Shown here: piece by piece, positions 1 through 64,000 of the stretch
How positions within the stretch are numbered: position 1 is the stretch's first letter
Layout: each line of letters starts with the position of its first letter
Assembly (NCBI GenBank): GCA_041661305.1
Contig: JBAZUR010000001.1
Location: forward strand, 33,591 to 97,590
Length of the DNA: 64,000 nucleotides
DNA from: Minisyncoccota bacterium
Lineage (GTDB): Bacteria; Patescibacteriota; Minisyncoccia; Phycocordibacterales; VMEP01
Direction of reading: 5' to 3'
Position numbers and translations under genes: made by a program
The notes under the pieces: generated by a model
What the model was told of the DNA's origin: nothing
Seen by the model: only the letters and a program-made list of their open reading frames with translations
The model's database searches: none

Positions 1-765
1 CGGACTAAATATTCTCCCCAATTTATTTCTGGGGCAATTTTGTTGAGTTGTGGCAAGGTTTTTTTATTGTAGATTTTTTCGACTTCGTGAATATCCTCTT
101 TTGTCATTGAGTGTTTTGCGAGACGGTGTTCAATTTTGTAAACTATCTCGGACATTTCGCCGTGAATTTGTTTTTTAGCGCCGGATAATTTAAAGATTGC
201 CGATATGTGGGGACGGTAAGCATCGCGGACACGCAACGACTCCTTGTCGTTTTTAAGATAGTAATCTCGATCCGGCATACCCAATCCTCCTTGATAAAAA
301 TAAAGAATGTTCTTATTACTATCCTTCATGTCTTGGTCTACGTCGCAACCCCACAGAACGTTGATGCCAATAACGTGAAATTCTGTGATACAAGAAAGGA
401 GATCGTCAGTATTTTTAATATCGTCAATCAGATTTAAGTAATTGGCGATTGGTTTAATGCCGAGGCGTGTACGCTCTTTTGTGTTTATCCCAGAACGATA
501 GAGGTCTCGAATCATTTGCTCAGGTGTATTTGCCGAAAAATGCTGTTTACTGTCTAGTTTTTTAAGAAGAAGTTTAAGCTTTTTTTCAGTTTCGTATCGT
601 AGGATAGTGAAAGAGCCCCAGCGTGATTCTGTTGCTGGGATTGGATTTTTCTTGAGCCAACCACCACCCGCGTAGTGATAGAAATCGTCTTGTGGGCGCA
701 CGTTTCTGTCCATGTCTCGCACATCAAATCCCCAGTTTTTATTGGTCATTTGCGAATAGTACATG
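1..765 (-). CDS. M13 family metallopeptidase (PepO/neprilysin-like), N-terminal part; CDS continues beyond window start
   Basis: Reverse-strand translation from ATG at 763-765 gives MYYSQMTNKNWGFDVRDMDRNVRPQDDFYHYAGGGWLKKNPIPATESRWGSF..., typical peptidase M13 N-terminal domain. No stop before position 1. Confidence 0.6.
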
Positions 766-817
766 AATTTTTTATCTCATGCTATATTTTCATTCTAGTT
801 TAATTGCTCAGAAATTC

Positions 818-1672
818 ATGAAAAAATCCCTAAAAAATTCAAAAAAAAATATTTTTCTGTTTTATCGAGAAGAGAACGAGAGGGCTGTTAATTGTGCAAA
901 AAAGATTAAAAAATGGCTTGATTCTAAAAATATTTCTACAACAGAGGAAATTCTTAACGCCGAGGCAATCATCGTTCTTGGTGGCGATGGGACAATCTTA
1001 GAGGCGGCGCGAATGGTAAAACGAAAAAATGCAATTATTATCGGTCTTAATCTTGGCAATGTTGGTTTCTTGGCCTCGGTTCGTGAAGAGAAATATTTTT
1101 TTACCGCACTGGAAAAGTTTTTCAATGGAGATTACAAGGCTGTTAAGAGAACAACGCTTTTAACGGAAGTCATAAGAAACGGGGAAAAGGTGTTTTCGGC
1201 GTCTGCTGTAAATGAAGTGTTGGTGCACAATTTGCTCGGGGTTGTAGAGCTCGAAGTCGGAATCGGTGGTTACGGAATACAGTCGGTTAGAGGAAGTGGT
1301 ATTTTGGTTTCGACGGCTACAGGTTCGACTGCCTACAACCTCTCTGCTCATGGCCCGATCATTTCTCCAGATATTCAATGTCTCGTTATTACTGAATTGT
1401 TGGATCATGGCTTACCAACGCCTAGTATTGTTATAAAGCCAGAACATAGTGTAGAGATTGTTGTAGGTGAGTTTAGAGAGCATCATCTTTTGGCGAGCCA
1501 GAACGGACGGGAGTCAATTGACGTTTTACTACAAGCCGATGGCGATACGACGTTCCCATTGAGGAAAAAAGATAAGATTATTATTTCTGGTTCACCACAG
1601 TTGGTAACTTTTGCGGAGCTAGAGGATAATTATTTTTTCAAAAGTCTTCGGGAGAAATTTTCATTTAGATAA
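818..1672 (+). CDS. nadK: NAD(+) kinase
   Basis: GGDGTILEAAR and NLGNVGFL motifs of the NAD kinase family. Start chosen at internal ATG 818 (MKKSLKN...); ORF opens at 779. Confidence 0.85.
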   Translation: MKKSLKNSKKNIFLFYREENERAVNCAKKIKKWLDSKNISTTEEILNAEAIIVLGGDGTILEAARMVKRKNAIIIGLNLGNVGFLASVREEKYFFTALEKFFNGDYKAVKRTTLLTEVIRNGEKVFSASAVNEVLVHNLLGVVELEVGIGGYGIQSVRGSGILVSTATGSTAYNLSAHGPIISPDIQCLVITELLDHGLPTPSIVIKPEHSVEIVVGEFREHHLLASQNGRESIDVLLQADGDTTFPLRKKDKIIISGSPQLVTFAELEDNYFFKSLREKFSFR

Positions 1673-1742
1673 TTTTAGCAAGATTTGTTCTGGGTAAATA
1701 GTTTTTTGGTGGTGATATAATGAGTTCATCTTAATTAATAAA

Positions 1743-2966
1743 ATGAAAGGAAAAATCACAAACACAATTATTAAGGGTACCCTCGTGGCTTTTGTTGTGC
1801 TTCTGCCCTTTATTGGTTATGGGGCAACAACCACGACAACTAAACCGAGTATAAAAATAGCACCACCACTTAAAAGTACACTTGAGGTTTCCGGTTGGAT
1901 TCCATACTGGAGAAAGGCGACTGGGACCGCGGATGCTTTGGTTCACCTCGATACTTTTACAGAGTTAAATCCATTTGGATATACAATCAAAAATGACGGC
2001 ACCTTAAACGATACAGCCAAGATGGACGAAGAGCCTTGGCTTACCTTAATAAAAGAAGCGAAGAAGAAAAAAGTTCGTATTATTCCAACTGTTATGACAA
2101 GCAACGGAGAGATGTTGCATCGTATTTTGTCTAATCAAAAAACTAGAATTGCCCTAGAGGATGAAATTGCCGCCCTAGTTAAAGAAAAAGGTTTTGATGG
2201 TATTGATATTGATTTTGAGGGTAAGAAAGCAGAAACAAAACCATATTTTTCTACTTTCTTAAAAGGGCTTTATCAGCGTATGGGAAACAAGTGGGTGATG
2301 TGTACTATTGAAGCACGTACACCGCTTGATTCTAGGTACGACAATATTCCGAAGGATATTAGATATGCGAATGATTTTGTGGCGATAAATAAATATTGTG
2401 ACCGCGTGCGCTTTATGACATATGACCAAGGGACAATAGATATTGTTTTAAATCGTGCCCGCACAGCACCATATATACCAGTGGCAGATCCTGCTTGGGT
2501 AGAAAAATCAATAAGGCTTGCGATGAAAGATATTTCTAAACGGAAAATATCAATAGGCATTGCTACTTATGGTTATGAATATAAGGTGACAAAGTTATCA
2601 GAATACGGATATCGTTATGATTTACAGTGGGCATTTAACCCCAGGTACGCAACCGACCTTGCTCTCTCTCTTAATATAACTCCCCAACGAAATTCTTCCG
2701 GCGAAATAGGTTTTATGTATACTCCGGTAGAAACAGTACCTCCTACACAACCAAGTAATAACCCAGATCAGAATATAAAAACCTCAACAGTCGCTGAAAA
2801 CTTATCAACAAGCAATGTTTCAAATTTTACAAATATTGTGTGGTGGAGCGATGCAAAAGCAATTAAAGATAAAGTCGATCTTGCGAAAAAACTTGGTGTG
2901 CGTGGAGTCTCGATATTTAAGATTGATGGTGGAGAAGACCCAGCTATGTGGGATGTGCTGAAATAA
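1743..2966 (+). CDS. Glycoside hydrolase family 18 (chitinase-like) protein with N-terminal TM/signal
   Basis: FDGIDIDFEG matches the GH18 catalytic DGxDxDxE motif. Hydrophobic N-terminus and Thr-rich linker. Confidence 0.7.
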   Translation: MKGKITNTIIKGTLVAFVVLLPFIGYGATTTTTKPSIKIAPPLKSTLEVSGWIPYWRKATGTADALVHLDTFTELNPFGYTIKNDGTLNDTAKMDEEPWLTLIKEAKKKKVRIIPTVMTSNGEMLHRILSNQKTRIALEDEIAALVKEKGFDGIDIDFEGKKAETKPYFSTFLKGLYQRMGNKWVMCTIEARTPLDSRYDNIPKDIRYANDFVAINKYCDRVRFMTYDQGTIDIVLNRARTAPYIPVADPAWVEKSIRLAMKDISKRKISIGIATYGYEYKVTKLSEYGYRYDLQWAFNPRYATDLALSLNITPQRNSSGEIGFMYTPVETVPPTQPSNNPDQNIKTSTVAENLSTSNVSNFTNIVWWSDAKAIKDKVDLAKKLGVRGVSIFKIDGGEDPAMWDVLK

Positions 2967-2990
2967 AGACTCCTATATAATAGGCAGAAT

Positions 2991-3773
2991 ATGACTTTAA
3001 AACCCAAAAAAACATCATGGGGCGAGGTTGCTGACTGGTATCGAGAGCATCTTTCCGATGAAAATACTTATCACGAGAAAGTTATTTCCCCAAATATACT
3101 CCGACTTCTTGCTTTAAACAGCGGTGAAAAAGTTCTTGATGTTGCCTGCGGTGAGGGATATTTTTCAAGATTGTTTTTGAAAAATGGGGCGAAGGTTGTT
3201 GGCGCCGATATCGCCCGTGAGCTTATAGAAAAAGCAAAAAAACAGTCACCAGAAATTTCTTTTTTTATAGCGCCTGCCGGGAAAATGGAGTTTGCTGTGG
3301 CTTCGTCGTTTGATAAAGCAGTTTGCGTTCTTGCTCTGCAGAACATTGAGCATTTGGATGAAGCTCTTAAAGAAGTGGCGCGCGTTCTTAAGTCAGGCGG
3401 TAAATTTGTATTTGTTTTGAATCATCCGTGTTTTCGTATACCAAAGCGCTCTGAGTGGGGTTATGACGGACAAAAGAAAATACAATTTCGTCGACTAGAC
3501 GGCTATCTTAAGGAAGCGCGCATTAAAATTGACATGCACCCAGGAGAAACTGCCGCCGGAAAAAAATCAGCGGTGACGTACTCGTTTCACCGCCCACTTC
3601 AAGTTTATATGAAGGCGCTTTCAAAAAATGGATTTGTTGTTACTCAGATGGAGGAATGGGTATCTCATAGAAAAAGTGAAAAAGGTCCTAAAAGTGAAGC
3701 AGAAGATGAAGCTAGAAAAGAGTTTCCTCTTTTTCTCGCGGTTTCCGCGCAGAAATTACGCCAATCTTTATAA
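2991..3773 (+). CDS. Class I SAM-dependent methyltransferase
   Basis: VLDVACGEGYFSR glycine-rich motif I and Rossmann-type MTase layout. Confidence 0.8.
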   Translation: MTLKPKKTSWGEVADWYREHLSDENTYHEKVISPNILRLLALNSGEKVLDVACGEGYFSRLFLKNGAKVVGADIARELIEKAKKQSPEISFFIAPAGKMEFAVASSFDKAVCVLALQNIEHLDEALKEVARVLKSGGKFVFVLNHPCFRIPKRSEWGYDGQKKIQFRRLDGYLKEARIKIDMHPGETAAGKKSAVTYSFHRPLQVYMKALSKNGFVVTQMEEWVSHRKSEKGPKSEAEDEARKEFPLFLAVSAQKLRQSL

Positions 3774-3920
3774 ATTGTTGTAACGCAAATAATTCGATGA
3801 TAGTTTTTATTGAATAATAATTTTTAAAAAGTGGAAAAGTGGTTCGCAAAAATATTCACGAGGGTATAGTATTTAAATATAAGACGGCTACAGTCGCGTG
3901 GCGTCTTCAATATTATATAT

Positions 3921-4427
3921 TTGCTTAAAATTATGGAACTAACAAACAAGAAGAATATTATCATCGGTGTAGTTATTGTCGTTGCAGTTGGTTATTATTT
4001 ATTTCAAAGTCAAAAGGTAGTGGCCCCTGTGCAGAACGAAATACAATCAGGTGTTTCAACCAGTACGAATGAAACTGCTGGTAAAACAGGAACAACTAAA
4101 TCGGCTGTGACAAGCACAACAAAAACAGGGACTACCTTACCAGCCATGACAAAAGAGGGATATTATTTGATTAGTTATACGGATAAGGGCTTTGTTCCAA
4201 AAACTCTTGAAATTAAAGCTGGTAAGTCAGTTCGCTTTGTTAATAATGCAAGCAAGGCAATGAGAATTTTTGCTGATGACAAGACAAGCTCTCTTTATGG
4301 TGAAATGAATCAAAGCAAGACCGTTGGTCGTGGAGGAATCTATGATTTTACTTTTGTTTCTGCTGGCACATGGGCTTATCACAATGAGAATAATCCAGTT
4401 GATAAAGGGGTAGTGATCGTAAAATAG
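3921..4427 (+). CDS. Hypothetical membrane-anchored protein (possible cupredoxin-like beta domain)
   Basis: N-terminal TM, Thr/Ser-rich linker and C-terminal beta-rich segment (LEIKAGKSVRFVNN...WAYHNENNP). No clear metal ligand set. Confidence 0.45.
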   Translation: MLKIMELTNKKNIIIGVVIVVAVGYYLFQSQKVVAPVQNEIQSGVSTSTNETAGKTGTTKSAVTSTTKTGTTLPAMTKEGYYLISYTDKGFVPKTLEIKAGKSVRFVNNASKAMRIFADDKTSSLYGEMNQSKTVGRGGIYDFTFVSAGTWAYHNENNPVDKGVVIVK

Positions 4428-4453
4428 TTTTAGAAATAATAAACTCTTAAAAT

Positions 4454-4951
4454 ATGACCAAAGAAAAGGCGTGGGAACATTTACCGAGAATATTGTCGCT
4501 TGTCTTATTGATAGGGACTTTATTCGCATGGGTTACCGTGTTTACTGATTTCCAGAAATTTTACGGATACGAAGGAACTATATTCAAACTAGATAATTGC
4601 GTAATACCAAACCCAGTAGCAACTCCTTGTTTTTACGGAGCATTTGCGTTTATAGGAGCTTTTATTTGGTCACTTCGTATGGCCAAGATGAGCGAAGAAG
4701 AGAAAAGAAAGCATGAGAAATTCATGTCTTGGTTTTTATCTCTAGCAACTATTTTTGCATGGAGTAACTTTCTTCCAGATGCATTTAATTTTTACGCTAG
4801 TTCTGGTGGGCCAGTTCGTGGGTGTTCAGGACAGTTGATTACTAACCCATTTATAACGCCTTGTTTTATTGGCTCGGCGATTTTTTTGGTTGCTCTAATG
4901 ATTGGTCTTTTAATTTATTTTAAAAACAAAGAATCTATTTCGTCTTTGTAG
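4454..4951 (+). CDS. Integral membrane protein with internal 2x2-TM duplication and conserved Pro-Cys motifs
   Basis: Four predicted TM helices. Repeated motif NPVATPCFYGAFAF / NPFITPCFIGSAIF. Confidence 0.5.
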   Translation: MTKEKAWEHLPRILSLVLLIGTLFAWVTVFTDFQKFYGYEGTIFKLDNCVIPNPVATPCFYGAFAFIGAFIWSLRMAKMSEEEKRKHEKFMSWFLSLATIFAWSNFLPDAFNFYASSGGPVRGCSGQLITNPFITPCFIGSAIFLVALMIGLLIYFKNKESISSL

Positions 4952-5128
4952 GAATTAAAAAAGTATTAATAGGGAAATAAGAGGCTATTTTGCGTGCTTT
5001 GATTTTATTCGTCTGTTACAATAGCGCGAATGAATCCCGTTCGAAATTACGATGTTATGTTTTATTAACGAGGATAATTATTGGGAAAATTATTAATATA
5101 GATATTATTACTAAACGGGTATACAGAA

Positions 5129-5947
5129 GTGCCAGCACTTCTTATTTCTAACGGGATGAACGGCGAGCTTATTTCTTTTCAGAATCACAAAAGAGAAACT
5201 TTGCGTGGAATTTTTGAGCGGGCACCATCGAGTACTGGTGTGATTTTTGCTCATGGATTTGGAAGAACCTCGATGGAGCCAAAGTTTAAGAATATAACCA
5301 ACAAACTAGAAGGTAAGGTAAATCTATTTCGTTTTGATTTTTCTGGTTGCGGTTTGTCAGACGGGTCGTTCGAAGATATTACGGCGGACAAACTTTCAAA
5401 AGAGCTAGGAGCTGCTGTTTTAGCCTTTCGTGAGCGAGTGCCTCGTCTTAAAAGTATTCGGATAGTTTCCCATAGCTTTGCTTGTACCGCGACTATTATT
5501 TTATGCGCGAGAGAAAAAGATGTTTTTGATAGGGTTGTTTTTCTTGGGCCGGCTCTTAATATGGGTGAAATTTTAAAATATTCTTTTGTGAAGAGGCGTT
5601 ATCCTGGAGGAAAAATTTCTTGGGCAAATTACAAAAAGTTTTTTGACCAACGCGCTTTTAGTCGGGAAATGAAAAAAGATAGAATGATGACCTATTCTCA
5701 CGTTATTTCCAATCTTCACTACCTTGAAAATAAAGATAGAGATTATCGCGAATTGATGGGGATAATTCCTAAAGAAAAATTACTTATTGTGCAAGGTGAT
5801 AGCGATAGATCAATTCCACTCGAAAGTCAGGGTAATTCCCTAAAAAATTTTAAGACAATTTTAGTTAAAGGGGGAGATCACGATTTGGAAAGACCAGACA
5901 TTGTCGCAAAATATTTACCACAAACAGTCTCGTTTCTTCTTTCTTAA
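5129..5947 (+). CDS. Alpha/beta hydrolase fold protein
   Basis: VSHSFACTA nucleophile-elbow-like motif and hydrolase-like layout with C-terminal GDSD / GGDHD acid/His region. Confidence 0.65.
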   Translation: MPALLISNGMNGELISFQNHKRETLRGIFERAPSSTGVIFAHGFGRTSMEPKFKNITNKLEGKVNLFRFDFSGCGLSDGSFEDITADKLSKELGAAVLAFRERVPRLKSIRIVSHSFACTATIILCAREKDVFDRVVFLGPALNMGEILKYSFVKRRYPGGKISWANYKKFFDQRAFSREMKKDRMMTYSHVISNLHYLENKDRDYRELMGIIPKEKLLIVQGDSDRSIPLESQGNSLKNFKTILVKGGDHDLERPDIVAKYLPQTVSFLLS

Positions 5948-6006
5948 TATTTAGTGTGAAAAAATTCCAGCTATTTAAATTTTAAAGATTTGTGTTATAG
6001 TATTTT

Positions 6007-6371
6007 GGCCTTGAACCGGACAGTCGCTCTAACTTTATTGTTGGGGAGGAAAGTCCGAACACTTACTGTCTAACCGTTCGGCGACAGTAGAAGGGTAGCG
6101 GGTAACGCCCGTCCGGAGCAATCCGAGAGGTGCGAGCAGTGACGTCGATGCCGAAAGGCTAGACCTCCCACGTGGAGGAATCCTATAGAAATATAGGGGT
6201 GAAACGGCTAAATCCTTACTTAAGTGCAAGGCCGTGCCATCTTTATGATGGAGTGCCGCTTGAGCCCGTAAGTAATTACGAGCCCAGATAAATGGCTGTC
6301 GCCCCGTGAGATAGGCGTCGAAAGACGCCGCCATCTCACGGGGTACAGAATTCGGCTTATAGGTTCAGGGT
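6007..6371 (+). ncRNA. rnpB: RNase P RNA (bacterial type)
   Basis: ACCGGACAGTCGC near the 5' end, GGGGAGGAAAGTCCGAACAC (P4 GGAAAGUCCG box) and 3' ACAGAATTCGGCTTATAGG (ACAGAAxCCGGCUUA box). P1 pairing ccttgaacc/ggttcaggg. Confidence 0.8.
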
Positions 6372-6376
6372 AAACA

Positions 6377-6406
6377 AAAAAGACCATATTTTATGGTCTT
6401 TTTTGT
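6377..6406 (+). terminator. Rho-independent terminator after rnpB
   Basis: Hairpin aagaccata-ttt-tatggtctt followed by TTTTTTGTT. Confidence 0.7.
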
Positions 6407-6504
6407 TGTCCACTTTTTAACACACAATTAAGATTGTGTGTTATTCCAAATTTCTTATATAATATTGAACACTTAATTAATAAATTTAAATAACTTTCAT
6501 TTTC

Positions 6505-8865
6505 ATGCAAGGAATAAAAAAATTGTTTTCATTGGAGGCATTACCGTTTGGATTATTGGTTGGTTTAGTTTTCTTATTACCAGTTTTTTTCTTGTCTGTA
6601 AGTGGGATTTCTCTTGATGTAAGTAAGAGTGTCCTCGCAGTTATCTTAATTGTTGCCGCGACAGCCTTGTGGCTAGTGGGGCGTATGGTGGATGGCAAGA
6701 TTGTTGTACCAAAAACACTTCTTGTTTTGTTCGCAGCATTACTTCCACTTGAATATTTAGTTTCAGCTGTTGCTTCAAAAGTTCCAGCGATGTCACTTTT
6801 TGGTCAAGGTTTTGAAGTCGGAACATTTGCATTCACTTTTGTGATGTTCCTTCTTTTGTTCTTGGCTTCTATTTTGGTTAATTCAAGAGACAAAGTGTTC
6901 ACAGTTTACGTGTCGGCAATGGCTTCTTTCTTGGTAGTAGCTATTTACCAAGGAATTCGTCTTTTTGCAGGAGCAGATGTCCTTACTTTAGGAGGAAACT
7001 TCTCTGGTGTAATCGCCAATACTGTTGGTAAATGGAACGATTTAGGGGCATTTTTTGGGATGATAGCTATTCTTTCCATGATAACCCTTGAAACATTACC
7101 TCTTAAGGGTTTTGTTAAGTACCTCACTTATTTGTCTCTTGCTGTCTCAGTATTTTTCTTGGCCGTTGTTAACTTCAGTTTTGCCTGGATTGCTCTCGCT
7201 GTAATCTCTCTTATGATTTTTGTTTTTGCGATTTACTTAAACAAAAGCGAAAACCCAACAAATGATCAAGAAGCTCCTTCTTTGATACCAAAGACAAAGG
7301 TTCCAGTAATTGCACTTGTTGTACTTCTAATTTCACTCTTTTATGTTTTTTCCGGAGATAAAATTGGTGGTTTCTTGCCAACACAGTTCAATGCTTCACA
7401 AGTAGAGGTTCGTCCATCCTGGAGTGCTACATATGACATCGTGAAGGGTTCTCTTTCTCAGAATCTTCTACTAGGAAGTGGTCCTAACCGTTTTTCATCA
7501 GAGTGGGCATTGCACCGACCAGCAGTTTTGAATGAAACAATTTTCTGGGCAACTGACTTTAACGCCGGGATTGGTTTGATTCCATCGTTCGCTGTCACAA
7601 CTGGACTTTTTGGTGTTTTGGCTTGGGTTTTATTCCTTGGATATTTCCTCTTCCGTGGGGTCAAGAGCATTCTCATGTTTGATATGGGACGTATGGCTCA
7701 GTATTCAATACTCTCGTCTTTCCTTTTGTCTGTGTATTTATGGCTCTTCGCAATGTTCTACGTTCCTAATGTTGTGATCTATGCCTTGGCATTCCTTATG
7801 ACAGGAGTTTTCATTGCCACCTTAATAAACGAGGGGATTGTTAAAACTTACCAAATCTCACTCCTTGGAAGTCCTAAAATTGGTTTTGTTTCTGTGCTTG
7901 CTTTAATTTCTCTAACGATTGCTTCGGCTGCACTTGGTTATGTTTTTGTTGAGAAAGCAATATCATCTATTAATTTCCAGAAGACTATTCAGGCTTTGAA
8001 TACTGATGGAGATTTTGACAAGGCTGAAGTTGGCTTGCTTAAAGCAGTTCAGTTTTCAGAGAACGATCTTTACTACAGATCACTTTCTCAGGTTTATTTG
8101 GTTAAGTTGAATAATTTATTCCAACAGCAAAACCTTACTGAAGCAGAGGCAAAATCACAATTTCAAGCTATTCTTGGAAATGCTATAGAAAATGCTCGTA
8201 AGGCTCGCGATTATGACGCAACAAACTACACGAACTGGATGAATCTAGCATCAGTTTACGAGTCTGTTGTTCAGCTCGGTGTTACTGGTGCTTACGACGA
8301 AGCAAAGAAAGCTTACGAGCAGGCTTCTGTTTTAAACCCACAAAGTCCGCTTGTATACCTCACACTTGCTCGTCTTGAGGTTGCAAACAAAGACAACAAG
8401 GCCGCTCGAGAAAACCTTAACAAAGCACTCGCTCTAAAGAGCAATTACACAGATGCGCTCTTCTTCCTTTCTCAGCTTGAAGCAGGAGAGGGAAATATAG
8501 CAGAAGCGATTTCAAGAGCAGATCAAGCTTCGTTATTGTCACCAAATGATGTCGGTTTGTTCTTCCAGTTGGGTTTGTTGAAATACACCAACAAAGACTA
8601 CAATGGTGCAATTCTTTCTTTGGAGCGCGCAGTACAGCTTAATGGGAATTATTCAAACGCAATGTACTTCCTTGGCTTAAGTTACGACAAGGTTGGAAGA
8701 AAGGCTGATGCTCTTGCTCAGTTTGAAAAAGTTGAAGCACTAAATCCAGACAACCAAGAGGTTAAGAACATTCTTGTTAACCTTAGAGATGGAAAGAGTG
8801 CGTTAACTGATGTTCCTCCACCATCCCCAGAAAAGAAGAGTAATCCTCCAGTAAAAGAAAATTAA
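6505..8865 (+). CDS. Polytopic membrane protein with C-terminal TPR repeats (O-antigen ligase/Wzy-like family)
   Basis: About 12 hydrophobic helices in the N-terminal ~470 aa. C-terminal ~300 aa has repeated TPR-like units (AYEQASVLNPQS, ALALKSNYTDALFFL, AVQLNGNYSNAMYFLG...). Confidence 0.6.
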   Translation: MQGIKKLFSLEALPFGLLVGLVFLLPVFFLSVSGISLDVSKSVLAVILIVAATALWLVGRMVDGKIVVPKTLLVLFAALLPLEYLVSAVASKVPAMSLFGQGFEVGTFAFTFVMFLLLFLASILVNSRDKVFTVYVSAMASFLVVAIYQGIRLFAGADVLTLGGNFSGVIANTVGKWNDLGAFFGMIAILSMITLETLPLKGFVKYLTYLSLAVSVFFLAVVNFSFAWIALAVISLMIFVFAIYLNKSENPTNDQEAPSLIPKTKVPVIALVVLLISLFYVFSGDKIGGFLPTQFNASQVEVRPSWSATYDIVKGSLSQNLLLGSGPNRFSSEWALHRPAVLNETIFWATDFNAGIGLIPSFAVTTGLFGVLAWVLFLGYFLFRGVKSILMFDMGRMAQYSILSSFLLSVYLWLFAMFYVPNVVIYALAFLMTGVFIATLINEGIVKTYQISLLGSPKIGFVSVLALISLTIASAALGYVFVEKAISSINFQKTIQALNTDGDFDKAEVGLLKAVQFSENDLYYRSLSQVYLVKLNNLFQQQNLTEAEAKSQFQAILGNAIENARKARDYDATNYTNWMNLASVYESVVQLGVTGAYDEAKKAYEQASVLNPQSPLVYLTLARLEVANKDNKAARENLNKALALKSNYTDALFFLSQLEAGEGNIAEAISRADQASLLSPNDVGLFFQLGLLKYTNKDYNGAILSLERAVQLNGNYSNAMYFLGLSYDKVGRKADALAQFEKVEALNPDNQEVKNILVNLRDGKSALTDVPPPSPEKKSNPPVKEN

Positions 8866-8889
8866 TATCAGGTAATGATTCTTGTTTAA

Positions 8890-10569
8890 ATGGTTAAAAG
8901 AATCATAGACGCATTAAGTAAAGAAGTAAGCGGTCTACACGAGGCCGCTTTTCTTCTTGGGTTCTTTGCTGTGGCGTCACAAATCCTGGCTCTTTTGAGA
9001 GACCGTTTGTTCGCGAATTATTTTGGAGCAGGACCAACACTAGATGTTTATTACGCGGCATTCCGCATTCCAGATGCGTTGTATGTAGTTATTGCTTCGT
9101 TCGTGTCTGTGTCGGTCATCATTCCATTTCTTTCTCGGATGGAAGGGGACGAAACAAAAGCAAAGAGATTTGTTTCAGAGATATTCACCATTTTTTCTCT
9201 AGTGATGGTGTTTTCTAGTGTTGTTGTTTTTTTCTTAATTCCATACCTAGCGCCACTTATCGCCCCTGGTTTTTCAGAAGAACAAATAAATACACTTATA
9301 GTACTTTCCCGAATCCTGCTTTTGTCACCGTTTATTCTAGGACTTTCAAATAATATTTTTGGAAGTATCACCCAGTTCTACAAGAGGTTTTTTGTTTATG
9401 CTCTTGCTCCGGTTTTGTATAACGCGGGAATAATTGTCGGTGTTTTTCTTTTCTATCCGACATTTGGGATGAAAGGCCTGGCTTTTGGTGTTGTTTTTGG
9501 GGCCCTGCTACATGTTTTGGTTCAATTGCCGGTTGCTATCGAGCGTGGTTTTATGCCTCGTTTTGTTAAAGAAATGAACTGGAAAGACATTTCCCAGGTT
9601 GTTGTTGTTTCTTTGCCACGAACAATAACCCTTTCTGCAAACCATTTTGTTTTGATTGCTTTAGGTGCTTTGGCGTCGACTATGTATGTTGGGTCTATTT
9701 CAATCTTCAATTTCTCGTTTAACTTGCAATCAGTTCCATTGGCAACAATTGGGGTCGCATATTCAATGGCCGCCTTCCCGATGCTTGCGTCGTTTTTTAC
9801 TCGAGGTGAAAAAGAAAGATTTGTAGAGCACATGATAACCGCCTTAAGACACATAATTTTTTGGTCTGTACCAATTACAGTACTTTTTATTGTTTTACGA
9901 GCACAGATAGTGCGTACAATATTAGGCTCCGGTGCTTTTAGTTGGAATGATACCCGCCTTACAGCAGCGGCACTCGCTTTATTTTCCTTTTCGGTGCTAA
10001 CTCAAAGTTTGACAGTTCTTTTTTCAAGAGGGTATCATGCGGCCGGGGATACGAGGAAACCACTTTTTATTAATTTATTTTCCTCGGTCGGTGCTATCGG
10101 TGGAGCATTTTGGTTGGTGGTACTTTTTGAAAAAAATACTTTCTTTCAGTATTTTATAGAATCTATCTTGCGTGTTGATTATATTCCCGGGACGATTGTT
10201 TTGATGCTACCACTCGCTTATTCTATTGCTTCGATAATTAACGCTACGATGCATTGGTTTATGTTCGAAAAAGATTTTAACATTGACCTTTATCACATAA
10301 TAAGAAAAACGTTTTTTGAAAGCTTTTCCGCCTCAGTCATTATGGGTTTTGTCGCCTATAATTGTTTGAATTTTTTTGCTCTAATTTTAAACACCCAAAC
10401 TGCTGTTGGAATTTTTCTCCAAGGATTTTTGTCGGGAGGAATAGGGATTATTTTCGGTATTATTGTTTTAAAAATTTTAAAAAATAGTGAAATTAGAGAT
10501 ATTTCATTTGCGTTACATAAAAAGTTTTGGAAAGCGGATGTTGTTGCCCCGGCACAAGAAGAGCTATAG
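8890..10569 (+). CDS. murJ: Lipid II flippase MurJ (MviN)
   Basis: N-terminus LLGFFAVASQILALLRDRLFANYFGAGPTLDVYYAAFRIPD is the MurJ signature. 14-TM layout. Confidence 0.8.
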   Translation: MVKRIIDALSKEVSGLHEAAFLLGFFAVASQILALLRDRLFANYFGAGPTLDVYYAAFRIPDALYVVIASFVSVSVIIPFLSRMEGDETKAKRFVSEIFTIFSLVMVFSSVVVFFLIPYLAPLIAPGFSEEQINTLIVLSRILLLSPFILGLSNNIFGSITQFYKRFFVYALAPVLYNAGIIVGVFLFYPTFGMKGLAFGVVFGALLHVLVQLPVAIERGFMPRFVKEMNWKDISQVVVVSLPRTITLSANHFVLIALGALASTMYVGSISIFNFSFNLQSVPLATIGVAYSMAAFPMLASFFTRGEKERFVEHMITALRHIIFWSVPITVLFIVLRAQIVRTILGSGAFSWNDTRLTAAALALFSFSVLTQSLTVLFSRGYHAAGDTRKPLFINLFSSVGAIGGAFWLVVLFEKNTFFQYFIESILRVDYIPGTIVLMLPLAYSIASIINATMHWFMFEKDFNIDLYHIIRKTFFESFSASVIMGFVAYNCLNFFALILNTQTAVGIFLQGFLSGGIGIIFGIIVLKILKNSEIRDISFALHKKFWKADVVAPAQEEL

Positions 10570-10678
10570 GTATAGAAAGTTAGCTTTTAGGTAGTTAGCC
10601 TCGTTAGGGGAGAAGAGAAAAACTGTTATTTATATAAGGGGCAGGGTTCAAAATTTATGCTAAAATACGGCTCAATTT

Positions 10679-12475
10679 ATGAGTTTAAAACACATTCGTA
10701 ATTTTAGTATTATCGCGCATATTGATCACGGCAAGTCGACCTTGGCCGATCGTTTGCTTGACGCAACCCACACAATCGAAAAGCGCAAAATGCGCGACCA
10801 AGTCTTGGATCGTATGGACTTAGAGCGCGAGCGTGGCATTACCATCAAAATGACACCTGTCCGTATGGATTATATGGTGGATGGGGAATCGTATGTATTA
10901 AATTTGATTGATACCCCAGGGCATATAGATTTTTCGTACGAAGTTTCCAGGGCACTACAGGCTGTTGAAGGATCGCTTTTACTTGTCGACTCAACGCAAG
11001 GTGTGCAGGCTCAAACTCTTACAACTCTTGCAATGGCCAAAGAGCTTGGGGTTAAGATTATCCCCGTTGTGACTAAAATAGATTCTCCAATATCCCGCGT
11101 TGAGGAAGTTAAGCATGAGGTTATGAATTTACTAGACTGTGAAGAAAGTGATATTTTGGCTGTTTCTGGAAAAACCGGTGAGGGGGTTGAGGAACTACTT
11201 CGGGCGGTAGTAAAACGTGTTCCTCCACCAAAAGAGGAGTATCATGAAAAAAATAATTTCAGAGCATTGGTTTTTGATTTTGAATATTCAAACCATCAAG
11301 GGGTTATCGTTTACGTGAGAGTTTTGGATGGTGAAATTAAAAAAGGGGATGATTTATCTTTTCGCGAAGCAAACGAGAGGTTTATTTCAGCCGATGTTGG
11401 AATTTTCACTCCCGAGAAAAAACCTGCGGATAAACTTTCTGCGGGAGAAATTGGTTATATTGTTACGGCAATCAAAAAACCCGGCATCGCTTCTGTTGGA
11501 GATACAATTACGCTAACAAAAAATCCATTACCCGCACTTCCGGGATATCAAAATCCAAGACCGGTTGTTTGGGCTTCGCTTTATCCAGAAAGTCAGGATG
11601 ACTTTGATCTCCTAAAAGAATCATTGGTTAGACTTAAATTATCTGACTCGTCTCTTTCTTTTGAGGAAGAAGTTTCAGGCTCTCTTGGTCGCGGTTTTCG
11701 TTGTGGTTTTCTCGGGATGCTTCACTTGGAAATTGTGACCGAGCGGTTAAGGAGAGAATTTAATCTTGAGCTTATTGTCACATCGCCATCTATTAATTAC
11801 GAAGTTGTTTATCAGGGAGGGAAGAGGGAAAAAATTTATTCCCCACATCTTTTTCCAAGAGATGGAACTTACGCGGAAGCCTTTGAGCCGTGGGCCTCGA
11901 TTACACTCATTACACCGCCAGATTATGTGGGTGGAATTATGCAACTTTTATATGAACACGAAGCAGAGGTTGGAGAATCAAGTATATTCGGAGACAACCG
12001 CGTTTCGATTGGTGCGAGGGTTCCACTTCGTGAATTGATGAGAAATTTTTTCGATGAACTGAAAAGCGTGTCGTCTGGTTTCGCCTCCCTTTCCTATGAT
12101 ATCAATGAGATGCGCAAGGCTGATGTTACTAGGCTTGATGTTGTTGTTGCGGACGAAGTTGTTCCGGCTTTTACCCGCGTTATCTCGCGTAGAAGGGCGC
12201 AGGAAGACGCGGAAAAAGCAGTTGAAAAATTGCACCAAGTTCTTCCAAGACAGCTTTTTGAGGTCAAAATTCAAGCTACAGCGCTCGGGAGAATCCTTTC
12301 GTCCCGTAGTTTAAAAGCACTAAGGAAGGACGTTACAGGGTATCTTTACGGAGGCGATATTACGCGAAAAATGAAGCTTAGAGAGAAGCAAAAGAAAGGA
12401 AAGAAGAGAATGAAAGCGGGAGGCAGAGTTAATATACCTAAAGAGGTATTTTTGACGATGATGAAAAATCAGTAG
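10679..12475 (+). CDS. lepA: Elongation factor 4 (LepA)
   Basis: IRNFSIIAHIDHGKSTLADRLL G1 motif, DTPGHIDF and the LepA-specific C-terminal domain. Confidence 0.9.
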   Translation: MSLKHIRNFSIIAHIDHGKSTLADRLLDATHTIEKRKMRDQVLDRMDLERERGITIKMTPVRMDYMVDGESYVLNLIDTPGHIDFSYEVSRALQAVEGSLLLVDSTQGVQAQTLTTLAMAKELGVKIIPVVTKIDSPISRVEEVKHEVMNLLDCEESDILAVSGKTGEGVEELLRAVVKRVPPPKEEYHEKNNFRALVFDFEYSNHQGVIVYVRVLDGEIKKGDDLSFREANERFISADVGIFTPEKKPADKLSAGEIGYIVTAIKKPGIASVGDTITLTKNPLPALPGYQNPRPVVWASLYPESQDDFDLLKESLVRLKLSDSSLSFEEEVSGSLGRGFRCGFLGMLHLEIVTERLRREFNLELIVTSPSINYEVVYQGGKREKIYSPHLFPRDGTYAEAFEPWASITLITPPDYVGGIMQLLYEHEAEVGESSIFGDNRVSIGARVPLRELMRNFFDELKSVSSGFASLSYDINEMRKADVTRLDVVVADEVVPAFTRVISRRRAQEDAEKAVEKLHQVLPRQLFEVKIQATALGRILSSRSLKALRKDVTGYLYGGDITRKMKLREKQKKGKKRMKAGGRVNIPKEVFLTMMKNQ

Positions 12476-12629
12476 AGTTTAGCTAAAAAGAGGAGCGAGG
12501 TATAACAAAATCATACTCACCACAACGAGCAAACTCACTATTATCCAAGTGATTCTGACGACTTTACGGTTTCCTTTGTTGAATATCATATAATATCTAA
12601 AGTTTAATTAAGGGTTATAATATCAGAAA

Positions 12630-12992
12630 ATGCTCGAATTTCAAGACAAAAAGAGGTTTCGCCGTATTTTGTACTCTAGGGTTACGTTTGGGATAGTTTT
12701 TTTCTTTTGTTTACTCATTGGGAACGCGACATTTGATATGTATCAAACCAATCGCTTAACCGCAGATAAAAGAAAAATTGCTGAAGATGAGTTGCTTGCA
12801 GTCCAAATAAGGGAAGAATCCCTTCGGGCACAAATCGGAACACTTAAAACCGAGAGAGGAATTGAAGAGGAACTCAGAACAAAATTTAGGGTTGTTAAAA
12901 ATGGGGAAGGAGTTATTATTGTCGTTGAAGAGGAAGAAAAAAAGGCAACAACATCGAAGTCGTGGCTCAGTAAGTTTTTTGAATTTTTTTGA
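12630..12992 (+). CDS. Septum formation initiator (FtsB/DivIC-like) protein
   Basis: Single N-terminal TM, coiled coil and C-terminal EEELRTKFRVVKNGEGVII, typical of the FtsB/DivIC family. Confidence 0.5.
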   Translation: MLEFQDKKRFRRILYSRVTFGIVFFFCLLIGNATFDMYQTNRLTADKRKIAEDELLAVQIREESLRAQIGTLKTERGIEEELRTKFRVVKNGEGVIIVVEEEEKKATTSKSWLSKFFEFF

Positions 12993-13007
12993 ATCAATTT
13001 TAATTTT

Positions 13008-13079
13008 GCGGGTATGGTTTAGTGGCAGAATGCGACCTTCCCAAGGTTGAGACCCGGGTTCAATTCCCGGTACCCGCAC
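13008..13079 (+). tRNA. tRNA-Gly (anticodon CCC)
   Basis: Cloverleaf GCGGGTA...TACCCGC A. Anticodon loop TTCCCAA. T-loop GGTTCAATTCC. Confidence 0.8.
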
Positions 13080-13213
13080 AGATTGAGTAAAGTGAAAAGC
13101 TGTGCGGGTAAGCGAGCAAACTGCTTTGCTCGCTTACCCGCACAAAATTTAATATTTATTACCATTTTAAGTTTGTGATATAATCAGCATTCATTAAAAA
13201 TAGTAAAAATTAT

Positions 13214-13447
13214 ATGAAAAAAGTCACTATTTATAGCACCCCAACTTGTGTTTACTGCAATATGGCCAAAAATTATTTCAAAGATAAGAATGTTTCCTTT
13301 GAAGAGTTTAATGTTGCACAAGATATGGAAAGACAAAAAGAAATGATTAACCTAACGGGACAACGTGGAGTTCCAGTTATCGTGATAGAAGGGGAAGCCA
13401 TTGTTGGATTTAATAAGCCAAGAGTAGAAGAATTGCTTGGTTTGTAG
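13214..13447 (+). CDS. Glutaredoxin-like protein (NrdH/YruB type)
   Basis: 77 aa, KVTIYSTPTCVYCNMAKNYF with CxxC active site and thioredoxin fold. Confidence 0.75.
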   Translation: MKKVTIYSTPTCVYCNMAKNYFKDKNVSFEEFNVAQDMERQKEMINLTGQRGVPVIVIEGEAIVGFNKPRVEELLGL

Positions 13448-13472
13448 AGCTAATTTAAAGGAATTAAGGCCA

Positions 13473-13500
13473 AAAAACACTAGGATTTCTAGTGTTTTTT
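13473..13500 (+). terminator. Rho-independent terminator
   Basis: aaaaaacactag-gatt-tctagtgtttttt hairpin plus T-run. Confidence 0.7.
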
Positions 13501-13544
13501 GTTGAATCTAAGGTAAGATATAACGGTAATTAAATAGACAGAAG

Positions 13545-13616
13545 GCCCTCGTAGTTAAATGGATATAACTACCCCGTCCTAAGGGGTAATTGTGGGTTCG
13601 ATTCCTGCCGAGGGCA
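13545..13616 (+). tRNA. tRNA-Arg (anticodon CCT)
   Basis: Acceptor GCCCTCG/CGAGGGC, anticodon stem ACCCC/GGGGT, loop GTCCTAA, T-loop TTCGATT. Confidence 0.75.
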
Positions 13617-13815
13617 TAAAATAAAGAAGACGGCTAGCGAGCCGTTCTTCTTTATTTTATGCCCGAGAGCGACTGAACTGCTTCAGTCGCGTGCAGGAAT
13701 CGAAAGGCGGAACTATGTTTTTGTAGCAACAAAAACAAGTGAGCCGGGGTCGAGGAAATTTTGAGTGGCGACGAAAAATTATCCGTGACCGAAAGCGTAC
13801 TCGCGATTCCTGCTG
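13617..13815 (+). repeat. tRNA-associated miniature element (plus orientation) downstream of tRNA-Arg
   Basis: Two hairpins, then the T-loop-complement box gcaggaatcgaaaggcggaac (13691-13711). Then the conserved M motif in reverse-complement form, gagccggggtcgagg...ccgtgacc (13741-13790). Then cgattcctgc, a direct copy of the tRNA-Arg T-loop/T-stem segment. Confidence 0.6.
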
Positions 13816-14035
13816 AATTGTTTTTCCGTGGTCAAGAAAATTTTGTCTTCAAAATTATTAGTGACCGATTCCTGCCAATGGTACAAATCAACACTATTGC
13901 TTTTTTTATCCGGTATTGTATAGTTTGGGCTGGTTTTACCCATTTAATCTTAACAAGAAAGGTGGACAAGTTCTTTAAGCCTAACAAGCTTTGGAGGTTT
14001 TTAATTGTTTAAAAACATACAATAAGGAAACAGTC

Positions 14036-14464
14036 ATGCAAGATTCGCAAACTGTATCAGGAACAAAACCTGCCACCGGAAAGAAGGCCAAGCCAGCTTT
14101 CGGCAGGAAGAAGGTTACCCGCGTCGATCTTTTTTTCGACAAGGAAACCCCGGCTCCGTACCAGCGTCCGGCCGTCGCGTATTCGCCGGGTTTTACGGCG
14201 CGTTACATGATTCCGTGTCGTGTCGGGGAAAATGGCAGAATCAACGCCAACCTTTCCGAGCTTTGTGGCTTTCTCCGCAACAGCAATGTTTCGGTCATCG
14301 GCAAAAAGAAGGTGGTCGAGATCGAAGCGAAAAGGGGTCGGCACATGCGCCGAATGAAGCGCGAGGTCATTGACCCGGGCCCTGATTGCGAGGTCGTCGT
14401 CTTCACGAATATGACGACACCGCACTGTTACGCCCTGAAGTCACAGGTCGTGAGCGGCCTGTAG
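14036..14464 (+). CDS. Hypothetical protein, GC-rich (compositionally foreign)
   Basis: 142-aa ORF (start at ATG 14036 within ORF 13991..14464). Locally far more GC-rich than its surroundings, with a GC hairpin at 14486-14509 downstream. No recognisable family. Confidence 0.45.
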   Translation: MQDSQTVSGTKPATGKKAKPAFGRKKVTRVDLFFDKETPAPYQRPAVAYSPGFTARYMIPCRVGENGRINANLSELCGFLRNSNVSVIGKKKVVEIEAKRGRHMRRMKREVIDPGPDCEVVVFTNMTTPHCYALKSQVVSGL

Positions 14465-14551
14465 AAATGGCCAATAAGTAGTAGGAGGCGCGCTTAAAAC
14501 AGCGCGCCTTTAACATTTATCACCGGTTATCTATGTGCTATAGTATTTGTT

Positions 14552-14854
14552 ATGGATCAGGAATTGCGTGAGTTGCTTGAAAAAACCCTTAAGATATCGG
14601 AGGAAAATAACGATTTGTTGAAGAAAATGCATCGCTCTCAGCGATGGTCTATGGTAATGAGTGCAATGTACTGGCTCTTCATTGTCGGTATTACTTTTGG
14701 GGTATATTACTATCTTCAGCCATACATTACGACACTTCTTGAAACATACACTAGTTTAATTGGTGGGATTGAGGATATTCAGCAAAAAACTCAATCATTT
14801 CCAGATGCGAATATTATCAGTGACTTTTTGAAAGGACTGAATGTTCAGAGATAA
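14552..14854 (+). CDS. Hypothetical small membrane protein
   Basis: 100 aa with one central TM helix (WSMVMSAMYWLFIVGITFGVYYYL). Confidence 0.4.
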   Translation: MDQELRELLEKTLKISEENNDLLKKMHRSQRWSMVMSAMYWLFIVGITFGVYYYLQPYITTLLETYTSLIGGIEDIQQKTQSFPDANIISDFLKGLNVQR

Positions 14855-14865
14855 AAAATAAATAT

Positions 14866-14941
14866 GCCGAGATAGCTCAGTTGGTAGAGCATTTCCCTGA
14901 AGAGGAAGGGGTCGCCGGTTCGAATCCGGCTCTCGGCACCA
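14866..14941 (+). tRNA. tRNA-Phe (anticodon GAA), CCA encoded
   Basis: GCCGAGATAGCTCAGTTGGTAGAGC...anticodon loop CTGAAGA...GGTTCGAATCC...TCTCGGCACCA. Confidence 0.9.
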
Positions 14942-14959
14942 CAACAACACCATACAATA

Positions 14960-14990
14960 AAAAATCCGCGTAAGCGGATTTTTTATTGTA
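14960..14990. terminator. Bidirectional terminator between tRNA-Phe and the hsp20 gene
   Basis: aaaaaatccgc-gtaa-gcggatttttt, flanked by A-run and T-run. Confidence 0.7.
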
Positions 14991-14991
14991 T

Positions 14992-15462
14992 TTAAATTGA
15001 CCTAACTTTTAGTTTCGTTTGCTTTTCGCGGTCAACTTTTGGAAGGCGAATAACGAGTAGCCCGTGCTTTTCAATGGCTTCTGTTTCCTCCGGCTCTATT
15101 TCTTGTGGAAGCATTATTGTTCGAGAGAATGAGCCCCAATACAGTTCGTGATAGAAATAATCGTCTTCTTCACCTTCTTTGTTTTCCTCTCTTTTACCCT
15201 TGATTGTTACCATGTCGCGAGTTATGGAGATTTGAAGATCGTCTGGCTTTACTCCAGCAACAATAGATTTGATTATTATTTCAGTTGGTGTTTGGTAAAC
15301 ATCAACAGTTAGTTGTGCGTCCTCAGCCTCTTCTTCCATCCAAGGAGCTGTGCCCTTATGGGTTCCTTTTTCGTCGTCTTGTTCAAGAGTTTCCTCGTTA
15401 TCGTCATTTAAAGAAACACTCCCAGTTAATTTTTCGAAAAATGATCGTTTGTCTTTAGACAT
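14992..15462 (-). CDS. Hsp20/alpha-crystallin family small heat-shock protein
   Basis: Alpha-crystallin domain (DVYQTPTEIIIKSIVAGVKPDDLQISITRDMVTIKG...HELYWGSFSRTIMLPQ). Confidence 0.85.
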   Translation of the reverse strand: MSKDKRSFFEKLTGSVSLNDDNEETLEQDDEKGTHKGTAPWMEEEAEDAQLTVDVYQTPTEIIIKSIVAGVKPDDLQISITRDMVTIKGKREENKEGEEDDYFYHELYWGSFSRTIMLPQEIEPEETEAIEKHGLLVIRLPKVDREKQTKLKVRSI

Positions 15463-15492
15463 AAAGGCTTTGGTTTATTATTTATTAAAAAT

Positions 15493-16191
15493 TTACTCTT
15501 TTATTTGTTTTATTTTTTCAAAGACAAGAAGGATTAAGACTGCGACAATCCAAAAAAATGCAAATACTCCAAGTACATTATTGTGTTCGTCATTCATTAT
15601 AAAAAAATTAAACAAAGTATGCAATGCAGTTGCAGCAAATAGACCTAAAATAAGCGCAATGGTGCGAATATAACTTCTTGCATAAAAAGCAAGCCCAAGC
15701 GCTATCCCAATAAGAGCACTACCTTCTGCGTGTAGTACAGCTGCCCCAAGGAACCTAAGATTTCCAGTTATGAATCCTTCCGCCAAGTTTCCATTTTCTA
15801 TCGGGTCAATTAAAAATAATGCATTTTCAGCAGCAGCGAAACCCAACGCAGCAGTAATGAGATACATCGCGCAGTCTATTGGCTCATCAAGAAAACGACT
15901 TGACCAAACAATTATGAAAAATGCTAAAAATTTTATTACCTCTTCTATGAATGCCCAAGCCGATAAGGTCTGCACACCTTCTTCGAGAAAAGATTGAACA
16001 TATTGTTGAAGGGGAATGACAAACGCAACACTCAGCATCCCAACTATAAAAACGAAAGCGAGAAGTCTTTTTGGTTCAGGATTTAATTTATCTTGTCTCA
16101 ACCAAAACCAAAGCCAAAATATTGCCGGCAAAACTCCACCTAATAAAGAATAAAAATAAGCATCTATGTTGGGGAGTATCATATTGGCCAT
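15493..16191 (-). CDS. PrsW-family intramembrane protease-like protein
   Basis: Polytopic membrane protein with EEVIKF (EExxK) and FxxxH motifs characteristic of the PrsW/M82 family. Confidence 0.55.
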   Translation of the reverse strand: MANMILPNIDAYFYSLLGGVLPAIFWLWFWLRQDKLNPEPKRLLAFVFIVGMLSVAFVIPLQQYVQSFLEEGVQTLSAWAFIEEVIKFLAFFIIVWSSRFLDEPIDCAMYLITAALGFAAAENALFLIDPIENGNLAEGFITGNLRFLGAAVLHAEGSALIGIALGLAFYARSYIRTIALILGLFAATALHTLFNFFIMNDEHNNVLGVFAFFWIVAVLILLVFEKIKQIKE

Positions 16192-18371
16192 TTCTCAATC
16201 ATTAATATTTTATGACCTTTTGATGGTGAGTTGGGAAGTAGTTGCCAAATTGACTCTGTTACGAAGGGCATAAACGGGTGAAGCGCTTTTAATAAGTTGT
16301 GAAGTATGTTTTTAAGCATAAATGCTGTAGCGTTTATGTCATCTTGATCAGAACCACCTAAATGAGTTTTGCTTTCCTCGATTATTTTATCGGCGAAAAC
16401 GTGCCAGGTATAATGATATAGTTTTTCGCCAGCTAAGTAGAAACGATAGTTTTCAATGTCCCCAGTAATTTCAGCTAAAATATTTTCAAAATCTTTCATT
16501 TGTTTAGACTGCCAGTTTCCTAGTTTTATATCTTCAGTTTTTATGTTTTCGGTATTCTCAAGAACAAAACGTGCGATGTTCCAAAGTTTGTTGCCGAAGT
16601 TTTTGTAGCCGCGTATTTTGTCCTCAGAAATTTTTGAGTCATTCCCAGGAGCAGTTCCGATGATAAGTGAGAGACGTACTGCGTCTGTGCTGAATTTATC
16701 CGACATGTTAACTGGATCAATAATATTTCCAAGAGATTTGGACATCTTGCGTCCTTGCCCATCACGAACCAATCCATGTAGATAAACTTTTTTGAATGGA
16801 ATTTGTCCCGTTAGATAAGTACTCATTAAGATCATTCTTGCTACCCAGAAAAATAAGATGTCATATCCAGTTTCAAGAACATCAGTTGGGTGATAGTTTT
16901 TTAAATCATTAGTTTTTTCTGGCCACCCCAAGGTTGAGAAAGTCCAAAGACCAGATGAAAACCAAGTATCAAGGGTGTCTGGGTCTTGTTCCCACCCATC
17001 TCCTTCTGGGGTTTCCACTCCTGTATAAGTTTCGTCACCACGGTACCAAACAGGGATACGGTGCCCATACCATATTTGCCTTGAGATACACCAGTCCCTT
17101 AGGTTATTTATCCAGTGGAAATAAATTTTTGAGAAATGCTCGGGAATAATTTCTACCTGACCATTTTCAACAACCTGAATCATTAACTTTTTTAGTGTTA
17201 CTGTGTCTCCTGATGAGATACCGTTTATTTCCGAGTATGGTAGTTTAAATTCCTTGTTAACATCCACAAACCACTGCATCATAATTTGAGGTTCTATGAT
17301 TCCACCACCGCGACTATCCGTTGCAATGTTGTGGATATAGTCTTCATCGGTCTTTACAAGCAATCCTTTACTTTTTAATTTTTCTACGATAAGTGGACGA
17401 GCTTTTTTTATATGTAACCCAGCAAATTCTCCAGCAATCGGAAGGAGCTTACCCTTGTAATCAATAACCTGTTCTTTATCAAGATTGTGCCTCTCTGCGA
17501 TTTCAAAGTCGACAGCATCGTGCCATGGAGTGATTGTCATAACACCAGTTCCAAATTCCATATCAACTGCCGCGTCTTTTATGATAGTTGCTTTAATTGG
17601 ACCATTTATCCACTCCAGCTCTATTTGTTGTCCCTCCGTATACTCCGCATAACGTTTGTCGTCTGGGTGCATCACGATATATTTATCCCCGAATTTTGTT
17701 TCTGGGCGTGCTGTACTAATAACGAACGGACCGTATTTAAAATAATAAAAAGATGTTTTTTCTTCCACGCGCTCAATCTCTTCGTCGGAAACTGTTGTTT
17801 GGAGTTTTGGATCCCAGTTAACAATGCGATGTCCACGGTAGATTAATTCGTCATCATACATTTTTTTGAAGGCCGTTTTGACCGCAAGATTTCTTTCTTT
17901 ATCAAGAGTGTATGCTTCACGGCTCCAGTCTATCGATGAACCCATTCGTTTGATTTGGTTAACAATTGTGTCGTGACTATCTTGAGCGAAATCTTCTACT
18001 CGTTTCAGAAAAATTTCACGCCCTAGGTCGTGGCGAGTTTTTTCTTCTTTTTTGTAAAGTTCCTTTTCAACTTTTTCCTGAGTGGCTATTGCGGCATGGT
18101 CTGTTCCTGGTAGCCAAAGTGTGCGTTTTCCACGCATGCGATTAAAACGCACCAGTATATCTTCTATGGCTAACATTGCAGCGTGCCCTATGTGTAATGT
18201 GCCGGTAACGTTTGGTGGAGGGAGAACGATTGAAAAAATTTCAGCATTGCTTTCGGTCACACCTTTTTCAACGCAAACATCTGGATTAAAAAATCCGCTA
18301 TTTTCCCAGAGTTTATAGATATTAGACTCAGTCTCTTTAGGGTCGTACGGCTTAAGGAATTTTCCGTCCAT
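16179..18371 (-). CDS. valS: Valine--tRNA ligase (short form lacking C-terminal coiled coil)
   Basis: PPPNVTGTLHIGHA (HIGH) and KMSKSLGN (KMSKS). The ValRS-type editing domain is present. Confidence 0.85.
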   Translation of the reverse strand: MDGKFLKPYDPKETESNIYKLWENSGFFNPDVCVEKGVTESNAEIFSIVLPPPNVTGTLHIGHAAMLAIEDILVRFNRMRGKRTLWLPGTDHAAIATQEKVEKELYKKEEKTRHDLGREIFLKRVEDFAQDSHDTIVNQIKRMGSSIDWSREAYTLDKERNLAVKTAFKKMYDDELIYRGHRIVNWDPKLQTTVSDEEIERVEEKTSFYYFKYGPFVISTARPETKFGDKYIVMHPDDKRYAEYTEGQQIELEWINGPIKATIIKDAAVDMEFGTGVMTITPWHDAVDFEIAERHNLDKEQVIDYKGKLLPIAGEFAGLHIKKARPLIVEKLKSKGLLVKTDEDYIHNIATDSRGGGIIEPQIMMQWFVDVNKEFKLPYSEINGISSGDTVTLKKLMIQVVENGQVEIIPEHFSKIYFHWINNLRDWCISRQIWYGHRIPVWYRGDETYTGVETPEGDGWEQDPDTLDTWFSSGLWTFSTLGWPEKTNDLKNYHPTDVLETGYDILFFWVARMILMSTYLTGQIPFKKVYLHGLVRDGQGRKMSKSLGNIIDPVNMSDKFSTDAVRLSLIIGTAPGNDSKISEDKIRGYKNFGNKLWNIARFVLENTENIKTEDIKLGNWQSKQMKDFENILAEITGDIENYRFYLAGEKLYHYTWHVFADKIIEESKTHLGGSDQDDINATAFMLKNILHNLLKALHPFMPFVTESIWQLLPNSPSKGHKILMIEKWPI

Positions 18372-18466
18372 AATGACAAAATCATATCATAAATAAGGGT
18401 TTTTTCTACCGTGCTTTACTTTCTGCATCTTTTGTTGTACAATAACCAGAGGTTTTGTTGTAAACG

Positions 18467-18886
18467 TTGAAAAGGAGCATGGCCATGAGTGAGAAACAAA
18501 AAACAGATGGGGCCTTCCTAGAGATTTTTGGAAATCCAGTGGACAATGGATATTCTCCAGACATCTCGTTCGTTGGGGAACTTCTTGTGGCCCTCGAAGA
18601 TTTCAGGTTCGGAAGCTCTTTTGGGAAAAAGAGTAAGTCTGAAATCGAGAGAGGTCGTCGCGCATGGGAAAGCCAAAAAAAATGTGCTTTTGCTGTGTTG
18701 CGAAAGAGTCCAAGAATTTGCCACGCGAACAGTGTCCTAAGGGAACACTTGGTTCATCGGCACTTCATCTCCGTTTTGATCACGGACAAAGAATGGTCGG
18801 AGGTGTGGAAGAAGTTTCGGGAAAACTGCAAAGCCAACCCGAAGCTCATTTCATACATCGACCGAACCTTGGTCCATGTCGCCTAA
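18467..18886 (+). CDS. Hypothetical protein
   Basis: 139-aa ORF filling the gap between valS and tsaD. No recognisable domain. Confidence 0.3.
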   Translation: MKRSMAMSEKQKTDGAFLEIFGNPVDNGYSPDISFVGELLVALEDFRFGSSFGKKSKSEIERGRRAWESQKKCAFAVLRKSPRICHANSVLREHLVHRHFISVLITDKEWSEVWKKFRENCKANPKLISYIDRTLVHVA

Positions 18887-20070
18887 AACGAGAGATTGCC
18901 ATCAGCGCGGATCCTAGAAAGGGGGACCCGCGCTTTTAATTTGTCTGATTTAAAATATCCAGCAAGTCCAATCATGATTGCATTGTCGGTTGTTAGTGTT
19001 TGAGAGGGAACAAAGAGTGCAGTTTTTGGAAAATCATTCTTAATTGTTTTTTCAAACGAAGAACGAATGTGTTTGTTGGCTGACACACCGCCCCCGAGTG
19101 TAAATGTTTTTACGCCAAATTTTTCTATAGCCTTAGAGCTTTTTGAAACAAGAACTTCTGTCGCTGAATTTTCAAATTCACACGCAATTGATTCTTTAAT
19201 AGATTCGCTCATCTTCGGGATTTTTTTAATAGTATACAAGACAGCGGTTTTCAACCCAGCAAAAGAGAAATCAAAATCTTTTGAATTGAGCATTGGACGA
19301 GGAAGGGGATATAAAGATTTTTCGTCTCCGTACTCTCCTCGATATTTTTCGGCAAGACGCGATATGTGAGGACCACCCGGATATGGGAGAGAAAGCATTC
19401 TGGCTACTTTGTCGAAAGCTTCGCCGACGGCATCATCTCTTGTTTGTCCAACTACTTTGTAAACACCCCATTTTTTAGCCAAAACAAGCTCTGTGTGGCC
19501 ACCGGAGATAAGAAGTGAGAGCATTGGGAATATAGGCTTTTTGAGCGAAAATTTCTCTCCTGTGGAGCCCTTAAGGAGTGAGGCGAGTAGATGCCCCTCC
19601 ATATGGTTTGCTGGAATAACAGGTATACCCCAGATGAAATTTAGCGCTTTAGCAAAATTGATACCAACCCAAAGCGCTGGCTCAAGACCTGGGCCACTTG
19701 TTACAACAATTAGGTCAATTTTCGGAATTTTTATTTGTGGTAAATCGGAGCACATCAATTCAAAAAGTTCGTGCTCGTGTGAGAGTAAAGTTTTTAGTTT
19801 ATTTATTGTCTTAGTGTCAAAAGATTTAGTTTTGTTGGTTTTTAGTAAACCACTCTTTTTGAGTGCAGTTTTTAAAATTGGAAGAAGATTTTTTGAGTGT
19901 TCGCGTTTTGCTAGTGCTGGGTATACACCACCATATTGTTCGTGGATTTCTATTTGAGAAATTAGGGCGTTACCCAAAACAGAAACTTTTGTTTCAGTTT
20001 TAGTTTCCTTAATGTCTAAAATCGCAATCGCGGTTTCATCGCACGATGTTTCTATGGCTAGTATTTTCAT
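18883..20070 (-). CDS. tsaD: tRNA N6-adenosine threonylcarbamoyltransferase TsaD (Kae1/Gcp family)
   Basis: MKILAIETSCDETAIAILD N-terminus, HMEGH metal-binding motif and GGVSAN. Confidence 0.85.
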   Translation of the reverse strand: MKILAIETSCDETAIAILDIKETKTETKVSVLGNALISQIEIHEQYGGVYPALAKREHSKNLLPILKTALKKSGLLKTNKTKSFDTKTINKLKTLLSHEHELFELMCSDLPQIKIPKIDLIVVTSGPGLEPALWVGINFAKALNFIWGIPVIPANHMEGHLLASLLKGSTGEKFSLKKPIFPMLSLLISGGHTELVLAKKWGVYKVVGQTRDDAVGEAFDKVARMLSLPYPGGPHISRLAEKYRGEYGDEKSLYPLPRPMLNSKDFDFSFAGLKTAVLYTIKKIPKMSESIKESIACEFENSATEVLVSKSSKAIEKFGVKTFTLGGGVSANKHIRSSFEKTIKNDFPKTALFVPSQTLTTDNAIMIGLAGYFKSDKLKARVPLSRIRADGNLSF

Positions 20071-20108
20071 GGGATGGTTAAAGTTTTTGAAAAATTAAAA
20101 GTAAATGT

Positions 20109-20260
20109 GATAGAGGGGTCGGTCACGGATATTTTTCTGCTGAAAAATTCCGCGACCCCGTCTCGTCTGTCCTCACAGACTGCGACTTTCGACTTCTCGC
20201 GCAAGTGAATTTGTTACTTGCTTATCGCGCACATAAAAATGCGCTTCTCTTATTTTTAGG
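20109..20260 (-). repeat. tRNA-associated miniature element downstream of tRNA-Val
   Basis: Copy of the tRNA-Val 3' segment gatagaggggtcg (20109-20121) fused to M motif ggtcacggatatttttctgctgaaaaattccgcgaccccgtctcg (20121-20166). Box gcgactttcgacttc with inverted match to the tRNA T-region. Hairpin gcaagtgaatttgttacttgc. Confidence 0.6.
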
Positions 20261-20333
20261 TGCGCGATAGAGGAGTCGAACCTCTGACCTACCCCACGTC
20301 AAGGGGTCGCTCTACCAACTGAGCTAACCGCGC
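20261..20333 (-). tRNA. tRNA-Val (anticodon GAC)
   Basis: Reverse complement GCGCGGTTAGCTCAGTTGGTAGAGCGACCCCTTGACGTGGGGTAGGTCAGAGGTTCGACTCCTCTATCGCGCA. Confidence 0.85.
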
Positions 20334-20421
20334 GTATAAATACAAAATAACTAACAATTAAGCATAATAATGGTTTTTTAACGATTTGAATAGGGTTAAA
20401 TTTTGACGTCTAAAGATTAGG

Positions 20422-21576
20422 TTATATGCCACGCTCTGACTCTAATATTTTGTGAGGCATTTTAATCTGATGGATACGGTTCTGTATCTTTACTAGAAGC
20501 CAAGCTAAAAATAGAATAAGGATAAGGTGTAAGACCATAGCTAACCAGCCGGGAAAAAATTTAAAAAAGAAATCGTAGCGCGATACCAGAGGCCAGTGAA
20601 GCAGGTAAACTTCATAAGCATAAAGGCCAAAAAGCGAGAAAGCTTTAATCTCGAATTTTTTCAGAGAAAAAAGAAATATTACAGCGCTCATTGTGACAAG
20701 ACTAATTAACTGTTCTTTCCATAAGCTTTCTCCTACACCAGAATAGTATGCAGTATAACCAACTAAGATTAACAGGGCTGTTAAAACTCCATAATATATA
20801 ACATGCTTCATAATTCTTAGATTATTCCAAAATATATTTAATTTTTTTATTTTGTTAAGAATTATCGGTAGCCAAACTGACGATTTAGAAAACAGCGAAG
20901 CAACAGCTACACCAAGAGGGAAGGCCAACATATGTAACTGATATAAATGGAAAACACTTTCAGTGACCGGAAGATTCAACTGAAGTATGAAATATGAAGA
21001 AATATAAACAAGAATTGCTGTGAACCAAGAGTGTTTTCTGAGAAAAAGTAACGGAAAAACTAGATAATAAAAGAGGATTTGGGTAAAAAACCAAAGAGGT
21101 GAATCAATATCAGTAAATAGATCAGCGCTTCCGAAAAATCCAAATAGAGTTTTGAGAATGTATGTTGAGCTATATGAAATGTGTAGAAGGAAAAAGTCTA
21201 GTAGGAAAAAGATGATAAGAATTATCCAAAAAGGAACGAACAATCTTAATAAACGTTTTTCGTAAAACTCGCTGATTTGCAACTTCTCTTTTAACGAGCT
21301 AATGGTCAGCCCGTATCCAGATAAAAATAAAAATAAGTTTACCCCCACGCCCGCCATAATAGATAGGGGAAATAAAAAATTATGATTATCTGAAAGGAAA
21401 TAACCAACGTGGGAAAAGATTATGGCTAAAATCGCCAATCCCTTAAGTTCACGTGTTAGCTCCAAAGAAAATAGCTCATGTTTTTCTTTTCGCCTGATTG
21501 ATATAAGTAGAACAAAAACAAAAATTACTATAAATATACTGGTTGAGAGAATCGGATTATTTATATAAATCGGCAT
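20422..21576 (-). CDS. Acyltransferase family 3 (OatA-like) membrane protein
   Basis: 384 aa, 10-11 TM helices, N-terminal RRKEKHELFSLELTRELKGLAILAIIFSHVG typical of acyltransferase_3. Confidence 0.7.
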   Translation of the reverse strand: MPIYINNPILSTSIFIVIFVFVLLISIRRKEKHELFSLELTRELKGLAILAIIFSHVGYFLSDNHNFLFPLSIMAGVGVNLFLFLSGYGLTISSLKEKLQISEFYEKRLLRLFVPFWIILIIFFLLDFFLLHISYSSTYILKTLFGFFGSADLFTDIDSPLWFFTQILFYYLVFPLLFLRKHSWFTAILVYISSYFILQLNLPVTESVFHLYQLHMLAFPLGVAVASLFSKSSVWLPIILNKIKKLNIFWNNLRIMKHVIYYGVLTALLILVGYTAYYSGVGESLWKEQLISLVTMSAVIFLFSLKKFEIKAFSLFGLYAYEVYLLHWPLVSRYDFFFKFFPGWLAMVLHLILILFLAWLLVKIQNRIHQIKMPHKILESERGI

Positions 21577-21609
21577 AAATTATTTTAGAGGAGCCGAAGA
21601 AGTTTCAGT

Positions 21610-21779
21610 TTGTGATGTAATTCTATCCTTTGCACGAACCTTTTTCGAGCGGAGCTCGTAACGCCTCGCTTCACTCGGCGCCCACCGCGCGATTACGCGC
21701 GGTCGCCCTTCGCCCCATCGCTCTCCATTCTTTATCAGTCCGGCGGGAAATTCTTTGATTTAGGTATGGGCGATGGGGC
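21610..21779. repeat. IR-A left copy (170 bp perfect inverted repeat)
   Basis: Exact reverse complement of 27906-28075. GC-rich. Confidence 0.9.
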
Positions 21780-22310
21780 TTCGGGCGAAATGCAAATTCA
21801 GAATACATCAATCGTGTCTCGGTCATTACTCTATCATTTTGCTTTCCTGACTTAAAGGGGTCCATCCTCGGCATTCGCCTCGGGCATTTCCGCTATGGCT
21901 ACGAGCGCCTAGATGTCTAGGAGCGGGCATTCTCTCGCCAACGGCTCAAATACCAGGAGATGAGCCGTTCGGCTCGCTTGCCCGCGACCATTTGGGGAGA
22001 GGAAGTTATCCTCTCCCCAGCGTCGGGCTCCTCCTCGCAGTGGTTAGCGGGAGTATTCAGTGCCGTATTTCCTTAGTGGTTTGCCTGTGTTTTCCTCTCG
22101 CTTTTATGTGCCTACGGAGTCCGCCCTCGCACAACCCCTCTCCTCGTTTTCAATATTTCCTTAGTAGTGTCGCTTCCGCTACTTAGCTTCGCGTTTCAAG
22201 ATAGAGTCGGCGCTCGTCCTTTAGTCATGGACGCCATAGCGGAAATGCCCGAGGCGCAAATGCATGTGCTTGCCCCTCCCTCCCGTGCGCGCACGCACCC
22301 GCTCCCTTGT

Positions 22311-22880
22311 TTAGATTTTAGAATACGATACGCTTTTTCCTGTTTTGCCTGTTTGTTTGATTTTCCCTTCTTTCGCCAGTGTTGATAGATACCTTGTCGC
22401 TGTGGCATCAGACACATGCAGGAGTTTCTCCACCTCGTCGTTAGTTATGCTTGCCCGCTTCTCAAGCAATACCAAAATCTTTTCCAGTTTCTTTCGTTTC
22501 CGGAACTGCATTGCGTTTCGCGCAATCGCTAGCAATTCACGGGCTCGGCTTCTTGGTTCTACTGCCGGAGTCGGAACTTGAGCCATTGGTTCGGGCTTCA
22601 ACGGCTCATTTGCCGGTATTTGAGCCGTTTGGGTTTGGGCTGGTTCGGCAACCGGTTCAAGAGCTAAATCAGGCTCATTTTGGGCTTCCGGTTGAGCCGT
22701 TTTCTCGGGTTCGGGGGCTTGGGCTGTAGGCTCGTTTGGTGGCTCAGAAACGGCAGGCGTATCAATGACCGGAGACGATATAACTTCGCTTGCGGGGGCT
22801 TCCACGGCCTCAGGGGGCACAGGGGAGGGTTCGGAAACGGTTGTATCTTTGGGAGGGAGTGTTAGGGGGTCTGGGGGCAT
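22311..22880 (-). CDS. Pro/Glu-rich protein with C-terminal winged-helix DNA-binding domain
   Basis: Low-complexity PEPxA N-terminus. C-terminal LLEKRASITNDEVEKLLHVSDATATRYLSTLAKEGKIKQTGKTGKSVSY wHTH. Confidence 0.5.
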   Translation of the reverse strand: MPPDPLTLPPKDTTVSEPSPVPPEAVEAPASEVISSPVIDTPAVSEPPNEPTAQAPEPEKTAQPEAQNEPDLALEPVAEPAQTQTAQIPANEPLKPEPMAQVPTPAVEPRSRARELLAIARNAMQFRKRKKLEKILVLLEKRASITNDEVEKLLHVSDATATRYLSTLAKEGKIKQTGKTGKSVSYSKI

Positions 22881-22908
22881 ATTTATATTTTAGCAAAATA
22901 AAAAACAT

Positions 22909-24402
22909 CTATCCTAAAGCAACCAGTCCATCCTTTAGTACCATCGTGGCTTTACAGTCATCTTCGTTATATTCAAGTATCCTATTTATAACTTTTTCGT
23001 CTTTTGTATTGATATAATCATTAAACCACTGAATAGACAGTGCCCCGGATGGTGTTTCGTCGCGCCAATGAAATCCTAGATATGTAGCGAGCGCTTTGAG
23101 AGAATAGCTACCTACCGGCCAGTCTGTCATCTTAAGTACAACTTGGTATAAATCAATAACATTTGGATTATCAAAAAATTCTTCAACCTCTTTCGCTGAA
23201 ATTACCTCAGGATATTTTTTCTGCATCTTGCTATATGTAGTTTTTTCATGATGAGAATAGTAATACACGGAAAAATCTCCTTTAGGTAATGATTTTACAT
23301 AAGTCCAAAAATCTCCCCACGCTTTTTTCTCCGCGTCCGCTGTTATTTCGTGTGCAGTAAAATGCAAATAGCGTTCTCTTTCCTTTGTTCTCTCGTAAAC
23401 TCCGTGCATATAAACAAACTCTTGAGTGGGGTCATCTTCAATATCAAAAAATAACTCATGAGATACTTCAGGGAAATCTAATTCCCCATAAATAAGAGGT
23501 TTTTTAGATACCTTAAGAATTTGTGCCCTCCTAACAGCTTTCTCAAGAGTGGATTTACCTACCCCTTTAAGAAAGGTTTTGTCTTTCTCTTTCTGTTCCA
23601 GAAGTCCGTCAGTATCAATTTTTAAAAGACTATCAATAGTATTTACACCTGCATCCTCGGCAAGAACATCTCTTACTGAACGACCGACATAAAAGATGTT
23701 AGTTGGGTCATCATTATCTTTTGCCCACTTACTACAACTTAGATACCATGGGCACAACTTACAAATTCCAGACATTGCTGGCTTATTCGTTGCTTTATTT
23801 TCCATCAAAATACCAACATTGTTTTTTATTGATTCATAAAATTCCCACCATGTACGCTTATCTCTTTGCCCCATAGCGTCATTGAGATTGTAGGTGACTT
23901 CCTTTCCCTCAATATCAAGAACCACAGCACAATCATTGTTTTTAAAACCATTCTTTTTTAATACATCAACATATAAAGCTAGCTGTACTGCATAATGTTT
24001 TTTAGGTTTTCCTTCCTCGTCCTCGTCACTATTAGCCCCCTCAAAAGCAAGTCCGGACTTAATGTCTATAGGAACATAAGAACCATCAGGTTCTAAACGA
24101 AGTAGGTCTGGAATACCCAAAAGGTTGTCATAGCACAACACCCCCTGATAAATAAGAGGGATTTTGTCGGAAAGGGCTTTAATGGTTTTTTGAAATCGTT
24201 CATCAAGAGAGCCTTCTGTTAAGTCAAGGTATTCCTCAAGCAAACTAACTCGCTTTTTTTCATAAGCAATTCCTTTAGACCAAAGAAGTTCTACGAAAGG
24301 GTTAGTTTCCTTTATTTTCTCATCTTGTGGGCCGTATTCATCTCGCCAAATACGATGCGGACATTGAATATAGTCGTAAAGTTTGGATGCGGTTATATAC
24401 AT
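22909..24402 (-). CDS. Cas4/RecB-like PD-(D/E)XK Fe-S nuclease with a C-terminal domain of unknown function
   Basis: N-terminal YIQCPHRIW Cys, GIPDLL, IDIKSG (ExK-type), QLALYVDVL (QxxxY) and C-terminal CKLCPWYLSC (Cx2Cx5C), the Cas4/AddB-type 4-Cys cluster. About 270 aa extra C-terminal domain (possibly DUF2779-like; uncertain). Confidence 0.7.
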   Translation of the reverse strand: MYITASKLYDYIQCPHRIWRDEYGPQDEKIKETNPFVELLWSKGIAYEKKRVSLLEEYLDLTEGSLDERFQKTIKALSDKIPLIYQGVLCYDNLLGIPDLLRLEPDGSYVPIDIKSGLAFEGANSDEDEEGKPKKHYAVQLALYVDVLKKNGFKNNDCAVVLDIEGKEVTYNLNDAMGQRDKRTWWEFYESIKNNVGILMENKATNKPAMSGICKLCPWYLSCSKWAKDNDDPTNIFYVGRSVRDVLAEDAGVNTIDSLLKIDTDGLLEQKEKDKTFLKGVGKSTLEKAVRRAQILKVSKKPLIYGELDFPEVSHELFFDIEDDPTQEFVYMHGVYERTKERERYLHFTAHEITADAEKKAWGDFWTYVKSLPKGDFSVYYYSHHEKTTYSKMQKKYPEVISAKEVEEFFDNPNVIDLYQVVLKMTDWPVGSYSLKALATYLGFHWRDETPSGALSIQWFNDYINTKDEKVINRILEYNEDDCKATMVLKDGLVALG

Positions 24403-24463
24403 ACAAGTATCAGAAAACTATACCACTTGCTTTGTTTTATTTATATACCACCTAAAATCACAA

Positions 24464-25306
24464 TTATTGATTGGTTGGTTTAGCTATACCGGAAACAACA
24501 GAATTAACTTTTGAAAATAAATCTGGACTGTTTTCCTTCTCCTTTACATGATTGTCCTTGATATTTTTCATGGGCGAGGAATAAAGATCAGTGACGGCTC
24601 CAAGAATGAAGTCAAGTTTTTGCTGATAAGTAGTGGATTGGTAGTCAGAAAAAATTTCTTCAATTATATTTTTGTATGCTTCAAATGAGCGTGCGATAGC
24701 AGCTTTAAAAGTATATTCTTCAATGAGATTTCGTATCCGACCATATTCTCTACTGGTAAAAACGACAAAATAGACAATAGGGGAAGTCAGGGCAACTTTT
24801 ATTAGAAAGCTAACTTCAAATATAGTTTCTTTTTCTAGAATCTGCCAGACAACTATACCAACGGTGGCAATAATAAGAACGACCACTGCTCCAACTAGCC
24901 ACCAAAACCATTTTATTTTCTCTTTTCCCAACTCGTCCTTAACTCCTTCAAATGTACTCGCAAGCTTCGCATTTGCAGCCACCCCAAGTTGCGCCTGAGT
25001 CTCTTTAATAAACTCTTCTACTTTCTGTTGTAACTCTTTTGTTTTTTCAACTAAGTCGGACACTTCTCCTTCTCGTGTAATAACTTGTTCGTTTAGACTT
25101 TTTACCTCTGTGGTTATGCGGTTTAGTTCTTCGCTCCGTGTTGGCAAATCGTTTAGAAAAGAATCAATGTTAGTTTTTTTAGTTTGAGCGTCATTAATAA
25201 GATTTGGTAAACCCTGTCCTTGTTGAACAAGACTGTTTAAATCACCTAATGCCGTAAGTCGCTGATTTATCTCTGTAAGGACTTGTTGTAATTCTTTTTT
25301 ATTCAC
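24464..25306 (-). CDS. Coiled-coil membrane protein (hypothetical)
   Basis: N-terminal ~130 aa heptad-rich, two TM helices (FWWLVGAVVVLIIATVGIVVW; IKVALTSPIVYFVVF), C-terminal soluble tail. Confidence 0.5.
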   Translation of the reverse strand: MNKKELQQVLTEINQRLTALGDLNSLVQQGQGLPNLINDAQTKKTNIDSFLNDLPTRSEELNRITTEVKSLNEQVITREGEVSDLVEKTKELQQKVEEFIKETQAQLGVAANAKLASTFEGVKDELGKEKIKWFWWLVGAVVVLIIATVGIVVWQILEKETIFEVSFLIKVALTSPIVYFVVFTSREYGRIRNLIEEYTFKAAIARSFEAYKNIIEEIFSDYQSTTYQQKLDFILGAVTDLYSSPMKNIKDNHVKEKENSPDLFSKVNSVVSGIAKPTNQ

Positions 25307-25402
25307 AAATTTTTTTATCTAACTAATAATGTGGATAACTAGTTTTGGACTTTCTAGTTTTGTTCTAGTATAATTGATGGGTAAGAAACAAGTCAAGCCT
25401 AT

Positions 25403-26926
25403 ATGCTCACAAAACGCCAAAAAGAAGTTCTAGACTTCGTAGGAAGTTATTCCCAAAAGAAAGGTTATTCTCCATCGTTTGAAGAAATCAAAAAGCGACT
25501 TAAGCTCGCCTCTGTCTCAACTGTTCATTTCCATATATCAAAACTCAAAGAAGGTGGTTATTTAGGAAAAACAGAAAATAAGGCTCGTGCCATTAGTGTT
25601 GCGTCTAAAGAACCGATGATCAAAATCCCTCTTTTGGGAACTATCGCAGCCGGAGAGCCTATAGAGGCAATTCGTCAAAATGAGTTTATTGCTGTTCCTA
25701 AGAATGTATTACCTAGTACCGGTAATCTTTATGCTTTGAGAGTGATAGGAAATAGTATGATAGATGAAAATATTAAAAACGGAGATATTGTCTTAGTAAA
25801 ACAGCAAGATGTCGCGGAAAATGGAGAAAGGGTTGTTGCTTTAATTGATAATCATGAGGCAACGCTTAAGAAATTTTATAAAGAACGAGGATATATACGA
25901 CTTCAACCGGCAAATAAAACCTTTGAACCGATTATTATAAGAAAAGATCGTGACATTAAAATTCAAGGAGTTGTTATAGATGTTATTAAAAACGAGGAGG
26001 AATTACAGGCGGAGGAAATTACAATAATCAAAGAGACAAAAAAGGAAAGAAAGTTACCCCTTAATAAAATAATTTTAGGAGACGCTATCCAAGAACTAAG
26101 AAAACTCCCTAATGAAAGTTGTGATGTTGTTATAATTGATCCACCCTATAATATCGGTAAAGATTTTGGAAATAATATAGATAAAAGAGAACTTGGAGAA
26201 TATGTGGAGTGGTGTAAAAGTTGGATAGACGAAAGCATAAGAATCATGAAGCCAAATGGGACAATGTTTATTTATGGTTTTAGTGAAATTTTGGCTTACC
26301 TTTCTATTGAAATCCCGATACAAAAACGGTGGTTAATTTGGCATTATACAAATAAAAATGTTGCCTCACTCAATTTTTGGCAACGAAGCCATGAAGCAAT
26401 AATTTGCGCATGGAAAGATAAACCTGTTTTCAATAGGGATGAAGTTAGAGAACCATACACAGACGGCTTCCTAAATGGAGCTGCCGGCAAGGTAAGAAAA
26501 GGAACTCTCGGGAGATTTAGTAGCAGTGGTCTAGAAACTGTCTATAAAGCTCACGCGGGCGGGGCTCTGCCAAGAGATGTAATCAAAATTCCGGCTCTTG
26601 CTGGAGGAGCGGGAATGAACGAAAGATGGTTTTTGTGTAAAACCTGTGACGATGTTTGTGAACCACGACAACTGAAAAATCATGAGGGGCATGAAGTAAT
26701 GAAGCACCCGACACAAAAACCATTTGAGCTATCTAAGAAATTAATAAAATCTGCTATGCCTAAAAAGGACGGAATTGTGTTGGTTCCCTTCGTTGGTACT
26801 GGTTCAGAATGCGCGGCGGCAAAAGAATTAGGTCAATCGTATATTGGCTTTGAAATTAACCCTGACTATGTGAGGTTAGCTGAAAAAATGGTAGGCGATA
26901 AAAAATCGGTTGCCAAATTATTTTAA
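25403..26926 (+). CDS. Full-length LexA repressor fused in-frame to a DNA methyltransferase (beta-class N6A/N4C)
   Basis: Residues 1-200 align over their whole length with LexA: LTKRQKEVLDFV HTH, IAAGEP cleavage site, GNSM Ser and LKKFYK Lys. Residues ~230-507 carry VVIIDPPYN (motif IV), then C-terminal VLVPFVGTGSE (motif I) and a CxxC..H..H insert. Confidence 0.8.
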   Translation: MLTKRQKEVLDFVGSYSQKKGYSPSFEEIKKRLKLASVSTVHFHISKLKEGGYLGKTENKARAISVASKEPMIKIPLLGTIAAGEPIEAIRQNEFIAVPKNVLPSTGNLYALRVIGNSMIDENIKNGDIVLVKQQDVAENGERVVALIDNHEATLKKFYKERGYIRLQPANKTFEPIIIRKDRDIKIQGVVIDVIKNEEELQAEEITIIKETKKERKLPLNKIILGDAIQELRKLPNESCDVVIIDPPYNIGKDFGNNIDKRELGEYVEWCKSWIDESIRIMKPNGTMFIYGFSEILAYLSIEIPIQKRWLIWHYTNKNVASLNFWQRSHEAIICAWKDKPVFNRDEVREPYTDGFLNGAAGKVRKGTLGRFSSSGLETVYKAHAGGALPRDVIKIPALAGGAGMNERWFLCKTCDDVCEPRQLKNHEGHEVMKHPTQKPFELSKKLIKSAMPKKDGIVLVPFVGTGSECAAAKELGQSYIGFEINPDYVRLAEKMVGDKKSVAKLF

Positions 26927-27613
26927 AGCCTCATCCATTTCCTTTTTCTTCTGCTCAAAGGCGTAAGGAGTAAAAACAACGAAACCATTAGGGAATCGTT
27001 TTAATTCTTTGTTATCTTGGAACCTTTTATATGGGAGTTTATATTCGCCGTCCTTTTTCTTTGGGTTTTCAAAATACTCACTACTTGGAACTTCATAATT
27101 AATATCAATGAACTCGCCTTCTATTTTGTTTTTGACTCCTCCCTTACCACGCCTAACCTCGCCACTGAATGATTTCTTTTTAACTTGGTAGTTCAAGATT
27201 TTGCCTCTATATGTAATTTGAAAATCTGCTCCCTGATGGTCAAGCTCGCCTGACATAGAAACTGTGCCTTCGCCAAAAACTGATTCTGCAACATAACCGG
27301 CGTGGATTTGAGTGATTATACTCGCCCATGTTCTATAAATTCTAGCGGGCAATCCTTTATGAAAACATTCTTTACACATCCCAATTTTTTCTTGAAACTT
27401 TTTAATCTCTGCCCCATATTCACTCATATACTCTTTGTAAAATTCATCAAAACTTAGAAATTCTTTCTTCCCCCAGTATATTTTGTAGAGTAGGTTAATA
27501 GCTTGGATTTCTTTTGGTAAATCCATTTCCACGATCTTAACAGGTCTATATTTTTCACGATAGGACTTAAGGTCAACTGATTGTAAAAATTTGTCGAATT
27601 TTTGGACTAGCAT
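26918..27613 (-). CDS. Candidate type II restriction endonuclease (no recognisable family)
   Basis: 231 aa. Convergent with the MTase with a 9-nt 3' overlap. Immediately downstream of and co-oriented with the XRE controller gene. Possible D..(ADFQI)..K core. Confidence 0.4.
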   Translation of the reverse strand: MLVQKFDKFLQSVDLKSYREKYRPVKIVEMDLPKEIQAINLLYKIYWGKKEFLSFDEFYKEYMSEYGAEIKKFQEKIGMCKECFHKGLPARIYRTWASIITQIHAGYVAESVFGEGTVSMSGELDHQGADFQITYRGKILNYQVKKKSFSGEVRRGKGGVKNKIEGEFIDINYEVPSSEYFENPKKKDGEYKLPYKRFQDNKELKRFPNGFVVFTPYAFEQKKKEMDEALK

Positions 27614-27616
27614 AAA

Positions 27617-27835
27617 TTATAGAAAATATGATGACGGTTTTTGGTATATCTCTGCAAATTTTTTCATTTCTGCCACATCAAGCCTTCTTTCACCAGATTC
27701 AATCTTTGAGATAAAAGATTGTGGTTTCCCGAGCTTATCAGCAACATCTTGCTGTGCTAATCCGGCTTCAACACGCGCCTTTTTCAAGCGTCTTATAATC
27801 TCTTTGTAGTCCTTTGAATAAACAGATTTACTCAT
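27617..27835 (-). CDS. XRE-family HTH regulator (C-protein-like controller)
   Basis: MSKSVYSKDYKEIIRRLKKARVEAGLAQQDVADKLGKPQSFISKIESGERRLDV is a canonical HTH_XRE. Start taken at the internal ATG; the longer ORF extends into IR-A. Confidence 0.7.
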   Translation of the reverse strand: MSKSVYSKDYKEIIRRLKKARVEAGLAQQDVADKLGKPQSFISKIESGERRLDVAEMKKFAEIYQKPSSYFL

Positions 27836-27870
27836 GTATTTAGTATGATATATCCTTTTATGGTATAATC

Positions 27871-27897
27871 CCAAAATAGGATTATATAGAGTAGTTT
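27871..27897 (-). promoter_or_regulatory. Candidate C-box/operator palindrome upstream of the controller gene
   Basis: TATAATCC-tattttg-GGATTATA inverted repeat about 35-60 bp upstream of the XRE start. Confidence 0.35.
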
Positions 27898-27905
27898 TAC
27901 CCCTC

Positions 27906-28075
27906 GCCCCATCGCCCATACCTAAATCAAAGAATTTCCCGCCGGACTGATAAAGAATGGAGAGCGATGGGGCGAAGGGCGACCGCGCGTAATCGCGCGG
28001 TGGGCGCCGAGTGAAGCGAGGCGTTACGAGCTCCGCTCGAAAAAGGTTCGTGCAAAGGATAGAATTACATCACAA
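27906..28075. repeat. IR-A right copy (170 bp)
   Basis: Exact reverse complement of 21610-21779. Its outer 6 bp overlap IR-B left. Confidence 0.9.
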
Positions 28076-28206
28076 TTTGATACATCGGCTGGATTAAGAA
28101 AAAAATCGGCGTCCGCCTTCGGCGGAGTAAGTGGAGATAAAACGAAATCTGCCTTGCGGGTGCGGGCGAAATCGGAGGGCGGGCAAAATGAGATTGAGAT
28201 AGTTTT
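28070..28206. repeat. IR-B left copy (137 bp perfect inverted repeat)
   Basis: Exact reverse complement of 29624-29760. Confidence 0.9.
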
Positions 28207-28231
28207 TAAAGATTTTGAATCCAAAAGCGAT

Positions 28232-29818
28232 ATGTCTAAACCAAAATATTTTCTCTATGCTCGCAAGAGTACTGAAGATGACGATAAGCAAGTCATGAGT
28301 ATTGAAGCTCAATTGTTTGAACTTCGTGAGTTTGCGAGCAGAGAAAATCTTGAAATTATTGAGGAATTTCAAGAGTCAAAAAGCGCAAAGAGTCCGGGAC
28401 GAGAAGTGTTCGGCGTAATGATGATGCGTATAGAGAAAATGGGTAATGTTGGTATTCTCGCGTGGCATCCTGACCGCTTGGCGAGAAACAGTATTGATGG
28501 CGGACGCATCATTTACGCCGTAGACACTTCAAAAATCGTCTCTTTGCGTTTTCCGACATTTTGGTTTGAACCCACTCCGCAGGGGCTATTTATGCTTCAA
28601 GTGGCGTTCGGACAGTCCAAATATTATTCCGACAATTTGAAGCAGAATGTTGAACGAGGTATGCGCCAAAAACTGCGACGGGGCGAATGGCTGACACGCG
28701 CTCCCTTCGGGTATGTGAACAATCCTAAAACGCGCAATATTGAGCCGGATGTAGTGAAATCTAAAATTATTGTCCGCGCGTTTGGAGAATATGTAAAAGG
28801 AACACATACTCTAGAGTCGCTGTCGCAGTTTTTGGCTCTGCACGGTGTAGCGCAAAAGTCCGGAACGCCACTTGGCAAAGCTTCCGTGAAAAGAATTTTG
28901 ACTAATCGCGCTTATCTTGGATTCACTTTGCATCGCGGAGAATATTTTCCCGGAAGCTTTGCGCCAATTCTTTCTCCGACATTGTTTGAAGCTGTACAAA
29001 AAAGATTGGAAGAGCGAGCGCGTCCAAGACACAGCAAAATATCCCATAATTTTCCTTTCGTTGGTCTTTTTCGTTGTGGCGAGTGTGGCTCAATGATTAC
29101 CGCCCAATGGGCGACAAACCGGTGGGGTTCAAAGTATAGATATTATCGCTGTACGAAAAAGAAAGGAAAATGTTATCAGGGATATTTGAAAGAAGACGCT
29201 CTCGCTCTCCAAGTTAAGGAACAGCTTCAATCAGTGTCTATACCCCTAGCGTGGGCGGATTATATGCTCAAAAAAGTGGAAGAATTTGAGCATAACGAAA
29301 AACACGCTTCGGGAAATCGTCTCGGGCAGATGAAGGACAATCTGAAAACGCTTGAAGCGAAGTTAGACGCTCTTGTTGATTTGTATCTAAACCAAGACAT
29401 TGAGCGCGAGATATATCTGACGAAAAAGGACGCGCTCATGCGTCAAAAACTTTCGCTTCAAGCCAAATCTTCATCCGCCCGAGCCGTGAGAAAGAATTGG
29501 GTCGAACCCCTGCGGAAATGGATTTTGGATTCAAAACGCTCGGGGTTTCTCGCCACGAGCGAAAATCTCTATGAGATGAGAGATTTTCTTCGTTCCTTCG
29601 GAACGAACCCCTCGCTTAAAGACAAAACTATCTCAATCTCATTTTGCCCGCCCTCCGATTTCGCCCGCACCCGCAAGGCAGATTTCGTTTTATCTCCACT
29701 TACTCCGCCGAAGGCGGACGCCGATTTTTTTCTTAATCCAGCCGATGTATCAAATTGTGACCCTACAGGGAATCGAACCCTGGTTCCAAGCTTGAAAAGC
29801 TTGTGTCCTAACCGTTAG
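28232..29818 (+). CDS. Large serine recombinase (resolvase/invertase catalytic domain, recombinase domain and zinc ribbon)
   Basis: YARKSTEDDDKQVMSIEAQ (catalytic Ser), GILAWHPDRLAR, recombinase-domain segment and CGECGSMI...YRCTKKKGKC zinc ribbon. Start at MSKPKYF. The open frame runs through IR-B right into tRNA-Glu, so the true C-terminus is uncertain. Confidence 0.8.
   Translation: MSKPKYFLYARKSTEDDDKQVMSIEAQLFELREFASRENLEIIEEFQESKSAKSPGREVFGVMMMRIEKMGNVGILAWHPDRLARNSIDGGRIIYAVDTSKIVSLRFPTFWFEPTPQGLFMLQVAFGQSKYYSDNLKQNVERGMRQKLRRGEWLTRAPFGYVNNPKTRNIEPDVVKSKIIVRAFGEYVKGTHTLESLSQFLALHGVAQKSGTPLGKASVKRILTNRAYLGFTLHRGEYFPGSFAPILSPTLFEAVQKRLEERARPRHSKISHNFPFVGLFRCGECGSMITAQWATNRWGSKYRYYRCTKKKGKCYQGYLKEDALALQVKEQLQSVSIPLAWADYMLKKVEEFEHNEKHASGNRLGQMKDNLKTLEAKLDALVDLYLNQDIEREIYLTKKDALMRQKLSLQAKSSSARAVRKNWVEPLRKWILDSKRSGFLATSENLYEMRDFLRSFGTNPSLKDKTISISFCPPSDFARTRKADFVLSPLTPPKADADFFLNPADVSNCDPTGNRTLVPSLKSLCPNR
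29624..29760. repeat. IR-B right copy (137 bp)
   Basis: Reverse complement of 28070-28206. Ends exactly at the 3' end of tRNA-Glu. Confidence 0.9.
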
Positions 29819-29829
29819 ACGATAGGGCC
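29758..29829 (-). tRNA. tRNA-Glu (anticodon TTC)
   Basis: Reverse complement GGCCCTATCGTCTAACGGTTAGGACACAAGCTTTTCAAGCTTGGAACCAGGGTTCGATTCCCTGTAGGGTCA. Confidence 0.8.
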
Positions 29830-29901
29830 AAAATTACCGAGAAAGCATACCATTTTTTGCTAAAAATGCAAAAAACCGCTATGATTTAGAACGTTCAAAA
29901 C

Positions 29902-29991
29902 GGAGATGTGGCTGAGCGGTTGAAGGCACCACACTCGAAATGTGGCATGGGGGTAACCTCATCGGAGGTTCGAATCCTCCCATCTCCGCCA
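29902..29991 (+). tRNA. tRNA-Ser (anticodon CGA), CCA encoded
   Basis: GGAGATGTGGCTGAGCGGTTGAAGGCACCACACTCGAAATGTGG plus long variable arm, GGAGGTTCGAATCCTCC and CATCTCCGCCA. Confidence 0.85.
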
Positions 29992-29994
29992 ATA

Positions 29995-30246
29995 ATGAAA
30001 TCATTCACCCAGAAAGTTTTAGAAGTGGTTTCAAAAATACCAAAGGGTAAAACCTTAACGTATAAAGAAGTGGCGCAAAGAGTGGGGAATCCAAAGGCTT
30101 ATCGTGCTGTTGGGAATATTCTAAATAAAAATTATAACCCTAAAATTCCGTGTCATAGAGTAGTGCGAAGTGACGGAAAAATTGGTGGGTATAATCGAGG
30201 GGAGAAAAAGAAACGAGCGCTTCTTAAAAAAGAAAAACCAATCTAA
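29995..30246 (+). CDS. Methylated-DNA--protein-cysteine methyltransferase (Ogt/MGMT) DNA-binding/active-site domain protein
   Basis: 83 aa. VLEVVSKIPKGKTLTYKEVAQRVGNPKAYRAVGNILNKNYNPKIPCHRVV with the PCHRV active-site motif. The ORF-track N-extension overlaps tRNA-Ser. Confidence 0.7.
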   Translation: MKSFTQKVLEVVSKIPKGKTLTYKEVAQRVGNPKAYRAVGNILNKNYNPKIPCHRVVRSDGKIGGYNRGEKKKRALLKKEKPI

Positions 30247-31184
30247 TTTTTTCCGTGAAGATAGATGTAGATGTCTTCCAGTGCTTTAACGGCATCGCCT
30301 GCGGCGATATTGTTTTGATGATACAAACCATCTGTGACATCTCCGGCTGCCCAAATACCTAGAGTTGATGTACGTTGGTTTCTTGGATCAACGACAATGT
30401 TTTTGCGCTCGTTTAAAGTAATAGTTCCTTCCACTAATCCTGTATTTGGAACTTGTCCGATTTCAATAAAAATACCATCAGTTTTTATTGTGTGTGTTTC
30501 TTCAGTTTTTACATCACGATAGGTGAGCGACTCTACGAAATCACCTCCATCAACTTGAATAGTTTCAGCGTTTGAAATTACTTTTGTTTTTTCGTTTTTT
30601 AAAACAGCCTCTACTGTGCCAGGATCTGCTTTGCTGAAATCAGAACCACGGTTTAGCAAAGTGACACTTTTACAATAGGCGAGAAGTTGGGCAGCTGATT
30701 CAAAGCCAGCATTTCCGGCGCCAATAACAATAACATCCTTATCTGAATAGAGAGGGCCGTCGCAAGAAGCACAATAAGTAATACCTTTGTGTTCGAACTT
30801 ATCGGCATTTATGGCGTTTAGTTTTTTTCGCGCACTACCTGTTGCAACAAGGATTGAACGTCCAATGAATGTTTTACCAGAAGCGCTTTCAATAGAAAAA
30901 TTTTCACTGTCTTTTTTAATAGAAGTGATACTTTCACCCTCCTTTATTTCAAGAACATCCTCTGCGTAAGCTTGAAGATGTTTTTTGAAACTTTCAGCAA
31001 GGTCGATTCCAGAAATTGAAGGTGTTCCTATCCAGTTATGAATATCTGGTGAGACGACAGATTGTCCGCCGAAATCGTTAGTCAAAAGAAGCGTTTTCAA
31101 GCGTTTTCTTGCGGCGTAAACTCCGGCGGCAGAGCCGGCCGGACCACCGCCTATTATGATTAGGTCGTAGACAGAAGTGGTCAT
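30243..31184 (-). CDS. trxB: Thioredoxin-disulfide reductase
   Basis: DLIIIGGGPAGSAAGVYAARK FAD motif, CASC redox-active disulfide and GAGNAG NADPH motif. Confidence 0.8.
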   Translation of the reverse strand: MTTSVYDLIIIGGGPAGSAAGVYAARKRLKTLLLTNDFGGQSVVSPDIHNWIGTPSISGIDLAESFKKHLQAYAEDVLEIKEGESITSIKKDSENFSIESASGKTFIGRSILVATGSARKKLNAINADKFEHKGITYCASCDGPLYSDKDVIVIGAGNAGFESAAQLLAYCKSVTLLNRGSDFSKADPGTVEAVLKNEKTKVISNAETIQVDGGDFVESLTYRDVKTEETHTIKTDGIFIEIGQVPNTGLVEGTITLNERKNIVVDPRNQRTSTLGIWAAGDVTDGLYHQNNIAAGDAVKALEDIYIYLHGKN

Positions 31185-31187
31185 TAA

Positions 31188-32360
31188 TTATTTTTGTTTT
31201 GAACGGCGTAAAAATGCTGGTACGGCACCCCAGTCGTCATCGTCAGTTTTTTCTTCTTTCTTAACTTCCTTTGGTTGATCTTTTGTTTCCTTTGTTATTT
31301 CAATTTTTGTTGGCTCGGTTGAAACAATTGCCACAGCACCTATTGTTGCGTCCTTTTTCTCATCTTTTTGTGAAAACTGGAATAGAGATGGTTTTCTCGG
31401 AATAGATGTTGGGAAGCCAGTTGCGATAACAGTGATTCTTATCTCGTCTTTCTTTAGTCTTTCGTCACGGATTGCTCCGAATATAACTTTTGCGTCTTTG
31501 TCGATTGATTCGGTAATTATTTTTGCTGCCTCTTGAACTTCGTGCATTGTGAGGTCATCTCCTCCGGCAATTGCAAACAAGACACCTTTTGCGCCTTCTA
31601 TAGAAATCTCAAGAAGAGGGGAGTTAATGGCTGCTATTGCGGCTTTTTCGGCCCGCTTTTCGCCAGTTGCACGGCCGATACCCATGAGAGCAGAACCTGC
31701 GTCTGCCATAACGGCACGAATGTCTGCGAAGTCTACGTTAACTATTCCAGGGATAGTGATAAGTTCAGAAATTCCCTCAACAGCTTGGCGTAATATCTCG
31801 TCGCACATTGCGAATGAATCCTTAAGGCTTGTGTCTTTACCAACAGCCGCTAGTAGGCGGTCGTTTGGAACAACAATAAGAGCATCCACTTCTTTTTCTA
31901 GGTCCTCGAGGCCTTTTTCAGCCAATCTCATTCTTTGGTTTCCTTCAAAAAAGAATGGCTTTGTGACAACACCGACAGTAAGGACTCCTTGCTCTTTTGC
32001 AATTTTAGCGACAACTGGAGCGGCGCCTGTTCCTGTTCCACCACCCATTCCGCAAGCGATAAAAACCATATCAGCACCCTTAAGTGCATCAACGATTTCA
32101 TCTTTTGTTTCTTCTGCTGCGCGCTTACCAACCTCTGGATTCATTCCAGCACCGAGTCCTTTTGTTAAATTTTTCCCAATATGGATTTTTTTTGTAGCGA
32201 GAGAGTAGTGAAGATCTTGAGTATCAGTGTTCATCGCAAGAAAATCAACGCCTTTAACCTTAGAATTAATCATGTGGTTCAAAGCATTGTTTCCAGAACC
32301 ACCCACACCCAAAACTTTAATTCTTGCAAATGCTTCTATTACTGGATTGATTTTTGGCAT
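31188..32360 (-). CDS. ftsZ: Cell division protein FtsZ
   Basis: GVGGSGNNALNHM and GGGTGTGAAPVVAKIAKE tubulin signature. Confidence 0.9.
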   Translation of the reverse strand: MPKINPVIEAFARIKVLGVGGSGNNALNHMINSKVKGVDFLAMNTDTQDLHYSLATKKIHIGKNLTKGLGAGMNPEVGKRAAEETKDEIVDALKGADMVFIACGMGGGTGTGAAPVVAKIAKEQGVLTVGVVTKPFFFEGNQRMRLAEKGLEDLEKEVDALIVVPNDRLLAAVGKDTSLKDSFAMCDEILRQAVEGISELITIPGIVNVDFADIRAVMADAGSALMGIGRATGEKRAEKAAIAAINSPLLEISIEGAKGVLFAIAGGDDLTMHEVQEAAKIITESIDKDAKVIFGAIRDERLKKDEIRITVIATGFPTSIPRKPSLFQFSQKDEKKDATIGAVAIVSTEPTKIEITKETKDQPKEVKKEEKTDDDDWGAVPAFLRRSKQK

Positions 32361-32487
32361 AATGTTTCTTGTTGGTCTAACGTTGACCTCTCCTTAATGC
32401 TTATTAAAAGTTTTCATATCATAACAGAAAAAGGCTAAAAAAAGAAAGACTCCATTTTCGCTTTTAAGTACCCGGTTTTACGTAGTT

Positions 32488-33648
32488 TTAAGGCAAAAGA
32501 CTCTTCACAAAGTCTTTAATTCCAGAGGAAATATCGCCCCATAAGCCGACTTCTTTACTTTCGTCATTTTTACCAGCAATACATAGTCCATACGGGACAA
32601 ACCACGTAGAGTCTAGCATTTTTGGTTTACCAGAACTTGTGTCGACTATCTCTTTTCCGAGCACCTTAACAGGAAGAGAAAGCGATGCACGAGCCAAGTC
32701 TTCTACTGTAGAAATACCAGAACCACCACCTGTGATAAATATACCAGCCGGGAGTAATCCACTTCTGCCAATTTTTTTTAAATGATTATCAATAAGTTCA
32801 AATATGTCTGTTAAACGTGCCTCGATTATTTCTTCAAGACGTTTACGGGGATATTGGTCACGTTTTTCTCCACGTTTTATCACCTCCGCTTCTTCAAGAG
32901 AAACACGCAAGCCGAGTGCAATATCGCTTGTAATATCTGTTGATCCTATTTGGAAAACATGAAGTGAGATTGGAACATCGTTTTCAAAAACTACAAGCGA
33001 GACCGTTTCTGCGCCAATATTTACAATTGCGCAACCAACGGTTTTTTGTCTTTTATTAACAGCAACGTAGCTTGCTGCAAGTGGAGAAGCAACAACCTCA
33101 GCAACTTGCACACCCGCTTCTTCGACAACAAGAGCCATGTCTTCTAAATGTTGTTTTAGACATGTAATAAAAAGCGTTTTTACTTCAAGCTTGAGACCTT
33201 TCATTCCCACAGCTCTACCGTGAACCTCTTTTCCGTCTATTTTAAAGCCGACAGGAATTATTTTTATTATCTTTCGGTTATTTAAGGCTCCGATATTTTT
33301 TTTACACTCCTCGACTGCTTTTGCAATATCACCTTCAGAGACCTCACTGTCACCACGTGAGATGACCGCAGTTCCTGAGGTCAAAACTGAATCAAGGCTA
33401 ATCCCACCCAAAGATAAGAATGCTTTTTTGATTGTAAAACGGGAGTTTTTTTCGGCGTCTCGAATTGCTCTCTCGACGCACTTAACAGCTTCTTCTGATT
33501 GGATGACGTATCCGTGCCTTAATCCACGAGATTCCGCGATACCGGTGCCGATAATTCTTGGTAATTCGGTGTTAGGAAAATACTCCGCGACTACAACGCG
33601 GACAAGAGAAGTTCCTACATCTATGCCAACAACTATTTTTCTCGCCAT
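32488..33648 (-). CDS. ftsA: Cell division protein FtsA
   Basis: MARKIVVGIDVGTSLVRVVVAE actin-like ATPase N-terminus. Sits upstream of ftsZ. Confidence 0.85.
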   Translation of the reverse strand: MARKIVVGIDVGTSLVRVVVAEYFPNTELPRIIGTGIAESRGLRHGYVIQSEEAVKCVERAIRDAEKNSRFTIKKAFLSLGGISLDSVLTSGTAVISRGDSEVSEGDIAKAVEECKKNIGALNNRKIIKIIPVGFKIDGKEVHGRAVGMKGLKLEVKTLFITCLKQHLEDMALVVEEAGVQVAEVVASPLAASYVAVNKRQKTVGCAIVNIGAETVSLVVFENDVPISLHVFQIGSTDITSDIALGLRVSLEEAEVIKRGEKRDQYPRKRLEEIIEARLTDIFELIDNHLKKIGRSGLLPAGIFITGGGSGISTVEDLARASLSLPVKVLGKEIVDTSSGKPKMLDSTWFVPYGLCIAGKNDESKEVGLWGDISSGIKDFVKSLLP

Positions 33649-33704
33649 GAGCTTAAAAATTAAGCAGTGAGAGAGTAAAAATGTTAGCTTCTTTTACTTG
33701 TTAA

Positions 33705-34097
33705 TTAAAGCAAACCGAATTTGTCCATCACCACCTTTTCTTTGCTCTCCATTGTACTACCATGTTGCATTCCTTTCAAATGAAGCATCGCGTGGATAAC
33801 CAGATGGCCAACAAAATTTTTGTAAGTCGTATTAAAAAGGGGAGCATCATGTCTCGCTGTTTTTAAAGAAATGATTATTTCACCATTTCCTTTTTCATAC
33901 GCAAAGGAAAGAACGTTTGTTGGTTTGTTTTTACCGCGATATTTTTTATTTAATTCCTGAGATTTTTTAAGACCAACAAAAGCAATTGAGAGGTTATAGT
34001 TTTTACCTAAAACTGTGTTTTTTATTGCCACAAAAGGCAAGCTTGGAAGCTTGCCTTTTGTTTCTCTTATTACCGAAAGATTATCTTTCTCTATCAT
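33705..34097 (-). CDS. ybeY: rRNA maturation RNase YbeY
   Basis: HLVIHAMLHLKGMQH (HxxxHxxxxxH zinc motif). Confidence 0.8.
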   Translation of the reverse strand: MIEKDNLSVIRETKGKLPSLPFVAIKNTVLGKNYNLSIAFVGLKKSQELNKKYRGKNKPTNVLSFAYEKGNGEIIISLKTARHDAPLFNTTYKNFVGHLVIHAMLHLKGMQHGSTMESKEKVVMDKFGLL

Positions 34098-34099
34098 TT

Positions 34100-34348
34100 T
34101 TATCGGAACGATCTCCTTTTCTTTTCTGGTAGTTTACCAAGTTTCTTTAGTTTTTCGTATTCAACTCTGCGTCCAATAACTACCAATGCACTTCTTTTTT
34201 TAGCTAGTTTTGATTTTCCGCGTTGATTGTATCTAATACTTCGAACCTTTCTTAAAACGCCAGATTCCTGGACGCGCTTAGTAAAGCGACGCAAAAGATT
34301 TGTGCCGTTTTCGTTATTATTCTTAGTGACTTCAACGTTTATTCCCAT
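34100..34348 (-). CDS. rpsU: 30S ribosomal protein S21
   Basis: NENGTNLLRRFTKRVQESGVLRKVRSIRYNQRGKSKLAKKRSAL matches the S21 pattern (LRRF.KR...GVL). Start taken at the internal ATG. Confidence 0.55.
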   Translation of the reverse strand: MGINVEVTKNNNENGTNLLRRFTKRVQESGVLRKVRSIRYNQRGKSKLAKKRSALVVIGRRVEYEKLKKLGKLPEKKRRSFR

Positions 34349-34394
34349 GAAGGCAAATCCTATCACAGAGTGCCTGTGTGGGCAACCCCTTAGA

Positions 34395-35765
34395 TTATCG
34401 TTCCTTTATCTTTTTTATGTAGTCGGCGAGTTCCTCTATTTTTACGGTATCTTGGGAGCGGGTGGCCATATCGCGGACGATAACTGTGCCCTCTAGTGCT
34501 TCTTTTTGTCCAAAGATAATCGTATACGGGACTTCAAGACGCTCTGCTGTTGAAAGCTGGGCAGAAAGGTTGTCTTTTGCAAGGGTTTGGGCCATAGGAA
34601 TGCGCGCCTTACGGAGAATCTCCACAATGGCAAGACTCTTTAGTTTTGCCTCAAAACCAAGCTGGATAAAGCAAACTTTTGGCTTTTTGATAATTCTAGG
34701 AGAAAGTGGTTTGTGGTTTTTCGACATGATAATTCGGTCGACACCAATACTTGCTCCAACCGACGGCACGTCTTTTTTTGAACCCAGAAGTTTCCCGAGG
34801 TAGTCATATCTTCCTCCTCCAGCAAGGGAGAGAGGCTGGCGCTCTATTACTTCTGTTTTTACTTCTCCATTTTCTGTTGCAACTTCAGTAACTTCATCAA
34901 GCACTTCAACGAACTCAAAAACAGTTTTCGTGTAATAGCTTAGTCCGCGAACGAGGTTGTGGTTAATGCGATAAGGAATACCCATTTCTTCTAGATACTC
35001 AAGGACCTCTTTGAAGTGAGCTTTACATGAACTACAAAGATAAGTTATCGAGTTCGGAGCACCCTCCTTGATAGGAATACATTTTTCGTTTTTACAATCG
35101 AGCAAGCGGAGTGGATTTGTTTTCAATCTATCTCGGCAATTTCCACAAATGTTGTCTAAGTGTTTTTTGTAATAGTTCGTTAGTTCTCGGATATATGTTC
35201 CACGACACTCTTTGTCACCAATGCTGTTTATATCAAGAGAAATTTTTTCAATACCAGCTTCGTTTAAAATAGTAGCAAACGTGCGGATTATAATTGCATC
35301 AGCGATACTTTTTTGGGTCCCGAGTATTTCTAGGCTAAATTGTCGCAACTCACGCAAGCGTCCACGTTGTGGGTTGTCGTGTCTGAAATAAGGACCATAG
35401 GAATAAAGCATCACTGGTTGGGGTAATGCCTGCATTCCATTTTCGATATATGCTCGCATAACGCCAGCAGTTCCTTCTGGGCGCATTGCTAAATGGTCAC
35501 CTCCTTTTGTTTTTAGGGTGTACATTTCTTTGTCGATAATATCTGTTCCCTCACCAATCCCAGAAGTGAAAACTTCTTCCTTTTCTAATATTGGGGTTTC
35601 AATTGGTTTGAACCCATAGTAGATAGCAACTTCCTGTGCTTTTTCGAAAAAACCTTGGTACTGATAATACTCATCATCCAAAATATCGCGCATTCCTTTT
35701 GGGGCGTTTAAGGTCTCTTTGTTTGGTTTTTTTTCTTGATTCATCCCGTTAGAAATAGGAAGCAC
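34395..35765 (-). CDS. hisS: Histidine--tRNA ligase
   Basis: Class II motifs: APKGMRDIL, FRHDNPQRGRLRELRQF and AGGGRYDYL. Confidence 0.85.
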   Translation of the reverse strand: MLPISNGMNQEKKPNKETLNAPKGMRDILDDEYYQYQGFFEKAQEVAIYYGFKPIETPILEKEEVFTSGIGEGTDIIDKEMYTLKTKGGDHLAMRPEGTAGVMRAYIENGMQALPQPVMLYSYGPYFRHDNPQRGRLRELRQFSLEILGTQKSIADAIIIRTFATILNEAGIEKISLDINSIGDKECRGTYIRELTNYYKKHLDNICGNCRDRLKTNPLRLLDCKNEKCIPIKEGAPNSITYLCSSCKAHFKEVLEYLEEMGIPYRINHNLVRGLSYYTKTVFEFVEVLDEVTEVATENGEVKTEVIERQPLSLAGGGRYDYLGKLLGSKKDVPSVGASIGVDRIIMSKNHKPLSPRIIKKPKVCFIQLGFEAKLKSLAIVEILRKARIPMAQTLAKDNLSAQLSTAERLEVPYTIIFGQKEALEGTVIVRDMATRSQDTVKIEELADYIKKIKER

Positions 35766-35873
35766 TAGTGCTTCCGTTATTTAATTTAATAACTATTGCT
35801 TGGCTGACTGATTGTATGGTAAATGTCTTCATCGGTAAAATATAACTTGGTGATTTCTAACGGGATCATATTT

Positions 35874-36506
35874 TTAATTAATTCCACCTGGGTAATAAGA
35901 GATACGGTTTAGCGGGAAAAGGCGAAAGAGGGCCTGGCCGACGATGGCGTCGCGCCTCACCGGACCAACCATTCGTGAATCAAGAGAGAGTGGTCGGTTA
36001 TCTCCCATAACAAAATATTGATCGTCTCCAAGTGTTGCTTCAAAATTACCCGTTTTGATATCTTTTAAATATGGCTCGGTGACAACAAATCCAGTTTTAT
36101 TTTCGGCATTTATTACTGTGAGAACGTTGTTTCTGTAGCGGAGAGTTTCACCAGGTAGACCCATTATGCGTTTAATCAAATTCTCAGACGCATTTCCAGG
36201 TTTTTTGACTATAACAACATCACCCCTTTTTGGCTCGTTAAAGCGATAGGAAATTTCGTCTACGATGAGGTATTCACCAGTTTCAAATGTTGGAGACATT
36301 GAAACGCCAGAAACTATAAATGGCTGAGCAATAAAATATCTGAAGGGAAGAACGATAAGTGCGGCGATAATCGCAAAACGGAAAATTTCTCCCCAGAATG
36401 ACTCTAGAGGTTTTTCTTTTTCGCTATTACTCATAGGTGGTGGCGTAATTTTTTCTCGCTCATCCATATTGTTTGCGAATGATACTACTTTTTTGTGTAT
36501 TGACAC
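35874..36506 (-). CDS. lepB: Signal peptidase I
   Basis: GVSMSPTF (catalytic Ser box), RGDVVIVKKPG and VMGDNRPLSLDSR boxes. Confidence 0.8.
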   Translation of the reverse strand: MSIHKKVVSFANNMDEREKITPPPMSNSEKEKPLESFWGEIFRFAIIAALIVLPFRYFIAQPFIVSGVSMSPTFETGEYLIVDEISYRFNEPKRGDVVIVKKPGNASENLIKRIMGLPGETLRYRNNVLTVINAENKTGFVVTEPYLKDIKTGNFEATLGDDQYFVMGDNRPLSLDSRMVGPVRRDAIVGQALFRLFPLNRISYYPGGIN

Positions 36507-36551
36507 AAGATTTTTTTACGTGCTCTGGTGTTTTTCAAATTAAAAAATCCG

Positions 36552-36580
36552 ACACAGTGCTTGTGTCGGATTGTTTTCCT
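36552..36580 (-). terminator. Rho-independent terminator (minus strand)
   Basis: aatccgacaca-gtgc-ttgtgtcggatt with an A-run on the plus strand (T-run on the minus strand). Confidence 0.6.
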
Positions 36581-36599
36581 GTTGCTATTGGTGAAAGAG

Positions 36600-36860
36600 T
36601 TAGCCGTGCTTCTCATTACGACCACGCTGGTGCCCGCGAACTTGGTTGAAGGGGGTCCTTCTTCCTCGTGATTTTTTGCCAATGATTTTTGGGTCAAAAT
36701 CTTTTTGCGGTACCACCGGCGTGGCGATAGCTTCTTTCAATAGCGGAGTTTTTGGGGTTACAGCTACTTCGGCTGAGATTACCCCCACTCTTGCCAGGAA
36801 CTTTGCCAGGAAAGATGATGATAATCTGCGCTTAAAGTAGCCGTTCACGGCAACCTCCAT
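36600..36860 (-). CDS. Hypothetical small basic protein
   Basis: 86-aa ORF with its own downstream terminator. C-terminal KKSRGRRTPFNQVRGHQRGRN is basic. No confident family assignment. Confidence 0.35.
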   Translation of the reverse strand: MEVAVNGYFKRRLSSSFLAKFLARVGVISAEVAVTPKTPLLKEAIATPVVPQKDFDPKIIGKKSRGRRTPFNQVRGHQRGRNEKHG

Positions 36861-36963
36861 ATTTAACGAACAGACTCATATTATGACATAAATTTTGTAA
36901 AAGAAAAGAGCTATCTTTCCTCCTGATTTTTTAGATATGGGAATATACTGTAATATTGAAAAT

Positions 36964-37554
36964 ATGAATTACATCGTTGTTGGACTAGGAAATCCAGGAG
37001 AGGAATATGAAATGACGCGTCATAACACTGGGCGCATTGTTCTCGCGCCATTTCACAAGAAAGAAGATTTTTCCGACTGGAAAATCGACAAGAAGTTAAA
37101 GGCATTAGTTTCAGTTGGTAAAATCGGAAAAGATAAAGTAGAAATTATTTTTCCAGAAACTTTTATGAACAAATCTGGAGCAAGTATTGCGCCGGTGGTC
37201 AAAAATAAAAAACAGGCAGAAAGATTGATTGTTGTTCAAGATGATTTAGATTTACCGCTTGGCACAATAAAAATTTCTTTCAATCGCGGTTCCGGTGGTC
37301 ATAAGGGGATTGAGTCAATAATAAGAGCGATAAAAACAGAAGCATTTGTTCGCGTTCGTGTTGGTGTTTCACCAAAGACGACAAAAGGAAAAGCAAAAAA
37401 ACCAAAAGGCGAAGATAAGATTGTTGATTTTATTATTGGCAAATTTTCTAAATTAGAACAAGAAGCAATAAAAAAAGTTGGCAAGCAAGTTACTGAAGCG
37501 ATTACGGTCCTTGTAAAAGAAGGTCGCGAAAAAGCGATGGGGGAGTTTAATTAG
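36964..37554 (+). CDS. pth: Peptidyl-tRNA hydrolase
   Basis: YIVVGLGNPGEEYEMTRHNTGRIVL is the Pth signature with the catalytic His. Confidence 0.85.
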   Translation: MNYIVVGLGNPGEEYEMTRHNTGRIVLAPFHKKEDFSDWKIDKKLKALVSVGKIGKDKVEIIFPETFMNKSGASIAPVVKNKKQAERLIVVQDDLDLPLGTIKISFNRGSGGHKGIESIIRAIKTEAFVRVRVGVSPKTTKGKAKKPKGEDKIVDFIIGKFSKLEQEAIKKVGKQVTEAITVLVKEGREKAMGEFN

Positions 37555-37626
37555 TTTCTAAACTTTCACTTAAATACTATTCGTGTTAGTTTTTGGTAAG
37601 CATTTTCTTTTGGAGGATGATTTATC

Positions 37627-37950
37627 ATGGCGAGACGCAAAAAACTGGTTCATAAGAGTATTTGGTTTGAGAGGACAAAGGCGAAAGATGGCACTGGGCC
37701 AAGGGAGAAGGCCTTTGCTCATACTTGGGAAAAGGAGAACGTTCCTCGGCGACATTTCCCGTTTTCCAATTCTTGTTCGCGCCTTGAAATGCTCATGCGC
37801 GATGAAGAAAAGTTGATTCCCGTGTCTCAGGAGTCAGCGACGGCAGTTGCGACGATTGTCCAGTGGCTTGGGTCAAATTGCGGGTGGGTCTTTCTCGAGG
37901 CGGCATTGCATAATGCCGGATACCGCATTGTTCCATTGAAAGAGAAGTGA
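37627..37950 (+). CDS. Hypothetical protein
   Basis: 107 aa. Followed by the terminator hairpin aatcgcccca-tgt-ggggcgatttttt at 37971-37996. Confidence 0.45.
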   Translation: MARRKKLVHKSIWFERTKAKDGTGPREKAFAHTWEKENVPRRHFPFSNSCSRLEMLMRDEEKLIPVSQESATAVATIVQWLGSNCGWVFLEAALHNAGYRIVPLKEK

Positions 37951-38038
37951 ATGGAACAACCGGAAAACAAAATCGCCCCATGTGGGGCGATTTTTTCTTG
38001 CATTTTGTGTTTAACTTTAGAGTGAGATATGTCTTTTT

Positions 38039-38116
38039 GAAAACATTGCGCAGGCCGACGAGGCCGAGCATAGCGATTCGCTAGCAAGCGAATACGCGTG
38101 TTTTCAAAAAGAGCAT
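38039..38116 (+). repeat. Intergenic structured motif R, copy 1
   Basis: gaaaacattgcgcag, GC hairpin ggccgacgaggcc, agcatagc, hairpin gattcgctagcaagcgaatac, gcgtgttttc. Shares boxes with copies at 41823 and 45464. Confidence 0.6.
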
Positions 38117-38128
38117 AGCGAGCGGTTT

Positions 38129-39274
38129 TTATTTCTTTTTCGATTCGTCTAAGTAGGTGAGCGTCATTCTTTGTTCCTTTGGTTCAAAGAAAGTGATTTG
38201 GAAGTTGTAAGTCTTTCCAAGCTCTAATGCTTCACGAATTTTTTCTTCAGAACCAAATTCGGAAACATGAGCCAATCCCGCGACACCTTCTTCGATTGAG
38301 ACAAGCGCACCGTGTTTGTTGAACTTAATAACAACACCATTCACGATATCGCCTTTTTTGTATCTCTTCTCGATACCTTTCCATGGGTTTTCCTTGAGAG
38401 CCTTGATGGATAAGGAAATCTTTCCTTCTTTGATTTCGATAACCTTGACCTTTATCTTGTCTCCAACTCTAAACATTGAGCGTGGATCTTCTACGAGACC
38501 CCAATCAATTTCCGAGATATGAACAAGACCTTCGAGACCATCTTCAATTTTAATGAAGACGCCGAAGTCGACAATGCCTGTCACTTCGCCAAGAAGTTCG
38601 TCGCCAACCTCAAACTTGGAAAGGACGGCATCTCGTTCCTTGTGATCTTCTCCTTTTTCAGAAAAGATAAGTTTTCCTTCTTTAGGACTTGCCGAGATGA
38701 TGTAAACACCAAGTTTTGTTCCAACGAGTTTCTTTAACTCACGCAAGATTTTGTCTTTGTCGCCATCTTCAACGCGTGGATAGTGTTCAGGTTTTAGTTG
38801 AGAAGCAGGGAGGAATCCAACGATACCTTGCCATTCAATAATAAGACCGCCCTTGTTTGCCTCTTTGATTGGAAGCTCAAGAGTTGTCTTTGCTTTGATT
38901 GCGGCCTCAGCGTCGCTCCAAATAAGAGCTTGGCGAGCCTCCTTGAGAGACAACTCAATATATCCATCTTCGTTTACAGTTGAAACAACCTTCGCTTTAA
39001 CAGAATCACCGATATTTATTTTTTTGATAATTTCTCGGGCATTTATAAATTCACGTCCGAAAATAATACCTGTTCCAAACGGCTTCAAATCAACAAACAC
39101 CGCTGCACGCTCAATTCCAATGACTGGTCCTTCAATCAAGTCCTCGTCTTTTAACATCGCGCCACTGTGCTCAACAACCATCTTAAGCGCATTCGCTTTT
39201 TTTAACGCCTCCTCGTATTCGGCTAATTCCGAAAAATCAGCTAAATCAAATTTCTCTTTCTTTTTTGCAGTCAT
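38129..39274 (-). CDS. rpsA: 30S ribosomal protein S1 (short four-S1-domain form)
   Basis: Repeated S1 OB-fold units (GxV.G.V..I..FGVF..I..G..GL.HISE). Confidence 0.8.
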   Translation of the reverse strand: MTAKKKEKFDLADFSELAEYEEALKKANALKMVVEHSGAMLKDEDLIEGPVIGIERAAVFVDLKPFGTGIIFGREFINAREIIKKINIGDSVKAKVVSTVNEDGYIELSLKEARQALIWSDAEAAIKAKTTLELPIKEANKGGLIIEWQGIVGFLPASQLKPEHYPRVEDGDKDKILRELKKLVGTKLGVYIISASPKEGKLIFSEKGEDHKERDAVLSKFEVGDELLGEVTGIVDFGVFIKIEDGLEGLVHISEIDWGLVEDPRSMFRVGDKIKVKVIEIKEGKISLSIKALKENPWKGIEKRYKKGDIVNGVVIKFNKHGALVSIEEGVAGLAHVSEFGSEEKIREALELGKTYNFQITFFEPKEQRMTLTYLDESKKK

Positions 39275-39455
39275 AATAATTAATTAAAAAAATCCGCCAC
39301 CTTATGCAGGTGAAGCGGAATATCTCCCAGATTCGCTTGTGTACTACTAAAACTGGAGCCAAGCGAGGTTAACTGGGAAATCCGCTGTTAATGACGAAAA
39401 GGTAACACAAAGCGGATAAAAGTTCAATGTTTTGTGGTGCTAAAAATAAAAAAGT

Positions 39456-39477
39456 AAAAGCCCGCATTATGCGGGCT
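39456..39477 (-). terminator. Rho-independent terminator (minus strand) closing the GC-rich non-coding region
   Basis: aagcccgc-atta-tgcgggctt preceded by an A-run on the plus strand (U-run in the minus-strand transcript). Confidence 0.6.
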
Positions 39478-39990
39478 TCCCCCAATCCGGGTTTCGGTTT
39501 AGGGTCGTCTCGGTGGACGTCTGTACGGCGCGTGGCGCAGTTTCTGGCACATGGCTGTCTCCAATTTGTTTTGGATGTTGCTTAGGGTTTTATTCGAACC
39601 CCGAGTTTTAAAACTCCTTTCTCTTGTTGAAGATTTAATTGAGGATTTGGCCGGGGCAACACTTTCGTGTGGTCGCCCCGGCCTCCCCAAACGCGGGAGG
39701 TTTTCCCGCGAACCAGATTGTCCGCCGGTGGAGTTTAGCCCAATGTGGGAATTCTCTCCGAGCGAGGCGCGACATCTGGCACTACCCCAACTTTCGTTGG
39801 GTACTTCTGGCTTGCCGTTGCCCTGGTTTCAGGTCGTGCCGGCGGCCGCGCAGTTGTCGCTGATCGTCTTGCCCTGGTTGATTTCGTTGAATTTTAAACA
39901 ACACTCCTCACTTGCCGTTGCCGGCGGTCCGTGCATATACATGGCGATCTCCTCTAGAACTTCAGCCTTTGGTTTTTTAGGTTAGAAACC
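39478..39990 (-). ncRNA. GC-rich structured non-coding RNA candidate of unknown class
   Basis: About 500 nt with no credible ORF. GC far above flanks. Minus-sense hairpins with GNRA loops (cccaacGAAAgttggg at 39785-39800; ggccggggc...acacGAAAgtgt...gccccggcc at 39651-39685) and cctccc/gggagg stems. Ends at a terminator. Confidence 0.4.
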
Positions 39991-40108
39991 AAGGGTACCA
40001 AAACCGCCCCTTTTTGGAACGTGCTACTAGGGAAAAGGTTAGCACGGAACTGTATTATTGTCAACCATTAAAAACTGGCTCAAATAAAGGAGTTTTTAGG
40101 TAATTAGT

Positions 40109-40200
40109 GTTTAAATTTCGTGGAAAAGTGCTTTTTTTCTTTCTTCAAAAAAGAGAACAAATGTTAACCACGCAAGAATGCTCATAGATCCGGCAATTCC
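40109..40200 (-). pseudogene. Duplicated 3' fragment of the MFS transporter gene (C-terminal ~30 codons)
   Basis: 40109-40187 is near-identical to 40528-40605, the 3' end of CDS 40529..41776. It encodes ...IAGSMSILAWLTFVLFFEERKKALFHEI*. Confidence 0.6.
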
Positions 40201-40257
40201 ACTAGAAAAATTTACCTAAAAAACAGAACAGAAATAGAAGTAGTATGAAAACGGAAA

Positions 40258-40296
40258 GGGCAGGGTATCTTGTTTTTGATACTCCTGCCCTTTTGG
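40258..40296 (+). terminator. Rho-independent terminator-like hairpin
   Basis: gggcagggtatc-ttgtttttga-tactcctgccc followed by TTTTGG. Confidence 0.45.
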
Positions 40297-40528
40297 TGTG
40301 TAGGTCACCACCCTTAAAACATAGTCGGGTGGGATACGAACATCCTACCTTTGGCCTTAATCGCTGGGAGACCACCAGATTGCGAGCACTACCCGCGGCG
40401 TAAAGTGCGACTTTTGTATAATCCCGGGCGCCTTCCCGTGTTGCATCTTTAGCTATTCTAGCTTAATTCGTTATTTTTGTCAATAGCTAAAATACCCTTT
40501 AAACAAAAGGTATTTTGGTGGTTAGTAT

Positions 40529-41776
40529 TTAAACCTCGTGGAAAAGTGCTTTTTTTCTTTCTTCAAAAAAGAGAACAAATGTTAACCACGCAAGAATGCT
40601 CATGGCGCCAGCTATTAAAATCGGAAGATTAATTGATATTGTCGCGGCAAACCCGGCGAGTATTGGAGGGAGGGCTTGGGCAAGGGATTGAATTGATTGA
40701 TTTATTCCCAAAATTTCACCTTGTGACTCTTTGTCGGCCAAATTGGAAACAATAGCGTTATAGTTTGGCATTGTGAGTCCATTCCAAATTGAAATAAATG
40801 GAATGATTAGATAAATATAAATTGCTTGGTCCGGTAAAAGTAAAAAAGGGAAAGTTAAACCAAGGAGAAGGGTTGAAAAACGGAGAATTTTTACTGGCGC
40901 AAATTTAAAGGAAAGTGGGCGCACGATAAGCCCTTGAGTTAGTGCTATGCATAGTCCCATGTACGCAAAAAGATTTCCGAGGTTGCTTTGAGTAAATTCA
41001 AATTTGTTTATAAGAAACACTTGGAAAAATTGAGTGAAAAATGCAAATCCAAACGATAAAAGAAAAATGACAATAAAAATAACGCGGAGGTTTTCCATAT
41101 GAAAAGCTTTTTCTATGTTTTTGAATCCGGTCAGAATAGATATTTTTCTGTGGATCCTTGTTTTTAGTGTTTCTTCAAATTGGAAATAAATTAGTATGAT
41201 GTTTAAGAACGTAAGTATTGAGGAGAATAAAAATGGCGTTGCGTAATTAAAAGAGCTGTAGACTAATGGGTCAGATAGCTTCCCGCCTAAAAACGGACCG
41301 ATAATAAATCCTAAACCGAGCATCATTCCTACAAGTCCGAAATTACGTACTTTGGTGCGCTCATCGCTTATGTCGGCAATGGCACTATAAGCAACAGATA
41401 AACTTCCTCCAGAAAACCCAGAAAGAATACGCCCGAGGAATATAACAGGAAGGCTGGCCGTTATTATTCCAATAGCTGTGAGTAAGTACCCTGCGAGCAT
41501 TCCACCAAGGGAAGCTAGAAAAATTGGCTTTCGGCCGATTCTATCTGATAGTCCACCCAAAATAGGAGAACCAAAAAATTGGGCAATTGGATAGCACGCA
41601 AGAAGAAAACCCAAAATTATGTTACGAAAGGCGACGCCGTATGAAGGGGGGAGAATCCCCGTTTGGTGCATATCAAGAAGTAATGGGGCGAAAATTGGGA
41701 TGACAATACCAAAGCCGACCAAGTCGATAAAGACAATAGTGATTATGGGTAGTAGGGGGTTTTTTCTAGCGAGCAT
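40529..41776 (-). CDS. MFS transporter
   Basis: 12 TM helices and the GGLSDRIGRKP MFS motif A. Confidence 0.8.
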   Translation of the reverse strand: MLARKNPLLPIITIVFIDLVGFGIVIPIFAPLLLDMHQTGILPPSYGVAFRNIILGFLLACYPIAQFFGSPILGGLSDRIGRKPIFLASLGGMLAGYLLTAIGIITASLPVIFLGRILSGFSGGSLSVAYSAIADISDERTKVRNFGLVGMMLGLGFIIGPFLGGKLSDPLVYSSFNYATPFLFSSILTFLNIILIYFQFEETLKTRIHRKISILTGFKNIEKAFHMENLRVIFIVIFLLSFGFAFFTQFFQVFLINKFEFTQSNLGNLFAYMGLCIALTQGLIVRPLSFKFAPVKILRFSTLLLGLTFPFLLLPDQAIYIYLIIPFISIWNGLTMPNYNAIVSNLADKESQGEILGINQSIQSLAQALPPILAGFAATISINLPILIAGAMSILAWLTFVLFFEERKKALFHEV

Positions 41777-41822
41777 AAAAATTGGAAAGACTCTTTGTGT
41801 TTAATTATCCCAAAATACTCTT

Positions 41823-41890
41823 GAAAAACATTGCGCAGCGTGACGACGCGAGCATAGTTGATTCAGCTGGAATCATATCGCGCAATCGTC
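41823..41890 (+). repeat. Intergenic structured motif R, copy 2
   Basis: gaaaaacattgcgcag, hairpin cgtgacgacgcg, agcatagt, hairpin tgattcagctggaatcat. Confidence 0.55.
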
Positions 41891-41992
41891 CATTTAAGCG
41901 CGATTTTCTTCAGCAGAAAATTATACGTGTTTTGAAAGAGTATTTTAAAAAGACTTCAAACCAACCAAAATATTTGGTATAGTCATTGGAAT

Positions 41993-42625
41993 ATGATTAT
42001 TACACACTACGGCAAACAATTTTTCAAGGTTCAGCTCGGAGATACGACGCTTGCTTTCAATCCAATTTCAAAAGATTCAAAAGTAAGGGCTGCGCGTTTT
42101 GGCGCTGATGTTGCACTTTCTTCTATTAATCACCCCGACTATAACGGGGTTGATACTGTTGTGTATGGAGAAAAAGAGCCACTCGCAATTACAGGACCAG
42201 GAGAATACGAAACGCGCGGAGTTTTTATAAAGGGAATTCCCACAGAAGTAACTATTGGAGGAAAAAAATACATTAATACAATTTATCTTTTTGAACTCGA
42301 CAATATAAAAATTTGTTTTCTTGGCGCATATGCAGGGAAACAATTACCAGCGGTGACGAACGAAGCAATCGAAGAGATTGATATACTTTTTGTTGCGATT
42401 GATGGAAATGAGCGAGTAACACCAGCAGATGCATATGCTTTGGCTATTTCTCTTGAACCAAAAATTATTATTCCGATGGATTACGATGAAAATACAAAAG
42501 CCCTCAAAACATTTTTAAAAGAAGGGGACGCAGAAGAGGTGAAAGGTCTCGATAAGTACACAGTTAAGAGGAAAGATTTAGAGGGGTGCGCAGGGGATAT
42601 TGTTGTTTTAGATTCACAATCATAA
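41993..42625 (+). CDS. Metallo-beta-lactamase-fold hydrolase-like protein (motifs degenerate)
   Basis: MIITHYGKQFFKV...GADVALSSINHPDYNG resembles the UPF0173/MBL-fold family, but the HxHxDH motif is incomplete. Confidence 0.45.
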   Translation: MIITHYGKQFFKVQLGDTTLAFNPISKDSKVRAARFGADVALSSINHPDYNGVDTVVYGEKEPLAITGPGEYETRGVFIKGIPTEVTIGGKKYINTIYLFELDNIKICFLGAYAGKQLPAVTNEAIEEIDILFVAIDGNERVTPADAYALAISLEPKIIIPMDYDENTKALKTFLKEGDAEEVKGLDKYTVKRKDLEGCAGDIVVLDSQS

Positions 42626-42627
42626 AC

Positions 42628-42900
42628 ATGCAAGAATTAGAAAAATTTTTAGCAGATCTCCGAACAAAACCACTACACGTTAGAAAGACGATTTTAGTTG
42701 TTACCACATCGGTAATTACACTTTTTGTTGCGATTACTTGGGGGTATTCATTTCAAGGGAAGTTGGCACAGCTAAATGGAGAGAGGGTAATTGCAGCGAC
42801 AGCCGCTGCGCCAACTGTACTTATTGGAAAAGAAGCCTCTAGTTTTTGGGGTGGAGTTTCTGGTTTAGTTTCAGAATTAAAACATCAATTATCGTTTTAA
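42628..42900 (+). CDS. Hypothetical small membrane protein
   Basis: 90 aa with one TM helix (ILVVTTSVITLFVAITWGY). Confidence 0.35.
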   Translation: MQELEKFLADLRTKPLHVRKTILVVTTSVITLFVAITWGYSFQGKLAQLNGERVIAATAAAPTVLIGKEASSFWGGVSGLVSELKHQLSF

Positions 42901-42947
42901 AACTGCTTTCAAAATCAGCTCATTTGTGCTAGAATATCCGAAATAAT

Positions 42948-45407
42948 ATGGCTAAAGAGAAGGATTTGGAAATAAAAGAGGAACGAAAAGACGGGGTAGT
43001 GCCCGTCAATATTAGTTCTGAAATGAAGGAGTCATACCTCGACTATGCGATGTCGGTTATTACCCAGCGCGCTCTTCCTGATGTCCGCGACGGATTGAAG
43101 CCGGTGCATCGCCGTATCCTTTATGCGATGAACGAGATGGGACTTAATTCGTCTGCAAAATTTAGAAAATCAGCTGCAGTTGTTGGAGATGTTTTGGGAA
43201 AGTATCACCCGCACGGAGACGTGGCTGTTTATGACACCATGGTCAAAATGGCTCAAACTTTCTCCTATCGCTACCCACTTATTTTAGGTCAAGGAAACTT
43301 TGGTTCAATCGATGGTGACTCTGCTGCAGCAATGCGTTATACCGAAGCAAAAATGTCTCGTCTTTCCGGCGATCTTCTAAATGACATTGATAAAAATACT
43401 GTTGATTTTCGTCCAAACTATGATGGTTCAAGAAAAGAACCGATTGTATTACCAGCAGCAATGCCAAATCTTGTTTTAAACGGAACGCTTGGAATTGCTG
43501 TCGGTATGGCCACGAACATTCCCCCACACAATATTAGTGAGGTTATTGATGCCTGCGTCACTCTTATAGATAAAGATGATGTGACAAACGAGGATATTTT
43601 AATGCACATCAAAGGTCCAGATTTTCCTACTGGAGGAATGATTTTTGCTGACAAAGAAATGCGTCACGCATATGCGTCTGGTCGTGGTGGTGTCGTTTGT
43701 CGCGGTGAGGCAGAAATTTTGGAAACAAAACAGGACCAGTTTCAAATTATAATCACCTCCATTCCTTACCGCGTGAACAAAAGCGAGCTTATTGTTCATA
43801 TTGCAGATCTTGTTCGCGACAAAAAACTAGAGGGTATTAAAGACATTAGAGACGAATCAACAAGAGATATTCGTGTTGTTATCGATTTGAAAAACGGCAT
43901 TCATCCTCAGAAGGTTTTGAACTATATCTATAAGCATTCAGAGCTTGAGACAACTTTCCACTTCAATACCCTTGCTCTCCTCGACGGTGTTCCACAAACA
44001 CTTTCATTTAAGTCTATGCTCGAAGCATTTTTGGCTCATAGGCAAGTTGTTATAAGGCGCCGAACACAATTTGATTTGGACAAAGCCCTTGAACGTGAGC
44101 ATATTTTGATTGGTTTGAAGAAAGCACTCGATCATATTGAGGCGATTATTAAGACGATCAAAAAATCAAAAGATACTCCGACTGCTCAACTCAATTTGAT
44201 GAAGGAGTTTAAATTCTCTGATAGGCAAGCGAATGCAATTCTTGAGATGCGTTTGCAAAAACTCGCCGGGCTTGAGCGCAAAAATATTGAACTTGAATTA
44301 GAAGAAAAGCAAAAGCTAATCAAAGAGTTGAAAACACTTTTGGCTAGTGAGAAAAAAATACTTGATTTGATTAAGACAGAAATGCTTGAAATTAAAGCAA
44401 AGTATGGAGATGCTCGTCGCACAAAAGTTGTCCGTGGTGGAGTAAAGGAAATTTCTGACGAAGATTTGGTTGAAGACAAAGAGTCTGCGCTTGTGTTTAC
44501 GCAAGGCGGATATGTTAAGCGTACCGACCCAGCAGAGTATCGTGTTCAAAAACGTGGAGGAGTTGGTGTTGTTGATTTAAATACAAAAGAAGAAGACATT
44601 GTTTCGCTGTTGATTACAACATCAACGCATAGCGACCTTTTGTTCTTTACAGACAAAGGGAAGGCATACCAAATGAAAATGTATGATATTCCAGAGGGAA
44701 GACGCGCAACTCGCGGAAAATCAATTATGAATTTCCTATCGCTTTCTGCGGAAGAAAATGTCACCTCGATTTTGCCGATGCCAAAATCACTTAAGGATGA
44801 AAAAATGTCACTCGCAATGCTTACCAAGAACGGAACTATCAAAAAGGTTTCCGCGGATAGTTTCAAAGATGTTCGAAGAAGTGGGCTTATTGCTATCAAA
44901 CTTGAACAAGGAGACGAGCTTCTCTCAGCTTTCTTTGCGCGTAAAGGAGATAGTATTATTCTTGCAACCAAAAAAGGACAATCAATTCGCTTTGAGGAGT
45001 CTGATGTGCGTGAGATGGGACGAGCTGCAGGTGGGGTGCGCGGAGTGAAGCTTGGAAAAGGGGACGCTGTTGTTGGTGCAGATGTTGTGCGCCCTGATTT
45101 TAAGAACCCAAACATGCTCGTGATGATGGAAAATGGTTATGGAAAGCGTACTCCAATGAAAGAATATAAAATACAAAAACGTGGTGGTTCAGGAATGAAG
45201 ACAGCAAAAACTACCCCAAAAACAGGTAACGTCATCGCGGCCAAAATAGTGACCGACGAGCTTACACAAGTTATCGCGATGTCTAAGAAGAGTCAGGTTG
45301 TGAAAGTTGACCTCTCAACCATTCCTGTTTTGGGACGCGCTACTCAAGGTGTGCGCATTATGAAGCCAAGAGAGGGGGATAGTTTAGCTTCACTTACTTG
45401 TCTTTAA
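42948..45407 (+). CDS. gyrA: DNA gyrase subunit A
   Basis: [28 protein letters not shown], active-site Tyr region and GyrA-box beta-pinwheel repeats. Confidence 0.9.
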
Positions 45408-45463
45408 TCTAATTCTGTTTTTTTGTTGGTATTTTTTTTCTTTATCATTCCGTTTTTATTTTT

Positions 45464-45532
45464 AAAAACATTACGGAGCGCGACGGCGCGAGTATAGCAA
45501 TCCGCCAGCAGGCGGATATGCGTGTTTTTGGA
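45464..45532 (+). repeat. Intergenic structured motif R, copy 3
   Basis: aaaaacattacggag, hairpin cgcgacggcgcg, agtatagc, hairpin aatccgccagcaggcggata, tgcgtgtttttgg. Confidence 0.55.
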
Positions 45533-45617
45533 AATAAAAGCAAAATTTATATAAGCAAGGTATACACAAAAGCTTGCTCTATGGTCTAATAACTTTTATA
45601 ATTTAAGCAAGTAATTT

Positions 45618-46151
45618 ATGGCTTTTTTAGTTCCTAATGAAATTGTAAAAAATCTTTCTATTGAAGAGGGGATGGTTATTGCCGACATCGGCGCAGGCTC
45701 TGGTTCGTTTGTAATTCCACTCGCATATTTTGTAGGGAATACTGGGCACGTCTATGCAATTGATATAAATAAAGAAGTTTTGGTTAAGGTAAAAAAGGAC
45801 GCGGCTTCTGCTCAGCTTTCTAATATAGAGATTATTTGGGGCGATGCGGAGAAGTCTGGTGGAACAAAATTGGCCGATAGCTCTGTTGATTTTGTTATTA
45901 TTTCAAACATTCTTTTTCAGACTGAAAATAAGAAAGGTTTGGTTGAAGAAGTTAGACGTATTTTAAAGATGAAGGGGAAGGTTGCTGTTATAGATTGGAC
46001 CGGTTCTTTTGGTGGGCTTGGACCAAAAGAGAACACTGTCTTTTCGCTTGCTAATGCACAGAAACTTTTTACTGATTTTTCATTTGCAGAGTATAATAAA
46101 TTCGATGCCGGTGATTACCACTACGGTATTACTTTTGTAAAAAATAAATGA
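45618..46151 (+). CDS. Class I SAM-dependent methyltransferase
   Basis: VIADIGAGSGSFVIPLA motif I. Confidence 0.75.
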   Translation: MAFLVPNEIVKNLSIEEGMVIADIGAGSGSFVIPLAYFVGNTGHVYAIDINKEVLVKVKKDAASAQLSNIEIIWGDAEKSGGTKLADSSVDFVIISNILFQTENKKGLVEEVRRILKMKGKVAVIDWTGSFGGLGPKENTVFSLANAQKLFTDFSFAEYNKFDAGDYHYGITFVKNK

Positions 46152-47452
46152 AACCATTTCAGATTATTGTTCTTGCGATATTTTCCGTTTTTTTAATAAT
46201 TGGGGTTCTTATTTTTTCTGGGATTATAAAACTTCCAGGAAGTGGAGAGAATAATGGTGTTTCAGGGGAAGTTGTTATTTGGGGGACTTTACCAACTTCG
46301 TATTTTGATAAAATATTTAGTGATTTTAATCAAAGTCACCAAAAAGAATCATTTTCTGTTCGCTATATTGAAAAAGATCAGAGTACTTTTGATAGTAACT
46401 TAGTTGAGTCAATTGCCGCTGGTGTTGGCCCAGACCTTGTTTTTTTACCGCAGGATCTTTTTTTGCGCCACTCAAGCAAGATCTACCCTCTTTCCTTACA
46501 GACAGTCTCAGAGAGAGATTTTAAAAATACTTTCATTGAGGAAGGGGAACTATTTTTCTTTAATGGAAACGCTCTCGCAATACCATTCACTATTGACCCG
46601 ATGATGTTGTATTGGAATCGCGACTATTTTTCTGCGGCAGGTTTTTCAAAGCCACCACAATATTGGGAAGAATTTTTTTCAATGATTCCACAGCTCACCT
46701 CTAAAGATGGCGCTACAAATATAATAAAAAGTGGAGTTGCTTTTGGCGAATCAAAAAATATTTCAAACGCTAAGGATATTCTTGCGATGCTCATAATGCA
46801 GGCTGGAAGCAATATTGTTTCCTACTCTCCTTCAAAAGGAGTGGAAGTGTCTTTGAGTCAGAACAATACGAGCGGTATTCAGGCTGGTGAGGCAGCCCTA
46901 CAGTTTTATTCAGAGTTCTCTGATCCAGTTAAGGAGCATTACTCTTGGAATAAATCCCTACCTTCTTCTAGGAGTATGTTTTTGGCGGGCGATTTGGCAA
47001 TGTATTTTGGATACGCAAGCGAGATTTCAGATTTACGAGCACGAAATCCACATTTAAATTTTGATATCGCAATGGTTCCACAAACAAAAGGGGCTAGTAA
47101 AAAAACAACGTTTGGAAAAATGCACGGCCTCGCAACACTCAAAAGCTCAAAGAATTTGGCGACAGCTCTTTACATCGAAGTTCTGTTGTCCCAACCTGAT
47201 TTTATGAAAAACATCCCAACATATTCATATCTACCGCCAACACGTCGTGACTTGCTACAAGTTCGCCCTTCTGATCCATACCTTTCAATTTTTTATGACG
47301 CAGCCATTATTTCCAGAGCTTGGCTTGACCCGGCTCCTAAAGAAACCAGTATTATTTTTGCTAACATGATTGATAATGTTGTTTCTGGAAGATTTAGACC
47401 ACAAGAAGCTGTGGCAGACACCGCGTCACAATTAGAAAGATTGATTAAATAA
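46148..47452 (+). CDS. Extracellular solute-binding protein-like (family 1 SBP fold), membrane anchored
   Basis: N-terminal TM anchor and periplasmic-binding-protein-like layout. No adjacent permease genes. Confidence 0.5.
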   Translation: MKPFQIIVLAIFSVFLIIGVLIFSGIIKLPGSGENNGVSGEVVIWGTLPTSYFDKIFSDFNQSHQKESFSVRYIEKDQSTFDSNLVESIAAGVGPDLVFLPQDLFLRHSSKIYPLSLQTVSERDFKNTFIEEGELFFFNGNALAIPFTIDPMMLYWNRDYFSAAGFSKPPQYWEEFFSMIPQLTSKDGATNIIKSGVAFGESKNISNAKDILAMLIMQAGSNIVSYSPSKGVEVSLSQNNTSGIQAGEAALQFYSEFSDPVKEHYSWNKSLPSSRSMFLAGDLAMYFGYASEISDLRARNPHLNFDIAMVPQTKGASKKTTFGKMHGLATLKSSKNLATALYIEVLLSQPDFMKNIPTYSYLPPTRRDLLQVRPSDPYLSIFYDAAIISRAWLDPAPKETSIIFANMIDNVVSGRFRPQEAVADTASQLERLIK

Positions 47453-47455
47453 AAT

Positions 47456-47857
47456 ATGAATTTTAATAAAAAATTTTTAGTAGCGAGAAAGGTTGGAATT
47501 TTTGTTTTAACAGCAATTATAATTTTGTCGCCAGTTGTTGTTTCTTCAGCGGGACTAGTTCCTTGTGGGGGAAACGGTGAGGCGCAGTGTGGCTACAAGG
47601 ACCTTATTATAATGGGGGGTAAAATTATTAATTTTCTAATTGAGACCTCAGTAGTTATTGCTTTACTTCTGTTCACTTACGCTGGTTTTCTCCTCGCCTT
47701 TAGTGGTGGGGATACTGGGGCAATGTCAAAAGCTAGAGCAATATTTTGGAATGTAGTGAAGGGTTTAGTTATCGCTCTTGCGGCTTGGTTAATTATAGAC
47801 ACGATTTTGAGCGTGTTGCTTAAAGGGGATGGTTTTAGGCAATATGTTCCACTTTAG
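47456..47857 (+). CDS. Pilin-like small membrane protein (TrbC/VirB2-like), paralog 1 of 5
   Basis: Signal/TM, then two hydrophobic helices separated by the charged loop GGDTGAMSKARA. Confidence 0.45.
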   Translation: MNFNKKFLVARKVGIFVLTAIIILSPVVVSSAGLVPCGGNGEAQCGYKDLIIMGGKIINFLIETSVVIALLLFTYAGFLLAFSGGDTGAMSKARAIFWNVVKGLVIALAAWLIIDTILSVLLKGDGFRQYVPL

Positions 47858-47917
47858 ATTTTTGCTGTATAATTATTTTATAATTATTTTATAATTAATT
47901 TACTAAAGAAAGTTTCA

Positions 47918-48316
47918 ATGAAAAAAAATAAAGTAAAAAGAATTTCTGCTTTGGTCGCGACAAATCTAACTATCTTTTTATTTTTATTACTTCCATTTTT
48001 CACAATTGTTTCGGCGCAACAGATTCCACTACAGGGAACTACTCCAAAACTTCAAAACCCACTCGGGAGTAGCAATAATAGCCTTACTGCTTTTGCCAAC
48101 TCTATCGTAGACGCAGTGGTGACGGTCGGTCTCCCGATTGCCGCCTTGATGATTGTCTACTCCGGTTTTCTTTTTGTTAAAGCTCGCGGAAACCCCTCTG
48201 AGCTTGAAGTTGCAAAAAGAGCGTTTTTTTACGCGCTTGTAGGTATCGCTATAATTTTGGGGGCAAAAGTTTTGTCGGAAGTCATAAAAGGGACGATTGA
48301 TGTTTTAAGGAGCTAA
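47918..48316 (+). CDS. Pilin-like small membrane protein, paralog 2
   Basis: Same architecture. Loop ARGNPSELEVAKRA. Confidence 0.45.
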   Translation: MKKNKVKRISALVATNLTIFLFLLLPFFTIVSAQQIPLQGTTPKLQNPLGSSNNSLTAFANSIVDAVVTVGLPIAALMIVYSGFLFVKARGNPSELEVAKRAFFYALVGIAIILGAKVLSEVIKGTIDVLRS

Positions 48317-48329
48317 TTAATAAATAATT

Positions 48330-48719
48330 ATGAAAAAAATGAAAAAAGGAAAGTTTGCGGTTTTAGGATTAGCTAGTTTAATGGTGTTCCCAGTGGTTGC
48401 GCATGGCATCTCAGATTTCGCGGGTCTTGTAAATTTTATTACTGACACAATAATCATGTCGCTTATTAAACTGATTGGTGCACTTGCGACACTATTTTTC
48501 TTGTGGGGTGTAATGAAATTCATAAAGGATGCAGATAATCCAGCAAAGAGAGCCGAAGGACAACAATTCATTCTTTATGGTCTTATAGGACTTTTTGTTA
48601 TGGTCTCTTTTTACGGAATTGTTCGAATTCTTGAGAATACATTTCAACTACCAACAAACAACACTTCTGTAGGAAGTTCCTATCCAGCAGGTAAAACTGG
48701 GTCAAGCTACTCGCTATAG
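48330..48719 (+). CDS. Pilin-like small membrane protein, paralog 3
   Basis: Same architecture. Loop KDADNPAKRAEGQQ. Confidence 0.45.
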   Translation: MKKMKKGKFAVLGLASLMVFPVVAHGISDFAGLVNFITDTIIMSLIKLIGALATLFFLWGVMKFIKDADNPAKRAEGQQFILYGLIGLFVMVSFYGIVRILENTFQLPTNNTSVGSSYPAGKTGSSYSL

Positions 48720-48884
48720 TCGTTGAGTGTTTTAGGACTAAGGAAACTTTTGTTGATAGCGTTTAATCCCTCCTAAAAAACAACATTATCCCCAGACTTG
48801 TCGAAAAACCCTTTGTCTTGTGTTAAAATACATTGAGCTTAATAAAGTCGTTTAGTTTAGCATTAATTTAAAAATATATTACGT

Positions 48885-49319
48885 ATGAAAAAAGTAGTCA
48901 CAGCCATAGCAGCCGCAGGTTTGCCTGTAATCGCTCTCGCTCAAACAGTTGATGCGATTTTTGTGAAAATCATGACCCTCATCAATTATCTAACGATCAT
49001 TGTTGTGGCATTGTCTGTTTTGGCATTTTTCTGGGGTTTGTTTAAGTTCATTACTAACGCAGGGGAAGAGAAAGATGAAGGACGTCACATAATGATCTGG
49101 GGTATCCTCGCTCTCTTTGTGATGCTTTCAGTTTGGGGTCTTGTTGGCGTTGTTGGTAATACTTTCGGTATTCAACAAGGAGGTGCAGTGAATATTCCTG
49201 GAATTTCTGGCACATATGGTGGAATTAACACGGGTGGAGTCAATACTGGAGGAGTTAACACTGGCGGTGTTTCAGGTGGAATTAATGTTTCAGGTGGAAT
49301 TAATATTCCAATTCGTTAA
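48885..49319 (+). CDS. Pilin-like small membrane protein, paralog 4, with Gly-rich repetitive C-terminal tail
   Basis: Loop NAGEEKDEGRH. C-terminal tail GGINTGGVNTGGVNTGGVSGGINVSGGINIP. Confidence 0.45.
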   Translation: MKKVVTAIAAAGLPVIALAQTVDAIFVKIMTLINYLTIIVVALSVLAFFWGLFKFITNAGEEKDEGRHIMIWGILALFVMLSVWGLVGVVGNTFGIQQGGAVNIPGISGTYGGINTGGVNTGGVNTGGVSGGINVSGGINIPIR

Positions 49320-49373
49320 TAAATCTTAAGATATAAAACGCGCCACTTTTAGGCGCGTTTTTGTCACTCTAAT

Positions 49374-49652
49374 ATGATTGCTGAAGCTGCAACACAATTA
49401 CAAAACGGAGCAGATAGCCTTGTTCAAAAACTAGTGGTTAATATCATTAACCCAATTACTGGGCTTCTTGGTGCTCTTGCAATAGCTTTTTTCCTTTTTG
49501 GTGTTCTTCAATTCATAATCAATTCTGATAACGAAGATGGTATAGAACGAGCTAAGAAATATATGATGTGGGGATTAATCGGTTTGTTTATCATGGTGAG
49601 CGCCTGGGGCGTTATAGGCCTAATTCAGGGTACTATTAGTTCTGCTAGATAA
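49374..49652 (+). CDS. Pilin-like small membrane protein, paralog 5
   Basis: Loop SDNEDGIERAKKY. Shared WG(L/V)IGLF(I/V)MVS..G motif with paralogs 3 and 4. Confidence 0.45.
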   Translation: MIAEAATQLQNGADSLVQKLVVNIINPITGLLGALAIAFFLFGVLQFIINSDNEDGIERAKKYMMWGLIGLFIMVSAWGVIGLIQGTISSAR

Positions 49653-49679
49653 AAGTTTTGTGCTCATAAAAACAACTCC

Positions 49680-49715
49680 GATTTTCATCGGAGTTGTTTT
49701 GTTTTGTATAAAAAG
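49680..49715 (+). terminator. Rho-independent terminator after the pilin array
   Basis: aacaactccgat-tttc-atcggagttgtt followed by TTGTTTTG. Confidence 0.65.
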
Positions 49716-49764
49716 AAAGGGCGGACGCATTGCTGCGTCCGCCCGTATTGCCACAAGAAACTCT

Positions 49765-50223
49765 TCAGCTCCTGAGGCGCATTTTCACCGGCTGCTTCTC
49801 GCCGTCGTCGAGGAGGAGACAGATTCTCGATCCCGCTTCAAAGCTACGCACAGGGGCCCGTTGATTTGGACCAATGCGCATCACCTCTCCGTCGGGATAG
49901 AAAACCTTTATGTTGCCACCCTTTCCGACAGCCGCCAGTATTGAATCACCGGCAGGAATCGTCACGCACGCTGGCGAGTTGGCGGTGACCAAGAAAAACA
50001 TCTCTGTTCCACCACCGGTCCGTCCCTGCGCTTTCCCCGCCACCGTAACACTCTCAGTTTCAGTTCGATACTTCTCGATGTAGCCGTTTGTGACGGAGTA
50101 GAAGGCGTAGAGGAATATCGGGATGGATACCCACCAGAACGCCTTCGGGATCAGAGATATTGGTTTTTGGCTTAACCCCACTATCTCCGGCTCTTTCATA
50201 CGACCAATGTGCTCTTCGCTCAT
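49765..50223 (-). CDS. NfeD-like membrane protein (short form; OB-fold C-terminus), partner of the SPFH protein
   Basis: N-terminal TM (AFWWVSIPIFLYAFY) and beta-rich C-terminus. 4-nt overlap with the upstream SPFH gene; GC-rich like it. Confidence 0.45.
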   Translation of the reverse strand: MSEEHIGRMKEPEIVGLSQKPISLIPKAFWWVSIPIFLYAFYSVTNGYIEKYRTETESVTVAGKAQGRTGGGTEMFFLVTANSPACVTIPAGDSILAAVGKGGNIKVFYPDGEVMRIGPNQRAPVRSFEAGSRICLLLDDGEKQPVKMRLRS

Positions 50224-51401
50224 GGCTTACCCTTTCCCTCAGGTTTCCCGGAGTTGGGAGTTTTGGCAAAAAGACCGGAAACGAAGTTTATTACTGCCTC
50301 CATTCCCTCACCCTTTATTTCCTGAACGTTGTGGTGGACGGTTTTGGTAACTGCTTTTCCAAGCACCATCGCCGCCTCCATCGCCTCTTTGTCGGAGATT
50401 GCTTCACCTCCGCCTGAGCTCTTCTTTTGAAGCACTTCCGCCGTTTCCTTCACCTTCTTGGCGATTTCCCTTGTTGCCAGAGCTTCCTGGAACTTCGGAT
50501 CGTAGTCGATGTCGGATATTGCGACGAGAATCAAGTCGATGCCGTACGCCTCTTCGTATGATGCTGGCGCCGTCGAACGACCTTCTTCTCTGAGAGCCTC
50601 TTTCTTTTCGTTGAGTTCCTTGATTTTGTCGAGGTACTCGTCGATGGCTTTGATTACCAGGCTCTCTCGCTTCTTCCAGATCTCCTTGTCAGAAACATTG
50701 GCAAGGGGGGCGACGCCGTTCGTATTACTTTCGGTCGGCTCTTGTAGCTCGAGTTGAATTTCGTACTCGTAGTGCCCTTTCACACAGTTTTCGATGCGCT
50801 TGATGTTCTTTCTGGCCGTCTCGGCGGTGAGGTTGGCAAAAATCTGCGCGAGAAAACTCGAGCCGATATCGTGCAAACCACCGTCAATCACAGTTTTGTC
50901 GACCGCGATGTACTTGCCGATGTTGCCACGCATCCCACGGTATTGGAATCCCCACACCACATGAAGCATTACGCCGTCGAGCGCTGGGTAAGTTTCACCC
51001 TTCTCGAAATCCTTGGCGAATATCCTCAAGTTGATGTAGTTTCCCGGCTTGACCTGTTCCCAGGGAAACCGTAAATGGATTCCCGTTTGGTATTCCTTGA
51101 GCTCTCCGCCGAAGAGGTTGACCGTGATAAGCGATGTCACCTCCGGAACGGAAACAAGGAAGTAGGGAAGAGAACGACCCAGAAGCAAAAGCCAAATGGC
51201 CATTGCAAAGAGAGCGACCTCTTTCTGGAACATTCCCATGCCGAACGTTGCAAACGCGAAGGAAAGCAAAAACTTGGTGACCAAAAACAAGGCCACACAG
51301 AAAGAGAGAAGGAGAGCTATCTCCCACCCCTTGTCTGTTCGGAACATAGGAACCGGCTTTCCTGCTGGAGCAATGTTGGTGTTCATAACTTCTCCTTTCA
51401 A
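50220..51401 (-). CDS. SPFH/band-7 (stomatin/prohibitin-like) domain membrane protein
   Basis: N-terminal TMs, then VSVPEVTSLITVNLFGGELKEYQTGIHLRFPWEQVK...DGVMLHVVWGFQY SPFH core. Long C-terminal coiled coil. Confidence 0.7.
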   Translation of the reverse strand: MKGEVMNTNIAPAGKPVPMFRTDKGWEIALLLSFCVALFLVTKFLLSFAFATFGMGMFQKEVALFAMAIWLLLLGRSLPYFLVSVPEVTSLITVNLFGGELKEYQTGIHLRFPWEQVKPGNYINLRIFAKDFEKGETYPALDGVMLHVVWGFQYRGMRGNIGKYIAVDKTVIDGGLHDIGSSFLAQIFANLTAETARKNIKRIENCVKGHYEYEIQLELQEPTESNTNGVAPLANVSDKEIWKKRESLVIKAIDEYLDKIKELNEKKEALREEGRSTAPASYEEAYGIDLILVAISDIDYDPKFQEALATREIAKKVKETAEVLQKKSSGGGEAISDKEAMEAAMVLGKAVTKTVHHNVQEIKGEGMEAVINFVSGLFAKTPNSGKPEGKGKP

Positions 51402-51563
51402 TGTGCGGTATTTAGCTGAGCGAAAATGCCAAGCTATTACTGCTTCAAATTATACATAAAATGAGCCAAAAGTCAAGGTGGGGAGGGGTGTTAAAAAGGT
51501 CTCGATTACGAGTTATGGAATAAAGAAAGGAGACTCGGCTAAGAACATTTTTACTCGTCGGCA

Positions 51564-51749
51564 CTCGTAGAAACTGGAGGGGGAAACTCGGTCACGAATA
51601 ATTTTGAGGACAAAATTTTCGCGACCCCGGCTCGCTGTCGCAGAGCGACATGCTCCGTCTTTCGAGTCTCCACACAAGCCAAGCAGTTGGCTTGTTCCTC
51701 CAGCACATAATTAAAAAACACACCCTAAAGGGTGTGTTTTTTAATTATG
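51564..51749 (-). repeat. tRNA-associated miniature element downstream of tRNA-Leu(TAG)
   Basis: Copy ctggagggggaaactcg of the tRNA-Leu 3' segment fused to M motif ggtcacgaataattttgaggacaaaattttcgcgaccccggctcg (51579-51623). Box ccgtctttcgagtctcc. Hairpin caagccaagcagttggcttg. 48-bp perfect palindrome terminator (51706-51753). Confidence 0.65.
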
Positions 51750-51831
51750 TGCTGGAGGGGAGACTCGAACTCCCAAGCCTTGCGGCATTAGTTCCTAAGA
51801 CTAACGCGTATACCAATTCCGCCACTCCAGC
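51750..51831 (-). tRNA. tRNA-Leu (anticodon TAG)
   Basis: Reverse complement GCTGGAGTGGCGGAATTGGTATACGCGTTAGTCTTAGGAACTAAT...GGGAGTTCGAGTCTCCCCTCCAGCA (long variable arm). Confidence 0.8.
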
Positions 51832-51870
51832 AAGTTGTTTGTCGCCAATATAAAAATACTACACGTATCG

Positions 51871-52021
51871 CAAGAGTCGGTCACGAATAATTTTGAAGAC
51901 AAAATTTTCGCGACCCCGGCTCACCTCGTTTTGTAAGAACAAAACATGGTTCCGCCTTTCGACTCCTGCCCGCAAGTGAAGCAGTTCACTTGCTTGAGCG
52001 GATATCTCGCTGCGCTCAATG
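51871..52021 (-). repeat. tRNA-associated miniature element downstream of tRNA-Lys
   Basis: M motif 51879-51923 (loop gaagac), preceded by a partial tRNA-like copy caagagtcg. Box ccgcctttcgactcctgc is an inverted copy of the tRNA-Lys T-region. Hairpin caagtgaagcagttcacttg. Confidence 0.6.
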
Positions 52022-52094
52022 TCCGCCCAGCAGGAGTCGAACCTGCGACCATTTGCTTAAGAGGCAACTGCTCTACCAACTGAGCTATGGGCGG
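52022..52094 (-). tRNA. tRNA-Lys (anticodon CTT), unusual C1:G72 first pair
   Basis: Reverse complement CCGCCCATAGCTCAGTTGGTAGAGCAGTTGCCTCTTAAGCAAATGGTCGCAGGTTCGACTCCTGCTGGGCGGA. Confidence 0.7.
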
Positions 52095-52136
52095 ATATAT
52101 ATAATTTTATACTAACTTTGTTAGCATCTACCAACT

Positions 52137-52264
52137 GGTCACTCATAATTTCTTGCTAGAAATTTGCTCGACCCCGACTCGCCTCGTCAGGCTCCGTCTC
52201 TCAATTGCTTCACATGTCGCAATTGAGCCCCGCCCGTACTGAACGTACGTTCGGGCTGGTATGG
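52137..52264 (-). repeat. Degenerate tRNA-associated element (variant M') flanked by fragments of tRNA-Lys
   Basis: Variant motif ggtcactcataatttcttgctagaaatttgctcgaccccgactcg. Preceded by tctaccaactg (a copy of the tRNA-Lys D-region) and followed at 52250-52262 by ggtatgggcggat (a copy of the tRNA-Lys 5' end). No intact tRNA attached. Confidence 0.5.
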
Positions 52265-52367
52265 GCGGATATTTCTAACGAGTTGAATCATAGCAATTTA
52301 TTGCATATTTTTCAATGAAAATAGGGAAAAGGACTCGGGGTAGAAAAGGGACAGTATTTTTTTCTTG

Positions 52368-52474
52368 TGGTCACGTATAATTTCTTGCTAGAAATTTACG
52401 CGACCCCGCCTCGCGCCGTCGCGCTCCGGCCGGGACCAAATAAAAATACTCACTTAGGTGAGTATTTTTATTTG
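52368..52474 (-). repeat. tRNA-associated element (variant M') downstream of tRNA-Leu(TAA)
   Basis: ggtcacgtataatttcttgctagaaatttacgcgaccccgcctcg. Then a 40-bp perfect palindrome terminator ccaaataaaaatactcac-ttag-gtgagtatttttatttgg abutting the tRNA 3' end. Confidence 0.55.
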
Positions 52475-52557
52475 GTGCCCGGAGTGGGACTCGAACCCAC
52501 ACGACCTATTGGCCAACAGATTTTAAGTCTGTAGCGTCTACCATTCCGCCATCCGGG
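52475..52557 (-). tRNA. tRNA-Leu (anticodon TAA)
   Basis: Reverse complement GCCCGGATGGCGGAATGGTAGACGCTACAGACTTAAAATCTGT...GTGGGTTCGAGTCCCACTCCGGGCA. Confidence 0.8.
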
Positions 52558-52599
52558 CAAATTTAAAATATTTTATTCTACTTAAATAAACTAAGCAAA

Positions 52600-52772
52600 A
52601 ATTGCTTGAGGCCTAGGGCGGAATCGGTCACGAATAATTTTTACTACCTGCAAAAATTTTCTCGACCCCGGCTCGCGATTTTGTCTGCTGACAAAATATC
52701 GCTCCGCCTTTCGCTTCCGTCACATCCCGCAAGCAGTTGCGGGATTCTATGCCGTCGGAACTTCCTCTAGGA
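52600..52772 (-). repeat. tRNA-associated miniature element downstream of tRNA-Cys
   Basis: 21-nt exact direct copy ttgaggcctagggcggaatcg (52600-52620) of the tRNA-Cys 3' trailer, acceptor and T-loop (52780-52800). It is fused to M motif 52620-52669. Box ccgcctttcgcttcc. Hairpins catcccgcaagcagttgcgggat and acttcctctaggaagt. Confidence 0.7.
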
Positions 52773-52844
52773 AGTATCCTTGAGGCCTAGGGCGGAATCG
52801 AACCGCCGTATAAGAGTTTTGCAGACTCTCGCCTTACCACTTGG
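52773..52844 (-). tRNA. tRNA-Cys (anticodon GCA), U73 discriminator
   Basis: Reverse complement GGCCTAGTAGCCAAGTGGTAAGGCGAGAGTCTGCAAAACTCTTATACGGCGGTTCGATTCCGCCCTAGGCCT. Confidence 0.85.
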
Positions 52845-52904
52845 CTACTAGGCCTTAATTATCACATGGCCAATTAGCCAGTGTGTTATAGCACATAGGG
52901 CATT

Positions 52905-53234
52905 CTACAGATTTCGCGATAAATCGTCTATTCTTTGGCGTGCTTTCTCTCCAGCATCAATAGCAAAAAGAATTGAAGGGAGTCTAGAAATTCTTGAGTT
53001 TGATTTTATAAAATCATAAAATTCTCTTTTTTTACGGTTTGCAAAATCAATCACGGCGTTCTCTTGGTTTGTGTCTGGAAAAACAGTAACAAAAATAGTC
53101 ACTTTTTTCTTATCATTTGAAAGTTGGGCGTTGGTGACAGTAATTAGCGAGGTGCGATTAGACTCGCGCTCCAAAAACCTCGCGGCAAGCTCTTTTATGA
53201 CATCTAGCATTTTTTCTTCTCGTCCTTGAGGCAT
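52905..53234 (-). CDS. rbfA: Ribosome-binding factor A
   Basis: 109 aa RbfA-like (KH-like fold), immediately downstream of infB as in the conserved operon. Confidence 0.75.
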   Translation of the reverse strand: MPQGREEKMLDVIKELAARFLERESNRTSLITVTNAQLSNDKKKVTIFVTVFPDTNQENAVIDFANRKKREFYDFIKSNSRISRLPSILFAIDAGEKARQRIDDLSRNL

Positions 53235-53235
53235 A

Positions 53236-54786
53236 TTATTTTTGAACTATCATGAACGATTCTATCGTGTCTCCTGGAGCCACATCTATCTTTGACTCAA
53301 GAAGCATTCCAAACTCAATACCTTCTTCAACTTCTTTTGTTTTCAATTTTTGTTGTTGAAGTTCAACAATTTTTCCTCGACCAATCTCAATCTCTCGACG
53401 TTTGATTATTATGTTTGAACCAGAAATCAAAGTACCTGTTAATACACGCCCTCCAGCAACCTGCTTATTTTTTGTTGAACTAAATACTTTTAGAATTTTA
53501 GCAACACCCATTATTTCCTCGGACTCAATGCGTGGCTTGCGTTCCTTCAGCTCGTCGTTAACCCATTCAGTTAGTTTGTAGATGATATTAAAAATTTTGA
53601 CTGGAATATTATTTCGCATTGAGATTTCACCACCAGTGTTGTCGGTTTTTACGTTGAACCCAATAACTACTCCACCAGACGTTGAGCCGGCCATCTTAAC
53701 ATCAGACTCATTGATACTCCCAACGCCTTTTTGGATAACCTTCACTTCTATTAAATCTTGGCTTAGTAGGGTAAGTTCTCGTTCAATTGCCTCCAGTGTT
53801 CCGAGAGTGTCGCTTTTTAGAACTATTGGGAAAATAGCTTTTTTTACTTCAACCTCTTCTCCTTCTTGTGTTGGCGAGGATCGTTTACTTGCTCCGTTTG
53901 TTTGCTTTTGTGTGTTTTTATTCTCGACAAAAAGACGCACGGCTTCCTCCGCCTCTTTTTTAGTTTTGTATGAAGTAAAAGGAGCTCCGGGAGAAGGTAT
54001 TTTATTAAAACCAACAATACTTACGGGAGATGAGAAAGAAACAGAATCAGTTTGTTTTCCAAGAAAATCCAGAATTGAACGTACGGGGGAGATTGCTTCC
54101 TCTGAAACAACAAACATACCCTTGCTCAAAGTTCCATCTTTAACAATAAGGGTTGTTGTTATTCCACATTTTTGATCAAGGCGTGATTCAAGAACCATTC
54201 CGGAGGCCGGGATGGTAGGGTTCCCTTTAAGCTCGGCCATATCTGCGACAAGTAAAATTATGTCGAGAAGTTCTGGAATACCCTCACCGGTTTTTGCTGA
54301 GATTAGAACGTATGGAACATCACCGCCGTAACCTTCGATATAAACTTCATGTTCAACTAACTCATTTTTTGTCTTTTCTACATTAGCGCCTGGTTTGTCT
54401 ACTTTGTTGATGGCGACAATAAAAGGAATACCGCTTGCCTTGATTGTTTTAAGGGATTCTATTGTTTGTGCTTTGACACTATCTTCGGCTGAGACAATCA
54501 AAATAGCGATGTCTGCTGTTTCGACACCACGTTCACGCATACCAGCAAAAGCTTGATGCCCAGGAGTATCAAGAAAAGTTATTTTTTGTTCTCTGCCGTC
54601 TTCTCTTTTATGTGCAACTTCGTATGCGGAGATGTGTTGAGTGATTCCACCCGCTTCGCCTTCAACAATATTTGTTTTTCTTATGAAATCAAGAAGTGTC
54701 GACTTGCCGTGGTCAATATGCCCAGTTACAACAATAACAGGAGGTCTTGCGATAGATGTTTCATTTTTGTTTTGTTCTTTAGGCAT
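53236..54786 (-). CDS. infB: Translation initiation factor IF-2 (short form)
   Basis: VIVVTGHIDHGKSTLLD G1, DTPGHQAF and NKVDK motifs. Confidence 0.9.
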   Translation of the reverse strand: MPKEQNKNETSIARPPVIVVTGHIDHGKSTLLDFIRKTNIVEGEAGGITQHISAYEVAHKREDGREQKITFLDTPGHQAFAGMRERGVETADIAILIVSAEDSVKAQTIESLKTIKASGIPFIVAINKVDKPGANVEKTKNELVEHEVYIEGYGGDVPYVLISAKTGEGIPELLDIILLVADMAELKGNPTIPASGMVLESRLDQKCGITTTLIVKDGTLSKGMFVVSEEAISPVRSILDFLGKQTDSVSFSSPVSIVGFNKIPSPGAPFTSYKTKKEAEEAVRLFVENKNTQKQTNGASKRSSPTQEGEEVEVKKAIFPIVLKSDTLGTLEAIERELTLLSQDLIEVKVIQKGVGSINESDVKMAGSTSGGVVIGFNVKTDNTGGEISMRNNIPVKIFNIIYKLTEWVNDELKERKPRIESEEIMGVAKILKVFSSTKNKQVAGGRVLTGTLISGSNIIIKRREIEIGRGKIVELQQQKLKTKEVEEGIEFGMLLESKIDVAPGDTIESFMIVQK

Positions 54787-54798
54787 TTCATTTTGTCG

Positions 54799-55272
54799 CT
54801 AATTTTCTTTGGCATTAGCACGCGCTTTCTCCATTGCCGTTTTTTCTTCCTCCGTAAGTTCGTTTTCAGATTTTCCCCCGACGATTGGTTTTGCAAAAAC
54901 ACTAACACGGTCTCTAGAGTAGAGGCTTGAAAAAACTACACCATCATTATTTTCGTTTAGTAGAGCAACAGCAAAGCTTTGATTACCACTACCGCCAGCA
55001 TCTTTGAAAGGATTAAAGCGAACGACGCCAATACTTCTACCGCCGTGTTTTAAGCGTTTTTCTGCTTGTACTAAGTAATTCTCAACGTCCTTTTGTGAAT
55101 TACTTAGGTTTTTGATGTACTTTTCTATTTCGTGAATAGTCTCCTCTAGGTCACCACCAGATTTTCCCTTCATAAGTCGGCGTAAACGCCATTCAATGCG
55201 CGCGAGCCAAAGAATTAAAAACACAACGAGACCTATAAGTATTGGGAAGACGATATTTGGGTTGGTAAACAT
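54799..55272 (-). CDS. Hypothetical membrane-anchored protein
   Basis: 157 aa with N-terminal TM (IVFPILIGLVVFLILWLA) and a coiled/soluble C-terminus. Confidence 0.4.
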   Translation of the reverse strand: MFTNPNIVFPILIGLVVFLILWLARIEWRLRRLMKGKSGGDLEETIHEIEKYIKNLSNSQKDVENYLVQAEKRLKHGGRSIGVVRFNPFKDAGGSGNQSFAVALLNENNDGVVFSSLYSRDRVSVFAKPIVGGKSENELTEEEKTAMEKARANAKEN

Positions 55273-55459
55273 AAGGATAACACCCGTTTGGGGCGCTTTT
55301 TCTTCTTAGACTGCTAACGGTTTATGATTATACAATTATTTTGAATAATTACCAATTTTATTGTGCGCTTGCGCCCTTCCTGCGGGGCGCTCACTAATCC
55401 TCAAAAAATTGGTAATTACGGGAAAAGCAAAAATAAATAACCCGTGTTAATATCGAAAC

Positions 55460-56668
55460 ATGAAGAAAAGGAGAAAGATATACTTAGATCACGCGGCGAC
55501 AACACCCATAGACCCAAAGGTTGTGACACTTGTTTCAAAATCTATGACGGGGATTTTTGGTAACCCTGGCGCTTTATATGATGACGGGATTTTGGCAAAA
55601 AGATCCTTGGAAAAAGCACGAGGCGATGTGGCTAAAATTTTATCTGTCCTTCCTGATGAAATAATTTTCACGAGTGGTGGTACGGAGAGTGATAATCTGG
55701 CTTTGTTTGGGGTAGTGAGAGCGGCTCAAGAAAAATTCCCAAAAAAGAAACTACACATTATTGTGTCCTCGATTGAACACTCTGCCGTCCTTGAGGTTGC
55801 TCTCGAACTTGAGAAGGATGGTGTTTCTGTTAGTTATATTGCGCCAGATAAAGATGGCATTGTTTCTCCAAAAGCTATTAATGGAGCTTTACAAGAAAAC
55901 ACGGTGTTTGTTTCGGTGATGTACGCAAATAATGAAATTGGAACAATAGAGCCAATTCGCGAGATAGCAAAAACTATTAGGCACTATAAAAAAAATAACA
56001 AGACGATTCTTGGTCAGTATCCTGTTTTTCATACTGACGCATCACAGGCCACTTCGTATCTTCCACTTCGTGTACCACCACTTGGCGTTGATATGATGAC
56101 GTTGTCGAGTCAGAAGATTTACGGTCCGCGTGGTATAGGTGCTTTGTATATAAATAGGGGGGTTTTGGTTAAGCCGATTCTTTTTGGTGGCGAGCAAGAG
56201 CGTGGAATTCGTCCAGGAACAGAAAATGTGGCTCTTATTTTAGGGTTTGCAGAAGCACTTCGTATTACAGAACAAAAGAAGGACAGCGAGGTAAAGAGAC
56301 TCATAGTCCTGAGGGATTATTTTATTAAGCGATTATTAAAGGATGTGCCAGGGGCTGTTTTAAATGGACACGCAAAAGAGCGATTGCCAAATAACGTTAA
56401 TATTTCGATTAGTGGTGTGGATAACGATTTTTTGGTGATTAGTTTAGCAGAGCAGGGCATACTGTGCTCTACTAGAAGTGCCTGTAAGACAAATGATGAG
56501 AAAGGCTCACATGTTATACTTGCATTAGGAGGCGATAAAAACTTAGCAAGAGAAAGTTTACGTTTTTCACTAGGGCGCGATACCACAAAAGACAAATTAG
56601 ACACAACTGTCTTGGAGCTTGTGCGCATTGTTAAAGAAATTAAAAAATTTGGAAAAAATATTAATTAA
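55460..56668 (+). CDS. Cysteine desulfurase (NifS/IscS family, class V aminotransferase)
   Basis: LDHAATTP, SSIEHSAV and SSQKIYGPRGIGALY (PLP-Lys). Confidence 0.85.
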   Translation: MKKRRKIYLDHAATTPIDPKVVTLVSKSMTGIFGNPGALYDDGILAKRSLEKARGDVAKILSVLPDEIIFTSGGTESDNLALFGVVRAAQEKFPKKKLHIIVSSIEHSAVLEVALELEKDGVSVSYIAPDKDGIVSPKAINGALQENTVFVSVMYANNEIGTIEPIREIAKTIRHYKKNNKTILGQYPVFHTDASQATSYLPLRVPPLGVDMMTLSSQKIYGPRGIGALYINRGVLVKPILFGGEQERGIRPGTENVALILGFAEALRITEQKKDSEVKRLIVLRDYFIKRLLKDVPGAVLNGHAKERLPNNVNISISGVDNDFLVISLAEQGILCSTRSACKTNDEKGSHVILALGGDKNLARESLRFSLGRDTTKDKLDTTVLELVRIVKEIKKFGKNIN

Positions 56669-56677
56669 AAAAATCAT

Positions 56678-57247
56678 ATGAATTACGAAGCAAAAAATTT
56701 TGATCACCTGTTAGGACTTTCTGGTTTTAGTGACACTCTTTTAAAAAATCATTTCACCCTTTATCAGGGTTATGTGAACAATACGAATAAGGTTGTAGAA
56801 ACCTTAAAAACCGTAGAAGCGGGAACTCCGCAATGGAACGAACTTAAGCGCCGCTTTGGTTGGGAGTGGAACGGAATGCGTTTACACGAACTTTATTTTG
56901 GAAACATGAAGCTAGACGGCTCTGCTTTAAAAGACGACGGTGAATTAAAGAAGGTAATGAATTATGTTTGGGGTTCATTTGAGGACTGGAAAAAGGACTT
57001 TGTTTCTTGTGGGACAATGCGCGGTATTGGTTGGGTTGTTTTGGCGTATGACCCTGAAAAAAAGATGGTCTTTAATACTTGGATAAACGAACATGACGCA
57101 GGACATCTCGCAGGAGCAACACCTATTTTGGTTATGGACGTTTTTGAGCATGCATATATTTCTGACTATGGACTAAAAAGAGCTGATTATATCGAGGCAT
57201 TTATGAACGCAATTGATTGGGAGGTAGTAGAAAAACGTTTTTCTTAG
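56678..57247 (+). CDS. Fe/Mn-family superoxide dismutase-like protein (atypical N-terminal ligand motif)
   Basis: DVFEHAYISDY (DxWEHAYY box) and WNGMRLHELYF are conserved. The canonical N-terminal HHxKHH is replaced by NHFTLYQGYVNN. Confidence 0.65.
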   Translation: MNYEAKNFDHLLGLSGFSDTLLKNHFTLYQGYVNNTNKVVETLKTVEAGTPQWNELKRRFGWEWNGMRLHELYFGNMKLDGSALKDDGELKKVMNYVWGSFEDWKKDFVSCGTMRGIGWVVLAYDPEKKMVFNTWINEHDAGHLAGATPILVMDVFEHAYISDYGLKRADYIEAFMNAIDWEVVEKRFS

Positions 57248-57266
57248 GTTTTTTATAGGGAAAGAC

Positions 57267-58145
57267 TTGCTCTACGGTTTAATACCATTTATATTTAGAG
57301 GAATGGATTATCTAAACAAAACACAACTCGTTCTTCTTGCAATTCTTGTTAGTTTTGTTTCCTCAATTGCGACGGGTATTGTGATGATTAAGCTCACAGA
57401 GAATTCCCCACAACCTATCACTCAAACTATAAATAGGGTTATCGAAAAAACAATTGAAAGAGTTGCCCCAGAGCGCAGTACGAGCATTGTTACGAAGATA
57501 ATTAAAGAAGAGGAGTTGGTGGTTTCTGCTATTGAGAAAAATAACGGAAACGTAGTAAAGATCAAAACCGACGTTGATTTAGAAAAAAACAACCCAGGAA
57601 CATTGCTTGGTTATGGTTTTGTTTTTTCAGGAAGTGAAAAATTGGTTGTAACAGATTTGAGTATTGTTAGTGATTCTGATATCCCATATGTTGCTGAATT
57701 TGCAAACGGAAGCATGGTTCGCATTGAGCGCGTGTACGCTAGTGGAAGTGGGGTAGCTATTATGAAACTTGTTTTAGGTGCTACTGATACTGCTCCAACA
57801 CTCTTAGAGTTGACTACAGCAAGTGAGACAACAGTGAAAGTTGGACAAACCGTTATTGGACTGACTGAACTAGTCTCAACAGGTCTTATCTCCGGCATAA
57901 TTTTTGAGAAAAATGTTTCTTCTGCCACAACGACCACAACTGGCGAAATCGATAAAACACACATAAGTGCAATTAAGACAAACATCACTACAACAAGAGA
58001 AACTGGTTGGCCATTGATAAATCTAAATGGAGATATCGTTGGGGTAGCGATATCAAAAGATATGGCACAGTTTGTTGTCCCCGGGAGTTATATTGAGGCA
58101 GCTATTTCTGAGGCAAAAAATAAGGGAAGTGAGAGCGTTCAGTAG
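57267..58145 (+). CDS. Membrane-anchored trypsin-like (S1C/HtrA-like) fold protein, probably catalytically inactive
   Basis: TGWPLINLNGDIVGVA aligns with HtrA GNSGGPLVNLNGEVIGI, but the catalytic Ser is absent. SGVAIMKLV sits in place of the Asp box. Confidence 0.4.
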   Translation: MLYGLIPFIFRGMDYLNKTQLVLLAILVSFVSSIATGIVMIKLTENSPQPITQTINRVIEKTIERVAPERSTSIVTKIIKEEELVVSAIEKNNGNVVKIKTDVDLEKNNPGTLLGYGFVFSGSEKLVVTDLSIVSDSDIPYVAEFANGSMVRIERVYASGSGVAIMKLVLGATDTAPTLLELTTASETTVKVGQTVIGLTELVSTGLISGIIFEKNVSSATTTTTGEIDKTHISAIKTNITTTRETGWPLINLNGDIVGVAISKDMAQFVVPGSYIEAAISEAKNKGSESVQ

Positions 58146-58222
58146 TTTTGACAAATCAAAATTAAATGTTATAGTTTCCTCGTATTTGTGCTTTGTTTTA
58201 ACTAATAAACTAGTAAATAAAA

Positions 58223-60919
58223 ATGCCACCACTTGATAGATTTACAACAAAAGCCCAGCAAGCAATAAGTAGAGCTCACGAGCTTGCTGTTGAGCGTGGC
58301 CAAAATCACGTTACTCCTGTGCACCTCCTAACATCTTTGGTGCTTCAAGATGAAAGCACGGTTATTTCTGTTCTCGAAAAATTAGAAGTTGATATCTCTC
58401 TTTTGACAGACTCTCTTCTTGAAGCAATTGAATCTCCAGAGTCAGCTACAACAATGGCTCCGTCATATCATTTGTTTTTAACGCCAGATCTTGCCCGAAT
58501 TCTTGAGGGTTCTGTAAAAATTGCTCAGTACATGAAAGACGACTTAGCGTCGACCGAGCACCTATTTTTGGCTCTTTGTGAAGTGCCAGGACAAGCGAGA
58601 GAAATTTTAAATCGTTTTCGTGTTAACAAAGAAGTGACGATGACTATTTTAGAGGAGCTTCGAAACAAGAATGTTGTTGATGTTGATTCTCCTAAAAAGT
58701 TTCGCGTGCTTTCAAAATATACTCGAAACCTAACAGACCTTGCCCGTGAAGATAAGCTTGACCCTGTAATTGGTCGCGACAGTGAAATAATGCGCATCAT
58801 GCAAATTCTTTCTCGTCGTACAAAAAATAATCCAATTTTGATTGGAGATGCAGGTACAGGTAAGACTGCAGTGGTTGAAGGTCTTGCCATTCGTATTTCA
58901 AGAGGAGACGTTCCGGAATCGCTTCGAGATAAAGAATTAGTTTCGCTTGATTTAGGTTCTCTTATTGCTGGCACGAAATATCGAGGTGAGTTTGAGGAGC
59001 GTATGCGTGCGATGATGAAGGAGATAGAAAAAAGCGAAGGACGCGTTATTTTGTTTATCGATGAACTACACACTATTGTCGGAGCGGGAAGTGCTGAGGG
59101 GGCACTCGATCTCGCAAACATTCTAAAACCAGCCTTGGCTCGTGGTGAATTGCGTGCTGTCGGCGCGACAACCCTTAAGGAATACCAAAAGCATATTGAA
59201 AAAGACCCAGCCTTGGCTCGACGCTTTCAGCCTGTTTTTGTTGACGAGCCATCTCCTGAAGATACCATCGCAATTTTGCGTGGACTTAAAGAAAAATATG
59301 AGCTTTACCACGGCGTGCGTATTACTGATGATGCAATCGTTGCGGCTGTGAATTTGAGTATTCGTTATATAACAAACAGATTTTTGCCAGACAAAGCCGT
59401 TGACCTTATTGATGAGGCAGCTTCTTCGATGCGCATAGCGCTTGAAAATAAGCCACCAGCACTTGAAGAAACACATCGCAAGGTGATGCGTCTTGAAATA
59501 GAGAAAGAAGCCTTGAAGAAAGAATTGGAGGTTGGTACAGACACCGTAGGAAGCAAGAAGACAAAAGCACGAGTTAAAATTATTGACAATGAAATTGCTG
59601 ACCTAAGAGAGAAAACTAAAGCTCTTGAGATTAAATGGAAGAACGAGAAAACAATTCTTGATGATATTCGCGTTGTTAAGAAAAGTTTAGACACTTTGCG
59701 TGTTGAAGCCGAAAATGCTGAGATTCGCGCCGATTTAACTCGCGCTGCAGAAATAAGATACAGCAAGATACCAGCGTTAGAAAAGGACTTACACCTTAAA
59801 ATGACGCGTTTAAAGAAGCTTCAGAAAACCAAACGTATTTTGCGTGAAGAAATTAGCGAGGAAGATATTGCTGATGTGGTGTCTCGTTGGACAAATATTC
59901 CCGTTTCAAAAATGCTTGAGGAAGAAATTGAAAAACTCTCTCGCATGGAAGACGAACTTCGAAAACGCGTAATAGGGCAAGATGAGGCTATTAAAAAAGT
60001 TTCTGATGCTGTACGACGCTCAAGAGCTGGTGTTTCTGATCCAAACCGACCTATTGGCTCGTTCATATTCTTGGGACCTACTGGTGTTGGAAAAACTGAG
60101 TTAACAAAAGCTTTAGCCCAATTTATGTTTAATGACGAGCGTGCTTTGATACGCGTGGATATGTCCGAATATATGGAAAGTCATTCAGTTTCTAAGTTGA
60201 TTGGTTCTCCTCCTGGTTACGTTGGTCACGATGATTCAGGACAACTGACAGAATCTGTTCGTCACCGCCCATACTCTGTGATTTTGTTCGACGAAATTGA
60301 GAAGGCTCACCCAGAAGTATTTAATTTGTTGCTTCAGGTTCTTGATGACGGTCGACTCACAGACGCAAAGGGTCGTGTGGTCAACTTCAGAAACTCTGTG
60401 ATTATTTTGACCTCAAACATCGGCTCACAGTTTATTTCAAAAATGGAATCCATGGGCTTTAGTTCGAAAACAACAGCTCAAGATTATTCTGGGACAAAAG
60501 AAAAAGTCTTGGGGACATTGAAAGATTACTTCCGCCCAGAATTCCTAAATCGTCTGGATGATATTATTGTGTTTGATATTCTTTCGGAGGCTGCTATCCG
60601 TGACATTGTTACTATTCAGACAGAGATTGTTCGCAAGCGTCTTGAGACAAAAGATATGAGTTTGGAAATAAGTGAAGAGGCGCTTAAGTATTTGGCTCGT
60701 GAAGGTTATAGCCCTCATTATGGTGCACGCCCACTAAAGAGACTTATTCAGGAAAGGATTTTGAATAAAGTGGCAATGCTTATCATTTCAAAATCTATAT
60801 CGGCAGGGGACAAGGTTCTGGTTACCGAAAAGAATAATGATCTAGCAATTGAAATTAATCGAGGCAAAACAATCAGCCCGATTAAAAGGAAAAGTCTAAG
60901 AAAAAAGTCTACGGCATAG
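58223..60919 (+). CDS. clpB: ATP-dependent chaperone ClpB
   Basis: Two Clp_N repeats, two AAA+ modules ([13 protein letters not shown]; [15 protein letters not shown]) and a long coiled-coil M-domain. Confidence 0.9.
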
Positions 60920-60974
60920 AAAACAAAAAATAACGGCCAAGTGCCGTTATTTTTTGTTTGAGGTTCTTATTAAA

Positions 60975-61823
60975 TTATCCAAACTTAATAAGGAGAACGA
61001 TAAGGAATGAAAGGAAAATAAAAAACAATCCTTTTGCGGTGATTTTCTCCTTGAAAAATAACGAGGCGAGTAAACTGGTGAAAAAAGTATAGAGTCCAAT
61101 AATTACGTGAACTAGTGATATTGGCCCAAGTGAAAGTGCTTTTATAATTGTGTAAGTCACCCCAAATTGAAGAACTCCGCTCGCAGCAGACCATTTGAGC
61201 ATTTCGCCGTGAGTTAAGTCTTTTATAGAGATATGTTTTCGTTTGTAAAACAAGATTATAAAGGATGCGATAAGCGCGAATGTTAATTGCCAAAAAATAA
61301 AATTATATATATTTACATGGTCTGCTCCAGCTTTTTGAATAAACTTGTTGAAAGTTGAGAGCAGTGAAATAAACATGAAAGACGGCAATATTTCAACAAT
61401 AAAATGTATTTTGTTGTTCCAGTATTGCGATATAAAAAGTAGAACCGAAAGGGAAACAGCAACCCACTGAATAAAAGTGATTGTTTCGTTGAGAAAAAGA
61501 ACCCCACCGATAATGACCAAAATATTAGAAACTAGACTTGTGAATGGAAATACACTACTTGTGTCTTGTTTGTGCAAAACATGCATTTGGGTAAGTGAAA
61601 GTATTGAATAGCCCGTTCCCCACAAAAGAGCGAATATAACTGTTTTGACGTCAAAAGAAATGTAATTATATAAAAAAATTCCAGCTAAAATTGAGGCAAA
61701 AAAATAAGACCACACCGAAAGTGTGTATTTGTTAATTTGTTTAGCTGCTGGGACTTTATACAGAGTCATTAACAAGCTTACCTGTACTAAGCCCATAGCA
61801 GCATAGATTGCCCAGCTGTTCAT
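60975..61823 (-). CDS. EamA/DMT-family transporter
   Basis: 282 aa, 10 TM helices in a 5+5 EamA arrangement. Confidence 0.65.
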   Translation of the reverse strand: MNSWAIYAAMGLVQVSLLMTLYKVPAAKQINKYTLSVWSYFFASILAGIFLYNYISFDVKTVIFALLWGTGYSILSLTQMHVLHKQDTSSVFPFTSLVSNILVIIGGVLFLNETITFIQWVAVSLSVLLFISQYWNNKIHFIVEILPSFMFISLLSTFNKFIQKAGADHVNIYNFIFWQLTFALIASFIILFYKRKHISIKDLTHGEMLKWSAASGVLQFGVTYTIIKALSLGPISLVHVIIGLYTFFTSLLASLFFKEKITAKGLFFIFLSFLIVLLIKFG

Positions 61824-61867
61824 TAGATTATATTATCACGCTCCGGCTTTCGAATCCTTCTAAACAC

Positions 61868-61892
61868 AAAAAATCCCTTTCGGGATTTTTTA
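61868..61892 (-). terminator. Terminator downstream of tRNA-Tyr
   Basis: aaaaaatccc-tttc-gggatttttt. Confidence 0.6.
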
Positions 61893-61895
61893 GCT

Positions 61896-61981
61896 GGTGC
61901 GTCGGGAAGGATTCGAACCTTCGAAGGACTAAGTCCGACAGATTTACAGTCTGTTGCGATTGACCACTCCGCCACCGACGC
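61896..61981 (-). tRNA. tRNA-Tyr (anticodon GTA), CCA encoded
   Basis: Reverse complement GCGTCGGTGGCGGAGTGGTCAATCGCAACAGACTGTAAATCTGT...GAAGGTTCGAATCCTTCCCGACGCACCA. Confidence 0.85.
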
Positions 61982-62083
61982 ATATGGTGCTTGCGTATAA
62001 TAACTTCATAAGCGTTGTTTGTAAACTACTGGAAATTAAAAAAGGCCGTCTTGGTGACGGCCTTTTGGTTGTGATGGAATGGC

Positions 62084-62220
62084 TTCAAGGGAACCAATTG
62101 CGGTCGCTTGGCTTGCCACGCATCGCGAGCCACAGCAATAGCCCTGCAATTCCGCCTATTCCGAGTATCGCCAAAAGAAGGGCGAAAGCCGGTTTTATTA
62201 CTAGACTTAGTGCTTCCATT
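62084..62220 (-). CDS. Small hydrophobic peptide (44 aa)
   Basis: MEALSLVIKPAFALLLAILGIGGIAGLLLWLAMRGKPSDRNWFP. AGGAG RBS 7 nt upstream. Hairpin terminator 62040-62068 downstream. Not in the ORF track (<60 aa). Confidence 0.35.
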
Positions 62221-62265
62221 CTCTTCTCCTAAGGTGCGTGTCTGTTTGAGACAATAAAGTACACA

Positions 62266-62823
62266 CTAAAAGTTGTCAACGATATGCCCGAGCTCCCTAA
62301 AAGACGCCTCAAATTGTTTCATTACTTTTGTGCCACGTAAGGCAGCCGCTGGATGGAACATTGGGAATATTTTTCTTCCACTCACTTCAGATATTTTTCC
62401 TTGAGCGAGAGAAATTTTAGCATCCGATAAAAAATAATTCGTCGCAAATCGTCCAAGTGGAACGATGATTCTGGGGTCAATTATTTCTATTTGTTTTGTA
62501 AGATATGGCTCGAAGCTTTTTATTTCTTTTTCACTCGGGTCGCGGTTTAATGGTGGGCGTTTTTTAACAATATTGGTGATATAGACATCTTCGCGTTTCC
62601 AGCCAATTTTTTCGAGATTCTTATTGATTAGTTGCCCGCTACGTCCGACGAAAGGTCGTTTTTCTAAATCTTCGTTTTTACCAGGTGCTTCGCCAATAAA
62701 CATAACCATACAATCAGGGCTACCCTCACCAAAGACTAAGTTACTTTTCTTTAGTGGAAGGGAAGTATTTGCTTCAATTTCGGCCTTAAGTATTGTTAGA
62801 GCCAGCTTTTTATTCATAAGCAT
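62266..62823 (-). CDS. Uracil-DNA glycosylase, family 4
   Basis: GEAPGKNEDLEKRPFVGRSGQLIN (family-4 motif A) and HPAAAL. Confidence 0.8.
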   Translation of the reverse strand: MLMNKKLALTILKAEIEANTSLPLKKSNLVFGEGSPDCMVMFIGEAPGKNEDLEKRPFVGRSGQLINKNLEKIGWKREDVYITNIVKKRPPLNRDPSEKEIKSFEPYLTKQIEIIDPRIIVPLGRFATNYFLSDAKISLAQGKISEVSGRKIFPMFHPAAALRGTKVMKQFEASFRELGHIVDNF

Positions 62824-62885
62824 ATATTATAGCGTTATGTTGCAAAAAATGGTGAATTATAGTATGCTCACGAGGATTAAATCAT

Positions 62886-63044
62886 ATGTCACAGGATCAA
62901 CTCATAAAATTGTCGTGCGCAACATGCAAGCACACCAACTATTGGAGTCGCAAAAACCGCAAGAAAGTCGAGCGAAAAATCGAGCTTAAAAAGTATTGCA
63001 AGTGGTGTAAAAAAGCCACCAAACATAAGGAGTCGAAGAAATAA
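62886..63044 (+). CDS. rpmG: 50S ribosomal protein L33 (zinc-ribbon type)
   Basis: 52 aa MSQDQLIKLSCATCKHTNYWSRKNRKKVERKIELKKYCKWCKKATKHKESKK (C4 ribbon). Not in the ORF track. Followed by terminator 63045-63078. Confidence 0.7.
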   Translation: MSQDQLIKLSCATCKHTNYWSRKNRKKVERKIELKKYCKWCKKATKHKESKK

Positions 63045-63078
63045 AAAACAAACCCCAGAAAGGGGTTTGTTTTTTATT
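63045..63078 (+). terminator. Rho-independent terminator
   Basis: aacaaacccc-agaaa-ggggtttgtt followed by TTTTTATTT. Confidence 0.7.
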
Positions 63079-63079
63079 T

Positions 63080-63224
63080 GGCGGGCCCACGGGAATCGGT
63101 CACAAGTATTTTTCTGCTGAAAAATCTCGCGACCCCAGCTCGGCACGTCTGCCTCCGCCTTTCGAATCCTCACGCAAGCAAAATGATTTGCTTGCTGTGA
63201 TCCCTACGTTCACTTTGTTCACAG
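63080..63224 (-). repeat. tRNA-associated miniature element downstream of tRNA-Trp
   Basis: Copy ggcgggcccacgggaatcg of the tRNA-Trp 3' end fused to M motif ggtcacaagtatttttctgctgaaaaatctcgcgaccccagctcg (63098-63142). Box ccgcctttcgaatcctc is an inverted copy of the tRNA T-region. Hairpin gcaagcaaaatgatttgcttgc. Confidence 0.65.
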
Positions 63225-63295
63225 CGGGCCCACGAGGATTCGAACCTCGGTCAACGGTTTTGGAGACCGTTATTCTACCACTGAACTATAGGCCC
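63225..63295 (-). tRNA. tRNA-Trp (anticodon CCA)
   Basis: Reverse complement GGGCCTATAGTTCAGTGGTAGAATAACGGTCTCCAAAACCGTTGACCGAGGTTCGAATCCTCGTGGGCCCG. Confidence 0.85.
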
Positions 63296-63555
63296 AAACG
63301 AGGAGCGGGGCGAAATGTGTCTGCGAGCGAGAAAATTTCTGAAAGCTTACTTGCAAGAATTTTTTCGAAAGCGGATAGAAATGGTCTACATTTCATTTCG
63401 TCCGAGCGCCAGGCCTACATCTGATTTTGATATAGGCCCAATGCGTAACAGCGAGTATATCAAGTTACAAAAAATGACGCTACTTAAGTTTTAAAAATAG
63501 TGATACAAAATTAAACAAAGCCACCTTCTCGGTGGCTTTGTGCGCTTGGGGTGAA

Positions 63556-63840
63556 TTAGTCTTCAACCCCGAAGATCTTGTACGTTGATTCGCGCTGGCT
63601 ATAGACCAGAGAACCAGGATTCTCGAGCGGGTCTTGAAAAAAGCGAACCCACCCATCAACCTCATCGAGGAAACGGAAAATCACCTCTTCTCCGTCCAGT
63701 GCGTCAGACTTGATGGCGATTTGGTTGAAGGCGTCTGGTCCGCTCTCCACTTGCTTGATATCAAGGATTCGCCCTGAATCGAAGAATGTTTCGTCGGGTG
63801 TATGGACAAAGACTTTTTGTCCAATTTCAAGACTACTCAT
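63556..63840 (-). CDS. Hypothetical protein
   Basis: 94 aa. GGAGAG RBS upstream. Terminator hairpin aaagccacc-ttct-cggtggcttt downstream (63518-63541). Confidence 0.5.
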   Translation of the reverse strand: MSSLEIGQKVFVHTPDETFFDSGRILDIKQVESGPDAFNQIAIKSDALDGEEVIFRFLDEVDGWVRFFQDPLENPGSLVYSQRESTYKIFGVED

Positions 63841-64000
63841 TTGAACTCTCCTTAAGTTCTGTGACTATTTCAAGACTACTTTTTCTTGCGAAGTAAGTCA
63901 ATTTTCAAAAATTTTTCTGCTTCTTTTATAATTTTTGCCTTTTCCATTGGTTTAAACCACTTTATTTCTTTGTCTTTTTTAAACCATGTTGCTTGGCGTT

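Follow-up and report, generated by a model that had tools for sequence, protein, structure and literature searches.

Why do two pairs of perfect long inverted repeats, one around a cargo segment and the other around a recombinase gene, lie back to back against the 3′ end of a tRNA gene? The question is raised by a 64-kb stretch of DNA (64,000 nucleotides, hereafter the window, to which coordinates refer) from the genome of a Candidatus Paceibacterota member (CPR/Patescibacteria). In it, an island of 8,151 bp (~8.2 kb, 21610-29760) adjoins a tRNA-Glu(UUC) gene. The reading that we find probable is that the island is an integrative element of a large serine recombinase (LSR), sitting at the 3′ end of tRNA-Glu(UUC) and carrying a second, intact and inverted copy of its attachment site attP. 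The repeats, cores, recombinase and target are laid out as follows, unstranded features being given without a strand.

21610-21615, minus strand: attR crossover core (TTGTGA on the plus strand, TCACAA on the minus strand) at the junction of A arm and host flank, from the three-junction comparison
21610-21779: left arm of IR-A (A-L), 170 nt, GC 0.56, the island's left end
27906-28075: right arm of IR-A (A-R), supplying the left half of the attP copy that lies intact and inverted inside the island
28070-28075, plus strand: internal attP core TCACAA, common to IR-A and IR-B
28070-28206: left arm of IR-B (B-L), 137 nt, supplying the right half of the internal attP as well as the upstream/leader region for the recombinase
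28232-29818, plus strand: LSR, 528 aa (Pfam Resolvase, Recombinase, Zn_ribbon_recom)
29624-29760: right arm of IR-B (B-R), the island's right end, holding a terminator-like hairpin
29755-29760, minus strand: attL crossover core (TCACAA on the minus strand) at the junction of tRNA-Glu and B arm
29757-29829, minus strand: tRNA-Glu(UUC), the integration target (ARAGORN; Rfam tRNA, 64.9 bits)

The first-pass annotation of this DNA had given the coordinates and lengths of both pairs and called them identical, and so they are: 21610-21779 is a perfect 170-nt reverse complement of 27906-28075, and 28070-28206 a perfect 137-nt one of 29624-29760. The pairs share the 6 nt TCACAA at 28070-28075, the overlap that had been claimed for the A/B junction, and the outer end of IR-B does coincide with the 3′ end of tRNA-Glu, which it overlaps by 4 nt. 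Beyond IR-A a weaker similarity extends out to 21599-21790 and 27895-28086. Apart from short palindromes beside tRNAs, IR-A and IR-B are the sole long inverted repeats in the window, so that chance offers no explanation for them. The description of the block as far more GC-rich than its host did not survive, since the element has a GC content of 0.412 (41.2%) against 0.404 (40.4%) for the window and 0.392 for the left flank. Higher values (0.45-0.56) are confined to the arms, a non-coding module and the winged-helix and recombinase genes, and the 5-kb cargo is at just 0.362.

Perfect repeats in a metagenome-assembled genome could also be an assembly artefact, an origin that the same annotation had named beforehand as fatal to its proposal, through a repeat that was collapsed or wrongly joined or through a chimera of hairpin type. 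Other assemblies do break within the A arms, and a scaffold join marked by NN falls at a B arm of one relative (L013). The same architecture is nonetheless found in more than 100 independent assemblies from different assemblers and in a closed chromosome (CP060229.1, L053), and its junctions follow the logic of site-specific recombination, with cores that covary with the tRNA. The junctions of the island also recur at 100% identity in other samples: cargo contigs from three of them enter A-R and end within it, and the A-L/flank junction is reproduced on a contig from another (L167). We therefore hold an assembly artefact to be extremely improbable.

The enzyme is a large serine recombinase, as had been proposed. 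It contains the Pfam domains PF00239, PF07508 and PF13408, the first of which matches the catalytic domain at residues 7-153 (E = 5.8e-20). Residues 9-412 align to the SPbeta integrase, catalytic serine included (E = 3e-9), with YARKS13 placed against YLRRS; this integrase is the closest solved structure, and the relation to solved LSRs is distant in sequence. Across 40 homologues R11 and S13 do not vary, and neither do the zinc-ribbon cysteines C282, C285, C307 and C314. The structure model has a coiled-coil at 339-419, made of long paired helices (339-386 and 392-419), and a low-confidence tail at 458-528; its best 24 fold matches in the PDB are all LSRs (SPbeta, Bxb1, 4KIS, phiC31). The reading frame extends across B-R and the core into antisense tRNA-Glu, and the terminator-like hairpin of B-R, followed by a run of seven T (29704-29731), is in the recombinase sense.

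In regards to the mode of insertion, the core TCACAA is common to three sites, the left end, the internal junction and the right end. The attR site reads A arm, core, host flank; the internal site (27906-28206, 301 bp) reads A arm, core, B arm and is an intact attP in inverted orientation; attL reads tRNA, core, B arm. The same three sites have a core of 3-9 nt in common in the window and in 10 of the 12 relatives compared, the exceptions being L015, without core overlap at attR, and L082, masked by Ns. The first 4 nt of the core (TCAC, CCAC, GCAC, CCGC or GGAC) change in step with the target tRNA over more than 20 isoacceptor types, and the host-side right half-site is not conserved in the family.

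From these junctions an empty attB (...GGGTCACAAACTGAAACTTC...) is predicted, consisting of tRNA-Glu, TCACAA and the left flank. The search for an uninterrupted tRNA-Glu locus, which the first-pass annotation had recommended, found it at 100% identity on three contigs from independent metagenome samples (L164, L165 and L166). These contigs join window positions 29755-29836 directly to 21615 and downward, sharing the 6 nt of attR, and place the ATG of an acyltransferase gene 33 nt past the tRNA, which is itself intact in the occupied and the empty state. Since the three samples also hold contigs of the cargo (L001-L003), the element appears to be mobile, although the empty site is a polymorphism and does not alone demonstrate excision. 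The end copies of the core amount to one host copy and one element copy, and no direct repeats flanking the element were found in the repeat comparison of the window. An insertion sequence or transposon with terminal inverted repeats was rejected, because A-L and B-R are unrelated to each other in sequence and no host DNA is duplicated. Of the earlier suggestion of a recombinase-driven integrative element whose ends are the repeats, the integrative element stands, given the exact empty site and the attL, attP and attR junctions, while the pairing of the ends with each other does not: each repeat consists of one end and one half of the internal attP.

The empty site also bears on whether the island is two adjacent mobile units, inserted sequentially and mobilised in trans, each with a palindromic att site. 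These would be an autonomous 1.7-kb recombinase unit with 137-nt B-arm terminal repeats and a non-autonomous 6.4-kb cargo cassette with 170-nt A-arm terminal repeats. One locus, a recombinase-less 2.2-kb unit beside tRNA-Ser flanked by 206-nt inverted A-type arms (L020), fits this modular arrangement better than a circle with twin attP copies. In L155, and again where L170 ends, the recombinase unit lies between two differing A-type arms; many loci have IR-B and no detectable IR-A partner, and in L001 the same restriction-modification module has other DNA as its neighbour. However, at the empty site both units are absent together and a single core is restored, and the A and B arms invariably meet at one shared core that also matches the tRNA end. 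Two contigs (L173 and L170), moreover, have B-R/A-L junctions followed by the A-L-side module, as one circle predicts, and we know of no LSR precedent for recombination between a palindromic site and an attR-type hybrid site. Two units are thus, in our judgement, quite improbable.

The element belongs to a large family. The recombinase has 6,453 homologues at E <= 1e-30, and two collections together contain at least 1,100 related loci, with clusters at >=90% identity spanning differently named CPR groups. IR-B is present in 110 of the 117 related loci with enough flank, its pairs being perfect in 50 of 114 and at least 98% identical in 83, and a tRNA 3′ end is adjoined in 98 of 109. Where over 9 kb of upstream sequence is available (30 loci), IR-A is present in 19, its partner being undetectable in the other 11; no third B-arm copy was found in 160 other loci. 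An arm is much closer to its own partner (median identity 99.2%) than to the nearest other element (86.6%). Perfect identity had been attributed to very recent formation or ongoing homogenisation, and the family data favour maintenance.

On the integrative-element reading, the two perfect inverted-repeat pairs follow from the presence of two attachment-site copies in the element. Conservative site-specific recombination by the LSR within TCACAA would place the element exactly at the tRNA-Glu(UUC) 3′ end, and one attP copy would be split in the process, its A arm going to the left end (attR) and its B arm to the right end (attL). The free form would be a circle with two ~300-bp attP repeats in inverted orientation, between which lie the recombinase segment (1.4 kb) on one side and the cargo segment (6.1 kb) on the other. 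Integration via one attP copy would give the arrangement seen, with the recombinase 3′ end beside the tRNA, and integration via the other a rarer arrangement with the recombinase 5′ end in that place. Homologous exchange would delete segments if the copies were direct repeats; with inverted copies, as here, it would flip them, and such exchange may be what holds the arms near-identical. Against this reading stand the missing third B-arm copy in the 160 other loci, the 11 loci whose IR-A partner is undetectable and the lack of core overlap at attR in L015; nor is any LSR known to need or use a second attP.

Junctions of B arm with A arm occur on two contigs. L170 reads [B/A-L] cargo [A-R/B-L] recombinase [B-R/A...]; its first 100 nt are identical to positions 8391-8490 of the same contig, and it terminates in a different A-like arm. 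L173 reads [A/B-L] recombinase [B-R/A-L] and continues into the conserved module in plus orientation, its two B arms being just ~70% alike. These junctions support a circular or tandem form with two inverted attP copies; the same contigs could also be obtained from a tandem array or from a graph path through co-existing variants. B-R reads into an A arm in about 11 of 120 recombinase cluster representatives (~9%), members with such A-arm tails sharing 90% clusters with members that have tRNA tails, and L171 is an alternative linearisation (tRNA-Ile/B, recombinase, B/A).

Across the family the recombinase and cargo segments each occur both ways round, the canonical arrangement being dominant, and this raises the question of an invertible, phase-variable switch, the first of the two explanations offered in the first-pass annotation, in which IR-A and IR-B would serve as substrates for continuing inversion, whether catalysed by the recombinase or brought about through homologous recombination. 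A flip of the recombinase segment would put the gene in the sense of tRNA-Glu and downstream of the tRNA promoter (ON), the antisense orientation seen here being OFF, and a flip of the cargo would alter its expression. Both segments are bracketed by perfect inverted repeats, tRNA transcription would be predicted to run into B-R, and the arms evolve in concert, which implies that they exchange sequence with each other. The recombinase segment lies both ways relative to the tRNA (L019, L171, L172), to which the representatives with A-arm tails may be added, and the non-coding module is beside A-L in 17 elements and inverted beside A-R in four (L041, L088, L089, L096). On the other hand, about 90% of assemblies show a single orientation, including those built with k-mers longer than IR-B and the closed genome, and integration via the other attP copy would account just as well for the alternative arrangements. 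To our knowledge, LSRs normally recombine neither attP with attL nor attP with attP. Finally, inversion leaves the empty site and the tRNA-covarying core unexplained, as both need integration. We consider a switch unlikely as the explanation of the locus and keep the integrative element with twin attP copies as our preferred reading.

Why a second attP is retained may be related to two promoter-like sites in the A arms.

21620-21648, minus strand: outward-facing promoter-like site TCGAAA-17-TAGAAT (promoter scan), in the conserved A-arm end and pointing across the core into the host acyltransferase gene
28037-28065, plus strand: promoter-like site in A-R, pointing across the core and B-L into the recombinase gene

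The core-proximal end of the A arm has a conserved -35/-10-like promoter around a conserved GTTCGYGCAAAGG motif, and the pattern keeps one constant position in 59 of 96 distinct related loci, compared with 2% for shuffled sequences. From these consensus matches we infer that the A-arm promoter at the internal attP may drive the recombinase, whose binding could occlude it and so provide autoregulation. At attR the same promoter may re-drive the host gene that integration would sever from the tRNA promoter.

Between the A arms lie a non-coding module and the cargo genes.

21785-22301, plus strand: conserved GC-rich non-coding module, candidate structured RNA or DNA structure, just inside the A arm
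22311-22880, minus strand: winged-helix DNA-binding protein with Pro-rich N-terminus (Pfam HTH_24)
22909-24402, minus strand: TM0106-family RecB-like nuclease (PD-(D/E)XK and RNase_H_2; Pfam)
24464-25306, minus strand: coiled-coil/transmembrane protein (ORF list; weak Pfam matches only)
25403-26926, plus strand: fusion of LexA DNA-binding domain, S24 peptidase and N6/N4 DNA methyltransferase, the restriction-modification methylase (Pfam)
26918-27613, minus strand: TaqI-family restriction endonuclease (Pfam RE_TaqI, E = 4.7e-36)
27617-27835, minus strand: HTH_3 (XRE-type) regulator (Pfam HTH_3, E = 2.3e-14)

The cargo is a TaqI-type restriction-modification system with a RecB-like nuclease. The HTH_3 regulator probably serves this system as its controller protein; the regulator's reading frame is open back to 27919, and its start is placed from the sequence at the second ATG. 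The 90%-identity cluster of the methyltransferase fusion has 166 members from several CPR lineages, and identical copies of the endonuclease are on the cargo contigs of the three other samples (L001-L003). Family cargo is variable and rich in restriction-modification genes, and no replication genes are among the commonest cargo families of 28 elements (best 25 of 81 families). Homologues of the winged-helix gene lie beside A-L in 7 of the 29 complete elements and occur in L170 as well, and the gene would be a semi-conserved backbone gene, a candidate regulator or directionality factor. LSR integration is unidirectional and excision requires a recombination directionality factor, none of which was identified in the element.

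The module is 70-80% identical at the nucleotide level in about 25 elements, always immediately inside an A arm, and holds a 23-nt long-range helix (21877-21899 with 22233-22255) and a hairpin (21994-22018). RNAalifold gives it 44 pairs, 17 of them with compensatory changes; no conserved ORF and no Rfam match were found in it. This conserved structured module of ~500 nt may be a new RNA class.

Taken together, LSR elements with a retained second inverted attP are widespread in Patescibacteria and apparently undescribed, with no match in the searchable literature. A more ambitious combination of these points, which we offer tentatively and think rather less likely than its negation, would have a very large undescribed Patescibacteria family of flip-flopping circles with twin inverted attP copies. 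Their internal attP would be an autoregulated integrase promoter and operator, their module a new non-coding RNA controlling recombination or maintaining the circle, and their lineages naturally programmable serine integrases that retarget tRNAs by a 4-nt change in the attP core. CPR bacteria are a large, mostly uncultured share of bacterial diversity whose gene exchange is poorly known, and the family is a concrete, widespread route by which restriction-modification and other defence genes move between their lineages. The retained inverted attP raises questions of autoregulation, isomerisation and behaviour independent of a directionality factor. With more than 20 tRNA isoacceptor types targeted by matching attP cores, and attP/attB pairs readily inferred, the family could also serve as a natural panel of related integrases of differing specificities.

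Several known systems resemble the island in part. Invertons of the Hin, Gin, Cin and Pin type and shufflons likewise have a serine-family recombinase gene beside or within DNA bracketed by inverted repeats. Hin/Gin-type enzymes are small serine invertases of ~190 aa with a C-terminal HTH, ~26-bp sites and a Fis-dependent enhancer, and are not mobile; such a switch was rejected here given the 528-aa LSR, repeats of 137 and 170 nt, the empty site and the tRNA target. Targeting of tRNA 3′ ends is typical of tyrosine integrases. Tycheposons and classical tRNA-targeting islands are alike in being small cargo and defence islands at tRNA genes of streamlined genomes, with integrase lineages split by target tRNA; 474 of 501 tycheposons have tRNA-associated tyrosine recombinases, and partial tRNA copies form direct repeats (10.1101/2020.12.28.424599). 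In contrast, the island has an LSR, shares 4-9 nt alone with the tRNA, and has long repeats that are inverted, not direct, so that a tyrosine-integrase island was also rejected. The yeast 2-micron plasmid is like the inferred circle in having two long inverted repeats, each holding a recombination target, one segment with the recombinase, and isomers of either relative orientation. It is an autonomous, nuclear and non-integrating plasmid in which FLP recombines FRT with FRT, within 599-bp inverted repeats, to amplify copy number. The island differs in its serine recombinase, where the plasmid has a tyrosine one, and in the lack of replication genes among the commonest cargo families of its kind, and was not assigned to this plasmid type, which is defined by a tyrosine recombinase and autonomous replication. 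The closest likeness is to LSR elements and prophages (SPbeta SprA, Bxb1, phiC31, Listeria A118/LI, Tn4451 TnpX and SCCmec CcrAB), with which the island shares the enzyme architecture of catalytic serine, recombinase domain, zinc ribbon and coiled-coil. Shared too are the conservative recombination at a short core that yields attL and attR, the precise empty site and the position of the recombinase gene beside attP. Unlike these elements, the island's family has neither a conserved host-side right half-site nor an identified directionality factor. The island retains a second, intact, inverted attP, its ends form near-perfect inverted repeats of 115-330 nt with the halves of that site, and its family is directed to the extreme 3′ ends of tRNAs by a core that covaries with the target.

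Self-comparison of window positions 19-32 kb and direct string comparison showed that the A arms (IR-A, 21610-21779 and 27906-28075) are perfect reverse complements over 170 nt and the B arms (IR-B, 28070-28206 and 29624-29760) over 137 nt, the two pairs overlapping by the 6 nt TCACAA (28070-28075), as described in the first-pass annotation. Short palindromes by tRNA genes aside, no other long inverted repeats were found in the 64-kb window. The outer IR-B end had likewise been rightly placed at the 3′ end of tRNA-Glu, into which the arm reaches by 4 nt, and a large serine recombinase (LSR) does lie between the B arms.

Genes at the right end of the element
29757-29829, minus strand: tRNA-Glu(UUC) (ARAGORN and Rfam)
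28232-29818: recombinase ORF, bracketed by the B arms; domains Resolvase, Recombinase, Zn_ribbon_recom

The original observation on this repeat-bearing element was largely correct. The block is not, as was claimed, far richer in GC than the host: GC is 0.412 in the element, 0.404 in the window and 0.392 in the left flank, values of 0.45-0.56 occur only in the arms, a non-coding stretch, one small gene and the recombinase gene, and the 5-kb cargo has 0.362. A search of the rest of the window for a second element, recombinase or copy of the conserved non-coding module of this element found none; a GC-rich stretch at 50-51.5 kb, which on inspection of the raw sequence appears to be protein-coding, matches neither the recombinase nor the module nor an arm. 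Near-perfect palindromes of 40-62 nt, probably terminators, lie directly after several other tRNA genes or overlap their 3′ ends (13101-13144, 13612-13664, 14952-14991, 51697-51758 and 52430-52482), and hairpins like these make up the flank on the host side in related elements. The window also holds a bacterial class A RNase P RNA (6008-6375) whose score, 104.3 bits against an Rfam gathering threshold of 100, would fit a divergent RNA, and a 104-nt direct repeat of 90% identity (40082-40185 and 40501-40603, about 420 nt apart) that is unrelated to the element.

Written in one orientation, all three junctions share the core TCACAA.

Junctions of the element
21610: A arm ...ATTACA TCACAA ACTGAAACTTC (host)
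28070: A arm ...ATTACA TCACAA TTTGATACATCGG (B arm)
29760: tRNA ...GTAGGG TCACAA TTTGATACATCGG (B arm)

This is an attR, attP and attL pattern, respectively, and it predicts an empty attB reading tRNA-Glu ...GGG TCACAA ACTGAAACTTC. An exact look-up of the recombinase protein, with two alternative start codons, gave no match, and the source record, a 476-kb contig of a MAG named Candidatus Paceibacterota bacterium, seems to be without it as a listed protein (there is a gap in the numbering); flanking and cargo proteins were therefore used as queries in its place. Exact look-up of the left-flank acyltransferase protein in public assemblies recovered the uninterrupted tRNA-Glu locus in contigs from three independent samples (ENA ERZ27249449, JGI 3300014208 and Logan SRR6484324), all 100% identical to the window, with 29836-29755 (tRNA-Glu) joined straight to 21615 downward and a single TCACAA copy, matching the prediction. 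Contigs with the restriction-modification (R-M) cargo, 99.9-100% identical and ending within the A-R arm, were found in the same three samples, and the occupied junction of A-L with the flank was seen in a fourth. Genomes that are otherwise identical thus either have or lack the element at one precise site, and the junction of cargo and A-R is independently reproduced by the cargo contigs that enter that arm. The precise empty site and the attL/attP/attR junctions support the reading of the block as an integrative element; that it is instead, in this genome, an invertible module seems to us improbable. In the empty site (window 21576-21615; locus L164, 1-120), the acyltransferase ATG lies only 33 nt past tRNA-Glu, so that the two are probably co-transcribed. 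Integration of the element parts them by 8 kb, and an outward promoter-like site in A-L then precedes the gene.

The enzyme is a bona fide LSR. Its closest solved relative is the SPbeta integrase (E = 3e-9), with whose catalytic serine Ser13 aligns, four zinc-ribbon cysteines are invariant across 40 homologues, and every one of the 24 significant fold matches in the PDB is a serine integrase. The AlphaFold model, of moderate confidence (mean pLDDT 65.6), has the long paired helices of the coiled-coil, the tail encoded by the B arm being of low confidence. A terminator-like hairpin with a T run lies in the B arm in the sense of the recombinase. In the B-L arm (28174-28202), some 40 nt ahead of where the recombinase starts, a GGAGG-like site is followed by a four-codon mini-ORF (ATG AGA TTG AGA TAG), and together these may form a leader element.

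Protein-guided scans of species-representative genomes and of metagenomes gave 80 related loci each, 58-89% identical in amino-acid sequence, and more than 1,100 confirmed candidates overall; the family is widespread in Patescibacteria, and recombinases of at least 90% identity occur in differently named CPR lineages. The viral contigs of IMG/VR yielded no relatives, so a phage reading is without support. By self-comparison, IR-B brackets the recombinase in 110 of the 117 loci with enough flank, and of the 114 pairs that reach 100 nt, 50 match perfectly and 83 have an identity of 98% or more. IR-A, of 112-330 nt and mostly 98-100% identical, was found in 19 of the 30 loci whose upstream sequence exceeds 9 kb, its right arm abutting the left arm of IR-B. 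That the repeats are an assembly artefact is excluded by this recurrence as a family trait, which includes the closed chromosome CP060229.1. A second recombinase in locus L040 (18770-20422), 40% identical to the query, also lies between inverted repeats of about 120 nt at a tRNA-Ser 3′ end, so the architecture reaches well beyond the close family. Very recent formation or ongoing homogenisation had been proposed for the perfect arms; in 103 of 111 cases an arm is closer to its own partner (median 99.2%) than to the nearest other element (86.6%), and the arms are therefore continuously kept alike and not merely young. In locus L020 (11844-14429), a 2.2-kb unit without a recombinase lies 40 nt past tRNA-Ser, between inverted "variant A" arms of 206 nt that are 89.6% identical, with a module fragment close by (15238-15406). 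The unit may be a cassette that has decayed or is not autonomous.

In 98 of 109 loci, no more than 12 nt separate the end of the outer arm from a tRNA 3′ end. The target is tRNA-Glu in 47 cases, Ser in 15, Arg in 13, Ala in 9 and Ile in 5, besides Gly, Val, Pro, Leu, Lys, Met and a suppressor. The first four positions of the common core covary with the tRNA that is targeted.

Core and target tRNA
TCAC: Glu, Ile(GAU), Pro, Leu
CCAC: Ala, Val
GCAC: Arg, Gly, Lys, Met
CCGC: Ser
GGAC: Ile(UAU)

The recombinase ORF has no stop codon within the B arm and its frame crosses the core into antisense tRNA-Glu (29624-29818), so that the last ~18 residues depend on the DNA joined to that arm, with a tRNA tail (...CDPTGNRT...) or an A-arm tail (...CDVILSFARTFF...). 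Among 120 recombinase cluster representatives, 76 have a C-terminal tail running into a tRNA and about 11 cross the core from B-R into an A arm, and both kinds of tail share clusters of 90% identity or more. Three contigs bear on the DNA joined there. L170 (8,625 nt) reads [B/core/A-L] cargo [A-R/core/B-L] recombinase [B-R/core/A-like], its first 100 nt being identical to its positions 8391-8490; because it opens with [B/core/A-L], the outer end of its cargo is joined to a B arm and not to host DNA. Its terminal A-type arm, it should be said, differs. L173 reads [A/B-L] recombinase [B-R/A-L] followed by the module in plus orientation, on its sequence exactly the arrangement that excision would create, with two B arms only ~70% alike. 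L171 is the alternative linearisation, with tRNA-Ile joined to B, then the recombinase, then B joined to A. These contigs are as predicted by a circle carrying two inverted attP copies, or by a tandem derived from one. No third B-arm copy was found in 160 other loci, and A-L abuts unrelated host flanks in 25 long contigs. Several contigs were set aside: L019, with a flipped recombinase, is short, ends at the B arm and is possibly a graph mis-join, the apparent path from recombinase to A arm in L013 is followed by an NN scaffold join, and L174 and L175 hold N-terminally truncated recombinase relics that are uninformative about circles. The L175 relic has IS110-family transposase genes on both sides (78-1241 and 2803-3813).

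Across 96 distinct loci the A-arm end is conserved as TgTTCgAAAtAaGTTCGcGCAAAGGtTAg.AtTtCA / tCAC, with a -35/-10-like pattern in 59 of them compared with 2% of shuffles; in 46 loci the -10 stops 4 nt short of the repeat. In the internal attP copy the pattern faces the recombinase gene, and at attR it faces the host gene that integration cut off from its tRNA. Judged from the pattern, the A arm of the retained attP copy would serve as a promoter, and GTTCGYGCAAAGG may be a candidate stretch for recombinase binding linked to such a promoter or to autoregulation. A GTTCG motif on the A side lies 6 bp further from the core than the T-loop GGTTCGA on the tRNA side. In known serine integrases the zinc-ribbon motif is shifted outward in attP relative to attB, and the offset is reminiscent of this shift.

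The module, about 500 nt, GC-rich and 70-80% identical at the nucleotide level in about 25 elements (21785-22301 in the window), always lies just inside an A arm, adjoining A-L in 17 elements and inverted beside A-R in four. It has no conserved open frame, on which ground a protein gene was rejected, and neither arms nor module had an Rfam match at the gathering threshold or at E <= 1. Compensatory changes occur in 17 of the 44 pairs of a consensus fold comprising hairpins and a 23-nt long-range helix.

Helix of the module in the window
21877-21899 with 22233-22255: long-range helix, consensus fold

An apparent G-U asymmetry for strand proved to consist of alignment shifts. A new structured RNA is one possibility for the module, a site acting at the DNA level another.

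Between the A arms lie six cargo genes.

Cargo genes
winged-helix protein
TM0106-type RecB-like nuclease
coiled-coil membrane protein
25403-26926: LexA/S24/N6-N4 methyltransferase fusion
TaqI-family restriction endonuclease
XRE-type regulator

In the fusion, the methyltransferase of the TaqI-type R-M system carries a complete LexA DNA-binding domain together with a self-cleaving peptidase domain of the S24 kind, through which control of the methylase or of R-M could be tied to DNA damage. At 90% identity the protein falls in a cluster of 166 members, drawn from several CPR lineages (Azam-, Yanofsky- and Yonath-bacteria). Contig L001 (2704-3165), from another sample, carries an identical R-M module with different DNA left of window position 25334, an indication that element variants swap cargo as modules. 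Cargo varies among 28 complete elements, with lengths of 1.9-8.9 kb, the commonest families being N6/N4 and C5 methyltransferases, restriction enzymes, ResIII helicases, PLD/DrmC-like nucleases and AAA_15/21 ATPases, along with miscellaneous metabolic genes; replication, conjugation and capsid families are absent among the commonest.

In the searchable literature we found no description of this twin-repeat layout, and a paper on genomic islands of Patescibacteria mentions neither recombinases nor tRNAs. Because the enzyme is a serine integrase and the layout is absent from the literature searched, the element is filed as an LSR integrative element of undescribed layout. It shares enzyme and chemistry with the serine integrases. 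Its targeting of tRNA ends is like that of tycheposons, which are tyrosine-integrase islands and leave direct partial-tRNA repeats (10.1101/2020.12.28.424599), and the likeness of the 2-micron plasmid to the proposed twin-repeat circle is one of topology only.

Follow-up and report, generated by a model that had tools for sequence, protein, structure and literature searches.

A single open reading frame of 507 codons, without an internal stop, encodes a complete LexA repressor joined in frame to a DNA methyltransferase (MTase). The gene (25403..26926, + strand) lies in a stretch of 64,000 nucleotides, here called the window, and belongs to a Type II restriction-modification (R-M) module as its M gene. 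We consider it somewhat probable, at roughly 55%, that the protein serves a mobile Type II R-M system as its modification enzyme and that its N-terminal 200 residues form a dedicated, cleavage-competent LexA. This LexA would repress the enzyme's own promoter, and the repression would be lifted by RecA-stimulated self-cleavage.

Domain structure and conservation of the fusion protein

The sequence-only reading had proposed a complete LexA at the N terminus followed by a beta-class amino-MTase, and profile searches bore out both assignments. The NCBIfam equivalog model for lexA, TIGR00498, spanned aa 2-197 and scored 187.7 bits, well above its cut-off of 110.95. The LexA winged-helix DNA-binding domain (Pfam LexA_DNA_bind, PF01726, E 2e-15) covered aa 2-63 (25406..25591, +), and its recognition helix, SVSTVHFHISKL, was placed by an alignment of N-terminal domains. 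The S24 autoprotease and dimerisation domain (Pfam Peptidase_S24, PF00717, E 3e-31) covered aa 76-192 (25628..25978, +). Thermotoga LexA (3k2z, E 2e-35) was the nearest solved relative of aa 2-196. The motifs AAGEP (aa 82-86), GNSM (aa 116-119) and LKKFYK (aa 155-160) were located, and both the cleavage site and the Ser/Lys dyad are intact. The predicted self-cleavage bond lies between A83 and G84 (codons 25649..25654, +), and the catalytic residues are S118 (25754-25756, +) and K156 (25868-25870, +).

The C-terminal half matched N6_N4_Mtase (PF01555, E 2e-37) in Pfam at aa 241-495 (26123..26887, +) and MTase_II in PADLOC. The top solved relatives of this half were beta-class MTases (8urk, M.MboIIA 1g60 and M.RsrI). 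As expected for the class, DPPY (motif IV, aa 246-249, 26138-26149, +) precedes FVGTGS, the FxGxG of motif I (aa 463-468, 26789-26806, +). The Cys/His-rich insert CKTC..HEGH (aa 412-430, 26636-26692, +) was also present and carries the invariant residues C412, C415, H427 and H430. All five motifs, AAGEP, GNSM, LKKFYK, DPPY and FxGxG, stood at the positions first read from the letters.

The two halves are connected by a charged, poorly conserved linker of about 30 residues (aa 196-225; 25988..26077, +). The linker is the segment with the lowest conservation in an alignment of 121 family members and is the breakpoint of module swaps between MTases. In an AF2 model aa 199-225 were unstructured, with pLDDT below 35. 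The model as a whole had a mean pLDDT of 59.5 and a pTM of 0.36, with moderate confidence in the LexA part alone; it is poor and says nothing on domain geometry.

That an assembly chimera or a sequencing frameshift joined two separate genes has next to no probability. The identical 507-aa protein recurred in Logan, JGI and ENA assemblies, on four contigs that are independent and stem from different assemblers and samples. The LexA/MTase junction is common to hundreds of orthologues, in all of which the linker is in frame, and the single uninterrupted frame withstood tests for a frameshift, a stop or a chimera. The three-domain architecture was shared by at least 120 database clusters at 74-93% identity (the 120 best clusters were examined), and about 40 GTDB species-representative genomes encode a LexA-MTase fusion. 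The family is large, and it is common in and confined to Patescibacteria; no fusion covering both halves was found among sequenced phages, plasmids or IMG/VR. A83, G84, S118, K156 and DPPY were invariant in the 121 aligned members. The Ala-Gly pair, the Ser and the Lys were also invariant in 42 of 42 distant fused representatives, which are at most 50% identical.

The claim that this architecture is new stood in part. No description of a LexA-MTase fusion was found in the searchable literature, although the study of the Patescibacteria SOS network by Sanchez-Osuna and colleagues (2017, Environ Microbiol 19:3465) may mention one. The protein is not a one-off, and a large family of its kind is already present in public databases. 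There the family is named 'transcriptional repressor LexA' by NCBI and 'site-specific DNA-methyltransferase' by JGI; annotation pipelines mislabel the fusion as plain LexA or plain methylase. Such mislabelling matters for counts of SOS regulators and for regulon reconstruction in genomes of the Patescibacteria, a group that is difficult to cultivate and about whose regulation very little is known.

The restriction-modification module and its mobile setting

The fusion gene had been placed in an R-M-like module on a mobile element, and its neighbours agreed with this. A TaqI-family Type II restriction endonuclease (REase) of 231 aa (26918..27613, -; Pfam RE_TaqI, E 5e-36; PADLOC REase_II, E 2e-34) is convergent with the M gene, and the 3' ends of the two genes overlap by 9 nt. 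The same arrangement was observed in about 22 of 27 related loci, and a REase gene adjoins the fusion in most loci. Directly upstream of R, and in the same orientation, lies the gene of a controller (C) protein of 72 aa with an HTH_3 domain (27617..27835, -; Pfam), the start codon of which was assigned by homology. PADLOC Control_protein matches to this protein were weak, and 72-aa C homologues occur upstream of R in many loci. A C-box-like palindrome, ATAATCC-N7-GGATTAT (27865..27885), lies upstream of the C gene and overlaps a promoter-like site (27874-27845, -). It is conserved upstream of C in eight loci (L005, L012, L013, L015, L017, L023, L028 and L037), whereas the M promoter showed none.

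Because the partner REase belongs to the TaqI family, the specificity of the MTase is probably TCGA. TCGA was mildly depleted in the window, with an observed/expected ratio of 0.73; GATC was more depleted, with a ratio of 0.45.

Two inverted repeats mark the mobile setting. The arms of the first, 192 nt long and 95% complementary (21599..21790 and 27895..28086), bracket a cargo segment of 6.1 kb that contains the R-M module. The second is a perfect repeat of 137 nt (28070..28206 and 29624..29760, 100% complementary), which brackets the gene of a large serine recombinase (28232..29818, +; Resolvase, Recombinase and Zn_ribbon_recom in Pfam). Its right arm abuts the 3' end of a tRNA-Glu gene (29757-29829, -). 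In locus L051 a homologue of the recombinase, 43% identical, occupies the same position beside another LexA-MTase R-M module, and the topology of the inverted repeats is the same as here. Across the family, fusion genes were found in varied chromosomal contexts and mobile cassettes, always beside nucleases.

The M promoter and its putative operator

A consensus scan placed the -35 hexamer TGGACT (25346..25351, +) and the -10 hexamer TATAAT (25369..25374, +) upstream of the fusion gene, with a score of 10/12 and a spacer of 17 nt. TTGGAC can be read one base upstream of the -35 hexamer, and related loci keep TTGAyT or TTGGAC at this position; the -10 hexamer is likewise conserved across loci. 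The spacer between the two hexamers is filled by a direct repeat with a period of 11 bp, TTCTAG-N5-TTCTAG (25352..25368, +), which is the putative LexA-M operator. The sole perfect match to TTCTA-N6-TTCTA in the 64-kb window was at the fusion gene's own promoter, and sites with one mismatch were about as frequent as chance predicts (11 against an expected 8.25). Perfect 7-mer repeats with a period of 11 were found in 22 of 37 distinct upstream regions against an expectation of 0.42, and other periods gave almost none.

The half-site changed together with the recognition helix. HFH helices went with TTCTA, HEH helices (L008, L025 and L032) with TCGGG, an HKH helix with TTCAC and QH helices (L041 and L043) with TTAGGT; the half-site of L031 was GTTCGGT. 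These comparative data point to the LexA part as a likely autorepressor of the M gene that acts through the direct-repeat operator, and they refine the earlier picture of a tethered methyltransferase. LexA boxes had been envisaged as palindromes upstream of this gene and of the C and REase genes. A candidate does lie upstream of the fusion gene, but as a direct repeat, and none was found upstream of the C/R operon or of the recombinase. No DNA-repair regulon sharing the operator was found within the 64-kb window, nor was a host-type palindromic LexA box of the kind seen in locus L048.

Dimers of canonical LexA recognise palindromes, as does the stand-alone LexA of locus L048 to judge by its box. 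That the fused LexA binds a direct repeat is assumed only by analogy: GTTC-N7-GTTC in Caulobacter is a direct-repeat LexA box of the same period, and such boxes are known from Alphaproteobacteria (PMC9578287). In four loci (L041, L043, L044 and L045) the winged helix (wHTH) is joined straight to the same MTase without S24, and the 11-bp direct-repeat operator is retained, which indicates that S24 is not required for autoregulation as such.

Two other assignments were considered for the elements of this region and rejected. The motif TGTGGATAA (25330..25338, +), just upstream of the -35 hexamer, matches the DnaA-box consensus TTATCCACA on the other strand at 9 of 9 positions. It is kept at the same position in most related loci and occurred 44 times in 500 kb of loci, 26 times upstream of fusion genes, where about 6 occurrences were expected in all. 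As an operator of LexA-M it was discarded; it stays constant while the recognition helix varies, and it also stands upstream of unrelated genes. The direct repeats were not taken as C-protein sites either, as loci that lack a C gene still have them and their sequence covaries with the LexA helix.

Proposed autoregulation and a possible response to DNA damage

From these comparisons we infer DNA binding, self-cleavage and its dependence on RecA, as well as what becomes of the S24-MTase fragment and in which direction the physiology shifts. The two winged helices of an S24-mediated dimer would bind TTCTAG-N5-TTCTAG and thereby block RNA polymerase. In an established system this autorepression would hold the MTase at a set level, and on entry into a naive cell M could be produced at its full rate, with R delayed by the C protein. 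RecA filaments on single-stranded DNA, whether they follow general damage or breaks that the system's own REase makes at unmethylated sites, would cause the fusion protein to cut itself at A83-G84. The wHTH would then be released, repression would be lost and transcription of M would rise. Stronger transcription of M should interfere with that of C and R, because M and R converge, their stop codons overlap and a terminator would not fit between them. On balance, modification would increase and restriction would decrease while DNA is damaged and repaired, which would be the Type II equivalent of restriction alleviation induced by damage. The effect could also have the opposite sign, as the cleaved MTase might be degraded.

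Several other explanations were weighed against this one. The LexA part may be a dimeric DNA-binding module of an MTase that is autoregulated but has no damage response, its self-cleavage being irrelevant or vestigial. This would fit the S24-less wHTH-MTase variants with the same type of operator, and recA was not seen in the window or in 58 related loci, each a small part of its genome. It also has a precedent in M.SsoII and M.Ecl18kI, whose fused repressor domains are without a protease (PMC12707154). We nevertheless find it rather unlikely, as only 4 of about 45 loci, a small minority, have an S24-less form and A83, G84, S118 and K156 are invariant in the 121 close and the 42 distant fused sequences. 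Invariance of the cleavage residues across lineages at 50% identity or less is not expected from a scaffold role. A role purely in dimerisation would not require an invariant Ala-Gly bond, Ser and Lys, which supports a cleavage-competent LexA. Damage might instead trigger self-destruction, in which degrons would be exposed by cleavage, the MTase fragment would be degraded, modification would fall and the REase would kill the damaged or phage-infected cell, following the logic of abortive infection or addiction. After cleavage at the predicted bond, the N-terminal fragment would have I-A-A at its end, which resembles the signal for ClpX that E. coli LexA exposes when it is cleaved. R-M systems are also described as addiction modules (PMC3874152). 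We give this course little credence: loss of the repressor would derepress M and so counteract any fall in MTase, synthesis of fresh, uncleaved protein would continue, and no degradation mark was found in the sequence of the 48-kDa fragment.

It is very improbable that the fusion is the master SOS repressor of the organism, with the MTase as an added epigenetic function. The name given to the family by NCBI would suit such a role, and a phmmer search against all ORFs of the 64-kb window found neither a second LexA nor a second MTase. A single copy of the operator, however, is present in the window, and it belongs to the promoter of the fusion gene itself. Locus L048 encodes a separate stand-alone LexA, only 32% identical and 5 kb from a fusion gene, and this LexA has a different, palindromic box. 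The varied chromosomal contexts, mobile cassettes and nuclease neighbours of the fusion genes also speak against a master repressor, and in a rough tree the fused LexA modules formed a clade of their own, apart from most stand-alone LexAs.

The protein resembles canonical LexA in its domain order, its Ala-Gly bond, its Ser/Lys dyad and a TIGR00498 score above the cut-off. Unlike canonical LexA, it carries a C-terminal enzyme of 300 aa, is encoded on mobile R-M cassettes, appears to control its own promoter only (as judged by the predicted operator in the 64-kb window) and is accompanied, in one genome or more, by a separate LexA that stands alone. Lambda CI and SetR of SXT ICEs are S24 repressors encoded by mobile elements, which read the host RecA signal through LexA-type self-cleavage. 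They are free-standing and control genes of lysis or transfer, whereas the present repressor is covalently joined to the very enzyme whose gene it would control, and the element is an R-M cassette.

An N-terminal DNA-binding domain combined with an MTase, together with autorepression of M, is described for M.Ecl18kI, M.SsoII, M.EcoRII and M.MspI (PMC12707154, PMC3978073 and PMC2760811). The LexA-MTase is like the Ecl18kI/SsoII-type MTase-repressors in its N-terminal DNA-binding domain, its flexible linker and an operator in or at the MTase promoter, which is here predicted by comparative genomics. Those proteins have an HTH of about 70 aa, whereas a whole LexA (wHTH and S24, with an intact cleavage site) is present here, and the known MTase-repressors are C5 enzymes whereas this one is a beta-class amino-MTase. 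Further differences are the 11-bp direct-repeat operator inside the core promoter, the separate C protein that controls R and the convergent, instead of divergent, orientation of the genes. We treat the LexA-MTase as a functional analogue of the Ecl18kI/SsoII type and not as a member of that family. In Esp1396I the C protein also regulates M, whereas here M has its own fused regulator. The module otherwise resembles C-protein-controlled R-M systems with convergent M and R such as Esp1396I, and PvuII in its C-box logic, with C directly upstream of R, a palindromic C-box at the C promoter and a convergent M (PMC2175313). In Type I systems, damage-induced restriction alleviation proceeds through ClpXP degradation of HsdR (PMC12707154). 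The outcome proposed here, less restriction while damaged DNA is repaired, is similar, but alleviation in Type I is host proteolysis of a restriction subunit and the mechanism of the fusion would be entirely different. In the literature surveyed, no mechanism of damage-induced alleviation comparable to that of the fusion was found described for Type II systems.

To our knowledge, the known regulators of R-M systems (C proteins, HTH-fused MTases, antisense RNAs and promoter methylation) all sense the state of their own system only. If RecA-stimulated cleavage does relieve repression of M, a methyltransferase with a complete LexA would read the DNA-damage signal of the cell directly, and SOS and restriction-modification would be linked in one polypeptide. 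No earlier description of a Type II restriction-modification system would then include a feedback loop that senses damage and is self-contained; this one would be the first. The LexA module is small and portable and comes with several operator specificities, and could serve as a source of orthogonal damage-inducible repressor-operator pairs.

A broader proposal, which we advance tentatively and with somewhat less than even confidence, is that Patescibacteria possess a portable cassette, made up of a promoter, an operator and a cleavable LexA, which was grafted onto DNA MTases of every class and makes Type II R-M responsive to SOS. Self-cleavage on RecA filaments, including those provoked by the system's own nuclease, would raise modification and lower restriction through convergent transcription. 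Judging from sequence identities, the promoter-LexA module is swapped between unrelated methyltransferases. In two independent pairs of proteins the LexA modules were 91-92% identical and the MTase parts just 26-30% identical. Every fusion partner domain examined was a DNA MTase, of the alpha, beta, gamma or C5 class, and the cleavage residues were always retained in the related LexA modules fused to these classes. Other LexA-MTases were paired with His-Me finger nucleases.

A LexA-methyltransferase fusion and its family

The gene at 25403..26926 (+) is one reading frame of 507 codons. Pfam profiles placed LexA_DNA_bind at aa 2-63, Peptidase_S24 at aa 76-192 and N6_N4_Mtase at aa 241-495 of its product, which scored 187.7 bits against the NCBIfam lexA equivalog model (cut-off 110.95). 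The nearest solved structure for aa 2-196 was that of Thermotoga maritima LexA, and those for the C-terminal half were beta-class methyltransferases (MTases) such as M.MboIIA and M.RsrI. The N-terminal half is assigned by profile to the LexA family and the C-terminal half to the beta-class MTases; DPPY lies before FxGxG, therefore the motif order is that of the beta class. Every LexA and MTase motif named in the sequence-only reading was found in its place, with the codons confirmed. In an alignment of 121 members, the predicted self-cleavage bond (A83-G84), the Ser/Lys dyad (S118 and K156) and DPPY were invariant, and the 30-residue linker was the least conserved part of the protein. Also invariant across the family were the four ligand residues (C412, C415, H427 and H430) of a C-x2-C-x11-H-x2-H insert at 26636-26692 (aa 412-430), directly ahead of the MTase motif HPTQKP. 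The insert probably binds zinc within the target-recognition region.

The in-frame fusion is no assembly artefact, as four independent contigs, drawn from three assembly sources, encode an identical protein. In a 5.8-billion-protein collection, the best 120 clusters were all three-domain, with 74-93% identity. Among GTDB species representatives, about 40 genomes carried the fusion. The host labels (Taylor-, Campbell-, Jorgensen-, Yonath-, Falkow-, Yanofsky-, Kaiser-, Magasanik-, Kuenen-, Nomura-, Staskawicz- and Buchananbacteria) are Patescibacteria; two short fusion-bearing contigs in MAGs labelled otherwise are probably binning noise. The fusion was not found among 50,697 phage records, 72,556 plasmids and IMG/VR. 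Among plasmids, the closest MTase-only relative beyond Patescibacteria was on Spiroplasma citri CP047444.1 (50% identity across aa 241-507), whose record carries no annotation for it. One MAG held two fusion-gene copies (L047, 6142-7513; L029, 4649-6202): one is intact; a frameshift splits the other, which lies beside a truncated restriction endonuclease (REase) gene.

The restriction-modification module and its mobile cassettes

The fusion gene forms the M component of a Type II restriction-modification (R-M) module. A TaqI-family REase gene (R, 26918..27613, -) converges on M, and their stop codons overlap by 9 nt, as they do identically in about 22 of 27 related loci. Directly upstream of R and co-oriented with it is the gene of a 72-aa HTH_3 controller (C) protein (27617..27835, -), with the palindrome ATAATCC-N7-GGATTAT (27865-27885), kept in eight loci, at its promoter. 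Such a layout, with C upstream of R and a palindrome at the C promoter, is classic for C-protein systems; the module belongs to the C-controlled Type II R-M systems. In some loci the TaqI-like partner was replaced by other convergent genes, which encode His-Me finger nucleases (L050, L051) or uncharacterised proteins of 215-269 aa (L008/L027, L009). The chromosomal neighbours of the module varied between genomes. L022 encodes a 1129-aa protein (6001-9390) that consists of LexA, a beta-class MTase and, as its C-terminal half, a gamma-class (NPPW) MTase-like part; after it come a further gene for a gamma-class MTase and then a convergent 320-aa gene.

The mobile setting proposed in the sequence-only reading is supported by several features. 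Inverted repeats of 192 nt (21599-21790 and 27895-28086) bracket a 6.1-kb segment holding the R-M module, and perfect 137-nt inverted repeats (28070-28206 and 29624-29760) bracket a large serine recombinase gene, whose unit adjoins the 3' end of tRNA-Glu (window 21599-29829). The same topology was found in L051 (4696-10173), although the repeat sequences and the R-M enzymes are unrelated. There a distinct LexA-MTase R-M module adjoins a recombinase 43% identical to that of the window, plus tRNA-Gly, with inverted repeats of 203 nt around the cargo and 114 nt (perfect) around the recombinase. Both loci have a 17-26-nt core repeat between the cargo and recombinase cassettes, and the overall plan resembles a pair of cassettes in tandem, cargo then recombinase, against a tRNA 3' end. 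The R gene was directly beside a tRNA gene in five more loci. The M, R and C proteins of L001 are identical to those of the window, and its upstream DNA diverges right before the -35. The cargo segment also contains a GC-rich stretch (21790-22880; about 51% GC versus about 39% nearby) with two short inverted repeats (21876-21899/22233-22256 and 21940-21969/22600-22629) and an ORF (22311..22880, -) whose product is proline-rich in its N-terminal half and has a winged helix at the C-terminal end. A gene for a TM0106-type RecB-like nuclease (22909..24402, -) adjoins this stretch.

The M promoter and its putative operator

Four elements were found in the 96 nt preceding the fusion gene: TGTGGATAA (25330-25338) upstream of the -35, the -35 itself (25346-25351), a direct repeat TTCTAG-N5-TTCTAG (25352-25368) and the -10 TATAAT (25369-25374). 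An alignment of upstream regions from 37 distinct loci showed this layout too. A perfect 7-mer direct repeat with an 11-bp period occurred in 22 of the 37, against 0.42 expected from shuffles, and at periods 7-10 and 12-15 there were practically none. In the fused winged helix (wHTH), the recognition helix covaries with the half-site: TTCTA with S-T-x-H-F/Y-H in the main family, TCGGG with H-E-H (L008, L025, L032), GTTCGGT with SGVSEH (L031), TTCAC with H-K-H (L026) and TTAGGT with Q-H (L041, L043). The TGTGGATAA element was constant whatever the helix. The direct repeats are putatively bound by the fused LexA domain, this covariation being the main evidence. Since the repeat lies within the core promoter, the protein is predicted to repress its own gene. 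A direct-repeat SOS box of equal period, GTTC-N7-GTTC, is known in Caulobacter (PMC9578287).

The sequence-only reading had suggested a search for palindromic LexA boxes upstream of M as well as of R and C. A putative box was found at the M promoter, as a direct repeat, and none upstream of C or R in the 64-kb window, where the perfect repeat match occurred once and was absent upstream of the recombinase gene.

TGTGGATAA(CT) matches the DnaA-box consensus perfectly. In most of loci L005-L052 it lay 5-8 nt upstream of the LexA-MTase -35, and 26 of its 44 occurrences in 500 kb of loci preceded LexA-MTase genes; its candidate roles are as a DnaA site or as a promoter element of Patescibacteria. 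It also precedes a stand-alone lexA (L048), a ribonucleotide-reductase-like gene (L032) and a second wHTH-MTase gene (L043). Another element, AAGTCAAG (25385-25400), is 5-10 nt upstream of the fusion ATG and in the same place in most loci; it does not correspond to a Shine-Dalgarno sequence. A minus-strand promoter-like site, TTGACT-18-TATACT (25367-25396, -), overlaps the M -10 and operator region and faces the gene of a 280-aa coiled-coil/membrane protein (24464..25306, -). This neighbour might be co-regulated with M; it is not conserved in other loci.

Exchange of the LexA module and proposed regulation

A search of 1.84 billion representatives gave dozens of clusters (≤50% identity) with LexA at residues 1-200 and a further domain. 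In 42 such LexA-fused proteins, the named ones of which come from Patescibacteria, the partner was always a DNA MTase (N6_N4, 30; D12, 7; gamma-class N6_Mtase/Eco57I/TaqI_C, 7; C5, 2), including all 10 retrieved via the LexA part alone. The A-G, Ser and Lys were kept in 42/42. The window protein and L046 are 91% identical in the LexA part and 30% in the MTase part, and L024 is 92% and 26% identical, respectively, to L049/L051; in both swap pairs the promoter-operator was conserved together with the LexA part. As judged from these identities, the LexA module has moved recently. In a rough neighbor-joining tree without support values, the fused modules formed approximately one clade, from which most stand-alone LexAs of 200 aa were separate.

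S24-less variants of 379-403 aa, in which the LexA-type winged helix is joined straight to the same MTase, were found in L041 (5935-7146), L043 (3889-5064), L044 (5995-7134) and L045 (5989-7155). S24 appears dispensable for autoregulation because all four loci retain the 11-bp direct-repeat operator. A second S24-less gene in L043 (6150-7247), with an SPPY MTase, shares the TTTAGG repeat and TGTGGATAA box of the first.

MTases with an N-terminal repressor domain are a known kind, e.g. Ecl18kI, SsoII and EcoRII (PMC12707154). By analogy, the simplest reading is that the fusion is an MTase-repressor with LexA as its repressor domain. As a whole it would work like these dual-function proteins, whereas its regulatory domain appears from sequence to be different and signal-responsive. 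In a naive cell M would be made at full rate and later throttled by negative autoregulation, while the C protein would delay R. Self-cleavage is probably used, because the scissile bond and dyad are strictly conserved across lineages that exchanged the MTase. A cut at A83-G84 would separate the wHTH (aa 1-83) from the S24-MTase portion (aa 84-507), and repression of M would be lifted. The overlapping 3' ends of the convergent M and R leave no room for a terminator, and therefore extra M transcription should run antisense into R and C. We infer that DNA damage could shift the system towards modification, with feedback added should the REase itself cut under-methylated host DNA. Cleavage could have the opposite outcome, the cleaved MTase being degraded and the REase then killing the cell, which we consider quite improbable. 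The case for a damage response is weakened by the S24-less loci, by the lack of any recA in the limited sequence of the window and related loci, and by the predicted structure of the fusion, too poor to inform mechanism. Type I systems are known to undergo damage-induced restriction alleviation (PMC12707154), to which the shift to modification would be functionally similar.

The word LexA occurs nowhere in that 2025 R-M review, and full-text literature searches gave no description of a LexA-MTase fusion, a 2017 study of the Patescibacteria SOS network lying outside this scope. The design is apparently undescribed. It is readily testable, and such fusions are widespread, already deposited and mis-annotated.

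The fusion did not qualify as the regulator of a LexA regulon within the 64-kb window. A role as the host's SOS regulator is very unlikely because L048 has, 5 kb from its fusion gene, a stand-alone LexA (666-1500; A-G, Ser and Lys intact) that shares only 32% identity with the fused LexA. A distinct palindromic box, CCCGACC-TTTT-GGTCGGG (N4 spacer), lies between TTGACA and TATAAT of this lexA promoter. The half-site of this palindrome resembles the TCGGG half-sites of the L008, L025 and L032 fusions.

Follow-up and report, generated by a model that had tools for sequence, protein, structure and literature searches.

The window analysed here, a single stretch of 64,000 nucleotides from a tiny uncultured CPR (Ca. 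Paceibacterota) bacterium, carries within 2.6 kb three genes arranged as a type II restriction–modification (R-M) system: a small controller gene (C), a restriction endonuclease gene (R) immediately behind it and, converging on R, a DNA methyltransferase gene (M) whose product begins with a complete LexA. The original prediction of a controlled type II system, in which a controller–endonuclease operon faces a convergent methyltransferase gene, holds and is strengthened by the follow-up: R falls in an endonuclease family, the convergent pair is conserved, the C-box is footprinted across related loci, and C stands before many endonuclease families. All of its coordinates (the C and R genes, the gap between them, the tail overlap and the palindrome) were reproduced from the open reading frame (ORF) list and the sequence. 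The features are as follows.

25330–25374, forward strand: M promoter region, with a TGTGGATAAC box (25330–25339), -35 TGGACT (25346–25351) and -10 TATAAT (25369–25374)
25352–25367, forward strand: TTCTAG-N5-TTCTAG direct repeat filling the -35/-10 spacer, a predicted, probable operator of the LexA domain
25403–26926, forward strand: M gene, 507 aa, complete LexA (residues 1 to ~200) followed by a beta-class N6_N4 DNA methyltransferase
26918–26926, no strand assigned: 9-nt overlap of the R and M 3' ends, from the ORF coordinates
26918–27613, reverse strand: R gene, 231 aa, TaqI-family type IIP restriction endonuclease of the putative PD-(D/E)XK class, starting 3 nt past the C stop codon
27617–27835, reverse strand: C gene, 72 aa (73 codons including the stop), HTH_3 (XRE-type) controller
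27845–27874, reverse strand: C/R promoter predicted by consensus scan, -35 TTGGGA (27874–27869), 18-nt spacer, -10 TATCAT (27850–27845)
27848–27871, reverse strand: candidate proximal, weaker operator (OR), GGATTATACC-ATAAAA-GGATATAT, overlapping the right arm of the distal operator
27864–27886, reverse strand: candidate distal C-box operator (OL), perfect palindrome TATAATCC-N7-GGATTATA with the invariant core ATCC-N7-GGAT

The 3-nt gap between C and R (27614–27616) and the 9-nt run of R into the 3' end of M were both found as predicted. Such tail-to-tail overlap is also present in related loci, and the convergent pair of R and a LexA-methyltransferase with overlapping ends is kept in about 25 CPR genome loci. 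A terminator scan placed no intrinsic terminator between R and M in the interval 26918–26926. We conclude, with a probability of roughly 0.85, that 25330–27886 is a self-contained, horizontally mobile, C-controlled type IIP R-M module with a proposed two-layer regulation. A 280-aa coiled-coil/transmembrane protein, a TM0106 RecB-like nuclease, a serine recombinase and a 189-aa ORF were also considered as parts of the module and rejected, as none recurs in related loci.

The R product had been described as an ORF of no recognisable family and, were it a restriction enzyme, as one novel by sequence; neither description survives. It scores 124.8 bits on the Pfam profile PF09573 (RE_TaqI; gathering cut-off 26.1), with E=4.7e-36 over profile positions 2–218 of 229, and matches PADLOC REase_II at E=1.8e-34; the identical protein in GenBank (MFA6077460.1) already bears the name ‘TaqI family restriction endonuclease’. 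Its identity to the Thermus TaqI-like enzyme R.TspTok6A1I (AAC45743.1) is 31% over 227 aa (E=9e-29). R is thus a clear PF09573 member, and no new nuclease family emerges here. No NCBIfam model matched R, and a sequence search of the PDB gave no meaningful match because TaqI-family structures are absent from it. The check for a nuclease fold by remote homology and structure prediction came out in part: added to the profile match is a confident AF2 model (pLDDT 95, pTM 0.91), while a Foldseek search with that model against the PDB gave no significant match (best E=0.33) and its only structural neighbours, all weak, were the PD-(D/E)XK nucleases Hjc, RecU, AvaII and HincII. The fold assignment therefore rests on the family literature, where mutagenesis of TaqI places it under PD-(D/E)XK (PMC2441816, Table 1), and on motif placement. 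Residues E29, R91, R94, D125, D130 and Y173 are conserved across the family; in the model D130 opens a strand (131–135) and Q143, K145 and K146 lie within the next one given (138–146), which is consistent with a PD-(D/E)XK-class endonuclease.

As a TaqI-family member, R most likely cuts TCGA, the recognition sequence of TaqI (PMC5587805), and TaqI is the sole basis of the Pfam description of PF09573. A somewhat unlikely alternative is that the module is a genuine C-controlled R-M system whose R has another target, with a TaqI fold of diverged specificity and a beta-class methyltransferase of different origin. Identity of 31% to a TaqI-like enzyme is too low to fix the recognition sequence, the methyltransferase is of the beta class as against the gamma-class M.TaqI, and, within a family that is itself small (169 clusters at 50% identity among 1.84 billion representatives), the CPR sequences branch off deeply as a clade of their own. 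Site avoidance bears on both sides. In the pooled flanks (108 kb of host DNA beside modules) depletion is strongest for TCGA among palindromic 4-mers (observed/expected 0.58), a value close to those of ACGT (0.60) and GGCC (0.65); in the window its ratio of 0.73 is a weak signal, third behind GATC (0.45) and ACGT (0.71), and the module holds one TCGA in 2.4 kb. As a test of specificity this is suggestive, not decisive. A DPPY-type adenine methyltransferase would, for its part, yield m6A within TCGA.

The C product matches Pfam HTH_3 (E=9.2e-15) and PADLOC Control_protein (4.6e-5). It had been predicted as a 73-aa XRE helix-turn-helix protein, of which the family and the coordinates stand and the length becomes 72 aa, the stop codon having been counted. 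Its likeness to verified C proteins is modest: C.BclI (1.4e-6), C.Esp1396I (2.7e-3) and C.AhdI (4.2e-3) were matched among PDB sequences, behind the uncharacterised XRE proteins 3eus and 3f6w, and the best NCBIfam matches were antitoxin and phage-repressor families, all below threshold. Behind homologues with 78–100% identity stand some 20 unrelated ORF families, including many endonuclease families already known; TaqI, HindVP, Alw26I, BglII, MvaI/BcnI, EcoRV, HNH and Endonuclease-VII/His-Me families begin 0–20 nt past copies of C with 78–92% identity, and about nine of the 20 or so are without a Pfam match. For at least eight Pfam-recognisable endonuclease families C is upstream and co-oriented, and a methyltransferase partner is always present. 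One C before many unrelated endonuclease families is the hallmark of an R-M controller protein. C is nevertheless an accessory: roughly one in two related modules of the TaqI family lacks it and has R intact, so that it is not essential for the system. A second C subfamily (L001–3 and L007; ~55% identity) has a different upstream block that is not clearly palindromic.

A palindrome had been predicted upstream of the controller, in the place of a C-box; it lies exactly at 27864–27886, its near edge 28 nt upstream of the C start codon, and the same block, with fixed spacing, precedes nine C homologues in genome contigs and all 78 metagenome homologues that have enough upstream sequence. The 78 loci give 50 distinct sequences, and none of them departs from ATCC and TTTGGGATTAT within the block; the sequence further upstream is not conserved. 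One locus (L017) has a symmetric change in both arms of the palindrome (ATAACC/GGTTAT). A third half-site, GGATATA at 27849–27855, follows the first GGAT 16 nt downstream and does not vary across loci either; its upstream partner is degenerate, as is the proximal operator, the palindrome being the strong distal half of an operator region of ~38 bp. The core pattern ATCC-N7-GGAT occurs once in the 64 kb; the window has no second C-box, not even at the M promoter, where Esp1396I has one.

Could the palindrome have arisen by chance, or serve the upstream region as an RNA hairpin or terminator, rather than bind a protein? Perfect 8-bp inverted repeats with 3–12 nt spacers turned up in 1.8% of cases when the 100 nt upstream were shuffled, 6.3% of the 100-nt windows across this AT-rich sequence hold one, and the arms include TATAAT-like sequence with a possible role in a promoter; taken by itself, the palindrome is only marginally beyond chance. 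It is conservation that marks the element as real, sequence and register being kept in 87 independent loci with divergent flanks, and this effectively refutes the chance and RNA readings, to which we give very little credence. The hairpin or terminator is rejected on its own terms as well, since the RNA fold is unremarkable (z=-1.4), the minimum-energy fold does not use the palindrome, and there is no T-run. The C-box motif is well footprinted and appears to be new.

The predicted C/R promoter overlaps these sites and is weak, matching the consensus at nine of 12 positions. TTGGG stands 40 nt from the ATG in 70 of the 78 loci. With the -10 ending only 9 nt before the C ATG and no Shine–Dalgarno sequence, the C/R mRNA is probably translated leaderless or nearly so. 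C mRNAs are typically leaderless, and C operators have a strong 5' copy, a weak 3' copy and a short distance to the ATG (PMC2632904).

None of this obliges C to be an activator. It might simply repress its own gene, be an XRE protein akin to antitoxins or regulate by roadblock as in Kpn2I (a non-canonical C mechanism; PMC6237814), with the palindrome as a repressor site or part of the promoter; the database matches to uncharacterised XRE proteins and to antitoxin and phage-repressor families point that way, as do the position of the operator over the predicted -35, which would also fit repression, and the existence of modules without C. We think this improbable in view of the placement of C directly before at least eight endonuclease families, always with a methyltransferase partner, of the two unequal operator copies at a fixed distance from an ATG without a Shine–Dalgarno sequence, as in C.PvuII-type systems, and of the poor -10 and -35 elements, as expected of an activator-dependent promoter. 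A C protein acting on the C/R promoter through the C-box is the reading we carry forward.

The second regulatory layer lies in M. Its LexA part comprises a winged-helix DNA-binding domain and an S24 autopeptidase; the Pfam matches are LexA_DNA_bind (2.1e-15), Peptidase_S24 (3.4e-31) and N6_N4_Mtase (1.7e-37), residues 1–200 score 187.7 bits against TIGR00498 lexA (equivalog cut-off 110.95), and this part aligns end to end with solved LexA structures (3k2z, 2e-35). In the window protein the LexA motifs are AAGEP at 82, GNSM at 116 and TLKK at 154, and DPPY at 246 precedes FVGTG at 463, the beta-class order of PF01555 (motif IV, then motif I). M is a single ORF of 499–509 aa in all 26 sequences (25 loci and the window), nearly all of which keep the AAG(E/Q)P cleavage site, GxSM, TLKK, DPPY and FxGxG, the exceptions being one locus without the cleavage-site pattern and another without the TLKK pattern. 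The DPPY motif and the nearest relatives in NCBIfam and the PDB, all adenine methyltransferases (YhdJ-type PRK11524, M.MboIIA, M.RsrI and CcrM), make M probably an N6-adenine enzyme.

Beyond this locus, the convergent partner of R is nearly always a LexA-fused methyltransferase, and LexA is fused to at least seven methyltransferase families, each tracking its endonuclease family. Public annotation calls such methylases merely ‘transcriptional repressor LexA’, which hides the fusion. Full-text literature searches found no description of a LexA–methyltransferase fusion or of R-M regulation in CPR bacteria, and the LexA–methylase regulatory chassis appears to be undescribed. Neither recA nor a second lexA was found in the window, an uninformative absence, given that the contig runs to 476 kb and the window to 64 kb.

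The M promoter is near-consensus (10 of 12 matches in the promoter scan), and its region is conserved upstream of all LexA-methyltransferase genes. The exact TTCTAG-N5-TTCTAG repeat in its spacer is unique within the window. Across loci the repeat varies with the LexA variant, reading TTCTA, TTCGGTA or TTTAGGT with a period that is always ~11, whereas the DnaA-box-like TGTGGATAAC box, which adjoins the -35, is unchanged. This co-variation of the period-11 repeat with the LexA variant points to autoregulation of the antidote methylase. LexA normally binds palindromes as a dimer, and a direct-repeat operator is unusual. Autorepression of M through an N-terminal helix-turn-helix is an established R-M strategy (PMC3874152).

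From these elements we propose how the module may work. M would methylate the same site that R cuts, giving protection. The weak promoter would yield C from an mRNA that is probably leaderless; C dimers would occupy the strong distal palindrome first (centre at about -38, over the -35) and activate C–R transcription, and at higher C levels the weaker proximal site between -35 and -10 would fill and turn transcription off, an activator-then-repressor logic that we assume by analogy. With its start 3 nt past the C stop, R would be made only after C accumulates, a delay that would let the methylase act first. The LexA part, for its part, would bind the period-11 repeat in the spacer of the M promoter, so that M is autorepressed and held at a set level. 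DNA damage, including self-restriction, would produce RecA filaments and, the cleavage site and Ser/Lys dyad being intact, these could trigger self-cleavage of the LexA part, whereupon M synthesis would rise. The TGTGGATAAC box may additionally tie M expression to replication.

Coupling of LexA–methylase regulation to DNA damage is possible on this scheme. A bolder and still doubtful proposal is that CPR bacteria at large use one modular type II chassis, a portable C and C-box joined with a self-cleavable LexA fused to the methyltransferase as a damage-sensing antidote. Breaks from under-methylation or phage attack would then act through RecA and LexA cleavage to derepress M, and methylation would catch up; if true, an SOS-type feedback loop would sit inside a mobile R-M module.

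The R-M core of the module is ordinary, a C–R operon, convergent M and C-box being textbook type II organization. Less ordinary are the reuse of a C gene with a conserved operator before many endonucleases and the fusion of the methylase to a complete LexA. Reused almost unchanged before ~20 ORF families in CPR bacteria, ~9 of them lacking a Pfam match, C offers a cheap route to new restriction enzymes. CPR bacteria are for the most part not known to carry CRISPR; if they do lack it, the regulation and exchange of their R-M systems bear on phage defence and on attempts at genetic transformation.

How does the module compare with known systems? The Thermus TaqI/TthHB8I-type systems (R.TaqI, 263 aa, T^CGA; M.TaqI) share its endonuclease family, PF09573, and are likewise small and of type IIP, R being 31% identical to R.TspTok6A1I over nearly the full length. 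Their genes are co-oriented and not known to include a C gene, while the module here has a C protein and convergent genes, and its host is a mesophilic CPR bacterium rather than Thermus. M.TaqI is a gamma-class NPPY enzyme (PMC4081073), and M here a beta-class DPPY enzyme with an N-terminal LexA.

Closest in layout are the C-controlled systems (PvuII, AhdI, Esp1396I, BclI, Csp231I), which also have a small HTH_3 gene immediately before R in one operon; in AhdI and Esp1396I, CR and M are convergent as well. Their strong distal and weak proximal operators near the ATG and their likely leaderless mRNA (PMC2632904) agree with the layout that we predict. The operator itself (ATCC-N7-GGAT ... GGATATA) shows neither the central GTG nor, at its flanks, the (A)TG/CA(T) trinucleotides of the C.PvuII-like motifs, which belong to a published account of ten C-box motif groups (PMC2632904). 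In the module here a second regulator, fused to M, is added.

For that fusion the nearest precedents are the methyltransferases of the SsoII/Ecl18kI, EcoRII and MspI type, which carry a DNA-binding domain at the N-terminus and autorepress their own genes (principle in PMC3874152), just as the candidate operator here overlaps the methyltransferase promoter. Theirs is a short helix-turn-helix, whereas M has an entire LexA with its self-cleaving S24 domain and a candidate direct-repeat operator of period 11. Compared with the SOS repressor LexA, M retains the Ala-Gly cleavage site and the Ser/Lys dyad; the sole exact candidate operator in the 64 kb lies in its own promoter, and no SOS regulon was identified there. 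The LexA of M is, unlike the SOS repressor, covalently joined to a DNA methyltransferase, and it travels with a mobile R-M module.

The stretch carries a small HTH_3 controller gene (C), a restriction endonuclease gene (R) and, convergent with them, a gene for a LexA-methyltransferase fusion (M). The original prediction took these for a type II restriction-modification (R-M) system with a C-box, the operator region upstream of C. It had correctly recognised what is an ordinary R-M system, and the ORF map and sequence bear out each of its coordinates. The features of the stretch discussed here are:

22909-25306, module neighbours: a TM0106-family RecB-like nuclease (RNase_H_2 and PDDEXK_1/Cas4-like, 497 aa) and a 280-aa coiled-coil protein
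25330-25339, (T/G)G(T/G)GGATAAC box just upstream of the -35 of M, invariant upstream of LexA genes in related loci L001-L031 and L054-L112
25403-26926, plus strand, M, 507-aa ORF convergent with R, the 3' ends overlapping by 9 nt
26918-27613, minus strand, R, 231-aa ORF, after a 3-nt gap from C
27617-27835, minus strand, C, 72-aa HTH protein
27864-27886, exact palindrome TATAATCC-N7-GGATTATA, its edge 28 nt upstream of the C start codon
28070-28206 and 29624-29760, 137-nt perfect inverted repeat flanking the large serine recombinase gene
28154-29818, large serine recombinase ORF (Resolvase, Recombinase and Zn_ribbon_recom)

One claim did not survive, namely that the 231-aa ORF is novel by sequence. 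R matches Pfam RE_TaqI (PF09573) nearly end to end (E=4.7e-36) and the PADLOC type II restriction endonuclease model at 1.8e-34; an identical protein is named 'TaqI family restriction endonuclease' in GenBank (MFA6077460.1, from a 476-kb contig of a Candidatus Paceibacterota MAG), and R shares 31% identity with R.TspTok6A1I of Thermus across 227 residues (E=9e-29). Among 1.84 billion representatives this small family amounts to 169 clusters at 50% identity; in silico, R has its features of profile match and of homology to a named Thermus enzyme. In an alignment of 39 diverse members E29, A90, R91, R94 and Y173 are invariant and D125, D130, T101, Q102 and N209-G210-F211 nearly so; with a confident AlphaFold2 model built on the same alignment (pLDDT 95, pTM 0.91), these positions provide candidate catalytic residues. 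In the model D130 stands at the start of strand 131-135, and Q143-V-K145-K146 lies within strand 138-146, where a PD-(D/E)XK site would lie. A Foldseek search of the model against the PDB gave no significant match (best E=0.33); nothing pointed to a non-nuclease fold, and the top of the list, all of it non-significant, consists of the PD-(D/E)XK nucleases Hjc, RecU, AvaII and HincII. Structural confirmation of a predicted PD-(D/E)XK fold is thus incomplete. TaqI itself has been placed in this superfamily with mutagenesis evidence (Orlowski and Bujnicki, PMC2441816).

TaqI cuts TCGA (PMC5587805), and since R belongs to the TaqI family this is the natural guess for its site; we put the chance that TCGA is the specificity of the R/M module at somewhat better than even. 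Of the palindromic tetramers, TCGA shows the strongest depletion (0.58) across 108 kb of host sequence on the flanks of the modules, with ACGT (0.60) and GGCC (0.65) close behind. Within the window TCGA stands at 0.73 (observed/expected), and the most under-represented palindromic tetramer of the whole window is GATC at 0.45, a scarcity that may reflect GATC-directed restriction, current or former, in this genome.

M contains LexA_DNA_bind, Peptidase_S24 and N6_N4_Mtase domains (Pfam); its residues 1-200 score above the LexA equivalog cut-off and align over their full length with solved LexA structures. In each of the 26 sequences checked (25 loci and the window) one ORF of 499-509 aa encodes the whole fusion, so it does not stem from misassembly. 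The AAG(E/Q)P cleavage site, GxSM serine, TLKK lysine, DPPY and FxGxG are kept in nearly all 26, the exceptions being one locus without the cleavage-site pattern and another without the TLKK pattern, and the intact motifs suggest that RecA-dependent self-cleavage of the LexA part may be used. The DPPY motif, together with the closest characterised relatives (YhdJ-type, M.MboIIA, M.RsrI, CcrM), points to M methylating as an N6-adenine enzyme; it is of the beta class, whereas M.TaqI is of the gamma class (PMC4081073). GenBank labels the fusion merely 'transcriptional repressor LexA', and full-text literature searches found no description of LexA-methyltransferase fusions or of this C-box. In the related locus L023 (~4062-4264 and 2351-2920) the methyltransferase part of the fusion is interrupted, with a tblastn match in two pieces, and a neighbouring ORF holds a run of X; this is probably masked or N-filled sequence, not biology.

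Taken alone, the palindrome upstream of C is weak evidence for a C-box: repeats of this kind turn up in 1.8% of shuffled versions of the 100 nt upstream and in 6.3% of all 100-nt windows of the stretch. Alignment of the window with nine genome loci, however, shows a sharply bounded conserved block that runs from the left arm of the palindrome to about 13 nt before the ATG, with unrelated sequence further upstream. A metagenome scan with C yielded 80 more loci (78-100% identity); the block is present in all 78 that have enough upstream sequence, and 70 of them have it at one fixed distance from the ATG. The consensus of 50 distinct versions is wwwATCC-yrw-TTTGGGATTAT-wCyry-AAtA-GGATATA-tn-AT, of which ATCC, TTTGGGATTAT and GGATATA are essentially invariant; in L017 both palindrome arms change symmetrically (ATAACC/GGTTAT). 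This pattern points to a distal operator (OL) formed by the strong palindrome ATCC-N7-GGAT with AT-rich extensions, and to a putative third half-site 16 nt downstream whose degenerate inverted partner overlaps the first operator, giving the weaker proximal copy (OR). A promoter scan places a -35 (TTGGGA) inside the distal operator and a -10 (TATCAT) 9 nt before the C ATG, with no Shine-Dalgarno sequence; the distal site would be centred near -38 and the proximal one near -22. This layout agrees with that of C-protein sites, in which the 5' operator is near consensus, the 3' copy weaker, the start codon close and the mRNA leaderless (Sorokin et al., PMC2632904). The core motif has no other copy in the 64-kb window. 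We set aside the region as an RNA structure, none of exceptional quality being found.

The gene that follows C is far from constant. A TaqI-family gene stands there in only 19 of 76 metagenomic loci; at the rest, about 20 ORF families with no relation to one another begin 0-20 nt past the C stop codon. Representatives match HindVP, Alw26I/Eco31I/Esp3I, BglII, MvaI/BcnI, EcoRV, two HNH types, an Endonuclease-VII/His-Me type (22 loci) and an MrcB_N-like protein in Pfam, and about nine families have no Pfam match. Here a near-invariant regulator, with an invariant operator, precedes many different restriction enzymes, and it is by such behaviour that R-M controller proteins are defined. In sequence C modestly resembles C.BclI, C.Esp1396I and C.AhdI, and it has every feature of the C-protein class that can be tested in silico. 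The no-Pfam ORFs directly after C (L052, L065, L072, L073, L074, L080, L085, L100, L113) are, from their position behind C and its C-box, candidate new restriction endonucleases.

A second C subfamily (L001, L002, L003, L007; 54-58% identical) is found with the same TaqI-family R. The conserved block upstream of it differs (TATATGGCAATTTGGAATATAACACAATGGAATAATATAAT, with two direct copies of TGGAATA at a spacing of 15 nt) and has no clean palindrome. L006 pairs a C of the first subfamily with the M variant usual at these loci, and the modules are thus mosaic.

A genome scan with R recovered 33 loci in CPR bacteria. R and the LexA-methyltransferase are convergent, with ends touching, in nearly all loci whose length allows a judgement; C occurs in only about half, and R is intact without it (e.g. 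L004, L009, L011, L018-L021). C is therefore an accessory layer, and the obligatory pair is R with the LexA-methyltransferase. L004 keeps only a CACCGCCA remnant. In several loci without C the start of R lies 21-43 nt past the 3' end of a same-strand tRNA gene, an adjacency that suggests module integration at tRNA 3' ends; read-through from the tRNA perhaps drives R expression there. tRNA genes on the strand of C and R adjoin the modules of L009 (3886-4001), L011 (3891-4001), L028 (3887-4001), L018, L019, L020, L013, L022 and L030. None of the window's own neighbours, the 280-aa coiled-coil protein (membrane segments, no family), the TM0106 RecB-like nuclease and the serine recombinase, accompanies the module in related loci. 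The 1.7-kb recombinase unit lies between the C-box and tRNA-Glu (29757-29829, minus strand), and the right arm of the 137-nt repeat is flush with the 3' end of that tRNA. The unit could be an element that inverts or moves, or a product of misassembly.

The LexA part is portable as well. At the metagenomic C loci most convergent genes encode LexA fusions, with LexA halves 43-79% identical to that of the window and methylase halves (472-621 aa; DPPY, DPPF or SPPY motifs) of at least seven different families, the methylase family tracking that of the restriction enzyme. At a few loci a stand-alone LexA takes the place of the fusion (L075, L095, L097, L100, L102; 198-221 aa, with 33-43% identity to the LexA of the fusion). 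Upstream of every LexA or LexA-methyltransferase gene lie the (T/G)G(T/G)GGATAAC box, a -35, a direct repeat with a period of about 11 that fills the -35/-10 spacer, and a near-consensus -10. The repeat is TTCTA/TTCTA in the window (25352-25367, the only copy in the 64 kb), TTCGGTA/TTCGGTA in more diverged fusions and TTTAGGT-N4-TTTAGGT before stand-alone LexAs; it varies with the LexA variant, while the box is constant. Because operator and DNA-binding domain co-vary, there is good evidence, at the level of sequence, for the LexA part of M as a putative regulator of its own promoter. The box equals the DnaA-box consensus (reverse complement TTATCCACA) and has a second copy at 56416.

The core is ordinary; the regulatory chassis around it, a new form of known R-M control, is moderately interesting. 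The predicted autoregulation of M would be analogous to the autorepression by an N-terminal HTH known for some methyltransferases (PMC3874152), and resembles that of SsoII-type enzymes, with the difference that M carries a complete LexA. In its C-R operon, convergent M and double operator the system is like AhdI and Esp1396I, and by analogy would work as they do.
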